This document shows positions 1 to 32,000 of a stretch of DNA of 32,000 bases, one piece after another. The position numbers and the translations under genes were made by a program. Numbering within the stretch: the stretch's first letter is position 1; each line of letters begins with the position of its first letter. Origin of the DNA: an uncultured Chloroflexia bacterium (lineage in GTDB: Bacteria; Chloroflexota; Ktedonobacteria; Ktedonobacterales; JADMIN01); assembly GCA_963718915.1 (NCBI GenBank), contig CAVRAI010000001.1:120001-152000 (forward strand), given 5' to 3'. Under the pieces are notes generated by a model. That model was not told the origin of the DNA, searched no databases, and was given only the letters and a program-made list of their open reading frames with translations.

Positions 1-198
1 CCGCTTGTTGCGATTGATGGCCAGATAGTAGGTCGAGACGCCATCGCGCACGGGCGGTATCCAGGTGCGGGTATCGTCGCCCGTCGGGCTTTCGACTTTG
101 ACGACGGTCGCGCCGAGGTCGCCGAGCAGCATCGTGCAGTAGGGGCCAGCAAGCACCCGCGAGAAATCGGCAATGAGCAAGCCGTCGAGTGGACCAGG
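1..198 (-). CDS. Family III CoA-transferase (CaiB/BaiF-like), N-terminal part; gene continues past window start
   Basis: Absent from the ORF track because it runs off the window. Reverse translation of 198..1 gives [67 protein letters not shown], the conserved N-terminal block of family III CoA-transferases. The start is unresolved. In-frame TGA codons lie in the 9-bp repeats just upstream, an in-frame TTG is at 180, and the ATG at 215 is in another frame. Confidence 0.8.
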
Positions 199-220
199 CC
201 TGTCGTGTCTGTCATCTGCC

Positions 221-274
221 CGTCATGCCCGTCATGCCCGTCATGCCCGTCATGCCCGTCATGCCCGTCATGCC
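221..274. repeat. Perfect tandem repeat CGTCATGCC x6 (9-bp unit), preceded by one degenerate copy
   Basis: Counted directly: six identical 9-mers from 221 to 274. The array lies between the promoter-like module at 359-387 and the CoA-transferase coding block. It generates the artefactual HARHAR and CPSCPS track ORFs. Confidence 0.95.
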
Positions 275-327
275 TCTCGTCTGTCGCATCTGTCGGCTCT
301 GACATCGGACTTTGCTCCAGCTCTCTG

Positions 328-387
328 TGTCCGCTCTACGGACAACTGTCCGCTAGAAATCCTAGCCGCTGGAAGGGGCGCTGTCAA
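328..387 (-). promoter_or_regulatory. Sigma70-like promoter (TTGACA-17-TAGGAT) followed by a three-half-site operator, facing the CoA-transferase gene
   Basis: The minus strand reads TTGACA (387..382), a 17-nt spacer, TAGGAT (364..359), then TTCTAGCGGACAGTTGTCCGTAGAGCGGACA. The same architecture recurs at 4783-4843 on the plus strand. Confidence 0.6.
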
Positions 388-519
388 GTGGAGGATGGGC
401 TGCTGAAGCAGAATGACCACGCGCTGGACGCCACCCGCTACGCGCTGCATATCGCGCTGGGCGGCTCTCGCGCCACCAACGCCTGGATGGAACTGTATCT
501 TCGGCGAAGGGAGAGATAA
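383..519 (+). pseudogene. Remnant of the C-terminus of a phage terminase large subunit (about 45 codons)
   Basis: The tail of track ORF 205..519 reads VEDGLLKQNDHALDATRYALHIALGG. The NDHAxDAxRYA motif is typical of the last acidic motif of the terminase large-subunit nuclease domain. Nothing upstream in this frame looks terminase-like. Confidence 0.4.
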
Positions 520-637
520 TCCTGCGTCGCCGCATGAATGCCGCAGCAAGGAGCGCTCGCAGACCAGTTCCTAACACATCTGTGCTACACTGAACACCGT
601 CGAAAGCGCCATTTGAACAAGCAAGGTATAAGCAGCT

Positions 638-904
638 ATGACGACTGCATCAATTACTCTCCAGGTCGATGAGGAGGCGGCGCGCATCTATCAGAACGCC
701 TCCCCTGACGTACAACGTAAACTCGCCGCGTTAGTCAGTCTGCAACTCCTTGAGGCAGCGCATTCCACGCTATCGCTGCGAGAGGTGATGGACACCATTG
801 GTCAACATGCCGAGGAGCGCGGACTGACCGAGGAACGCCTCCAGGCAATCCTCGCGGAGATCGACGAGGCTGGCAATGCTGACAACACTGAACGCGCTCC
901 ATGA
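638..904 (+). CDS. Small antitoxin-like protein, partner of the downstream PIN toxin
   Basis: 88-aa ORF whose stop overlaps the toxin ATG (ATGA at 901-904). Clear paralog of ORF 12212..12442 (MTTASITLQV...SLQLLE versus MTTEEITLRV...SLQLLA). Confidence 0.7.
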   Translation: MTTASITLQVDEEAARIYQNASPDVQRKLAALVSLQLLEAAHSTLSLREVMDTIGQHAEERGLTEERLQAILAEIDEAGNADNTERAP

Positions 905-1395
905 ACAGCGCGCATGCGCGTCGCGTGGTCTTCGATACCAATACCCTGGTCAGCGCTCTGCTGCTCCCAACTTCGATCCCACGCCAGGCGCTCGACTACG
1001 CATTTGACCATGGCAAGGTGCTCACCTCACTGGCGCTCTTGAGCGAGTTGGATCGGGTGCTGAACTACCCTAAGTTGGCGCCCTACATCACACCTGCCGA
1101 GCGGAGCCAGTTCCTGGGCAAACTCACGTTGGAGGGAATATTGACGACGATCACGGTTCAGTTGACCGTCGTCCGTGATCCCAAAGATAACTTTGTCCTC
1201 AAGTTGGCGGTCAGTGGCGGAGTGAATATGATCGTCAGTGGTGACAATGACCTAATAACCCTTGGGAGCTATGACGGTATTCCTAATCCGCACGCCAGCC
1301 CAGTTCTTGCAGGAACCCAACCAGCCGTGAGTCATCCGCGCCACCGACGCCTGGGTCGAGTTGTATCCGAGGTGACAGCTTTAGAGCCCGTTTAA
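901..1395 (+). CDS. PIN-domain toxin (PIN_3/TIGR00305-like), C-terminus apparently frameshifted
   Basis: Motifs VVFDTNTLVSALL, RDPKDNFVLKLA and VSGDNDL. After GIP (1282-1284) the family-typical ending I-R-T-P-A-Q-F-L-Q-E-P-N-Q-P-stop (stop at 1328-1330) is read only in the +1 frame. The annotated frame runs on to 1395 with non-homologous sequence. Confidence 0.75.
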   Translation: MNSAHARRVVFDTNTLVSALLLPTSIPRQALDYAFDHGKVLTSLALLSELDRVLNYPKLAPYITPAERSQFLGKLTLEGILTTITVQLTVVRDPKDNFVLKLAVSGGVNMIVSGDNDLITLGSYDGIPNPHASPVLAGTQPAVSHPRHRRLGRVVSEVTALEPV

Positions 1396-1447
1396 GACTT
1401 GATGTCGAGTCCATAACTGGCTCTAGGCCAGTGCGAGTCGCGCAGGC

Positions 1448-1747
1448 TCAGGTTCGGGCAGATGCGGAGCGAGCGATCGTGATGTACCAGTAGCCACCTG
1501 CGAGATTCAGCGTCCCAAGCACCAGGAAAAAGGCTGCCCATCCGTAGGCGCGGTACGAGAGACACATTACGCCCGCGGCAGCTGCGACACTGCCACCGGC
1601 AATACGCGTGCCCCCAGAGGCGCGGAGATGGCGATACTCCCATGGGCTGATCAGGCGATACATGCCAAATCGCGAGGGAGATAGCCACCAGCCACGCAGG
1701 CCTTTCGCAGCGGTGTTGTCGTTGGATGTGTCATTGGATGCGGTCAT
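1448..1747 (-). CDS. Small hypothetical membrane protein (two predicted TM helices)
   Basis: Track ORF 1448..1765 trimmed to the internal ATG at 1747, which has AGGAGG 8 nt upstream. Hydrophobic stretches GGSVAAAAGVMCL and AAFFLVLGTLNLAGGYWYI. Confidence 0.5.
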   Translation of the reverse strand: MTASNDTSNDNTAAKGLRGWWLSPSRFGMYRLISPWEYRHLRASGGTRIAGGSVAAAAGVMCLSYRAYGWAAFFLVLGTLNLAGGYWYITIARSASART

Positions 1748-1846
1748 CGAGATGCCTCCTGTCACCGGTGATGTGAGTCATCCGACCATCTCTCAAAGTG
1801 ACATCTATCCTGGGGACGCTCTCAACAGGCGAAGAATGCAACCCGT

Positions 1847-2167
1847 CTACACGCCCTGACGCAATCCTTCCTCGATCCAGGTGATGTGCTCGGTCGCATG
1901 CCCCGCTCTCCCTGCAAACACGTCGCCGACGGCCTGCTCACCAACGACCAGGGGCATTAAAGCAGCTAGTTGATCATCGGTGAACTGATGCAGGAGGTCC
2001 AATGTTTCCTGCCGCGCCGCCAGGAAATCTGCTGCTAGCATCTCCATACTGTCATCATGGTGCGCGTTCACGTAGGTTTGATTGACGCTGGCGACGGCCA
2101 GCTCCAGCCGCTCATCCTCCTCCGGGGTTAGCGCGTCCCAATCGCCCAGAATGCTCGGCAGCGGCAT
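1847..2167 (-). CDS. Hypothetical protein, possibly a DinB/ClbS-like helical bundle; start uncertain
   Basis: 106-aa ORF with acidic helical sequence ending GHATEHITWIEEGL. The frame stays open for 19 more codons upstream without a start codon. A good SD-ATG (GGAGAGAAATCATG) sits there in another frame, so the 5' end may be frameshifted. Confidence 0.4.
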   Translation of the reverse strand: MPLPSILGDWDALTPEEDERLELAVASVNQTYVNAHHDDSMEMLAADFLAARQETLDLLHQFTDDQLAALMPLVVGEQAVGDVFAGRAGHATEHITWIEEGLRQGV

Positions 2168-2670
2168 GCCCTCCGGGTATTGCAGGCGTAAGAGACCGTC
2201 TCGCGTCTCGCCGGCATGATTTCTCTCCTAGAAACCAGTGGGAAGCACTAGAAAGCACAAGGCGTGTCCAGACGACTCCGCCAGTCCTAGAGACGATAGG
2301 CAACAGGCACTATAACATACAAAAGGGGAGCAAACTTCTCCTATCTTGCTCTTTTCCGCTCGACTCTATCGCCAATCTCTCCCGCAAGGCAGGTCTATGA
2401 GCGTGTTTGACAGGGCATTGGGGAGTCTGAGACGGCAGAAGAGCAAGATAGAAGAAGCGTTTTGAGAGTCCGCATGCTATCCTGAGAGGGCGCCACCGCA
2501 TGACCCGGCAAGGACCACTTTACCACCAGGGCGTACGCTGAGGTGTGGGGGTTGCCGGTTAGGGGCGAGAAAACAGGCAGTTTCGAGAGTCGCTGCGGCC
2601 AGTGTCTGTACTCTACTCAAGCGAGCAGGGAAGACCGTCGGCCCTGATAGCAGTGATTAGGAGAGCCATC

Positions 2671-3426
2671 ATGAAATTACTGCTCACTTCCGCTGGCATC
2701 AAGAACACCAGCATCCACAACGCGCTGGTCGACCTGCTGGGCAAACCGATTGCTGAGTCAAGCGCCCTCGTCATTCCCACCGCGATCTACCCCTTCCCTG
2801 GCGGCGCTGCCGGGGCCTACCGGGCGATCCGCGGAATAGCCGCCAGCCCCTTGTGCGAATTGGGGTGGAAGTCGTTGGGCGTGCTGGAGCTGACCGCGCT
2901 GCCCAGCATCGATGACGAAGCCTGGATCCCCACGGTCCAGGAGACTGACGCCCTGCTGGTGTGGGGCGGCGATCCACTGTATCTCTCCTACTGGATGCGA
3001 CAATCGAGACTGGCCAACCTCTTGCCCTCGCTGCGGCGCGAGTCGGTCTACGTCGGGGTGAGCGCCGGGAGCATGGCGACGGCCGCCACCTTCGGCGAGA
3101 CCTATCTTGATCCGCCCAAGGGCGCTAGGGCCAGCGGTGAGGCGCTCACGTCGGAAGACATCGTGTTCGCCACACCCCAGGGAGACATCAGCAGGAACCT
3201 GGTCACGGCTCATGGCGTGGGGCTGGTTGACTTTGCGGTGATTCCGCACCTGGATCACGAGGATCACCCGGACGCTTCCCTGGCCAACGCGAAACAGTGG
3301 GCCGCACGGCTACAAGCACAGGTACCCGTGCCAACGTACGCGATTGACGATCAGACCGCCATACAAGTGGTCGACGGCGCCGTTGAAGTCATCTCCGAGG
3401 GGCACTGGCAGCTGTTTACCCCCTGA
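2671..3426 (+). CDS. Peptidase S51 family (dipeptidase E-like)
   Basis: Track ORF 2602..3426 trimmed to the ATG at 2671 (AGGAGAG 6 nt upstream). MKLLLTSAG start, LVWGGDPLYL, and the nucleophile-elbow-like VGVSAGSM are typical of S51/PepE-like proteins. Confidence 0.75.
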   Translation: MKLLLTSAGIKNTSIHNALVDLLGKPIAESSALVIPTAIYPFPGGAAGAYRAIRGIAASPLCELGWKSLGVLELTALPSIDDEAWIPTVQETDALLVWGGDPLYLSYWMRQSRLANLLPSLRRESVYVGVSAGSMATAATFGETYLDPPKGARASGEALTSEDIVFATPQGDISRNLVTAHGVGLVDFAVIPHLDHEDHPDASLANAKQWAARLQAQVPVPTYAIDDQTAIQVVDGAVEVISEGHWQLFTP

Positions 3427-3550
3427 TACGCTGTTTCGGCTATGAGCACATGAGCAGTTCGTGCCAAGCCTCGTGGCTCTCGGCTCGCGCGTTGGTCACC
3501 ACAGGAGGGGGGAGGCCAAACGGCGCCAATCGCCACATTGGTCACCCTAT

Positions 3551-3687
3551 CCCTCCCCTGCGAGGGGAGGGTGGCCGAAGGCCGGGAGAGGGCCGCCTGC
3601 CCATTATCGCAGTGAGATGCACGCAAGGCAAGAGCGCGCAAAGGGAAAGCTCGCGCGCCGATAGCCCCTCTCCCTATGGGGGAGGGG
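3551..3687. repeat. G/C-rich hairpin elements (REP-like) between convergent genes
   Basis: CCCTCCCCT-gcg-AGGGGAGGG is a perfect 9-bp stem at 3551-3571. CCCCTCTCCC-tat-GGGGGAGGGG is an imperfect stem at about 3665-3687. Both lie between the stop at 3426 (+) and the stop at 3705 (-). Confidence 0.6.
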
Positions 3688-3704
3688 TTGGGGAGGGGGC
3701 CGCG

Positions 3705-4511
3705 CTACGATCTGGCGGCGATGGTCATCTCCGGGCGGCTCTGGTGGAGGGTCCAGTCGGCGCTGATGGCCTCGGCGGTCTTTAGCAGCAGCGGCAGATA
3801 GGTCTCGGTGAGGGTCTCGATGCTGGTCTCGGCGGCGTGCGTGCTGACATTGAGCGCGGCAGCCACATGGCCGGGCCGGTCGTAGACGGGCGCCCCAATA
3901 GAGCGGATACCGCGCGCCAGCTGCTCGTCGGTGAGTGACCAGCCACGCGCGCGCACCTCGCGCAGGGCGCGGTCGCGCTCTTCGGCGTCGGGATTCCAGC
4001 GCGGCGTGATGCCCGAGCGGCTCGCCTGCGCGAGCGTCCGCTCCATCTCGTCGTGCGGCAGCGCCGCGAGCAGCGCCTTCCCCAGCGAGGTCTGCAGCGC
4101 CGGGAAGCGCGTGCCGATGGTGACCGCGAGCGTGATGATCTTGGGCACGGCCACCCGAGCGACATAGACGATATCCGACCCATCGAGCTGCGCCAGCGAG
4201 GACGATTCGCCCGTCCGGGCAACCAGCCGCTCCATATGTGGGCGGGCAAGCTCCCAGATACTGGTGGCGCCGATATAGGCCATGCCCAACTCGAGCACAC
4301 GGGGCGTCAGCGCGAACGTGCCGTCGTCGGCGCGGATATAGCCCAACTCTTCGAGGGTCAGCAGGATACGCCGCGCCGTTGGGCGGGCGAGTTCCGTAGC
4401 GGCGGCCACCTCGCTGAGGCTCATCGTCGGGCGGTTGCGCGCGAACACGCGGATGACATCCAGCCCCCGCGCCAGCGCCTCAATGAAATCCGGTCCTGTC
4501 TGGCTGCGCAT
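3705..4511 (-). CDS. IclR-family transcriptional regulator (PcaR/PobR-like)
   Basis: Track ORF 3705..4613 trimmed to the ATG at 4511 (GGGAGAA SD). N-terminal wHTH (MSLSEVAAATELARPTARRILLTLEELGYI) plus an IclR effector domain (SSSLAQLDGSDIVYVARV, GKALLA, GIRSIGAPV). Confidence 0.85.
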   Translation of the reverse strand: MRSQTGPDFIEALARGLDVIRVFARNRPTMSLSEVAAATELARPTARRILLTLEELGYIRADDGTFALTPRVLELGMAYIGATSIWELARPHMERLVARTGESSSLAQLDGSDIVYVARVAVPKIITLAVTIGTRFPALQTSLGKALLAALPHDEMERTLAQASRSGITPRWNPDAEERDRALREVRARGWSLTDEQLARGIRSIGAPVYDRPGHVAAALNVSTHAAETSIETLTETYLPLLLKTAEAISADWTLHQSRPEMTIAARS

Positions 4512-4782
4512 CGCTTCTCCCTGTGCATTTCCGTGCATCGCGGCATCGTGACAGATCATGATAGTGCGCCGCCATTCTATGCTACCGTGAGCATACCGGA
4601 ACTGCGCACGCATGTCTACCGTGCTATACCGATGCCGCCTGGGTGGTTGCTGTGTGGGCAGGCAAACCGTAGAGTTTACGCTACGATGAATTTCCGCGAT
4701 TCGCCGGGGCCTTCAGGCTCCGGCGCGTTCCCCCAAATATAACACCAATGGATTCGATATCATGCGTCTAGCTCCTCGCACC

Positions 4783-4843
4783 TTGACACTGCCTGAGCCG
4801 TCGTGTAGCATTCTAGCGGACGAGTGTCCGCTATGCGGACAAC
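4783..4843 (+). promoter_or_regulatory. Sigma70-like promoter (TTGACA-17-TAGCAT) followed by a three-half-site operator, facing the amidohydrolase operon
   Basis: TTGACA at 4783-4788, 17-nt spacer, TAGCAT at 4806-4811, then TCTAGCGGACGAGTGTCCGCTATGCGGACA. This contains the perfect palindrome TGTCCGC-tat-GCGGACA at 4825-4841. Paralogous to the module at 328-387. Confidence 0.6.
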
Positions 4844-4989
4844 ACGACTCTCCGTTTCGATGTGGATGGGCAATTTGGCGAACAGGACGCTGGCAGCGCA
4901 GCCAGGCCACCAGCCCCCGCAGTCGGCGCTGACGGTCAGGCAATGCCACCGCTTCGCATCCTGCGCGCCGGAACAACGAGGTGAGCAGT

Positions 4990-6459
4990 ATGAGCCAAAA
5001 TCGCGCCCCCGTCGCCGACGATTTCACCCCTGGCCGTCCTGTAGTGTTTCGCAATGCCACTGTCCTGACCGTTGATCCTTCCCTTGGCGTCTTGACCGGC
5101 GGCGATGTCCTCATCGTTGACAAGCGTATCGCCGCCGTGGGCAAGCAGCTGACCGTCCCCGACGGCGCCGTCGAGATCGACGCCTCTGGGGGCATTCTGA
5201 TGCCCGGCATGGTAGATACCCACCGCCATATGTGGCAGACGGCGCTGCGCGGCTTCGGCGCGGACTGGACGCTAACCAACTATTTCGTCTTCTACTACCT
5301 CAGTTGGGGCAAAATCTTCCGCCCCGAAGATATCTACGCGGGCAATCTGCTTTCCGCCATCGAGGCTATCGACGCGGGCGTTACGACCACCGTTGACTGG
5401 TCGCACGGCCTGCAAACCACGCAGCACGCGGACGCCGCCGTCGACGCGCTCGAATCGGTCCCAGGCCGCTTTGTCCTGGCCTATGGCAACATCCAGCAAG
5501 GGGCATGGGAGTGGACACGCACGCCTCAATTTGCCGATTTCATCAAGCGGCGCATCGATGGCAAGGGCGATATGCTGCGCATGCAGATCGCCTTCGACGT
5601 GACGGGTGATCCAGCGTTTCCAGAGCGGGGCGCGTTCGAGGCGGCGCGCGACTTCAACCTGCCAGTGACAACCCACGCGGGCGTCTGGGGCGCGACGAAT
5701 GACATCGGCATCCAGCAGATGTCTGACAACGGCTTCTTGACGCCATCCACCATCTGCGTCCACGCCTCGACACTCTCTGAAGACTCCTACCACCGGATCG
5801 CCGCCGCTGGCGCCCACACCTCCGTCTCGGCTGAGAGTGAGGATAGCTGCGGGCAGGGTTATCCGACGACATGGGAGCTGCGGAGATTTAACATCCCCGT
5901 CTCGCTCTCGATGGATACGAGCGTCTGGTGGAGCGCCGACCTCTTCTCGGCGATGCGCGCGACCCTCGACGCCGACCGCGCGCGCACTCATCTGGAGGCG
6001 CATAAGACGAACGAGACCATAACCCACAACTTTCTGCGCGCCGAGCATGTGGTCAACTGGGCGACGATGGGTGGCGCGGCGGCGCTGGGTATGAGCGACC
6101 TCATTGGCAGCATCACCCCAGGGAAGAAGGCCGACCTCGTCCTCATCAAGAACGACTTCTCGCCCGCGATGTTCCCGATCATCCACCCCTACGGACACGT
6201 CGTCTTCCAGGCGGGACGCGGCGACGTGCATACGGTGGTGGTGGATGGCAACGTCGTCAAGTTCGACCATCGCCTGCGCGGCGTCGATCTGGCGCGGGCA
6301 AAGCAGGCCGTGGCGGCAACCGTCGAGTATACCTACTCGCAGATTGGCGAAAAAGCCTGGAATGAGACGATGTATCCCGAAAAGCCCGAGGTGGTGGTCA
6401 TCGAGAACCCCTACACCTATTCCCGGCAGGTTGACGCTCCCACCGGAGAGCAGCATTGA
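4990..6459 (+). CDS. Amidohydrolase-superfamily metal-dependent hydrolase (TRZ/ATZ or cytosine-deaminase-like)
   Basis: Track ORF 4981..6459; the ATG at 4990 follows GAGGTG. Motifs PGMVDTHRHMWQT (HxH metal motif), later HAGV, and the C-terminal GSITPGKKADLVLI typical of this superfamily. Confidence 0.8.
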   Translation: MSQNRAPVADDFTPGRPVVFRNATVLTVDPSLGVLTGGDVLIVDKRIAAVGKQLTVPDGAVEIDASGGILMPGMVDTHRHMWQTALRGFGADWTLTNYFVFYYLSWGKIFRPEDIYAGNLLSAIEAIDAGVTTTVDWSHGLQTTQHADAAVDALESVPGRFVLAYGNIQQGAWEWTRTPQFADFIKRRIDGKGDMLRMQIAFDVTGDPAFPERGAFEAARDFNLPVTTHAGVWGATNDIGIQQMSDNGFLTPSTICVHASTLSEDSYHRIAAAGAHTSVSAESEDSCGQGYPTTWELRRFNIPVSLSMDTSVWWSADLFSAMRATLDADRARTHLEAHKTNETITHNFLRAEHVVNWATMGGAAALGMSDLIGSITPGKKADLVLIKNDFSPAMFPIIHPYGHVVFQAGRGDVHTVVVDGNVVKFDHRLRGVDLARAKQAVAATVEYTYSQIGEKAWNETMYPEKPEVVVIENPYTYSRQVDAPTGEQH

Positions 6460-6506
6460 GGTGGTTCCAGCGCATGATGCGCCGCGATGCAGAGGGAGGG
6501 GAGACT

Positions 6507-7493
6507 ATGCTGGATTCCGAAATGGCCGCAGCAGTCATTCATCAGCATGCCGTTCCTCCCGAGCATCGGCGGCATCCCGTCCCGCGCCGAGGGAGCGGGC
6601 AGGCGCTGGTGCGCGTCACGGCGGCGCCCATCAGCCCGCTCGATCTGCTCTGCGCGACGGGACGCTCGTATTTTGGGCCGCCGCAGCTTCCCTATATTCC
6701 TGGCGTGCAGGGCGTCGGCACGGTGGTGGAGGCAGACGGGTTCGCGTCTGGCCAGCGGGTATGGTTCTCCTGTGACGCGGGCATGAAGCCGGGCGACGGC
6801 AGCATGGCGACCTACTGCGTCGTCGAGGAGACGGCGCTGCTCGCGCTCCCCGATGGCGTCGCCGACGATCTGGTGGCGGCGCTTGGCCTCTCCGCCATCG
6901 CCGCCTGGATGTCGCTGACCTGGCGCGGGAAGCTGCAACCAGGCGAGCATGTGCTGGTGCTGGGGGCGAGTGGCGCGGTCGGCCAGGTGGCTGTGCAGGC
7001 AGCCCGGCTGCTGGGCGCGGGGCGTGTCATTGCCGCCTCACGCGACCAGGAGGCGCTGGCGCGTGCGCTCACTCGTGGCGCCGACGCAACCGTCGATCTG
7101 ACGGGCGACGACGTGGACGAGATCCACCGCCGTATCGTAGCGGCCTGCGACGGCCCCTTACACCTCGTGATCGATCCGGTCTGGGGGCTGCCCGCGGAGG
7201 CGGCGGCTCGCTCGCTCGGCGTTGAGGGGCGGCTGGTCAACTTTGGCTCCGCCTCTGGCCCCACCGCGCGCTTCGACTCGGCCACCATCCGCAGCAGGCT
7301 GCACAATATCATTGGCTATACCAACAACGCGCTGACCCACGAGCAGAAAGCCGAGGCGCTGAGCGCGGTACTCGCCCATGCCGCCGCTGGCCGCTGTACC
7401 GTGGACCATGAGACGATGCCACTCACCCGCGCGGGCGAGGCATGGGAGCTACAGGCCGCCATTGCCCGTCGCAAGCTGATTCTGGTTCCGTAA
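6507..7493 (+). CDS. MDR-superfamily quinone oxidoreductase-like dehydrogenase
   Basis: Track ORF 6456..7493 trimmed to the ATG at 6507 (GGAGGGGAG SD). GEHVLVLGASGAVGQVAVQAARLLGA is the Rossmann motif of the zeta-crystallin/QOR subgroup. Confidence 0.8.
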   Translation: MLDSEMAAAVIHQHAVPPEHRRHPVPRRGSGQALVRVTAAPISPLDLLCATGRSYFGPPQLPYIPGVQGVGTVVEADGFASGQRVWFSCDAGMKPGDGSMATYCVVEETALLALPDGVADDLVAALGLSAIAAWMSLTWRGKLQPGEHVLVLGASGAVGQVAVQAARLLGAGRVIAASRDQEALARALTRGADATVDLTGDDVDEIHRRIVAACDGPLHLVIDPVWGLPAEAAARSLGVEGRLVNFGSASGPTARFDSATIRSRLHNIIGYTNNALTHEQKAEALSAVLAHAAAGRCTVDHETMPLTRAGEAWELQAAIARRKLILVP

Positions 7494-7530
7494 CGCGGTT
7501 TTAGAAATTGCGAGGGACATGCGCGGGGTG

Positions 7531-7706
7531 CGCGGGCGGTTAAAACCGCGCCTTGAGGGCCTGCGGCCACCAAGTCCGCCTGCGCGGACTTCCCCGACCG
7601 TATCCCTACAGGGTTCCCACTGGCGAGCGGTCTGCGCAACCCGCGCAGGCGGGTTTCGTGGCGGAGCGTGCGCAGCAGGTGCAGCAGGCGAGGCCCTCAA
7701 GGCGCG
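7531..7706. other. Structured intergenic element: 16-bp perfect long-range inverted repeat enclosing several perfect hairpins
   Basis: CGCGCCTTGAGGGCCT (7547-7562) pairs with AGGCCCTCAAGGCGCG (7691-7706). Internal hairpins are AAGTCCGC-ctgc-GCGGACTT (7572-7591) and AACCCGC-gcag-GCGGGTT (7638-7655). There is also GCGGTT-aa-AACCGC (7536-7549). Confidence 0.5.
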
Positions 7707-7797
7707 ACTTCAGTCGCCAGCCGCCGTGGCTGTTCGTCGAAATTCTACAACCACATCAAGGCCGGGACTGCCACCATACATCGCTGCACGCTAGCCG

Positions 7798-8391
7798 CTA
7801 TTCGCGCGCCTCTCTCGCCGCGCCTCTGCTGGGCCAGAGCGCATCCGATATGACAATATAGGTAGAGGTTCCTATCAGACCCACCCCCAGATCGCCGATG
7901 CTATCCCACGCCCCGCGCACATTGTGCGTGCCAAAGAAGACATCGGTGAGGATTTCTTGCGCCTCCAGCAGCCCGTGGATTCCGTTGGCGACGCCATAGG
8001 CGGCCAGCGGCTGCATACCGAATGCGTTGAGCAGCACCGCGGCCAGAGCGCCGGAGCCGTGACCGTGGGGAATGAGGTCGAAGTGCTTGTAGCGATCATA
8101 GAGATCGAAGAAGTTGCCCGCCATATCGAGCCAGAAGATCGAGAGGAAGAGATCATCGGACCAGATGGGATAGCGACGCCAGCCTGGCCGCTTGCCCGGT
8201 CGTCGGCGCTGCCAGAGGTAGAGCAGCGGGAAGGTGAGGCTGAGGCTGCCGACGACAAGCAGATTGCGAATTGGGATAGCCTTGCCCTCATAGCGCGGGT
8301 CGTGCGGATGGCGCAGCGTATCCACGAGAAACGCGACGATGCTGGCCCGCAGGAGCGCGTTGAGCGCGATTCCCATCACACGGCGCTTCAT
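7798..8391 (-). CDS. Hypothetical integral membrane protein
   Basis: Track ORF 7798..8475 trimmed to the ATG at 8391 (GGGAGGAG SD), 16 nt after the GNAT stop. Several hydrophobic segments. No family recognised. Confidence 0.6.
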   Translation of the reverse strand: MKRRVMGIALNALLRASIVAFLVDTLRHPHDPRYEGKAIPIRNLLVVGSLSLTFPLLYLWQRRRPGKRPGWRRYPIWSDDLFLSIFWLDMAGNFFDLYDRYKHFDLIPHGHGSGALAAVLLNAFGMQPLAAYGVANGIHGLLEAQEILTDVFFGTHNVRGAWDSIGDLGVGLIGTSTYIVISDALWPSRGAAREARE

Positions 8392-8407
8392 CGTTCGCTC
8401 CTCCCGC

Positions 8408-9346
8408 TCATAATTCGCGGGCGAAGACCAGCATGATCTCGTCGTCGCCCTCATAGCCCGCGCCCGCCATCGCATCGCGCAGAATCAGCAGGTCGGGCAG
8501 CCAGAGTTCGACCCGCGCATAATTTTCGGAGGCAGCCTCGGCGCGTAGCGAGAGCGCCAGCCGCCCGATAGCGTCGGCCAGCCCATCGATATAGCGCACG
8601 GCGAGGGTTGGCGTGCTATCCCAATCCGGCGCGGTAGCCACTGGAATTGCCAGCGCCTGAATCGCGCCCCACTCCTCGATCAGCCGCACCTGGCCCGCCG
8701 CCAGATAGTCGCGCAGCAGCGGCTCGGTCAGCGCGCGCGCCTGCCAGTCAGCGTATTCCAGACCGCCGGTCAACGGCGCGAGATTCGACTGCACCAGCCA
8801 TGCCCATATCCGCTCGAAGTCATCCGGGCCAGGCCGTGTGGGCGTGGCGATTTCCACGGCGTCATCTGGCACGAGCGCTGGCCCGCGAAATCGCGCCATC
8901 TCCGCCACGCGGAGGAAGCCAAAGCGGGCGATCATCCCCTGCGAGGCAAGGTTATCGGATGAGGTCAGGAGCCGGGCGACGGTTGCCCCATGCTCGCGGG
9001 CGGCGACGAGCGCTCGCGAGGTCAGGACACGCCCGAAACCCTCGCGCCGGTAGACTGGATCAACGCGAATACCCTCCAGCCACGCCTCGTCGTCCGAGAC
9101 CATCCGCATATGATTGATGCCGACCGGCTGGCCATCGAGCAGCCCTACCAGCAAGACGCCGTTGTCGCCCTTGAGCCAGTCATCCCAGACATATTCGATG
9201 TAGTCGCCATCGCTCCAGGTGTGCGCGCAGAACGCCAGCACGACGTCGCGATCCTCCGTGCGCGCGGGCCGCACCTCCAGCGTCGCCTCGTGCCGGGAAT
9301 CTGGTCGAGTATCTGGCTGCTCTGGCTGCTCTTGTTCGTCCGCCAT
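8408..9346 (-). CDS. GNAT-family N-acetyltransferase (N-terminal GNAT domain plus C-terminal extension)
   Basis: Track ORF 8408..9355. The ATG at 9346 has AGGAGG 8 nt upstream. The motif A region reads IRVDPVYRREGFGRVLTSRAL. Confidence 0.8.
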   Translation of the reverse strand: MADEQEQPEQPDTRPDSRHEATLEVRPARTEDRDVVLAFCAHTWSDGDYIEYVWDDWLKGDNGVLLVGLLDGQPVGINHMRMVSDDEAWLEGIRVDPVYRREGFGRVLTSRALVAAREHGATVARLLTSSDNLASQGMIARFGFLRVAEMARFRGPALVPDDAVEIATPTRPGPDDFERIWAWLVQSNLAPLTGGLEYADWQARALTEPLLRDYLAAGQVRLIEEWGAIQALAIPVATAPDWDSTPTLAVRYIDGLADAIGRLALSLRAEAASENYARVELWLPDLLILRDAMAGAGYEGDDEIMLVFAREL

Positions 9347-9413
9347 CGTCGCCACCTCCTATTCATCTCATCAAAGCATACCCAACGGGGAGCAGGAGAT
9401 GCGAGAGCGCGAT

Positions 9414-10733
9414 TCAAGCGGTATGGACGAAGCCCAGCAGCGGAATGTCCATGGCCGAGGTCGTCAGCGTGACGCTGGACGATAGGCCGCCACCCATGCC
9501 GACACGCACCGCCGTCAGCGTGAATGGCCCGGCGCCCACCGCGCCAACGTCATTCCAGCCAGCGCTATCTTCGTTGGCTCCCTGCGCACTGCTGGCTACA
9601 ACCAGCGTCGAGCCGTCAGGCGACCACGCCACCGGATCGCCAGCAAGCGCGATGGGCGTCGCGGTATCATGCAGCGCATCGATCAGTTCATAGGGCGCTT
9701 TACCCTCGCCAAACTCGCCAGCGACGATGGCCTGGGTCGTGCCGGGTCGCCAGAGCAGCGAGGAGATGTTGCTCTGGGGGAGCAGCGACGTCAGATGATG
9801 GAGCGGCGTCACCGCGCCTGTCGTGTTGTTGATGAGCGCGGCCAGCGGCGTGAATGGCGTAATCGGAGCCTGCGTATCTTGCCCATCGTAGTACAGCGTC
9901 CAGTGGCCACCGGGTAGCACGCTGAAGGTTCCCTGGTAGCCATAGCCGCGCAGCGTAGCGATTGGCCGTACCTGATTGGTCGTCACATCCACGCTCGACA
10001 GCATGACCCACGTCCCCGCGCTCGGAGCTGGCGTGGCGAGAGCATGTGTCCCCGGTGTGCCTGATCTGTCGGGAAATTGTGCGATGGCGACGTGGGTCGC
10101 GTCAATCCAGCCGAAGGGGCCATCCAACGGCGGAATTTTGGCGAGCGATGTCGTATCCTGCGGGGTATAGAGCGCTGCCCGTGTCGCCACATTGATGCAC
10201 AGCACATCGCCGGAACCACGGAGCGCGAGATAGCGCTGACCAGGCGACCAACTGATGTCGGAATCACCGACGCCTTTCACATCAGTGGCGCTACGCACGC
10301 CCGATGCGGCGTCAATCGTCGTGACCTGCGCATACTCAAAGTAGGCGAGATGCCTGCCATCAGGGGATGCGCCAGCGGTCCAGAGACCCTCTAGGGGAAA
10401 TCCCACCAGTGGGATCGGCGTGCCAGCCAGGTTTGTCCTGCCATCCAGGCTGACGACATGCAGCAGAGAGTCCGGGCCGATATAGGCAACGCGCGGATCG
10501 CTAAAGGCGGGCAATGGTCGCGGCGAGGGATTGGCAGGTGGCGTCACGGTTGGCATACCCTTGCGAGGATCGACTCCATGCCATTTGGCGGGCAGCGTGG
10601 CGGTTGGACTCGCGCCAGACTGGCCGACCGACGATCCGCCGGGCGCTCCGCAGGCGACAAGCGCCAGCAGCCCCACAGCCAGCAGCGCGCGATAGAGCAT
10701 CCGCGCTCGTTCCGCCGGGTATCTCTTCGTCAT
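9414..10733 (-). CDS. Lipoprotein with PD40/TolB-like beta-propeller repeats
   Basis: Track ORF 9414..10802 trimmed to the ATG at 10733 (GAGGAGAA SD). Signal peptide with lipobox LLALVAC. Repeated SPDG-type motifs (ASPDGRHLAY, WSPGQRYLAL, WSPDGSTLVV). Confidence 0.65.
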   Translation of the reverse strand: MTKRYPAERARMLYRALLAVGLLALVACGAPGGSSVGQSGASPTATLPAKWHGVDPRKGMPTVTPPANPSPRPLPAFSDPRVAYIGPDSLLHVVSLDGRTNLAGTPIPLVGFPLEGLWTAGASPDGRHLAYFEYAQVTTIDAASGVRSATDVKGVGDSDISWSPGQRYLALRGSGDVLCINVATRAALYTPQDTTSLAKIPPLDGPFGWIDATHVAIAQFPDRSGTPGTHALATPAPSAGTWVMLSSVDVTTNQVRPIATLRGYGYQGTFSVLPGGHWTLYYDGQDTQAPITPFTPLAALINNTTGAVTPLHHLTSLLPQSNISSLLWRPGTTQAIVAGEFGEGKAPYELIDALHDTATPIALAGDPVAWSPDGSTLVVASSAQGANEDSAGWNDVGAVGAGPFTLTAVRVGMGGGLSSSVTLTTSAMDIPLLGFVHTA

Positions 10734-10857
10734 AGCTATTCGTTCTCCTCGCATACAGCGAAACACCTGTCGCCATTCCCGGTCGTGGCGTGGGTCATCC
10801 ATCCATACCTATGAGACGATATCCACTAAGCTACCTGTTTTTCGCCGCATACCACTC

Positions 10858-10916
10858 TTGCGTTAGGTGGGGCCACTGTGCTACTATTGAGAACGTTCTC
10901 AATGAGAATATTCTCA
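10858..10916 (+). promoter_or_regulatory. zur-ZIP promoter with two adjacent perfect palindromes (Fur-family box candidates)
   Basis: TTGCGT (10858-10863), 18-nt spacer, TGcTACTAT (extended -10, 10879-10887). This is followed by TTGAGAACGTTCTCAA (10887-10902) and TGAGAATATTCTCA (10903-10916), 20 nt before the zur ATG. Confidence 0.7.
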
Positions 10917-10936
10917 ATAACTGAGGGGCAGCAATC

Positions 10937-11389
10937 ATGAGCAATCCACTGGAGGACGCGGGCTACCGGCTGACGGAGCCACGTCGCCGTGTGATGGAGG
11001 CGTTGCGAGAGGCGTCGGGGCCGCTGACGGCGCAGGATGTGGCCGAGCGAGCGGGCGCGAGCGTCGCCTCCACCTATCGCGTGTTGGCGCTGCTGGTGGA
11101 GCTTGGGCTGGTGAGCGAGACGCCCGACGACGGGGAGGCGCTGCCCGGCTGTGAGACGCGCGGACGCCACTACGCGCTCTGCACCGCGCTGGAGCATCAC
11201 CATCACTTCTTCTGCCGGTCGTGTCACGCGACGCTGGAGGTGTCGTGCGAGGCGGTGGAACAGGCGTTGACGCAGCTTGCGCAGGCAACGGGATTCCGAC
11301 TGGAACAACACGATATCATGCTGCGCGGGCAGTGTCCGGCATGCGCGCTGGCGACTGGCATGGGCGGCGCTAAAGGGGTACAGGCATGA
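10937..11389 (+). CDS. zur: Fur-family metalloregulator, probably Zur
   Basis: DNA-binding region GYRLTEPRRRVMEAL...LTAQDV, metal sites HHHHFFCRSC and GQCPAC. Translationally coupled (ATGA at 11386-11389) to a ZIP zinc transporter, hence the Zur assignment. Confidence 0.8.
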   Translation: MSNPLEDAGYRLTEPRRRVMEALREASGPLTAQDVAERAGASVASTYRVLALLVELGLVSETPDDGEALPGCETRGRHYALCTALEHHHHFFCRSCHATLEVSCEAVEQALTQLAQATGFRLEQHDIMLRGQCPACALATGMGGAKGVQA

Positions 11390-12111
11390 TCGCGGCGCTG
11401 GTATCGCTCAGCACATTTTTCTCGACGCTCTTTGGCGGCCTCTTCGCGCTACGCCACAGCAAGCGGCTGCACCTCATCATGGGGTTCACGGCGGGCGTGC
11501 TGGTGGGGCTGGTCGCCTTTGACCTGCTCCCCGAAATCTTCGCGCAGGTTCACGAGCAAAACATCAACAGCGTTTTCCCGATGCTGGCGCTGGTGGGCGG
11601 GTTTCTGCTGTTCCACATCGCCGAAAAGAGCATGCTTATCCATCATGGCGACGCCGAGCAATATACCGATAACAAGCGCCCGACCGTTGGGCTGCTCTCG
11701 GCGCTGGCGCTTTCGGGCCACAGCTTTCTCGATGGCGTCGGCATCGGCCTGGGCTTCCAGGTCAACGCGGCGGTGGGCATTGTCGTCGCCATCGCGGTCG
11801 TCGCCCACGACTTCTCCGACGGGCTGAATACAGTCACACTGATGCTCATCAACCGCAATACCAATCGTCGCGCCTTCGGTCTCTTGCTAGTCGATGCCGT
11901 CGCGCCGGTGCTTGGCGCGCTCTCGACGCTGCTTTTCACGATTCCCGCAGCCTGGCTGCCGATCTATCTGGGATTCTTCGCGGGCTTCCTGCTCTATATC
12001 GGCGCCAGCGATATCCTGCCTGAGGCGCATAGTGAGCGCAGCACGCCAACCACGCTGCTGCTGACGGTCCTCGGCGCGACCTTCGCCTTCCTGGTCACCC
12101 GCTTCGTGTAA
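11386..12111 (+). CDS. ZIP-family divalent metal (zinc) transporter, ZupT-like
   Basis: 241 aa and polytopic. Motifs GHSFLDGVGIGLGF and AVVAHDFSDGL are characteristic of ZIP/ZupT permeases. Confidence 0.85.
   Translation: MIAALVSLSTFFSTLFGGLFALRHSKRLHLIMGFTAGVLVGLVAFDLLPEIFAQVHEQNINSVFPMLALVGGFLLFHIAEKSMLIHHGDAEQYTDNKRPTVGLLSALALSGHSFLDGVGIGLGFQVNAAVGIVVAIAVVAHDFSDGLNTVTLMLINRNTNRRAFGLLLVDAVAPVLGALSTLLFTIPAAWLPIYLGFFAGFLLYIGASDILPEAHSERSTPTTLLLTVLGATFAFLVTRFV
12079..12110. repeat. Left copy of a 32-bp perfect direct repeat (38 bp with 2 mismatches from 12073)
   Basis: ACCTTCGCCTTCCTGGTCACCCGCTTCGTGTA is identical at 12079-12110 and 12889-12920. The left copy forms the 3' end of the ZIP gene. 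Confidence 0.95.
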
Positions 12112-12211
12112 CGGGGGGAAGCGTAACTGCTACATCGCTGCTGGTTGTGAGATACTGATGTCACTTATGTCACTCAACAGTAGGCCATTAGCCTCCTGAA
12201 AGATTGGTTCT

Positions 12212-12442
12212 ATGACTACAGAAGAAATCACTCTTCGAGTAACTCCAGAGGCTGCCGAGGCGTTCCGGCGAGCGTCGCCTGCGGATCAACTGAAACTCGA
12301 AACGCTTGTGAGCCTTCAGTTACTGGCAAAGCTCCAGCCGCCACGCCCACTGGACGAAATCATCGAAGATATCAGCAAACATGCGCAGGAAGCGGGCCTC
12401 ACGCCAGAACTGCTTGAAGAGTTACTTCGTGACGACGCCTGA
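12212..12442 (+). CDS. Small antitoxin-like protein (paralog of 638..904)
   Basis: 76 aa, collinear similarity to the 638..904 product. Sits immediately upstream of, and overlapping, the PIN gene. Confidence 0.7.
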   Translation: MTTEEITLRVTPEAAEAFRRASPADQLKLETLVSLQLLAKLQPPRPLDEIIEDISKHAQEAGLTPELLEELLRDDA

Positions 12443-12881
12443 GTCTAAAGACACCGTTCCACCGCAGGGATTACGTGTCGTTTGCGATACAAATGTGCTG
12501 GTGAGCGCTGTGATGTTTCCGCAGAGCGTTCCTGGCCGTGCGTTTGCCTATGCGCGTCATGCGGGAAAATTGTTGACGACTCCTGAGCTTGCCAGCGAAT
12601 TGCGAGACGTGCTTTTGCGCCCCAAGGTGGCTCGATATATAACAGGAGACCTGAGAGACGAATTCCTGGCGGCCTATCTCTCAATGGCTGAGTTCGTAGT
12701 GACAACCGAACAGATAACTGCCTGCCGCGATCCTAAAGATAATCATGTGCTGGAGGCAGCGATAGATGGGCAAGCAACATGCATTCTGAGTGGGGATAAA
12801 GACCTGCTGGTGCTGAACCCATTTCGAGACATTCCAATTCTCAGCCCAAGCGAGTTTCTTGGCGTCTATCTTCCATCGTGA
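12429..12881 (+). CDS. PIN-domain toxin (PIN_3/TIGR00305-like), intact copy
   Basis: Motifs VVCDTNVLVSAVMF, RDPKDNHVLEAA, LSGDKDLLVL and the terminal IPILSPSEFL. The track start is the ATG at 12381. An in-frame GTG at 12429 gives the usual short overlap with the antitoxin, so the start is uncertain. Confidence 0.8.
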   Translation: MTTPESKDTVPPQGLRVVCDTNVLVSAVMFPQSVPGRAFAYARHAGKLLTTPELASELRDVLLRPKVARYITGDLRDEFLAAYLSMAEFVVTTEQITACRDPKDNHVLEAAIDGQATCILSGDKDLLVLNPFRDIPILSPSEFLGVYLPS

Positions 12882-12888
12882 AGGCACA

Positions 12889-12920
12889 ACCTTCGCCTTC
12901 CTGGTCACCCGCTTCGTGTA
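12889..12920. repeat. Right copy of the 32-bp direct repeat
   Basis: Identical to 12079-12110. Contains the last 16 nt (including the stop) of the convergent LLM oxidoreductase gene, and a ZIP-frame ...TRFV-TAG ending. Confidence 0.95.
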
Positions 12921-13819
12921 GCATTGGCTCCTCGTGCCCTGGCCACCTGTTCGCGCACCGCTGGAATTACCTCGTTGGCGAAGCGCGCGACCTGCTCGGC
13001 AGGATCACCAGATGGGGCGAAGATGTAGGTGTCCATGCCCTGTTCGAGCGACAGTGCGGTCAGCTCATCCACCCACTGCTCCACTGGCCCATCCAGAAAG
13101 CCGCCAGAGAGGCCATCGCTGATGCGGCCCATCACGTTGTAGATGCGACGTACGGCGGCGGGGTCGCGCTCGGCGCTCTGGATGCCCTCATCAATAATCC
13201 GCTGCAATGCGGGCAGACGCTCCGGCGCCACATAGGCGGACGACGGAACCCAGCCGTCGGCCTTACGCCCAATCAGATTGAGCATCTTCGGGCCGGTCGC
13301 GCCAATCCAGATGCTAATGGGATGGGCGGGCTGTGGCCCAGGGTGTACCCCCGCCAGCGAATAGTATTGTCCTGTAAATCGGACGCCCCGCCGGTCGCTC
13401 CACATCAGCCGCAGCACCGTGATCGCCTCCTCCAGCGCCGCGAGCGCCTCACGCGGACTCCGCCGTGGGCCGCCCATCGCCACGATGGCATCCCAGAAAG
13501 CGCCCGCGCCCAGCCCCAGCTCAAAGCGCCCGCCACTCAGTATGTCGAGCGAGGCGGCCGCCTTCGCCAGAACAGCGGGCGGACGCAGCGGAAGGCTCGC
13601 GACATCGGGGAAGATGCGGACGCGCCGTGTCTGCGCCGCAATCGCAGCTAGCAACGTCCAGGTATCGAGAAAGCGGCGTTGATAGGGGTGATCCTGGATG
13701 CCTATCAGGTCAATGCCCTGGTCATCCACCTGGCGCGCCAGGCGCATCATGCCAGCAATATCGCTGGCGTCGGGAATCAGAAAATAGCCGAATTGGAGTG
13801 ATTGGCCATAGTCGGGCAT
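12905..13819 (-). CDS. LLM-class (luciferase-like) flavin/F420-dependent oxidoreductase
   Basis: 304 aa with AGGAGG SD. Motifs QFGYFL, IDLIGIQDHP and LSGGRFELGLGAGAF are typical of the luciferase-like monooxygenase class. Confidence 0.85.
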   Translation of the reverse strand: MPDYGQSLQFGYFLIPDASDIAGMMRLARQVDDQGIDLIGIQDHPYQRRFLDTWTLLAAIAAQTRRVRIFPDVASLPLRPPAVLAKAAASLDILSGGRFELGLGAGAFWDAIVAMGGPRRSPREALAALEEAITVLRLMWSDRRGVRFTGQYYSLAGVHPGPQPAHPISIWIGATGPKMLNLIGRKADGWVPSSAYVAPERLPALQRIIDEGIQSAERDPAAVRRIYNVMGRISDGLSGGFLDGPVEQWVDELTALSLEQGMDTYIFAPSGDPAEQVARFANEVIPAVREQVARARGANATRSG

Positions 13820-13895
13820 AGGGAACCTCCTGTGCGACCTGCTTTTCTAGCATCCTTGAGCTATCTTCGCACAAGCGATTCCCCGCTACAACAGC

Positions 13896-14471
13896 TCAGG
13901 GAAGCAGGCCAAGGTACTGCGCGAGGAAGTAGCCGAACGCCAGCAGACCAGCGCCAATGCAGTAATACGCGAAAGGGTCCAGCGATTGCGTCTCGAAGTA
14001 GCGCATGAGGAAGCGCACCGAGAGATACGCCGCCACGCCCGCAATCACGCCGCCGATGAGCGCGAGTACGAGGATCTGCGTGCCCGCGCCGAAGAGCTTG
14101 GGAATCTCGAGCAGTCCCGCCGCCAGGATGATAGGAGTGGCCAGCAGAAACGAGAAGCGCGCCGCCGACTCATGGCTTAGCCCAATGCTCATGCCGGCGA
14201 CCATCGTGATGCCGGAGCGCGAGATACCTGGGAAAAGCGCCAGCGACTGCGCCAGGCCAATCAGCGCCGCCTGCACAAAGCTCATCTCCTGCAATGACTG
14301 ATCGAACTCGGCGTCATCCACCGCACGAACTGGGTCACCAGCGGACTGATAGGCGCCGCCTTGCAGCGCGGTCGCACCGAGGGTTACGCCACTTTTGTTG
14401 ATGGATTGCGCGTGGATGAAGCGTTGACGCCGGGTCAGGCGCTCGGCGGCGAGCAGCACCGCGCCATTCAT
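13896..14471 (-). CDS. uppP: Undecaprenyl-diphosphate phosphatase, C-terminal half (split gene)
   Basis: Contains the second UppP signature LFPGISRSGITMVAG and the C-terminal TM helices. Its ATG overlaps the stop of the upstream half (ATGA at 14471-14468). Confidence 0.8.
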   Translation of the reverse strand: MNGAVLLAAERLTRRQRFIHAQSINKSGVTLGATALQGGAYQSAGDPVRAVDDAEFDQSLQEMSFVQAALIGLAQSLALFPGISRSGITMVAGMSIGLSHESAARFSFLLATPIILAAGLLEIPKLFGAGTQILVLALIGGVIAGVAAYLSVRFLMRYFETQSLDPFAYYCIGAGLLAFGYFLAQYLGLLP

Positions 14472-14869
14472 GCGAGAAACGCCGCCGCCAGAATAGGCGC
14501 GCCAAAGAGCGCCTCGAGTTTGGTCTGGAAAAGCACGCCAATGAGACCGGCGGGCAACGTCCCGACAATCACGAGCGCCAACTGGCGTCCGTAGCCATGT
14601 GGATCGACATCCGGGGTAAATCTTCCCGCGATAAGCACCTTCACCCCGCCTTGTAGCAGATGCACCCAGTCGCGCCAGAAGAATGTCAGCAGCGCCAGCG
14701 CGGTGCCCAGGTGCAGTGTGACGACCAGCGGCAGAAAGGTGTCGCTGCGCAATAGATCGCCCCAGCCTAACAGCCCTGGGATGATGACAGTATGGCCGAG
14801 ACTGCTGACGGGAAAAAGCTCGGCGACGCCCTGCAGAAGGGCCAGAAGCACTACACGCACAGGATCCAT
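14468..14869 (-). CDS. uppP: Undecaprenyl-diphosphate phosphatase, N-terminal half (split gene)
   Basis: Contains the first UppP signature ELFPVSSLGH. Ends ...GAPILAAAFLA-stop exactly where full-length UppP continues with the helix found at the start of the next ORF (MNGAVLLAAERL). Confidence 0.8.
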   Translation of the reverse strand: MDPVRVVLLALLQGVAELFPVSSLGHTVIIPGLLGWGDLLRSDTFLPLVVTLHLGTALALLTFFWRDWVHLLQGGVKVLIAGRFTPDVDPHGYGRQLALVIVGTLPAGLIGVLFQTKLEALFGAPILAAAFLA

Positions 14870-14916
14870 TAGGACAATCCTTTAAACTGGCTATCGGCGC
14901 TAATTAGTAACGACAA

Positions 14917-15126
14917 CTACGAAGACGCTTTGGAGTTGGCGGCGAACCGCGCTCCGACGAGGGCGACGATAGCCAGGGCGAAGAAGACGATGGAGTGTTT
15001 GATATGCTGCGCCTGCGGTGGATCGGCGAGAACGTGGTTGATGCCGGGAATGAGGTAATAGATGCCGAGCGCAACGCAGACGAGAAAGATGATGCCGCCG
15101 ATGAGATACGCCGTCGAGGGCTTCAC
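14917..15126 (-). CDS. Small hypothetical membrane protein (two TM helices)
   Basis: Track ORF 14917..15213 trimmed to the in-frame GTG at 15126 (AAAGGA upstream). Hydrophobic stretches AYLIGGIIFLVCVALGIYYLI and SIVFFALAIVALVGA. Weak call. Confidence 0.35.
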   Translation of the reverse strand: MKPSTAYLIGGIIFLVCVALGIYYLIPGINHVLADPPQAQHIKHSIVFFALAIVALVGARFAANSKASS

Positions 15127-15320
15127 GGATAATCGTCCTTTCTTGACATCGTGGGCATGAAGGCATGAGGCGCAGTGCGCCACGCCCGCCGACGATGCTG
15201 GAGAGCGACACATGGAACCGCGTCAATCACGGTATTCCCCCTATGCCGCTCTACAGACGATACCGGAGCAAGGTTAAGAAAGTGTTAAAAAGCTGTGCAG
15301 GTCATGGCGCCGTGGCAGCG

Positions 15321-16121
15321 CTACCCTGCCGACTCCTTTGGCGCCATTGCCTCGCGCATGAACTGTGTCAGCAGCGCGGTGAAGCGCGCGGGAATCTCGA
15401 TTGGCCCGGAATGGCCGACCCCATGCCAGACTTCCATGCTGCAATTTGGAATACTGGTGAACGTCTCGACAATCGCGGGGAACGGGATGACGGTGTCTTT
15501 GTCGCCCCACGTCAGCAGCGTCGGCACGGTGATCGCGCCAAGCTGATCCGCGATGCGGACTGCCGCCATATCGTCCATCATGCCCAGATAGATCGGCTTG
15601 TCCCAGCGTGCGCCCTCGTCGACGAGCCGCTCCAGATAGGCGCCCGTTGGTGGTGTGGCGAAGGCGCCAAGCACAAGCGGACGAATGCCTTCGGGATTGC
15701 CCTGCTGCGCGTTGACCCATGCCGTTTCATCAGGCGAGAGCGTCGTGCCACTCGGCCCCAGCGGGTCGACCAGCACCAGCGCGTTCAGTCGATCCTGGTG
15801 TTTGAGCGCATACTGCATCGAAATGCCGCCGCCAAGCGAATGCCCTACCAGCGTGAACCGCTCCAGCCCCAGCGCGTCGACGAATGCGCGCAGGTCATCG
15901 GCATGCTGCGCGACGGTATGCCCCGTGGCGATCTGGTCGGACTCGCCGCACGCGCGCAGGTCTACCGCGTAGGCGTGATAGTCGCTCTGGGATAGCTGCT
16001 CCAGCGCCGGTAGCCACCATGAGTAGGTGCTGATGAAACCATGCACGAAGACGATAGGCTCAGGGCCAGTCCCCTGCTCGTGGTAATGCATGCTGAACTC
16101 TGGAAGTTGGACGCGTGGCAT
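15321..16121 (-). CDS. Alpha/beta-fold hydrolase
   Basis: 266 aa with AAGGAG SD. Contains HGF oxyanion motif IVFVHGF and nucleophile elbow GHSLGG. Confidence 0.85.
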   Translation of the reverse strand: MPRVQLPEFSMHYHEQGTGPEPIVFVHGFISTYSWWLPALEQLSQSDYHAYAVDLRACGESDQIATGHTVAQHADDLRAFVDALGLERFTLVGHSLGGGISMQYALKHQDRLNALVLVDPLGPSGTTLSPDETAWVNAQQGNPEGIRPLVLGAFATPPTGAYLERLVDEGARWDKPIYLGMMDDMAAVRIADQLGAITVPTLLTWGDKDTVIPFPAIVETFTSIPNCSMEVWHGVGHSGPIEIPARFTALLTQFMREAMAPKESAG

Positions 16122-16250
16122 GGGAAGCTCCTTGTCGCTCGCTCATCGGTTCGTCAAGAGGAGGCCGGCAACAGTCGCCAATCGCATTATGCCACGCGCG
16201 CGCTGGGATACTCCGCTTAGAGATCTCCATCCCCATCCACAGACTGCGCG

Positions 16251-18842
16251 CTAGCGTCGGGTTTGGTACGGCGGCCAAAAGCGCACTGCCCGCAAGAATC
16301 CACGCGCCGGGGGATTCTGACGGGGAAGCCCGTGCGAGGCATAGTGATCCTTGTACTCAGTAAAGAAGTAGTCGCGGAGCATGGTGCTTCTAACGATGAA
16401 GCTGTATCCACTTCCCTCCCGGCGCAACAGGTGATAGCCAGCCGCTTTTTTGAGGAATCTGGTGATCGAGCATGGAATGATCTTTGATTTCCTGAGTTGC
16501 CGTCGTATCCTGGCATGTTGTATCCATGCGGCGCCACCACGGCCAAGCGCGATACTTACACCAACGACAGTCCCGACGCCCATCCCTATCACCGCGCCAA
16601 TTGCCGCATCAATCAGACCAGCATGCAACCCTAAACCAGGCGACTTGCCTGTGTTTAGGGTTCCAATCCAGACTGCTCCAAGAAGCATCGAACCAACCAG
16701 TATTAAGCCAACGATCAGCCCAGCAAATATGGAAAGGCTGAGAATACCAAGGGCCGCTTGCCCCGCGTGAATGAACCAAGCATCAGGGCCGGAATCGCGC
16801 CCGAGCCAGATGAGTATTCCAGTAACCGTTCCAAAGATGATGGCGGTTGCTACTCCGCATATCAATCCGAGAACTATTCCGCCCAGCGTTCCGCCCAACG
16901 CCACGGCGACGAGAGATACAAACGCCACGCCAACGCCCGCGAAAGACAGCGACTGTTGCACGGTGAGACCAGTACGCTTCGTCGGTTCAACTAATTCGTC
17001 GTCGCGCTCGGAGTCAACGACTTGAAAACCGAACCCAACGCCTAACCCGCCAATCAATCCAATGAGCGGATAAAGGAGCCAGGATAACCATCCAGGAGAC
17101 ACTCCAGGAGACACTCCAGGAGACACTCCAAGCGCTGGCTCGAAGACATTCCCTCCGCCGCTTGCGTAGAGCATAGCTATTACTATGCCCACGGCGATTC
17201 CAAGTAGCGGTCCAAACGTGAACCGAATAGCGAGACTGATGTTCCTCAGGTCACGACGGTAGTTCTTCACTGTATCGTCTTGCGAGGGAAGCAACTCTCG
17301 TGACAAATTTTTCAGATAGAAGATCCTCAAGCCTTGTTTATGCAGCGCGTGCCCTACCCAGGCCAACCCTTTCTCCATCTGGCGGATTTCGTCATCTGAT
17401 GGCGTATACCCTGCCTTGCGTTTTTGGTCGGGGAACTTCATCATCGTCTCGACATACCCGCGGAATATGGCGGTCTGCGGCGCCACGCCAGATACGACCG
17501 AGGAGGAAATCTGGCTCGCGTCAAGGTCATTCAGATTCATCAGCGCCAGATTCAGCATGAGTGGTGTGCGCAGTGTGTCACCCATCTCGTTATGAGACAA
17601 GGCGACTTGTCGCAGGTCGCGTATACGCTGCGCCGCGTTGAGATTTCCTTCTCGCCGCTTGGTCGCCACAGCGCCATCCAGCGCCGTCGTCACCTGATCT
17701 GGCGTGAGCCGCAGCAACCGCACAGCATATGGGAGATTCAACGTTTTTGGAGCTAGTGCGCGATACTCATCGTCACGACAGCAAACGACCAGTGGTCTGT
17801 CTGCGTCTCGCTTGCTTCCCGCCAAATACCCGCTGATTTTATCAACGCATATCTTCCGATCTTCAATTTCCATGATATCGAGTGAGTCCAGCAGCGGCAG
17901 AATCAGCCCTTTGCTCACCCAGCGATGCGCGGTCTTCTTGTGGACATTGTAGACGAGCGCAATACCATCGACGAGCCATTTCTCGAACCGGACTTTGTTA
18001 CCTTTTGGCCAGGTTGCAAGATCGAGAATCACCGGAATGTATAGCTCAGCAGCGCGTTCCTTCGCGCGTTCCTCACGTAGCTTCCGTTTGGCCTCATCGG
18101 CCAGGGCCTTGCCCAGCACATAGAGCTGGGTGCTCTTCCCTCCACCTGGCTCCGCAAGGATCAGCAGGTGCTGTTGACCCGCATCAAAGGCCTCCCGCAC
18201 GATCCGCGCCGTCACATTGTACGCGTCGCTCGTAGCACGGATAGTATCGATGTCAATATGCGCTCCCAGGGCCGCCGAGTGTTGAACAGCATCTGGCGCC
18301 ATTTCCACCCCAAGCGCAAAACGACCAGCTTTTATCAACGGGTTGTCTAAATGATCGCTATACCGTTTGGCGAGGCTTACCAGAAACCTCCACTCGTTCT
18401 TCTCTTCTTGCGCGAATACACGCCTTACTGTTGGAATGCCAATGATGATTGCGACCAACAACACGAGCAAAAAATTGGATGACCAGGGTTGGTGGTTGTG
18501 AATCGTCTGCGACAACTGCTCGATGCTCGACACCAGGTCATTCAGAAGAATGCCGAGCAATCCGGAGACCAATCCCGCGACTATCTCTAAAGGGAGTTGT
18601 AGACGGCTGAGCCATTGTCTCCACATATTTTCATTGAGCGCCCGCTGGATGGCAATGAGGCTACCAAATAGAATGATGAATAGCAGCGCGGTAATCCCGC
18701 AGGAAACCGCGATGTGCTCCCGGACAAATGGGATCTGCTGTATCCAATCACTGGCGAGGGTGTTCTCTAAAAGAGAGGCTAATGCAGCTGGAAGCGCCGC
18801 CAGAAACGTCAGGGTCAGGGTTTGTCTCAGCGTTCGATTCAC
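16251..18842 (-). CDS. Membrane-embedded NACHT-type STAND P-loop NTPase (about 4 N-terminal TM helices, NACHT, about 8-10 TM helices, WH-like tail)
   Basis: GTG start with AAGGAGG 5 nt upstream. Walker A LILAEPGGGKST (18129-18146), LYIPVILDL, Walker B-like LILPLLDSLDIME (compare LLDGLDE), and TPLMLNL. The C-terminal FLKKAAGYHLLRREGSGYSFIVRSTMLRDYF resembles the NACHT winged-helix motif. Long Gly/Ala/Ile/Leu-rich hydrophobic segments span residues about 540-790. Confidence 0.75.
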   Translation of the reverse strand: MNRTLRQTLTLTFLAALPAALASLLENTLASDWIQQIPFVREHIAVSCGITALLFIILFGSLIAIQRALNENMWRQWLSRLQLPLEIVAGLVSGLLGILLNDLVSSIEQLSQTIHNHQPWSSNFLLVLLVAIIIGIPTVRRVFAQEEKNEWRFLVSLAKRYSDHLDNPLIKAGRFALGVEMAPDAVQHSAALGAHIDIDTIRATSDAYNVTARIVREAFDAGQQHLLILAEPGGGKSTQLYVLGKALADEAKRKLREERAKERAAELYIPVILDLATWPKGNKVRFEKWLVDGIALVYNVHKKTAHRWVSKGLILPLLDSLDIMEIEDRKICVDKISGYLAGSKRDADRPLVVCCRDDEYRALAPKTLNLPYAVRLLRLTPDQVTTALDGAVATKRREGNLNAAQRIRDLRQVALSHNEMGDTLRTPLMLNLALMNLNDLDASQISSSVVSGVAPQTAIFRGYVETMMKFPDQKRKAGYTPSDDEIRQMEKGLAWVGHALHKQGLRIFYLKNLSRELLPSQDDTVKNYRRDLRNISLAIRFTFGPLLGIAVGIVIAMLYASGGGNVFEPALGVSPGVSPGVSPGWLSWLLYPLIGLIGGLGVGFGFQVVDSERDDELVEPTKRTGLTVQQSLSFAGVGVAFVSLVAVALGGTLGGIVLGLICGVATAIIFGTVTGILIWLGRDSGPDAWFIHAGQAALGILSLSIFAGLIVGLILVGSMLLGAVWIGTLNTGKSPGLGLHAGLIDAAIGAVIGMGVGTVVGVSIALGRGGAAWIQHARIRRQLRKSKIIPCSITRFLKKAAGYHLLRREGSGYSFIVRSTMLRDYFFTEYKDHYASHGLPRQNPPARGFLRAVRFWPPYQTRR
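17091..17130. repeat. In-frame 12-bp tandem repeat TCCAGGAGACAC x3.3 inside the NACHT gene
   Basis: Counted directly. On the coding strand it encodes GVSP-GVSP-GVSP-G in a loop of the C-terminal TM region. Confidence 0.9.
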
Positions 18843-18855
18843 GATGACCTCCTTT

Positions 18856-18903
18856 TAGCGCACCCTCGCAATAGCGCTATTCAGAGCGCGGCACATGCGC
18901 TAT
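18856..18903. promoter_or_regulatory. Perfect 12-bp palindrome AATAGCGCTATT with flanking half-sites in the leader of the NACHT gene
   Basis: AATAGCGCTATT at 18870-18881, 28 nt upstream of the GTG at 18842. The half-site recurs as TAGCGC (18856-18861) and GCGCTAT (18897-18903). Confidence 0.4.
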
Positions 18904-19021
18904 CCTGCGAACCATACGAGCACCACACCAGCTATAGAGATGACTCTCGTATACAAGGGCAGAGCGATGAGGCTGACAATTCTGTTCTCTAGACCAGGTG
19001 GCGCCACAGGTTGCAGGCGGG

Positions 19022-20542
19022 CTATTTGTTCGGCCACCTCAGCTTGAGATCGCGGTAGTACCGTATAAAGGGCGTCATCACCAGGATGGTAGCGACCGTG
19101 TACGGCGCGAAGCGATTGGCGATGGCTTCCATTGGCATATCCAGCACATCGGAGAGTACCAGAGCCACGAAGAAGGCAAAGCTGACCCCCGCGACCAACT
19201 CTGTTCCCCAGAGAAATACGCGCACGTAGATGCGTCCGGGACGCGGAACCCCTATCGGGCCGCCTCGGCCCATGGCATGCAGATCACGCCAGAGAAGCGC
19301 TCCATAGAGGAGTCCGGGGATGAGCAGCATCCACGCAAAGCTCCAGTCGTCGGGGCTGACACTGGCCTCGGTGTATCCCAGACGGTTCATGATCGCCAGG
19401 AAGACATGGCCCAGCAGCAGGGACGCGCCAGCAAAGAATACCGGCCCCACCACGAATGACAGCATCATGATGCCATAGCCCAACCCAGAGCTATCGTCCG
19501 ACTCACTGACACGCCGCCTTTCGCGCCAGAAATAGACCACCAGCATGATCAGGCCAGCGACGAACGGCCCCAGGAAGGGATAGCTGGCCAGGCCAAACTC
19601 ACCAGGGGTAGAGAGCAGCGATTGCGGAATGACCGCCTCCGTATGCCCGGTGACGATGTCGAGGATGAACCGTATACCCAACACGCTGTAGAGAACAATG
19701 ATCACGCCTGTGACGGTGGCTCCGATCATCGCATCGAGGTTGCGGAGCCAGATGCTGTTGCCCCAGGTTTCTTTATCCAGAGTGGCCCAGCGGATATAGG
19801 CATAGAAAACGAGCAGAATCACAAGCATCGTCACGAGCGCGCCGGGAATCGGCGCTGTATCGGTGCATGTCTGCGCGAACCGTGAGATGAACGCCAGGAG
19901 TTGCGAGGGGATATCGAGTTCGCGCGAACAGAGCGGCAGCGGCGCAATCGCCGTCTGCAGCAAGGATTGCACCGTCTGCGCGATGGCCCAGATGGCCATG
20001 ACAAGCACGATCCACTGGCCCAGGAGCGCGAAGAACACGGCGATCTTCTGGCCCGCTTCCTCAAACTTCCCACCCTTGGCCCATTCCAGCACCACCAGCA
20101 CCAGCGCGATCCCCCAGGCGATTACTGCCGCGAGCGGCGAGGCGATAGGGAGGCTGCTGGGCTGCGAGAGCGCATCCAGATTACGGACGATAAGAACCAC
20201 CGACAGCAGGATCCTCAGACCGATGAAGCAGACCAGCACCGCCAGGAAGATCGCGCGAATGACTCCACCACGTCCCTCGCTCGTTGTCTTGCGGTCGTGG
20301 CGTATCAGGAGCCAGCCAATGACGCCAATCACCAGGACGACAACATCCGCCGGAATATTGGTAAAGATGGGCAGATCGCTCACCAGATCAAGCAACCCAC
20401 CCAGCGTGAGAACGTCGGTGAACCCAACGCGCAGCAGCAGGTTGTGCGCAACATTTTGCAGCACATTACCCAGGTAGACGAGACAGCATGTGGTGATGAA
20501 ATAGTAGATGAAGCGCAGGACGCGCTGTACTGCCGAGGTCAT
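19022..20542 (-). CDS. Hypothetical polytopic membrane protein (at least 10 predicted TM helices)
   Basis: Track ORF 19022..20575 (GTG) trimmed to the ATG at 20542 (GAGGAAAAGGAAA upstream). Hydrophobic helices throughout. No family recognised. Confidence 0.7.
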   Translation of the reverse strand: MTSAVQRVLRFIYYFITTCCLVYLGNVLQNVAHNLLLRVGFTDVLTLGGLLDLVSDLPIFTNIPADVVVLVIGVIGWLLIRHDRKTTSEGRGGVIRAIFLAVLVCFIGLRILLSVVLIVRNLDALSQPSSLPIASPLAAVIAWGIALVLVVLEWAKGGKFEEAGQKIAVFFALLGQWIVLVMAIWAIAQTVQSLLQTAIAPLPLCSRELDIPSQLLAFISRFAQTCTDTAPIPGALVTMLVILLVFYAYIRWATLDKETWGNSIWLRNLDAMIGATVTGVIIVLYSVLGIRFILDIVTGHTEAVIPQSLLSTPGEFGLASYPFLGPFVAGLIMLVVYFWRERRRVSESDDSSGLGYGIMMLSFVVGPVFFAGASLLLGHVFLAIMNRLGYTEASVSPDDWSFAWMLLIPGLLYGALLWRDLHAMGRGGPIGVPRPGRIYVRVFLWGTELVAGVSFAFFVALVLSDVLDMPMEAIANRFAPYTVATILVMTPFIRYYRDLKLRWPNK

Positions 20543-20634
20543 GCCAATTTCCTTTTCCTCACATCGACGCGCCACACCGTCACGTCACCATACCGCCGTA
20601 CCGCTGTGTCGCCCTCAACACCATTCGCTCTGGT

Positions 20635-21843
20635 TCATGGGGCGATATGACTCATATCGAGGGCAAACAGCACACACACCTGGCAGTAGAATTTGCCTGG
20701 AGATGTCTTGATAAACTTGTTAGAACTCAAATTAACGCCGCGGCCATTGATGATGCTGTGCATGATGACGTTGTAGCGTTTCTCGACCTGAGGTGGCCCA
20801 CCCTGATTGCCAGCTTGCGACCGCGTGTTGGGTTGCTGTTTCACCTGTTCATCATGCGTCAGCCGTTGCTGAACGAGAGTAGCGACATCGTCGAATTTGG
20901 GGTTGTTTGATTTGAAGGGCACAATCAGATTGACCGAGATCGGTTGCTGATGCGGATCCACCCCTTGCCGCGTAAATGGCTCGACAGTAGTCATCGCTGA
21001 GGGGTCGTCCTGAAGGATCGAGCGTGAAAGCGTGACGAGGGTGTCCGCCGCATCCGCTGCCGAGATGAACCGGGTGAAATGGCGAAAAATAGGGTAGAAG
21101 AGGCGGCCGATGAATTTATCTGGCTTCTTCATCGTGAGGCCCTGCGTTTTGACGGCCATCCCGATGAACGGCTTCGTGGAGGGTTGGCGGATCGTCTCCA
21201 CTTGCAGTTCGAGACCAGGGTTGTACATCCTGTGGTTCGGCGCCGTACAGATCCCCGCCAGACTCTTTGCCAGCAACCTGAACTGCGTCTCCTGCCCACC
21301 AACGGACTGATGGAGAGGAGAATCGGTTCGCACGATGAACGCTGCCTCGAAGATGGGCTGGTTACTGTTCGCCGCATCGGGCCTGGTATATTGTTCCAGC
21401 GCCTCGTACGCCGCGCGATTTCCGCCTCGTTGTGTGCTATCAGCAACGCAGATAACAGTAATGAACAACGGCTGGACGGAGCTAACGCGCAGATGACGAA
21501 ACACCTCGGCGTAATCTGGCTTTTGCAGCATACTGGCGTCAATGATGAGCAACAGCGATTCTGACGCAAAGTCGAGAACATGCCGACTCAGATCAACCAG
21601 ATCGTCAAGTTCCGCATTGGGAAACTGCACGATTGGCTTGGGCTTGACGCTGAGATCTTCGACATGCAGCTTGCGATTGCGCGTCAGCCGATGTATTTTC
21701 TGTCGGACTCTGGCGCCAGCCTCGCGATCATAGACGCCAATGGCGACCAGCCCATGCCCCGGCGGTCCATCGACAAGTTCGCGAACAACCTTCTCGGTCA
21801 GCTGGCTACTCAACTTGCCCACACCAAGGATGATTGAAGGCAC
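20635..21843 (-). CDS. Hypothetical soluble protein, paralog of the C-terminal domain of the 706-aa neighbour; degenerate Rossmann/tubulin-like alpha/beta domain
   Basis: GTG start with GGGAGGA 6 nt upstream. Collinear blocks are shared with residues 333-706 of ORF 22062..24182 (see findings). Confidence 0.7.
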   Translation of the reverse strand: MPSIILGVGKLSSQLTEKVVRELVDGPPGHGLVAIGVYDREAGARVRQKIHRLTRNRKLHVEDLSVKPKPIVQFPNAELDDLVDLSRHVLDFASESLLLIIDASMLQKPDYAEVFRHLRVSSVQPLFITVICVADSTQRGGNRAAYEALEQYTRPDAANSNQPIFEAAFIVRTDSPLHQSVGGQETQFRLLAKSLAGICTAPNHRMYNPGLELQVETIRQPSTKPFIGMAVKTQGLTMKKPDKFIGRLFYPIFRHFTRFISAADAADTLVTLSRSILQDDPSAMTTVEPFTRQGVDPHQQPISVNLIVPFKSNNPKFDDVATLVQQRLTHDEQVKQQPNTRSQAGNQGGPPQVEKRYNVIMHSIINGRGVNLSSNKFIKTSPGKFYCQVCVLFALDMSHIAP

Positions 21844-22061
21844 TGGTTATCCTCCCTCAGAGGCTACTGATATACCGCCAGATGGCGGCGCGCCATCTAC
21901 TACCTGGCGCGCTATCGCATCATCACTCTGCTCATCCAGTCTTCGCGATACGCATGTTCGCGCCAAATAGCCGAGCACAGGTATCAACAGCCTCCCAAGG
22001 CAACATAGGCGCCGCCTCGATACGCGCTGGGAGGCCGCGGTCTCATGACAGGGCTTGCGGC

Positions 22062-24182
22062 TTATCCCAATTTCCCTGGCCGATGCCTCCGGAACGCGGT
22101 AAAGTGGAAGTAGTAATCGCCCTTCCAGATTCTCAGCGGACTGCTGGCTCCGCTGATGTCTATCCCCTTATCGTTGGTGTTTCCCAGCTGTTCGATGGTC
22201 ACCTGACCCTGGTTCACACCATAGGCGCGCAGCCAATCGTTGACGTACTGCTTGAATTCATCTAGTTGGCGTAGCCGCTCTGGAACGACCAGATTGATGA
22301 AAGGCACTGCCGCCAGGTTTTCCTTGACCGTCGAGAGCGTCTGATTCCCCGCTGGGAAGACCTTCGCGGCGACCAGCTTCAGTATTCTTGAGGCGGTAGC
22401 AGAGTTGATGTCACCCCTACTACCATAGACAGGGCCATCCTGGAAGGCGGTCCTCGCAGTGTTCACGCCAATAGACCCGGCCTCAAGGGCCGAGAACGAA
22501 TACTGCGCATTATGCATTTGTTGCGCGACGGCGGCGAAGTTGGCGGAAGCGTTATAATCGCCAGCGACGAGCAGCGCCGCAATGCTGCGGTGCAGCACCT
22601 CAGAGTACTTGCCCTTCATCTCGCCGGCCAGCGGGCAGTTATCCTGGATAACCACCGTGGTCGCCAGGATAGAGCCTGACTTCTTCGCCCAATTGTTCAA
22701 TTCCTCGGCTGTCTGCTTTAACTCGGCTGTAATCGGGTCTGGCACAAGCCAGAGGATGACCAGTCGAATGTTCTGATCGTTGACAGTCGGAGCACCGCCA
22801 GCCTGCGCCTGCGCGCCGACCAGTTGACCAGACATCACCGCATCAAGTTTTTGTAGCGCGAGTCGAGACGCCTCCAGATCATCTCCATAGGCAACCCAGA
22901 TGAGCCGTTTGACGACAGTTGTCCTGTTGCTGAAATAGCCCTGGTCGAGTGTCTTCACCAGCGCGTCTGCGGCATCCTCTGCGGTCTGGCTGTCAGTGTC
23001 TGGTGTGACGACCGCAGCCGCGACGTGCATATTGCTCAACCGATTTTTCATCCTGCTCGCCAGCGTCGCGTTGGGCATGTAGTAGCCAGCCAACCAGGCG
23101 TACTCACCCTGCAACGCGCGCACCTGCCTGCAGATACCCTCGGCGAACGTGCTGCCCTGCGAACCAAAGCCGATGATCGTCAGATCGCGATTCTCGACGG
23201 GTTCAGGCGGTTTCGCCTTTCCCTCTCGATGGGTGATGCCATAGAGCGCGGCGTTGATGAGACCGAACAAGCCAATGATGCCACCGATGATCGCACAGAT
23301 TGCGCTCGCGAGCAAACAAATCAGTGCGGCGGCGCCGCCGATCACGAGCGTGCCGAGACCTTCGAGCGCCTGATACCATCCTGGCCACGCCAGAAAGATA
23401 GCAATCGCCACGAGAGCAGAGGTGCCAACAAAAACCGTGACGACAACCTCTAAATCCTTGGCGTTCAGGTATTGCTGGAGGATACCGCCGATTGTCAGGA
23501 ACACGACGACGACGACGTCCAGCGCAAACATGAAGATGGCGAGACCAAGCTTGATCTTCTTCTCAAGCTCCCCAGCATCAGGCTCAAGCTTGACCGCGAC
23601 TGGAAGGCCCGTAGTCTGTTCCTGGATCAACATGCCAGAAAGCGCCGCTATCGAGACGAACAGCACTCCTGTAATGACCTGGAGGTACTGGAAGAGTGTC
23701 TTCATGAATCCGGGCGCCTCACCACCACCAAAGAGGATGGGCGCGCGCGTGGAGACCAATACATAGTCAGAGCCGACACAGACAACCACCAGCAGGAGAT
23801 AGATGATACGCCTGACCCATGCACTGGTGATTTCGTTGGAGTTAGGATTTCTGGGCTCCCCGAGCTCATCGGTGATTCTCTTCTTGATTTGCGCAATCTC
23901 ATCGTCCGTTAATCGTACGCCATTTTTTTTGGCCTCCTGCTTCCTCACCTCAGCATAGGTCAACCGGTTGATGTGCTCCTCTTGTCGCTTCTTTTCACCC
24001 TCGCGGCTCCAAATCCTCTTGATGTTGCCCCAGATGGCTTTGGCAGCCGCCAGGAGAAATCTTCGCCCACGGTCAAAGCCGTTAGAGACCCTGTAGGCGA
24101 GGTTGGGAACCAGCGTCAGAGCAAGCAGCACCGCCACCACAACCAGTATCATGTCGACCCACGGCGTGAAGAACTGCGCCAT
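22062..24182 (-). CDS. Hypothetical membrane protein: about 6 N-terminal TM helices with a charged coiled segment, plus a cytosolic Rossmann/tubulin-like domain with GxGxxG
   Basis: ATG with GGGAGGGG SD. TM helices lie within residues 10-315. The soluble domain from residue 333 (nt 23186 downward) begins LTIIGFGSQGSTFAEG. Confidence 0.75.
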   Translation of the reverse strand: MAQFFTPWVDMILVVVAVLLALTLVPNLAYRVSNGFDRGRRFLLAAAKAIWGNIKRIWSREGEKKRQEEHINRLTYAEVRKQEAKKNGVRLTDDEIAQIKKRITDELGEPRNPNSNEITSAWVRRIIYLLLVVVCVGSDYVLVSTRAPILFGGGEAPGFMKTLFQYLQVITGVLFVSIAALSGMLIQEQTTGLPVAVKLEPDAGELEKKIKLGLAIFMFALDVVVVVFLTIGGILQQYLNAKDLEVVVTVFVGTSALVAIAIFLAWPGWYQALEGLGTLVIGGAAALICLLASAICAIIGGIIGLFGLINAALYGITHREGKAKPPEPVENRDLTIIGFGSQGSTFAEGICRQVRALQGEYAWLAGYYMPNATLASRMKNRLSNMHVAAAVVTPDTDSQTAEDAADALVKTLDQGYFSNRTTVVKRLIWVAYGDDLEASRLALQKLDAVMSGQLVGAQAQAGGAPTVNDQNIRLVILWLVPDPITAELKQTAEELNNWAKKSGSILATTVVIQDNCPLAGEMKGKYSEVLHRSIAALLVAGDYNASANFAAVAQQMHNAQYSFSALEAGSIGVNTARTAFQDGPVYGSRGDINSATASRILKLVAAKVFPAGNQTLSTVKENLAAVPFINLVVPERLRQLDEFKQYVNDWLRAYGVNQGQVTIEQLGNTNDKGIDISGASSPLRIWKGDYYFHFTAFRRHRPGKLG

Positions 24183-24406
24183 TATCTATCCCCTCCCGAG
24201 AAACTAGCGAGATGCTCTCGCCTGGTGTGATGACGCCAAGAAAATGCAACGGCGTCGCGAAGCGAATGATAACAAGTGCACGGAATCAACTCTCACATAA
24301 TGAGATGCGCCGCACTGAATCGGGCTTGTCTCAGGCAAATTCGCCGCCTGAAATCGTCACCTGATTTCCGATATGCAGTTGACAGAAATTTTGGCGCTTC
24401 CCTTGT

Positions 24407-24427
24407 ATGATACCTTTAGGGTATCAT
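24407..24427. promoter_or_regulatory. Inverted repeat ATGATACC-tttag-GGTATCAT in the divergent control region
   Basis: Perfect 8-bp arms. Lies in the 715-bp low-GC gap between divergent genes (24182 minus, 24898 plus), next to a TTGACA at 24379-24384. Function unproven. Confidence 0.3.
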
Positions 24428-24836
24428 GCCAACGTACATGTAGGCGTCTCCGCTTGACATCATACAGCCTTACAGTACTATATCATGTCAGGCAAGCGCC
24501 CCTGGGAGAACCGGCACGGCGTCTGTGTCCTAATGGTCATTGATACAACCGATGGGTCTGTATCCCCGCATCCGAGCGGGCAACACTTTCAAAATCAGGC
24601 ACGCTGTGTGGTGGCCGTTAACCACCAAGTCACAGAATACCATACCCGCCAACTTTTCGCGACTGGTACTATAATGTGCAACGGTGACATGTCTCCATTG
24701 GAATTGTATTATGCTTGTATTCATTAAGCAGGTACAGTGTGGTAACTTTGTTGCAGTGTTGTGCATTGCGCTGTTTTTCAGTGTTTTCGGGAGGCGTGGC
24801 GCTTACCCGGATAGATCGTTCGTCGCTTCCTGGAGT

Positions 24837-24855
24837 GCAACATGTTGCGCAACAT
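24837..24855. promoter_or_regulatory. Perfect 12-bp palindrome GCAACATGTTGC plus a reiterated GCAACAT half-site upstream of the first lipoprotein gene
   Basis: GCAACATGTTGC at 24837-24848, directly followed by GCAACAT at 24849-24855, about 45 nt before the ATG at 24898. Confidence 0.3.
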
Positions 24856-24897
24856 TATTGGCTTTCCAGTGGAGCATGAGTGTCAGGGGTTCTTTGG

Positions 24898-25806
24898 ATG
24901 AAGAAGCTGTTGGGTTTCGCATTGCTGATGGTGGCGCTATTCTCGTTGCTCGCGTGTGGCACAATTGGAAGCGGCATTCCAACCCCCGCGGCGCAGCCAA
25001 TTCCGACTCTTGCGCTGCGCACTCAGCCTGCCGCCACGCGAGCGCCATTACTCATCCAATTTTGTAATGATGATACAGGGAGCTTCCCACGCAAAGACTT
25101 CCAGGGCGCCAATCAACTCATGGCATCGAGCCTGGAGCAGGCGGTGAGCGCCAATCAGCGAGGAGTAACACTCTACGCCACCGCCATTACCCATAACACC
25201 TTCGATCCCTCGAATACGCTCAATCCAGCGTTCATCGTTCCCGAAATAAAAGCCTATGAGACACCACCAACTCCTGTTCCAACACATGCCCCGCAAGATC
25301 CCGTGACGGATCCCGCCACAGCTACAGCTATATCGCAACAAACGAGCAGTGGCGTCGCCACGTACAATGGAACAGTCGCCACGCTCGACCAAACAATCGA
25401 CAAGGTCAAAAATGACGTGAAGACTGACGTCGCGCGGCTGACATCATGGAACCCCCGTGTTGATAACATCGCCACCAGCATCCTTGGCTGCTTCCAGTTG
25501 GCAGCTTCACGATTCCAGGGGCAGTCGGGCATTAAGCTGATCTATATTGCGTCCGATCTGGAAAACAACACCGATGTTGATTACACGCAAAGCTTCGTGC
25601 AATCGCATGGTCTGGCTGGGGTGATCGTCCACGTCATTTATTTTGTCAGCCCGAGTGCGTCACGCGACCAGCAAAAACGCGCGAAATGGTGTCCATTCCT
25701 GAAGTCCGCGGGGGCCAGTGTGGTTCTGTTCAGTGATCCCACTGCTTCACCGACGTTGTCAGATGTCTTCAACAAAGATCTGGCGACTCCCCCGCAGTCC
25801 TGTTAA
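24898..25806 (+). CDS. Lipoprotein, possible vWA-like fold (paralog 1)
   Basis: Track ORF 24880..25806 trimmed to MKKLLGFALLMVALFSLLAC (lipobox LLAC). DDTGS resembles the MIDAS DxSxS motif. Later ATAITHNTF and IYIASDLENN resemble the vWA T and D positions. Four conserved Cys residues are shared with paralog 2. Confidence 0.7.
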   Translation: MKKLLGFALLMVALFSLLACGTIGSGIPTPAAQPIPTLALRTQPAATRAPLLIQFCNDDTGSFPRKDFQGANQLMASSLEQAVSANQRGVTLYATAITHNTFDPSNTLNPAFIVPEIKAYETPPTPVPTHAPQDPVTDPATATAISQQTSSGVATYNGTVATLDQTIDKVKNDVKTDVARLTSWNPRVDNIATSILGCFQLAASRFQGQSGIKLIYIASDLENNTDVDYTQSFVQSHGLAGVIVHVIYFVSPSASRDQQKRAKWCPFLKSAGASVVLFSDPTASPTLSDVFNKDLATPPQSC

Positions 25807-25850
25807 TGGCCCAGCAACTCAGGAAGGTTGCCTGAAACACTGGAATGCAT

Positions 25851-25887
25851 GCCCCTCCTCGTCTTGTCAGACAGATGAGGGAGGGGC
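25851..25887 (+). terminator. Hairpin after lipoprotein gene 1 (possible terminator, no U-tract)
   Basis: GCCCCTCCTC, a 16-nt loop, then GAGGGAGGGGC (one bulged G), starting 45 nt after the stop at 25806. Confidence 0.3.
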
Positions 25888-26166
25888 TATCTCACATGCG
25901 GGATGTGATAGGCGGGCGATTTTCTGGCTTCTCCTGGTTAGTAGCGATATTTATCGGGCACAAGCAGCGAGAGCCTGTTATAATGCAACCGCGCCGGATA
26001 CGGATTTCGTGTGGAATGCTGTTGAGCATGGCGCGCCGGGAGTTCCGGCATATGGCGCGAGTGGCGCACTGGGCCACAACATTCATGCTCTGGATAGCGA
26101 CGCAGGGCGAAAATCACTGTGACAAATACTTATAGATCTTAGATACCATAGAGGGGGTCGGCATCG

Positions 26167-27102
26167 ATGCTGTCAGCATTCTTGAGTAGCAGGAGTCGCC
26201 AACAGAGCAGAAGTCTCGTCCTCATCTTTGGGCTTATTTGTCTGTTGATATCGCTTATCGCCTGTACAACGATTTCCACGCCCCAGGACACACCGTTACC
26301 AACCATTGCCGCGCATCCACAACCACCGCAAATGCGCCCTCAAGTGCTCATTCAATACTGCGATGACGATACTGGCAGCTACCCACACATGTATTTTGGG
26401 GAAGCCAACCAGCTTATCGCCTCCAGCTTGCAGCAGGCTGTTACGGCCAACCAGCAAGGCGTGACCCTCTATGCGACTGCTATCACCCACGATACCTTCA
26501 ATCCGGTTAATACGCTCAATCCGGCATTTCTCATTCCGTCGATACCGGCCTATCCGACACCGCCAACACCAGCGCCAACCCATGCGTCAGATAACCCCGT
26601 CTTTGACCCTGCTACGGCGACTGCGGTACAGGTTCAGAACGTCAGCAACATAACCACATTCAATAACAGAGTCGCCGCAATAAACCAAACACTCACCAGT
26701 GCTCAGTCGCAGTTGGATAGTGACGTGAAGCGCCTGACATCATGGAAACGCTCCGTAGACCATATCGCGACCAGTGTGCTGGGCTGTTTCCAGTTGGCGG
26801 CTACACGGTTCCAGGGGCAATCAGGCGCTAAAATGCTCTACATCGCCTCTGATCTGGAAAATAACACTGATGTAGACTATACCCAGAACTTTGTGAAAGA
26901 ACAGGAGCTCAAAGATGTGGTGGTTCATGTCATCTACTTCTTTAGCAGCAATGCGGCGCGCGATCAGGTGAAACGATCCAGATGGTGTCCTTATCTCAAA
27001 TCAGCGGGCGCCAGTATGGTCATATTTAGCGATCCAGTCGAGCCGTTGCAGAACAAGGATATGTTCGACGTTGATTTGACCTCGCCTACGCCGAGTTGCT
27101 GA
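26167..27102 (+). CDS. Lipoprotein, possible vWA-like fold (paralog 2)
   Basis: GAGGGGG SD and lipobox LIAC. Collinear with paralog 1 over its whole length (QYCDDDTGSYP, GVTLYATAITH, LGCFQLAATRFQGQSG, YIASDLENNTDVDYTQ, RWCPYLKSAGAS, terminal PSC). Confidence 0.75.
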   Translation: MLSAFLSSRSRQQSRSLVLIFGLICLLISLIACTTISTPQDTPLPTIAAHPQPPQMRPQVLIQYCDDDTGSYPHMYFGEANQLIASSLQQAVTANQQGVTLYATAITHDTFNPVNTLNPAFLIPSIPAYPTPPTPAPTHASDNPVFDPATATAVQVQNVSNITTFNNRVAAINQTLTSAQSQLDSDVKRLTSWKRSVDHIATSVLGCFQLAATRFQGQSGAKMLYIASDLENNTDVDYTQNFVKEQELKDVVVHVIYFFSSNAARDQVKRSRWCPYLKSAGASMVIFSDPVEPLQNKDMFDVDLTSPTPSC

Positions 27103-27116
27103 CACAGCGTCTCGCA

Positions 27117-28727
27117 TCAGAACAGCGGAGACTCGCTCGAGCCGACCATCACATCGAGGACGACGGGGCCATCGCCCGCGAACGATGCGCTCAGGGCGGC
27201 GGAGAGATCCCTGGCCCGCTTGATCCGCTGGGCGGCGCAGCCATACCCCTTCGCGAGGGTTGCGATATCGATACCAGGCAGATCGACGCCCGTGAAGCCG
27301 CCGACATTGAACATCCGACTGAACGCTTTGAGCGCGGCGTATTCCTGGTTGTGCAGCACGACGAAGGTCACTGGAAGGCGATGCTGCACGGCGGACCACA
27401 GTCCCTGAATCGCGTACATGCACGACCCATCGCCGAGCACGCAGATAACCCGGCGCGTGGGGTCGGCCAGCGCGATACCGACGGCGGCGGGCAGACCATA
27501 GCCCAGCCCTCCACTGGCGCTCGTAAAGAAGCTGGCGCTCCGCCGAATCGGGAGATAGGCATGGACATCGTTTTCGTGCGATGGCGCCTCCATCACCACG
27601 ACGGCGTCTGGCGGCATCGTGCGGGCGATGGCCTGCATCACGAACGGGCCGGAGATGGGATCGCTCGCCTCCACCTCACACGGCTGAGCGCGTAACTGAC
27701 CGGGCGCGGGCCGCCATGTGGGTTTGACCAGATCGAGCAATTGCGTAATTCCCAGGCGCATCGTGGCCAGGAGGCTGCTTCCAACCGGCGCCCATGCCGC
27801 CGCCTGCGGATCGTCGATCAGCTGATAGAGTTGCGTTCCCTCTGGCACGAACGGCCCTTCGGTATGCACATGGTAGGTGAAAATCGGCGCGCCGAGGACG
27901 ACGACCACGTCGTAGCCCGCCAGTTTCTCCGTCACAAGCTGGCGCACAGGTGGCAGGAAACCAGCGAAGAGTGGATGATCCTCGGGGAAGCTGCCGCGGC
28001 TGGCCTTGGGGCTTACCCAGACTGCCGCCTGCAAGCGCTCGGCCAGCGTGACGGCGACATCCCAGGCGTTATCCTGATCCACGACTGGCCCAACGACCAG
28101 TGCGGGACGCTCGCTGGCGTTCAGCGCATCCGCGATCGTTGGAGCGCTAGCTGGATCGGGCGCGAACTCAAAGCTCACCGTGCGCGGCGCGACTGGCTCG
28201 GCGGCGGCGGCCCAATCGTCCGCTGGAATCGAGACGAAGGTTGGGCCGCAGGGTCTCTGCATGGCGACGTAATACGCGCGGGCGATGGCGGCGGGCACAT
28301 CCTGGGCGCGCGCTGGCTCGCAGCTCCATTTCACGTAGGGTTTGGGGAATGTTGCCGCATCCGTGGCCCAGAGAAATGGCTCCGTTGGCTGCATCGCGCG
28401 GGTCTGTTGCCCCGCCGTGATGACCAGCGGCGTCTGATTGCGGAAAGCGGTGAAGACACTGCCGAGCGCGTGGCCAACGCCCGCCGCCGAGTGCAGGTTG
28501 ACGAACGCCGCGTTGCGCGTGCTTTGCGCGTAGCCATCGGCCATGGCGACAGCGCAGGATTCCTGAAGCGCGAGGATATAGCGAAAGTCGTCCGGCCAAT
28601 CTCTGAAGAAGGCAAGTTCAGTTGAGCCGGGATTGCCGAAGATTGTGGTCATGCCCAGCGAACGCAGCAGCGCCACCGTGGCGTCTCTAACTGTGCCTTG
28701 CGCCGACGTATCGGCCAGTGTATCCAT
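27117..28727 (-). CDS. mdlC: Thiamine-diphosphate enzyme, benzoylformate decarboxylase-like
   Basis: The N-terminus TIFGNPGSTELAFFRDWPDDFRYILALQESCAVAMADGYAQSTRNAAFVNLHSAAGVGHA...PLVITAGQQTRAM closely parallels the remembered Pseudomonas putida MdlC N-terminus. The ThDP motif GDGS..Y is present. Confidence 0.8.
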   Translation of the reverse strand: MDTLADTSAQGTVRDATVALLRSLGMTTIFGNPGSTELAFFRDWPDDFRYILALQESCAVAMADGYAQSTRNAAFVNLHSAAGVGHALGSVFTAFRNQTPLVITAGQQTRAMQPTEPFLWATDAATFPKPYVKWSCEPARAQDVPAAIARAYYVAMQRPCGPTFVSIPADDWAAAAEPVAPRTVSFEFAPDPASAPTIADALNASERPALVVGPVVDQDNAWDVAVTLAERLQAAVWVSPKASRGSFPEDHPLFAGFLPPVRQLVTEKLAGYDVVVVLGAPIFTYHVHTEGPFVPEGTQLYQLIDDPQAAAWAPVGSSLLATMRLGITQLLDLVKPTWRPAPGQLRAQPCEVEASDPISGPFVMQAIARTMPPDAVVVMEAPSHENDVHAYLPIRRSASFFTSASGGLGYGLPAAVGIALADPTRRVICVLGDGSCMYAIQGLWSAVQHRLPVTFVVLHNQEYAALKAFSRMFNVGGFTGVDLPGIDIATLAKGYGCAAQRIKRARDLSAALSASFAGDGPVVLDVMVGSSESPLF

Positions 28728-28781
28728 AGTGATCGCCGCTCCTTCTGGGAGTCCTGTACACGCGATGGCGCGCGATGCCGC

Positions 28782-29813
28782 TCAGGGAATCAAGATGCCA
28801 CGGCCACGTATCCGGCCCAGCTCCAGGTCATGGATCGCGTCGCTGGCCGCCGCGAGCGGATAGGTCACCGTATGCAGCGTGACTTTGCCTTCGGTGGTCA
28901 GCGCCATCAGCTCGACGAGATCGTTGTATGTGCCCACCAGGTTGCCGACGAACTGGATCTCATTCGAGACGATATAGCCAGTTGGAACCTGTAGTTGGCC
29001 GCCGTAGCCGACGAGAAAATAACTGCCCGCGCGGCGCAGCATGCTTATCCCGTCATTGACGGCGTTTCCCTCGCCGACGAAATCGACGATGACCTCAGCC
29101 CCGCGTCCATTGGTGATATCCAGCACATGCGCGACATGCGTCCCGTCGGCGAGGATGGTGTGGTCGGCGCCCCAGGCGCGAGTCAACGCCAGCGCCTCGG
29201 GCGAGCGATCGACGACGATGATCTGGGCGGGCGTCAGCGCCTTGAGGCACTGAATGCCGATATGGCCCAGGCCGCCCGCGCCGATAACGACCACCTTCGT
29301 GCCCGGATAGAGCCGGGGGACAGCCTTCTTGACGGCGTGATAGGCGGTAATCCCCGCATCCGCCAGCGCGGCGACATCCTGGGGAGCCAGGCCTGGCTCC
29401 AGCTTGATCATCGAACGCGCATGGGTGAGCAGGAATTCGGCCATCCCGCCATTGACATCCATGCCAGGGAAGGCGGCCCGCACGCACTGCATATCGTCAC
29501 CCGCGCGGCACGCCTGGCAGAGGCCGCAGCTGACCTGCGGATAGACGATGACCGCGTCCCCCACACTCACATTGCTGACCGCTGACCCAACCGCCGCGAC
29601 CCACCCGGCGTTCTCGTGGCCCAGCGTATAGGGGAGCTGCAAATTGGCCTGTTCTCTCGTTTTGAACTGGCCTTCGATAATGTGCAGGTCGGTGCGGCAG
29701 AGACCGGCGCCGCCGACGCGCACGATAACATCGAATGGCGAGGTAATCTTTGGCTCGTCAACCTCTTCCACCACCGGAAGTTGCCCATACTGCCGCAAGC
29801 GCACAGCTTTCAT
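28782..29813 (-). CDS. Zinc-dependent alcohol dehydrogenase (MDR family)
   Basis: GGAGLCRTDLHI and LGHENAGWV (catalytic Zn ligands), the structural Zn Cys cluster CGLCQACRAGDDMQC, and the Rossmann motif VVVIGAGGLGH. Confidence 0.9.
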   Translation of the reverse strand: MKAVRLRQYGQLPVVEEVDEPKITSPFDVIVRVGGAGLCRTDLHIIEGQFKTREQANLQLPYTLGHENAGWVAAVGSAVSNVSVGDAVIVYPQVSCGLCQACRAGDDMQCVRAAFPGMDVNGGMAEFLLTHARSMIKLEPGLAPQDVAALADAGITAYHAVKKAVPRLYPGTKVVVIGAGGLGHIGIQCLKALTPAQIIVVDRSPEALALTRAWGADHTILADGTHVAHVLDITNGRGAEVIVDFVGEGNAVNDGISMLRRAGSYFLVGYGGQLQVPTGYIVSNEIQFVGNLVGTYNDLVELMALTTEGKVTLHTVTYPLAAASDAIHDLELGRIRGRGILIP

Positions 29814-29846
29814 ATAAGGTTCTCACTTGCTAAAGAAAAGTTCCAT

Positions 29847-29886
29847 GACATTCGCGGACATTCGCGGACATTCGCGGACATTCGCG
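29847..29886. repeat. Perfect 10-bp tandem repeat GACATTCGCG x4 in the ADH leader
   Basis: Counted directly. On the gene (minus) strand it reads CGCGAATGTC x4, which places TGTCCGC three times at exact 10-bp phasing. Confidence 0.95.
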
Positions 29887-29927
29887 TCCAGCGTGACCGT
29901 ACCCGTCGTAAGAAGCGTACGATGCCA

Positions 29928-29956
29928 AGGATAGCATCACGCTCCTCACCTGGCAA
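29928..29956 (-). promoter_or_regulatory. Sigma70-like promoter candidate for ADH-mdlC (TTGCCA-17-TATCCT)
   Basis: The minus strand reads TTGCCA (29956..29951), a 17-nt spacer, then TATCCT (29933..29928). The tandem array lies about 40-85 nt downstream and the ADH ATG is at 29813. Confidence 0.4.
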
Positions 29957-29974
29957 ACAACTGGCGGTGGCGCT

Positions 29975-30616
29975 CTATTCTTGCCGCGGCGCCTGAGCTT
30001 CGACCACCGCTCGCAAGCCGTGCAGATCGTAGGACAGCGCCCCTTGTTCCAGCTTTGCCCGCAGGGCTGTCTCGCGGGCTTCGCGCTCCCCCGACGCGAC
30101 CATGACCTGCTCCGCCTGTTCCGCCGCGACAACGCACGCCCCGTCACCATCGAGCACGACGATATCGCCAGCGGTGATGTTCGCGCCACCGACGACGACG
30201 GGATCATTGATCGTGCCGACCTGTGTTTTGGCCGCGCCACGCACCCGTATCCAGCGCGCCCAGATTGGCAGACCCAGCGCGCGTAGCTCCTCGGTATCGC
30301 GCGCGGCGGCGTCAACCAGAATCGCCGCCACCCGATGGACCAGCGCCTGCGTCGCCAGAAGCTCGCCAATCAGCGCGACTGGCTCCGGTTCCGGCATGGT
30401 CAGCACCAGCACCTCGCCGGGCTGAACCTGGTTGAGCACGGCGTGAACCATCAGGTTGTCGGCCTGCCCGCAGCAGACTGTGCGCGCGGGGCCAGCAACG
30501 CGACTGCCGGGGACAATCTGGTGGAGCGGAATATCAATCAGCCCAACGCGACCCGCCGCCTCGTAGACCGTCGCGACGCCATAGCGCGCGAATTGGCTCA
30601 TATCGAGATCACTCAT
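29975..30616 (-). CDS. RraA-family protein / 4-hydroxy-4-methyl-2-oxoglutarate (CHA) aldolase-like
   Basis: 213 aa. ATVYEAAG, GELLATQA, DAAARD and GDIVVLDGDG are typical of the RraA/HMG-aldolase fold. ATGA overlap with the upstream gene. Confidence 0.8.
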   Translation of the reverse strand: MSDLDMSQFARYGVATVYEAAGRVGLIDIPLHQIVPGSRVAGPARTVCCGQADNLMVHAVLNQVQPGEVLVLTMPEPEPVALIGELLATQALVHRVAAILVDAAARDTEELRALGLPIWARWIRVRGAAKTQVGTINDPVVVGGANITAGDIVVLDGDGACVVAAEQAEQVMVASGEREARETALRAKLEQGALSYDLHGLRAVVEAQAPRQE

Positions 30617-31344
30617 AATTGCGATACCACCTGTGGGAGAACGCGCTGAAACGCTTCAGCGTGACGGATATTTTGATCGCCCGAGACGCGGCGAGCATGA
30701 TAGGCGCGATGCTCCGCCTGCTCGGTGTAATACTGCCACAGATACTTCTGCGCGGCTATCGCTTCCATTGCGCGCCGTTTCTGCTCGAAGACCGGAGTAA
30801 TATCCACGAAGGTGTTGGGCAGAAAGCCACAGAGTTCGGGTTGGTGCGGCTCGAAGAGGAAGAGTTCGGGAGGTTGGATGGTCGCAAAGCTACTGGCTAC
30901 GCCTGCGCCACTGGCCAGCAGGCGCGCCCGTTGCGTGATGGCATACGCCACCGGATGATCTGGATTGAAGGGATCTTTCTCAGTATGCGTCACGATGACA
31001 TCGGGGGCCGTTTCCCGTATCAACTCGGTCAGCCGGAGCAGCGTGTCGCCATCCACCGTCAGCGGGTAGTCGCCAAGGTCAAAACACTGGAAGCTGGCTC
31101 CGAGCGCTTCGGCCGCCTGCGTCGCCTCCTCGTGGCGGATGCGCTTCACGTTCTCCACCGTCTGCCCTGGCTCTTTCCACAGTTCACCCGACTCGCCACG
31201 CTCGCCATAGGAGAGCGCGACCACGACGGCTTTGCCACCCGTGGCGGTGTGGACGGCGATAGCGCCCGCTGCCCGCCAGACGAAATCGGCCGAGTGCGCC
31301 CCGACGACCAGCATGACACGTCCGCTGGCTTGTTCGCTCATCAT
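30613..31344 (-). CDS. PIG-L/LmbE-family zinc hydrolase, 4-oxalomesaconate hydratase (GalB)-like
   Basis: VMLVVGAHSADFV (AHxDD-like metal motif), ERGES, and IVTHTEKDPFNPDHP (the HxxH/DH motif of the LmbE fold). ATGA overlaps on both sides. Confidence 0.65.
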   Translation of the reverse strand: MMSEQASGRVMLVVGAHSADFVWRAAGAIAVHTATGGKAVVVALSYGERGESGELWKEPGQTVENVKRIRHEEATQAAEALGASFQCFDLGDYPLTVDGDTLLRLTELIRETAPDVIVTHTEKDPFNPDHPVAYAITQRARLLASGAGVASSFATIQPPELFLFEPHQPELCGFLPNTFVDITPVFEQKRRAMEAIAAQKYLWQYYTEQAEHRAYHARRVSGDQNIRHAEAFQRVLPQVVSQL

Positions 31345-32000
31345 TCCTGCCCTCCCGTAGCCAGTCGTCGTGTATTGACGACGGCCATGCTATACGCCTC
31401 ATCGTCGGTGAATCCCGCCGCAAGCAGTTGGTCGACCATCAGGGCAAGCCCATCCTCGATAGGCGGATTCTCTGGCTGGCCGAGGTCCGTGGACAGAAAC
31501 GAGTGTTCCACCCCAGTTGCGCGGATATTGGCGAACATGCGCTCCCAGGGAACTTTGCCCGTGTAGGCGGGCGTGAAGCACCGTTCGAGGTACGCCCCCT
31601 GCCGCGCCAGCGCTACCTGGTCGTCAGCGGAGAGATTCTGCGAGGGATACTCCGGGTGAGTGATGATGATGTCAATCACCCCCTTATCGCGTGCCGCCGC
31701 GACGACGGCGAATATCTCGTCGCGCGCCAGATGGCCCGTCGCCAGAACCAGCCGATGCCGCACGATGGATCGCAGCACGCGTCGCACCTCAGGAAGTATA
31801 GCGCCCGTCTCATCGGTCACGCGAACTGGCTCGCCGCCGATCCCCTGCTCGCGCAGCTCCTGCTGCAAGCGCGCCCATTGCGGCTGTCTGGCGCCCGGTG
31901 GCAGCGACGTATGACCAGACATCTCATTAGCGCTATCAAAGGTCGGCATCCAGACGATACGCGCGCCCTCACGCGCCGCGATTTCGACGGCCACATCATT
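31341..32000 (-). CDS. Amidohydrolase-fold (TIM-barrel) metal-dependent hydrolase, C-terminal part; gene continues past window end
   Basis: The frame is open to position 32000 (the track start at 31994 is only an internal GTG). IIITHPEY and FLSTDLGQ resemble the late His and Asp metal ligands of amidohydrolase-fold proteins. Confidence 0.6.
   Translation of the reverse strand, partial: NDVAVEIAAREGARIVWMPTFDSANEMSGHTSLPPGARQPQWARLQQELREQGIGGEPVRVTDETGAILPEVRRVLRSIVRHRLVLATGHLARDEIFAVVAAARDKGVIDIIITHPEYPSQNLSADDQVALARQGAYLERCFTPAYTGKVPWERMFANIRATGVEHSFLSTDLGQPENPPIEDGLALMVDQLLAAGFTDDEAYSMAVVNTRRLATGGQE

Follow-up and report, generated by a model that had tools for sequence, protein, structure and literature searches.

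How stand-alone toxin-antitoxin (TA) islets enter chromosomes without mobile-element machinery is an old question, and the portions of two reviews on such islets drawn on here state horizontal acquisition and nothing further on entry (PMC2654758, PMC7167474). The locus described below lies in a 32-kb stretch of DNA from a member of the Chloroflexota (Ktedonobacterales), which was analysed as a whole and is called the window. It offers an explicit integration scar together with its empty site. A TA-like cassette stands between a ZIP-family transporter gene and a convergent luciferase-like (LLM) oxidoreductase gene, bracketed by two copies of a short sequence:

10937-11389, plus strand: Fur-family (Zur-like) regulator gene (PF01475 FUR, E=4e-16), overlapping the start of ZIP by 4 nt
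11386-12111, plus strand: ZIP-family metal transporter gene (PF02535, E=1e-21), with a weak ZupT match
12074-12111, no strand: left copy of the duplicated 38-nt target, completing ZIP (…GATFAFLVTRFV-TAA); a single copy in the empty-site allele L002
12112-12883, plus strand: inserted cassette of 772 nt, low in GC, with an upstream region, the antitoxin-position gene and the PIN toxin gene
12212-12442, plus strand: 76-aa antitoxin-position gene, encoding a helical protein of no known family
12429-12881, plus strand: PIN_3-family toxin gene (150 aa from a GTG start; 166 aa from an alternative ATG at 12381)
12884-12921, no strand: right copy of the duplicated target, ending in 16-17 nt that code for the LLM C-terminus (…TRSG-stop, minus strand)
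12905-13819, minus strand: luciferase-like (LLM) oxidoreductase gene (PF00296, E=2e-46), convergent with ZIP

The initial annotation of this DNA had reported a 32-bp duplication around the cassette, and its coordinates were reproduced: the 32-mer ACCTTCGCCTTCCTGGTCACCCGCTTCGTGTA occurs in exact copies at 12079-12110 and 12889-12920, with no third copy within the 32 kb when up to 3 mismatches are allowed (shuffles gave 0 matches). The extension to 38 bp with 2 mismatches also stands (36/38 identity, 32 nt of it exact), with shifted boundaries. When the alleles L001 and L081 are compared, the duplicated unit proper spans 12074-12111 and 12884-12921, 38 nt including the final base of the stop codon, and the initial G of the 38-mer as first delimited is a chance match found in this genome only. 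The left copy comprises the last 12 codons of ZIP plus its stop. In the right copy the first 21-22 nt are non-coding, and the complement of the LLM stop, TCA at 12905-12907, lies inside it with the last 16 nt of LLM; read in the ZIP frame it gives TRFV-TAG, compared with the ZIP end TRFV-TAA in the left copy. The reading frames therefore bear out the earlier assignment of the left copy to the last ZIP codons and of the right copy to the last 16 nt of LLM. A dispersed repeat would have spoken against the annotation, and none was seen: the 38-nt repeat has two copies in the 32-kb window and is restricted to the ZIP/LLM locus in 339 kb of relatives' loci, across which repeats of this kind are otherwise rare.

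ZIP orthologues in L001-L003 and L081-L084 share 93-96% amino acid identity, and the Fur-family gene is kept upstream of ZIP in all relatives. The LLM oxidoreductase is probably F420-dependent; its matches to F420 LLM subfamilies are below the cut-off.

The exact copies of the 32-mer are 778 nt apart, and ORF and profile searches agree with the earlier description that the segment between them holds the antitoxin and PIN genes only, the 76-aa and PIN_3 genes being the credible ORFs there. A lower GC content, previously judged by eye, is borne out by values of 0.50-0.55 in the insert versus 0.59-0.73 in the flanks. The PIN protein matches PF13470 with 66.9 bits (cut-off 27) and TIGR00305 with 69.4 bits (cut-off 29.15), retains the acidic residues D20, E57, D101/D104 and D123/D125, and has no match among PDB sequences. 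Its gene overlaps the antitoxin-position gene by 14 nt. The 76-aa protein has no match in Pfam, NCBIfam or PADLOC; its AF2 model (pLDDT 80) consists of four helices and finds no significant match among PDB folds. Partners 64-71% identical to it precede the PIN gene in four genomic contexts. No methyltransferase or restriction domain was found in the cargo, and the insert gave no match to Rfam families. By its sequence, the cassette is classed as a type II toxin-antitoxin-like module with a toxin of the PIN_3/TIGR00305 family.

The empty site is provided by L002 (DASUHD010000108, a Ktedonobacterales MAG), where ZIP and LLM overlap tail to tail, the repeat is present once and the cassette is absent. 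This is the arrangement that the initial annotation had proposed to look for. The tail overlap that it postulated before insertion is thus observed, with a length of 17 nt counting both stop codons instead of 16 bp. Since the target sequence is single-copy in the empty site, the repeats are derived from the target and are not carried by the element. L002 could nevertheless represent a secondary precise deletion and not the ancestral state, because the allele tree is star-like and unresolved apart from a single supported grouping, L002 with L003 (82%).

We consider it likely that the cassette arrived by a host-mediated insertion with long target duplication at the ZIP/LLM tail overlap. A TA-like module of ~0.77 kb would have entered where ZIP and the convergent LLM overlapped by 17 nt, and the insertion would have duplicated the final 38 nt of ZIP, so that the left copy finishes ZIP and the right copy finishes LLM; both genes would be whole because the target was copied during insertion. 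We infer that the event was illegitimate and performed by host functions, and at the level of enzymology two routes can be guessed at. In one, the strands would be nicked tens of nucleotides apart, the staggered break filled in and foreign DNA joined to the ends. In the other, a replication template switch would depart from the chromosome at the end of ZIP, copy the cassette and resume 38 nt upstream. Selection would retain only the events that preserve both genes, gene conversion would later keep the copies alike, and recombination between them could remove the cassette precisely.

At least 10 independent assemblies show the repeat-cassette-repeat structure, their sequences having co-diverged; besides the window it is present in L001, L081 and L162-L168 (seven samples). 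The cassettes of L001, L081 and L083 are 83-89% identical to that of the window at the nucleotide level, and the two copies of the repeat agree at 37/37 positions in L081 and 35/36 in L001. Co-divergence on this scale is difficult to obtain from an assembly artefact. Nor is a MITE-like non-autonomous transposon, mobilised by a transposase in trans and leaving an ordinary target-site duplication, a credible source, and we regard either origin as extremely improbable. Flanking direct repeats are a classic mark of transposition, but the repeats considered here (33-100 nt) are variable in length and far longer than transposon duplications, and no inverted repeat joins the ends of the insert. The lack of terminal inverted repeats and of a recombinase noted in the initial annotation is confirmed for the 772-nt insert, which is self-contained, shorter than 20 kb and free of transposase, integrase and other mobility genes.

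The same ZIP/LLM site also accommodates a different cassette. In L003 it holds a DUF4258 and zinc-ribbon cassette that is on the other strand, unrelated to the PIN cassette of the window and flanked by a duplication of ~87 nt (76/87 identity). The idea that the two types of cassette share one left junction was considered. In the window, L001 and L081 the duplication terminates exactly at the ZIP stop; in L003 it may run on beyond the stop for ~14 nt of LLM-side sequence (P=0.07), and the proposal was dropped. In L082 and L083 stop codons interrupt both cassette genes and the right copy is decayed but recognisable; in L083, where LLM is lost, it has about 8 substitutions and an indel.

This series of alleles also bears on an origin in two steps, in which the gene ends were first uncoupled by a short tandem duplication and a cassette landed between the copies later. 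Small tandem duplications do occur at this locus, as in the 9 nt repeated at 12158-12175, but a ZIP tail duplicated in tandem without an insert was not seen among the more than 10 alleles examined, and the scheme demands insertion exactly at the junction between copies, independently for two cassettes here and at two other loci. We therefore consider it highly improbable.

Related cassettes elsewhere carry the same type of scar. In a second context (L161/L177), a cassette with a 69% identical PIN protein lies between the copies of a 33-nt repeat (29/33) whose length is put at about 33-63 nt and which corresponds to the 3' terminus of a convergent gene, G. L187, a relative, has gene G and the neighbouring gene and no cassette. 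In a third context (L184-L186), the repeat is ~100 nt long with 87% identity and comprises the tail and stop of a tyrosine-recombinase-like ORF. Here the left copy directly adjoins an IS605-family element, an additional 131 nt follow the PIN gene, and no tRNA was called at the locus. A longer duplication whose left copy this element would interrupt was also considered, and the sequence upstream of the IS gave no match. Counted by event, the repeats measure 38, about 33-63, 87 and about 100 nt, and those around the PIN cassettes at the different loci have different, local sequences. The insert begins 100, 62 and 70 nt before the ATG in the three PIN contexts and ends 2, 2 and 131 nt past the PIN stop. 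Flanking repeats are absent around a homologous PIN cassette in L182/L183 and around the DUF4258 cassettes of two further contexts (L192-L196), hence the duplication signature is either not universal or subject to decay.

These comparisons distinguish between the two mechanisms offered by the initial annotation, att-like site-specific recombination and a staggered-cut insertion. The former would make the repeats the attL and attR of a non-autonomous, CIME-like element that was integrated by an integrase acting in trans and brought a replacement 3' end. Restoration of a gene 3' end by direct repeats bracketing the insert is indeed typical of integrative elements that target 3' ends (tRNA-type att, CIME-type), and the L184-L186 repeat consists of the final part of a tyrosine-recombinase-like ORF. 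The repeats of integrative elements, however, are the element's own (attP), are constant and need an integrase, whereas those described here are specific to each locus and derived from the target. They are unrelated at three loci with lengths of 38, about 33-63 and about 100 nt, and share no common core (inspection for a shared motif yielded a chance 5-mer only); the repeat is the single-copy target in the empty site, the insert ends vary with context, and no integrase or recombinase was found inside or beside the insert. Because the bracketing sequences are local, their lengths differ and the insert ends are not conserved, att-type recombination is very unlikely, and staggered-cut or replicative copying of the target fits better.

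A different route to a duplication would be homology-anchored import. A relative might have carried the cassette downstream of a ZIP gene that did not overlap its neighbour; homologous recombination within ZIP combined with an illegitimate join 38 nt upstream of the ZIP stop would then generate the duplication, as in homology-facilitated illegitimate recombination. Such a scenario would explain variable repeat lengths without a recombinase. It would also account for a duplication that ends at the ZIP stop in the window, L001 and L081, the expected limit of homology between donor and recipient. The same cassettes follow ZIP in lineages of varied depth, for example in L086, where ZIP is only 85% identical at the nucleotide level, and in the outgroups L005 and L084 ZIP is followed by a free spacer and LLM is absent. 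On the other hand, no donor with a ZIP-cassette arrangement lacking the right copy was found, as L082 and L083 retain a decayed one. The possible ~14 nt of LLM-side sequence at the L003 left junction is not predicted, and in L161 the boundary of the duplication on the antitoxin side falls within gene G. We consider this import unlikely, and a host-mediated insertion that copied the target remains our preferred reading.

The insertion is old and vertically inherited, not recent. It is common to the window and at least 3 other lineages and has diverged as much as its flanks, the cassette dS (0.22-0.54) being about equal to that of ZIP (0.30-0.38). Both cassette genes are under purifying selection, which is strong for the 76-aa gene (dN/dS 0.02-0.05, compared with 0.13-0.21 for the PIN gene). 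The copies of the repeat have nevertheless co-varied within genomes. L001 has two lineage-specific substitutions present in both copies, and within its 22 non-coding nt the right copy has 1-3 differences from the left against a neutral expectation of 4-5 or more. The near identity of the copies within each genome implies gene conversion, and 38-nt repeats 0.8 kb apart can thus evolve in concert across species-level divergence.

Insertion with long target duplication has been described for restriction-modification (RM) gene complexes (Nobusato et al. 2000, Gene 259:99; Furuta, Abe & Kobayashi 2010, PMC2853133). The RM duplications measure 45-420 bp and often span a stop codon, leaving the target gene intact, and DNA double-strand cleavage by the cargo was tentatively suggested as their common cause (PMC2853133). 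The criteria of Furuta 2010 were a unit of less than 20 kb without mobility genes, direct repeats longer than 30 bp and an empty-site relative with one copy. In structural terms the present insertion conforms, with mobility genes absent, repeats >30 bp that are non-dispersed in the window and the relatives' loci and variable in length, and an empty site. It departs from the RM screen in its cargo, a criterion of screening and not of structure, which here consists of a PIN_3 toxin and a small partner. Like the RM insertions, it concerns an addiction-type unit without mobility genes, with target-derived repeats and a GC content that differs from the host; it differs in that the cargo is a TA pair, the target a tail-to-tail gene overlap and the host a member of the Ktedonobacterales, and its repeats (33-100 nt) correspond to the short end of the published RM range. 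The known PIN toxins are RNases, and cleavage of DNA by the cargo is therefore not expected here, which argues for a host mechanism.

Among other TA loci, the cassette resembles TA islets in being a lone TA pair between housekeeping genes that is variably present, empty or decaying, and differs in its explicit integration scar, target duplication not being described in the portions of the islet reviews drawn on here (PMC2654758, PMC7167474). Chromosomal integron TA cassettes are likewise complete TA operons with their own promoter in a small mobile cassette (PMC2654758). Integron insertion, however, does not duplicate tens of target bases, and the present cassette has no attC-like imperfect inverted repeat, integron platform or integrase. 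In the literature searched, insertion with long target duplication was reported for RM units only, with no report for TA modules, and no TA cassettes flanked by duplicated gene tails were found.

The mechanism of the RM duplications has been unresolved since 2000, and this locus, which shows the undamaged separation of two overlapping genes, is a simple system for studying a host insertion mechanism. Taken together, the two kinds of insertion lead us to speculate, tentatively, on a general host-driven route that settles addiction-type modules, both TA and RM, in densely packed sites without DNA cutting by the cargo. Gene conversion would keep the repeats identical and the insertion precisely reversible, and convergent overlaps could serve as long-lived docking sites with alternative TA cassettes as alleles.

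Two small features lie upstream of the antitoxin-position gene:

12146-12165, no strand: imperfect palindrome TGTGAGAT-ACTG-ATGTCACT, overlapping a GATACT -10-like hexamer; candidate operator/promoter
12158-12175, no strand: 9-nt tandem duplication ATGTCACTT/ATGTCACTC, found in the window only (L001 and L081 have a single copy and L083 lacks it)

No promoter with a sigma-70 consensus was predicted in the insert, and no significant terminator-like structure was detected at the PIN/LLM junction. The initial annotation had proposed an 8-bp direct repeat as an autoregulatory operator. The repeat, ATGTCACT-t-ATGTCACT, is located at 12158-12174 as described, but it is not a conserved operator because the 9-nt tandem duplication is confined to this genome, where it doubles the right arm of the palindrome. 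The palindrome itself is identical in the window, L001 and L081 and gone from the pseudogenised L083 allele, a pattern that hints at a role as operator or promoter.

The window carries an ancient insertion with long target duplication, which is well documented: a PIN-type toxin-antitoxin (TA) cassette entered at a tail-to-tail gene overlap. There is evidence both for recurrence of such insertions and for concerted evolution of the repeats. The 32-mer ACCTTCGCCTTCCTGGTCACCCGCTTCGTGTA occurs at 12079-12110 and 12889-12920, as the initial annotation had reported, and with two mismatches allowed the copies match over 38 nt. No further copy was found in the window with up to three mismatches allowed, and 100 shuffles gave 0 matches.

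Features around the two repeat copies (genes from ORF and family searches)
10937-11389: Fur-family regulator
11386-12111: ZIP metal transporter, ending …TRFV-TAA within the left copy
12212-12442: 76-aa ORF
end at 12881: PIN_3/TIGR00305 gene
12905-13819, minus strand: LLM (luciferase-like) oxidoreductase, convergent, final 16 nt within the right copy
12074-12111 and 12884-12921: 38-nt duplicated unit, set by comparison of alleles in the window and in the related contigs L001, L081 and L162-L168
12112-12883: insert, set by allele comparison

The layout agrees with the initial annotation, which had placed only an antitoxin and a PIN gene between the copies, the end of ZIP in the left copy and the last 16 nt of LLM in the right. 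The lower GC content it noted by eye was measured as 0.50–0.55 between the copies versus 0.59–0.73 outside. The base preceding the right copy is C in other alleles and G in the window. No inverted repeat linking the insert ends and no recombinase was found, also as initially described, and the insert ends are not conserved.

Relatives were found by a scan with the ZIP protein, taking one genome per species, which yielded Ktedonobacterales MAGs. In one of these, L002 (ZIP 95% identical in amino acids), ZIP and LLM lie side by side in convergent orientation and the repeat is present once; this is the empty site that had been predicted. The proposed tail overlap is also present, but it measures 17 nt from outer edge to outer edge (ZIP stop TAA to LLM stop complement TCA, …GGTCACCCGCTTCGTGTAACAGCGGCTCC…) instead of 16. 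The initial observation is confirmed and its interpretation supported. The repeats are target sequence. The filled structure of the window type is also found in L001 and in L081 and L162-L168 (seven metagenome samples) and is therefore not an assembly artefact. The only supported grouping in the allele tree is that of L002 with L003, an allele carrying a different insert (82%); the rest is star-like, so that L002 may represent the ancestral state or a precise loss through the repeats, and both readings fit. Beyond Ktedonobacterales, the closest ZIP relatives (L012-L080; 57–68% amino acid identity, full length) are mostly Patescibacteria/CPR, including Saccharibacteria, Nomurabacteria and Doudnabacteria, plus one bin labelled Nanoarchaeia, a distribution that suggests horizontal transfer of the transporter.

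Among the window, L001 and L081, synonymous divergence is 0.22–0.54 for the antitoxin gene and 0.37–0.43 for PIN, equal to that of ZIP (0.30–0.38), and dN/dS is 0.02–0.05 and 0.13–0.21, respectively. By these values the insert has the age of this clade, has been inherited vertically and is functional. Known PIN toxins are RNases. The acidic residues of this PIN are conserved, and its small partner is 64–71% identical over four contexts. The 76-aa partner has no match to known families and a predicted helical fold without match, and 'antitoxin' is therefore assigned by position and co-conservation. The PIN family is also present, with identities of at most 52%, on 87 plasmids. A consensus promoter was not called in the insert. 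What is conserved upstream of its genes is an imperfect palindrome, TGTGAGAT-ACTG-ATGTCACT (12146-12165), a candidate operator or promoter overlapping a GATACT hexamer; the window, L001 and L081 share it without change, and it is lost from the pseudogenised allele. The direct repeat ATGTCACT-t-ATGTCACT, previously proposed as an autoregulatory operator, was rejected as a conserved operator, being a 9-nt tandem duplication present in this genome only.

Given the age of the insert, divergence between the two repeat copies would be expected. In the non-coding part of the right copy, its first 22 nt, 4–5 or more differences from the left copy are expected; 2 are seen in the window, 1 in L081 and 3 in L001. 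Two lineage-specific substitutions of L001 (TTCGTGG and CACTCGC) occur in both copies, which calls for either a re-duplication or at least one gene conversion between 38-nt repeats that lie 0.8 kb from each other. In L083, where LLM has been lost, the right copy has diverged at about the neutral rate.

This last allele, shared by L082, L083 and L169-L175, is a decaying TA islet. The cassette is kept with in-frame stop codons in both genes, the entire LLM gene is deleted (window 12923-13889 absent), the right copy has about 8 substitutions and a 3-nt insertion, and a 9-nt deletion has changed the ZIP end to …RFVG-stop. In L081-type contigs (also L162-L168) the right copy is perfect, but LLM is replaced by unrelated genes (a Cys-rich 91-aa ORF, a BrkB/YihY-like gene and, in L162, also a DDE transposase), and the break falls precisely at the right-copy end. 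Directly after it, 12 nt from the 5′ part of the same repeat are present in inverted orientation (L081 4340-4394; GCGACCTTCGCC … GGCGAAGGTCGC), giving a strong hairpin (-20.7 kcal/mol, z = -4.9). The arrangement resembles a scar left by fold-back or template switching, and its position is the very nucleotide of the cassette junction.

In L003 the same ZIP/LLM site holds a different insert of about 760 nt on the opposite strand, coding for a DUF4258 protein (PF14076, E=4e-7) and for one with a zinc ribbon. This pair is likewise of TA type, and a ~87-nt duplication of the ZIP tail (76/87 identity) flanks the insert. This cassette also lies behind a more distant ZIP in L086. Holding such alternative cassettes, the 3′ end of ZIP has thus been a hotspot over a long time. 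ZIP is not followed by LLM in the outgroups L004, L005 and L084. L005 also contains a ~190-nt duplication (10054-10240 and 10404-10591; 96–97% identity, 350 nt apart) that looks tRNA-like, with a GGTTCGAATCC-type T-arm on the complementary strand.

Contigs with PIN homologues were retrieved, and each cassette was examined for direct-repeat copies on its two sides, before the antitoxin gene and after PIN, with shuffled flanks as control. At a second locus (L161; PIN 69% identical) a 33-nt repeat (29/33, 809-nt spacing) corresponds to the end of the coding sequence of gene G, which is convergent and encodes 288 aa. The left copy is present, more decayed, in the orthologous L177, while in L187 gene G is followed by its neighbour 96 nt on and the cassette is absent. 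AGCAGCCGC lies just beyond the G stop codon in L187 and flanks the cassette on both sides in L161 and L177, which suggests an original duplication of probably about 63 nt. In some relatives (L189-L191 66-2999) the product of the gene upstream of G is an intein-containing protein of 977 aa (Intein_splicing and LAGLIDADG_3). At a third locus (L184-L186; PIN 60% identical) the repeat measures about 100 nt (87% identity) and corresponds to the tail, stop codon included, of a tyrosine-recombinase-like ORF. This case is less clean: PIN is followed by 131 nt of additional DNA, and an IS200/IS605-family element (L184 624-2154; L185 1-184) ends precisely at the left copy. The TnpB/OrfB-like gene of this element is apparently fused to or overlapping with a SnoaL-domain ORF. 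No flanking repeat was found at a fourth PIN-cassette locus (L182/L183) or around the DUF4258 cassette in two other contexts. The signature is present in 3 of 4 testable PIN-cassette contexts and 1 of 3 DUF4258 contexts; repeats of at least 24 nt at 0.3–5 kb spacing are otherwise rare across 339 kb of related loci. Homology between cassettes spans the antitoxin gene through 1–2 nt beyond the PIN stop, the upstream parts measure 100, 62 and 70 nt, respectively, and a common end motif was not found across the contexts compared.

The duplication length differs by event (38, about 33–63, 87 and 100 nt). Transposition is contradicted by the long variable duplications and the lack of inverted repeats at the insert ends. 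Of the mechanisms initially suggested, att-type recombination is contradicted by locus-specific repeats of varying length and by an insert without conserved ends or a recombinase, whereas staggered-cut insertion is retained as a possibility. A two-step origin, with a tandem duplication preceding the cassette, is contradicted because insertion would have had to hit the junction of the copies independently for two cassettes at this site and at two further loci, and because a bare tandem duplication is absent from all of the more than 10 alleles compared. We suggest that a host process would carry out the insertion, either through the filling-in of a break whose nicks lie tens of nucleotides apart and its joining to foreign DNA, or through a replication template switch that resumes upstream; selection would retain only events that leave ZIP and LLM both whole. 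In window-type alleles the duplication terminates precisely at the ZIP stop codon, which would be accounted for by a serious alternative, a homology-anchored illegitimate event at the ZIP/LLM site with ZIP as the anchor. However, a search for a suitable donor found none, and L003 may not fit, as its left junction may include about 14 nt from the LLM side (P=0.07).

Insertions with long target duplication of restriction-modification units have been recognized by a complete small unit without mobility genes, repeats >30 bp and an empty site in a relative; the duplications often span the stop codon, so that the target gene survives, and double-strand DNA breakage by the restriction enzyme was suggested as the common cause (PMC2853133). 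The window locus shows all of these structural features, but its cargo is a PIN-type TA module, a class without expected DNA cutting. Reviews of TA systems describe stand-alone islets such as ccdO157 and give no integration mechanism for them (PMC2654758, PMC7167474), whereas the window cassette shows a long-target-duplication scar. No report of such an insertion of a TA module was found in the literature searched, an incomplete base. This is not a new kind of element, but a known scar around cargo of another class. It widens an unexplained mode of insertion to include TA modules, and the mechanism becomes easier to test.

Elsewhere in the window, a 1-nt deletion around 14473 (CATGC-GAGAAAC versus CATGCAGAGAAAC in L001, L002 and L169) breaks the BacA/UppP undecaprenyl-diphosphatase gene (13896-14869, minus strand) into two abutting ORFs; either the gene is a frameshifted pseudogene or the sequence contains an error. 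Short tandem arrays are found at 217-279 (TGCCCGTCA, about 7 times) and 29847-29886 (GACATTCGCG, 4 times), and a 300-nt direct repeat (25418-25717 and 26714-27013; 71% identity, spacing 1296 nt) is probably two tandem paralogous genes.

Follow-up and report, generated by a model that had tools for sequence, protein, structure and literature searches.

On two occasions, in 2010 and in 2020, comparative genomics has led to the prediction that a tubulin/FtsZ-superfamily protein is linked with a vWA protein and an NTPase. Makarova and Koonin (2010, PMC2875224) described FtsZl1/vWA/GTPase operons and predicted for them a role in membrane remodelling; the operons occur alongside canonical FtsZ and not in its place, and no experimental function is known for them. 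FtsZl1 keeps the GGGTG(S/T)G signature and has a coiled-coil and an alpha-helical C-domain, the C-terminal domain of tubulin being absent, and the vWA protein of these operons has an intact MIDAS and is often secreted or membrane-associated (PMC2875224). Kaur, Burroughs, Iyer, and Aravind (2020, PMC7159879, section 29) subsequently described GTPase-centric GAP1-N2 systems that include genes for tubulin and vWA proteins, which are enriched in multicellular bacteria, including Chloroflexi, and which these authors read as regulated assembly of a cytoskeleton-like complex with vWA-mediated peptide binding. In Firmicutes, these systems comprise two tubulin-domain genes and two vWA genes (one with its vWA domain extracellular), together with an NTPase and numerous TM segments; Firmicutes and Actinobacteria were the only groups for which the theme with tubulin was reported (PMC7159879). 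Bacterial NACHT (bNACHT) proteins were proven to be antiphage by Kibby et al. (bioRxiv 10.1101/2022.07.19.500537); they carry a variable N-terminal module, have C-terminal TM domains in several clades, and are also enriched in multicellular bacteria.

Layout of the locus and comparison with described systems

The window, i.e., the whole stretch of 32,000 nucleotides that was analyzed, contains at positions 16251-27102 what we read as a six-gene, predicted envelope-spanning module, limited as far as visible to Ktedonobacterales (Chloroflexota); taken as a whole, this best explanation stands at about an even chance of being right. Four ORFs lie on the minus strand: A (22062-24182, 706 aa, ATG), B (20635-21843, 402 aa, GTG), C (19022-20575, 517 aa from a GTG, or 506 aa when started at the ATG at 20542, the form in public collections), and D (16251-18842, 863 aa, GTG). 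A Shine-Dalgarno sequence stands 5-8 nt before each start (A GGGAGGGG, B GGGAGGA, C AAGGAAA, and D AAGGAGG), and the gaps between the four genes are 218, 92, and 179 bp. These ORFs, with C at about 506 aa, their ribosome-binding sites, and their gaps had been given in an earlier, sequence-only reading of the window, and all were recovered; its further statements that three of the four products are polytopic and that the NTPase of D lies between two TM bundles agree with hydropathy, which finds TM segments in A, C (at least nine), and D (three N-terminal and about 5-6 further ones at residues 535-768) and none in B. That reading had drawn the unit as four genes. A-D are indeed syntenic in independent contigs, but the unit is one of six genes, as E (24898-25806) and F (26167-27102), a pair of paralogous lipoprotein genes divergent from A-D, had been left out (24898-27102).

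The best promoter-like site is of sigma70 type and directed at E and F (24454-24485, plus strand; TTGACATC, 13-14 nt, TA(C/T)(T/C)ATATCA); its motif recurs in the same orientation in six of the seven divergent A/E intergenic regions, where about 0.2 would be expected by chance. The cluster is compositionally distinct (GC 0.554 vs. 0.625 and 0.637), with GC3 values of 0.59-0.70 in D, E, F, B, and A vs. 0.70-0.81, and the window genes that flank it are housekeeping genes.

None of the six proteins A-F had a match in Pfam, NCBIfam, or PHROGs, and PADLOC-DB yielded no significant model for any of them, the sole match being LmuA to 43 residues of A (E 5e-4). No GTPase family was matched in the cluster, and D is its only P-loop protein. 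No named defence, secretion, or division system was matched by the cluster, as had been claimed from the sequence, and Pfam and PADLOC profiles placed none of the four proteins A-D in a characterised system. The cluster had also been called an undescribed system; this is true of the protein families and of their combination, both of which are new, but not of the kind, because the theme of tubulin homologs with vWA proteins, an NTPase, and membrane proteins was already predicted (PMC2875224, PMC7159879).

Like the FtsZl1/vWA operons, the cluster links a highly diverged FtsZ/tubulin-superfamily protein to a vWA protein with a MIDAS (here E and F, with a MIDAS-like motif), accompanied by a P-loop NTPase and lineage-specific TM proteins (here A, C, and D). 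Unlike FtsZl1, however, A and B retain a two-domain FtsZ-like fold without the signature, and in A this fold is joined to a multi-TM domain; the FtsZl1 operons encode a TxKD GTPase, whereas the window has a NACHT STAND ATPase that lies outside the invariant core, and OmpA and protein-kinase components are absent. With neither an FtsZl1-type protein nor a TxKD GTPase, the cluster was rejected as an FtsZl1/vWA operon. The resemblance to the GAP1-N2 systems lies in the two tubulin-domain genes (A and B) and the two predicted extracytoplasmic vWA genes (E and F). Pfam searches detected neither a GAP1-N2 protein nor a zinc-ribbon GTPase of DO type nor a component with FNIII repeats, the tubulin paralogs lack a coiled-coil tail, and the vWA proteins are lipoproteins without YtkA. 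Assignment to the GAP1-N2 systems was likewise rejected because GAP1-N2, the zinc-ribbon GTPase, and FNIII are absent from A-F (no Pfam or NCBIfam match) and from the housekeeping flanks.

Predicted tubulin/FtsZ-fold and vWA proteins

A hydropathy scan of B found no hydrophobic segments, and the AF2 model of this soluble protein (pLDDT 87.7, pTM 0.88) gave 482 Foldseek matches in the PDB at E<=1e-3; among the matches listed all were FtsZ or tubulin, and the top 50 were all FtsZ, tubulin, or BtubA, with a target TM-score of up to 0.61. B is thus predicted to have the two-domain tubulin/FtsZ fold, consisting of a Rossmann-like N-domain (S1-S6), the core helix H7, and a C-terminal domain, which in the model is alpha/beta with no coiled-coil. 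The same fold is assigned to the putative cytoplasmic domain of A (residues ~330-706; 22065-23195, minus strand) through its paralogy with B. A direct BLASTP comparison of the two window proteins detected no relation (E 1.5), and hhalign aligned them weakly (prob 8.5%, E 0.004), yet co-linearly over 345 columns. The paralogy is proven because intermediates match both: the B-like protein of locus L018 matches residues 336-697 of A at 6e-10 and B at 6e-17, and the A-like protein of the same locus matches residues 5-401 of B at 8e-11. Profile cross-matches agree, with the B profile finding A-like proteins at 1e-37 and positions 335-701 of the A profile finding B-like proteins at 3e-15. Both the soluble domain of ~370 aa that A and B had been said to share and its tubulin-like character are therefore upheld.

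The T4 signature GGGTG(S/T)G is absent from A and B, and no family member is Gly-rich in this loop, which in B reads D-A-S-M-L-Q-K-P-D, between S4 (96-102) and H4 (109-121), and in A reads W-V-A-x-G-D-D-L. At S1-H1, both proteins conserve G-x-G-x-x-[SG]-[ST]-x-F, which resembles but is not identical to the T1 motif GxGxxG; G7 and G9 of B are conserved in 13-14 of 14 sequences. The T7 positions (NxDxx(D/E)) were assigned by secondary-structure order, not superposition: after H7, B has N208-P-G-L-E212, with N208 invariant within B, and A has N-A-S-A-N, with no acid. In the joint alignment, A and B have no conserved polar residue in common; together with the loss of T4, this makes nucleotide binding and polymerisation by these proteins uncertain and is a point against our best explanation of the cluster. 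The Pfam models Tubulin, FtsZ_C, Tubulin_2, and Tubulin_3 did not match A, B, or ten distant family members, even at E<=0.1-10, and neither FtsZ nor tubulin appeared among the PDB sequence matches or the 48 exhaustive HMM matches. Judging from motifs and model, A and B would add to the tubulin superfamily a sequence-orphan branch without GGGTGSG.

Residues 1-317 of A (23232-24182, minus strand) contain six hydrophobic segments in the hydropathy scan, which we read as seven TM helices, and the positive-inside rule predicts an N-out/C-in topology. An alignment of 18 A-like proteins shows W122, D139, R146, and P157 to be conserved family-wide, in TM2 or around the first predicted extracytoplasmic loop (144-162).

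E (24898-25806, plus strand) is a 302-aa lipoprotein, the form on record, with a predicted extracytoplasmic vWA domain; its lipobox is LLAC, whose cysteine becomes Cys26 when the ORF is counted from the GTG at 24880. F (26167-27102, plus strand; 311 aa), identified by ORF call, alignment, and synteny, is a paralog of E at 60% identity, with lipobox LIAC and the same vWA/MIDAS features, and both proteins carry signal sequences. The AF2 model of E (pLDDT 84.2) gave Foldseek matches to vWA domains at 1e-4 to 2e-3 (prob 0.95-1.00), the targets being Rpn10, VWF A1/A3, collagen VI, Ku70/80, Sec23/24, BatB, and integrin I domains. E and F are accordingly assigned a vWA alpha/beta fold; Pfam VWA matches neither. 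A MIDAS-like D64-x-T66-x-S68, with no variation at D64 and T66 and hardly any at S68, stands straight after beta1 (57-63) as a candidate Ser-to-Thr variant of DxSxS in which no residue is assigned to the fifth ligand (Thr). S225-D226 follows beta4 (218-224) and scarcely varies among 32 sequences, the family pattern being S/T-D. The lipobox Cys and four conserved cysteines are kept in the family alignment.

Membrane proteins C and D and the distribution of the cluster

The polytopic protein C (19022-20542, minus strand, as the 506-aa form) is an orphan with no Pfam or PDB relative, and comparisons with the membrane parts of A and of D showed no relation either. It co-occurs with D, with orthologs in L001, L002, L003, L004, L005, L006, and L015; D orthologs adjoin C in L001, L002, L003, and L015, and the D gene has a convergent orientation in L003 and L015, in the second of which it is broken into two ORFs.

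As judged from sequence, transitive homology places D in the NACHT clade of STAND NTPases as a divergent member. Its E value is 2e-41 against P0003 and ranges from 1e-11 to 4e-23 against P0004-P0017, and these homologs carry PF05729 (P0003 scores 33.7 bits vs. a Pfam NACHT cutoff of 26.7); after in-silico removal of the TM insert, 10 of 12 D-family members match NACHT, with a best E of 1.8e-12. For D itself, neither the full-length protein nor its isolated core nor a form lacking the TM insert has a Pfam NACHT match, and its ortholog P0001 scores 19.2 bits, below the cutoff.

Three N-terminal TM helices (residues 39-145; 18408-18728, minus strand) occupy the place where relatives of D carry TIR, kinase, trypsin, or HTH modules. 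The NTPase core (residues ~190-440; 17523-18275) was delimited by column-by-column family alignment and contains Walker A GGGKST (K236), Walker B LLDSLDI (D319, D322), sensor-1 VVCCR (R356), and TPLMLNL (426-432); EPGGGKST, LLDSLDIME, and TPLMLNL are columns conserved over the D family, and GGGKST, VVCCR, and TPLMLNL conform to Walker A GxxGxGK[ST], the sensor-1 Arg, and TPLxL, respectively. A Gly-rich TM bundle of about 5-6 helices (residues 535-768; 16539-17240) has a GVSPGVSPGVSPG repeat in a loop, gene D containing a 12-nt tandem repeat at 17091-17130; the bundle is present in all 18 family members and is common to the TIR-, kinase-, trypsin-, and HTH-fused relatives. Beyond it lies a conserved, predicted cytoplasmic C-terminal segment (residues 775-830; 16353-16520) with the family consensus KHxxLR...FLDxA...LLRkVGGGYiFiHrLLxEYFA. 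It resembles the NLR winged-helix motif, and we tentatively take it to be the winged-helix part of the STAND module; a TM-deleted D profile aligned only the NBD of NLRC4, and weakly (E 0.01).

Walker B of D (D319-S-L-D322-I) has four of the five positions of D[GAS]hDE, as that signature is defined in 10.1101/2022.07.19.500537, the final Glu being gone. The same Glu is gone in P0001 (DSLDT), P0002 (DALDA), and P0003 (DALDV), whereas 13 of 14 other relatives have DG[LF]DE and P0015 has DGLDN. Because D keeps Walker A and the sensor-1 Arg without the last Walker B acid, slow hydrolysis is suggested. D had been described as an unmistakable NACHT protein: the motifs are present and homologs place it in the NACHT lineage, but the wording was overstated, because D has no Pfam NACHT match and its Walker B lacks the final Glu. 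D resembles bNACHT proteins in its central NACHT-lineage NTPase; they are typically single-gene systems, whereas D belongs to a conserved cluster of several genes, carries TM helices in the place of an enzymatic effector, no longer has the last Glu of D[GAS]hDE, and is itself matched by neither Pfam nor PADLOC. The accompanying claim that bacterial NACHT proteins are usually single and soluble needs amending in that TM-containing bNACHTs are already documented (10.1101/2022.07.19.500537).

Cluster members are syntenic in 12 related loci at 25-83% identity, so the related contigs are not near-identical strains; A, B, C, and D are all four syntenic in independent contigs at 25-71% identity, which upholds the earlier reading of them as one unit. 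Order and adjacency are kept over the 12 loci down to 25-35% identity, with completely different flanking genes and genomic neighbourhoods that vary between contigs. The invariant core over these loci is a vWA lipoprotein and the TM-tethered tubulin-fold protein A; B is present in nearly all of the 12, a minimal two-gene E+A form also occurs, and the tandem E/F pair is kept in L003, L004, L011, L012, L014, L015, and L016. C and D are confined to the window's subclade and were not found in the more distant versions L016, L018, and L020, where the core has no NTPase or recognisable effector; the NACHT protein thus cannot be essential to core function, and its proposed place at the centre of the system has to be given up. 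E and F are the best conserved members, the sole invariant partners of A, and the slowest-evolving (83%/70% identity where D has 45%/25%), D being the fastest. Slow evolution of this kind is unlike that of arms-race sensors and is a point against our best explanation. An exhaustive HMM search of 1.84 billion proteins found 48 representatives of the tubulin-fold family, apparently all Ktedonobacterales, a restriction that rests on a few named MAGs, and there was one match among 185,579 species genomes; the cluster is rare and belongs to soil Ktedonobacterales.

Possible functions of the module

The cluster is a real, conserved module, and both a conflict and a morphogenetic role were considered. 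Its genes might instead be mere neighbours whose density gives the appearance of a system, and indeed A-D each have their own Shine-Dalgarno sequence and are 92-218 bp apart; this is extremely improbable and effectively refuted by the synteny over 12 loci amid wholly different flanks, and paralogs are paired on both sides of the membrane with the divergent promoter conserved.

In our preferred explanation, E and F, probably paired as a heterodimer, would lie at the outside of the cytoplasmic membrane and bind a ligand or partner loop through their metal site, the best candidate contact being the conserved D139/R146/P157 loop of A. A would pass a signal across the membrane, and its cytoplasmic tubulin-fold domain would pair or co-assemble with B, as in alpha/beta-tubulin or BtubA/B; because the T4 GTP signature is gone, a regulated scaffold is likelier than a dynamic filament driven by GTP. 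D may, in the lineage of the window, act as a switch gated by NTP: through its membrane helices its nucleotide state would be passed on to C or to the membrane itself, with its N-terminal TM bundle filling the slot of the TIR, kinase, or peptidase effectors of its relatives. By analogy, the most likely setting is among the envelope-associated, NTP-dependent "tubulin + vWA" systems, which Kaur et al. placed with the conflict and stress systems of multicellular bacteria. The distinct composition of the cluster, its varying neighbourhoods, and the effector-bearing relatives of D also speak for this explanation, whereas the versions of the core without NTPase or effector and the lack of PADLOC and PHROGs matches speak against it.

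Two other readings compete with this one; the earlier reading had raised both kinds of role, chiefly abortive infection by membrane disruption and, besides, developmental membrane remodelling. The module may serve morphogenesis or the envelope in filamentous, sporulating Ktedonobacteria, with A and B as a membrane-attached scaffold that positions or answers wall-facing vWA lipoproteins in hyphal growth, septation, or spore formation, and the NACHT protein as a later regulatory addition. A tubulin/FtsZ fold with a direct membrane tether, the strong purifying conservation of E and F, the conserved promoter, and the minimal E+A form all suit such a role, as does the membrane remodelling that Makarova and Koonin predicted for their FtsZl1/vWA operons, which are analogous (PMC2875224). 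We nevertheless consider it unlikely, as the family is very rare (48 of 1.84 billion proteins), the composition is island-like, the genomic location is not conserved, and the GTP signature needed for dynamic filaments is gone. An abortive-infection or antiphage system centred on D, in which D senses infection, oligomerises, and permeabilises the membrane with C and the TM domains while A, B, E, and F are accessory sensors, is about as unlikely. It would fit the proven antiphage role of bacterial NACHT proteins (10.1101/2022.07.19.500537), the TIR, kinase, and trypsin effectors of D-family members, the matches of the relative P0006 to defence-domain models, and the location of one such relative in a TIR-rich neighbourhood with a transposase, as well as the low-GC block, the variable neighbourhoods, and the fast evolution of D. 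The absence of D and C from the more distant versions does not fit, nor does the convergent orientation of D in L003 and L015 or its splitting in L015; moreover, the six proteins have no PADLOC match and no enzymatic effector, Walker B of D is degenerate, and the putative sensors E and F are highly conserved, not diversifying.

A bolder reading, which we regard as rather unlikely, makes the core an "integrin-like" device: an extracellular metal-dependent site would be coupled mechanically or allosterically to an intracellular tubulin-superfamily assembly without canonical GTP chemistry, and a membrane-embedded NLR-type NACHT protein (with C) would have been recruited in the window's lineage as a guard or read-out. 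In metazoan integrins, an extracellular vWA/I-like MIDAS domain is linked through the membrane to the cytoplasmic cytoskeleton; the comparison is a working analogy only, with no homology past the vWA fold, and unlike in integrins the link goes to tubulin-fold proteins and is partly on a separate polypeptide. To our knowledge, no version of a system of tubulin, vWA, and NTPase components has been studied experimentally. The cluster is a compact and unusually explicit version, in which the tubulin fold is fused to a membrane domain and the vWA proteins are lipoproteins, both as paralog pairs, and it offers testable candidate contacts at the E/F MIDAS site, at the loop of A that holds D139, R146, and P157, and between A and B. 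D is a natural case of a NACHT/NLR-type switch with TM helices on both sides of the NTPase that was recruited to a multigene system and, if the integrin-like device is real, would be the first NLR-like switch to be connected, through a membrane, with a scaffold of tubulin fold. The branch formed by A and B bears on how far the tubulin fold can drift from GTP-driven polymerisation.

Gene content and boundaries of the cluster

Four minus-strand ORFs had been read from the sequence alone as a candidate undescribed membrane system containing a NACHT protein, and all four were recovered by ORF calling. These are A (22062-24182; 706 aa), a membrane domain joined to a tubulin/FtsZ-fold domain; B (20635-21843; 402 aa), a soluble paralog of the latter domain; the polytopic membrane protein C (19022-20575 if it starts at a GTG, 19022-20542 with the ATG chosen in the sequence-only reading, whose 506-aa product is the form in public collections); and D (16251-18842; 863 aa), a membrane-embedded STAND NTPase of NACHT lineage. 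The Shine-Dalgarno strings and the intergenic gaps of 218, 92, and 179 bp were exactly as first described, and the A-B-C-D order was found again in independent metagenome contigs. Synteny of the four genes was thus borne out, but their proposed boundary was not. A gene of ~300 aa divergent from A recurs in contigs of D and B relatives, the contexts compared being those of the only two full-length D relatives (P0001, 45% identity; P0002, 29%) together with B relatives. The window has two such plus-strand ORFs of ~300 aa, E (24880/24898-25806) and F (26167-27102), which are 60% identical and encode vWA lipoproteins; both belong to the unit, which therefore has six genes.

Public copies of the cluster proteins are all named "hypothetical protein", and scanning the six against Pfam, NCBIfam, PADLOC, and PHROGs gave no significant match. 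The six genes coincide with a low-GC block (GC of 0.554; flanks, 0.625 and 0.637). GC3 values are 0.60 for D, 0.60 for E, 0.59 for F, 0.65 for B, 0.70 for A, and 0.75 for C, versus 0.70-0.81 for the flanking genes. The flanks carry housekeeping genes (alpha/beta hydrolase, UppP, TPP enzyme, Zn-ADH), a repeat search revealed no mobile-element boundaries around the block, and Rfam and tRNA scans of the window found nothing. A phage or prophage origin was considered and rejected, there being no PHROG match, integrase, or tRNA. The undecaprenyl-diphosphatase gene (BacA/UppP, PF02673) is itself split into two overlapping minus-strand ORFs of 133 aa (14468-14869) and 191 aa (13896-14471), the latter aligning with no more of the profile than positions 113-256; the split marks a frameshift or a pseudogene, if it is not a sequencing error.

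A sigma70-type promoter directed toward E (TTGACATC, 13-14 nt, TA(C/T)(T/C)ATATCA) lies at 24454-24485 on the plus strand. It was found in six of seven divergent intergenic regions (the window and related loci L003, L004, L005, L011, and L015), when about 0.2 would be expected by chance. Downstream of it is a leader of 170-480 nt that shows no sequence conservation, and no element of comparable conservation was found on the A side.

Tubulin-fold and vWA proteins

An AlphaFold2 model of B built with 12 homologs (pLDDT 87.7, pTM 0.88) gave 482 Foldseek matches in the PDB at E<=1e-3, and all those among the matches listed were FtsZ, tubulin, or BtubA. The order of secondary structure elements follows FtsZ topology one-to-one (S1-S6, H7, C-domain), and B is accordingly modeled as a tubulin/FtsZ fold. 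The string GVGKLSS in B was rejected as a P-loop, given that it occupies the T1 position of a tubulin-like fold. Direct BLASTP of A against B detected no similarity, a result superseded by intermediates and profiles: transitive BLAST via L018, profile cross-hits, and a co-linear joint alignment identify the soluble domain of A, by sequence, as a paralog of B. Common to both in that alignment are a T1-like G-x-G-x-x-[SG]-[ST]-x-F, DSPL, LA[KR]S[LI]AG, N-h-I-V-P, G-x-G-[VI]-[ND]-[LI]-S, and a terminal strand KG-x-x-Y-x-Q-V. At the T4 position, the family has IIDA or WVAxG instead of the tubulin signature GGGTGSG, and no polar residue is conserved in both A and B; canonical GTPase chemistry is therefore unlikely.

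An exhaustive HMM search of 1.84 billion representatives yielded 48 members of this tubulin-fold family, both A-like and B-like, none of them a canonical FtsZ or tubulin. Ten distant members scanned against Pfam gave no match, nor any link to its tubulin families, and a PDB sequence search with the B profile returned only generic P-loop or noise matches.

The hydropathy scan agreed with the sequence-only reading in finding hydrophobic segments in A, C, and D and none in B. Six lie within residues 1-317 of A, a region that can be read as a single TM helix separated by a long basic linker from about six more; the positive-inside rule would make A a seven-helix protein with N-out/C-in topology, its tubulin-fold domain in the cytoplasm. 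In an alignment of 18 A-like proteins, the first predicted outside loop is framed by conserved W122, D139 (17/18; close to where TM2 ends on the outer side), R146 (18/18), and P157 (18/18), and P201 and G268 are likewise conserved.

The model of E (pLDDT 84.2) matches the vWA domains of Rpn10, VWF A1/A3, collagen VI, Ku, Sec23/24, BatB, and integrin I, with a helix of about 45 residues inserted at 144-188. The E/F family does not vary at D64 or T66 and hardly does at S68 (E numbering), all three immediately downstream of beta1, and S225-D226 follow beta4; these residues appear to reproduce the MIDAS pattern. Both proteins have a lipobox Cys plus four other Cys that are conserved, which fits their prediction as extracytoplasmic lipoproteins. 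The family comprises 70 clusters, those that are named being from Ktedonobacterales, and a Ktedonobacterales MAG was the single match among 185,579 species genomes.

The NACHT-lineage protein D and its neighbor C

D itself has no Pfam NACHT match. It does, however, match P0003 (E 2e-41), which at 33.7 bits clears the NACHT cutoff of 26.7; D matches its other relatives with E values between about 1e-11 and 4e-23. The P-loop strings originally quoted were confirmed, at alignment columns that the D family conserves, and D retains Walker A, the sensor-1 Arg, and TPLMLxL intact (P0001 has Asn in place of that Arg). The defining Walker B signature is D[GAS]hDE (10.1101/2022.07.19.500537). At residues 319-323 of D (17880-17890 region), it reads DSLDI, the last Glu having been lost, and the cluster-linked subclade P0001-P0003 is likewise degenerate (DSLDT, DALDA, DALDV). 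Thirteen of the remaining 14 relatives have DG[LF]DE, and P0015 has DGLDN.

Besides three hydrophobic segments at its N terminus, D has another bundle, rich in Gly, at residues 535-768. In each of the 18 D-family members, a conserved LLRkVGGGYiFiHrLLxEYFA-type segment comes after a TM bundle, and NACHT was matched by 10 of 12 once the TM insert had been removed in silico. The bundle may be inserted in a winged-helix domain (WHD) of D; in the split winged-helix test, also performed with the insert removed in silico, only an NBD alignment to NLRC4 (E 0.01) was obtained. PDB sequence searches with D and its profile gave only generic P-loop or noise matches. A perfect 12-nt tandem repeat in the D gene, TCCAGGAGACAC (17091-17130; three 16-nt copies that overlap), specifies GVSPGVSPGVSPG within a TM-bundle loop and is a possible slippage-prone tract.

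The N-terminal module of D relatives varies (TIR, protein kinase, trypsin-like peptidase, or HTH), and in the cluster-linked subclade, it consists of three to five TM helices. The TIR-bearing relative P0006 (L022) matches defense-domain models. Its neighborhood encodes two further TIR proteins, one stand-alone and the other TIR-WD40, and includes a radical-SAM gene and an IS240 transposase; tubulin and vWA genes are absent there, and L022 looks like a conflict or defense island.

C has at least nine hydrophobic segments and no detectable relative in Pfam; a PDB search with its profile gave noise or generic matches only, and hhalign against the A and D alignments detected no relationship between the membrane domains. 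Judged from its sequence, this polytopic membrane protein is an orphan.

Conservation, precedents, and possible roles

E and F are divergent from A-B-C-D in the window, as is E alone in L001, where the contig ends beyond it; L002 has (A)-B-C-D. In L003 and L015, E and F are divergent from A-B-C, and D is convergent. The L015 ortholog of D (551-3288) is split within the TM bundle into 728 and 182 aa, which makes the conserved C-terminal segment a separate polypeptide. Contig ends cut short L004 (E and F divergent from A-B, with C at the end), L005 and L006 (E divergent from A-B-C), L011 (E and F divergent from A), and L021 (E-A-B). L016 has co-linear E-F-A-B followed by an unrelated 267-aa membrane protein and no D, L018 has co-linear E-A-B without C or D, and L020 has E-A only. 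Flanking genes were different at every cluster locus compared. B is present at nearly all loci, and C and D co-occur, limited to the window's subclade. From these gene contents, all with different flanks, the invariant core is a vWA lipoprotein plus TM-tethered A, and the central role that the sequence-only reading gave the NACHT protein is not borne out. In the Ktedonobacterales MAG of L018/L019, a 289-aa non-vWA lipoprotein precedes the E-A-B variant, and an IS605 OrfB/TnpB (Cas12f-like) gene (L018 5022-6152; L019 475-1605) lies ~1 kb upstream of it.

The best-conserved cluster members are E and F. Identities between the window and L001 or L003, respectively, are 83% and 70% for E, 71% and 34% for B, 66% and 31% for A, 66% and 36% for C, and 45% and 25% for D. 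The A-proximal (E-type) and distal (F-type) copies are distinct old paralogs forming two orthologous lines, the E-type being consistently the better conserved (window, L003, L004, and L015); the more distant variants L018, L020, and L021 have a single vWA copy.

The tubulin-plus-vWA kind of system is known but, to our knowledge, experimentally untouched. Operons of FtsZl1, vWA, GTPase, and membrane-protein genes were predicted by Makarova & Koonin (PMC2875224) to function in "membrane remodelling", and Kaur et al. (PMC7159879, section 29) described GAP1-N2 GTPase systems, which in firmicutes contain tubulin and vWA genes, two of each, one vWA domain being extracellular. The cluster resembles both in outline but belongs to neither, having no GGGTGSG, coiled-coil, or Pfam tubulin match and no GAP1, GTPase, or FNIII component. 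Beyond both, it has a tubulin fold fused directly to a multi-TM domain, vWA lipoprotein pairs, and a NACHT protein where those systems have a GTPase; TM-containing bacterial NACHT proteins as such are already known (10.1101/2022.07.19.500537). No earlier description of this protein family or gene cluster was found in the literature searched; the original claim of novelty stands for the family and cluster, but not for a completely new kind of system. The cluster is real and conserved and is best classed as a previously undescribed version of the predicted tubulin/vWA systems.

Given the observed composition, folds, paralogy, synteny, hydrophobic segments, and signal/lipobox sequences, and the predicted sidedness of the proteins, E and F would lie on the outer membrane face, where their metal site would bind a ligand or partner loop. 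A would carry the signal across the membrane, the tubulin-fold paralogs A and B would pair or co-assemble, and D with C would provide a lineage-specific NTP-gated membrane switch or effector. Such a system may act in conflict, in keeping with the conflict-type relatives of D, the island-like composition of the block, and the varying location of the cluster between genomes; the high conservation of E and F, the existence of a minimal E plus A form, and the absence of an enzymatic effector, however, argue against classical defense. The cluster may instead serve in envelope surveillance, or it may function in morphogenesis.
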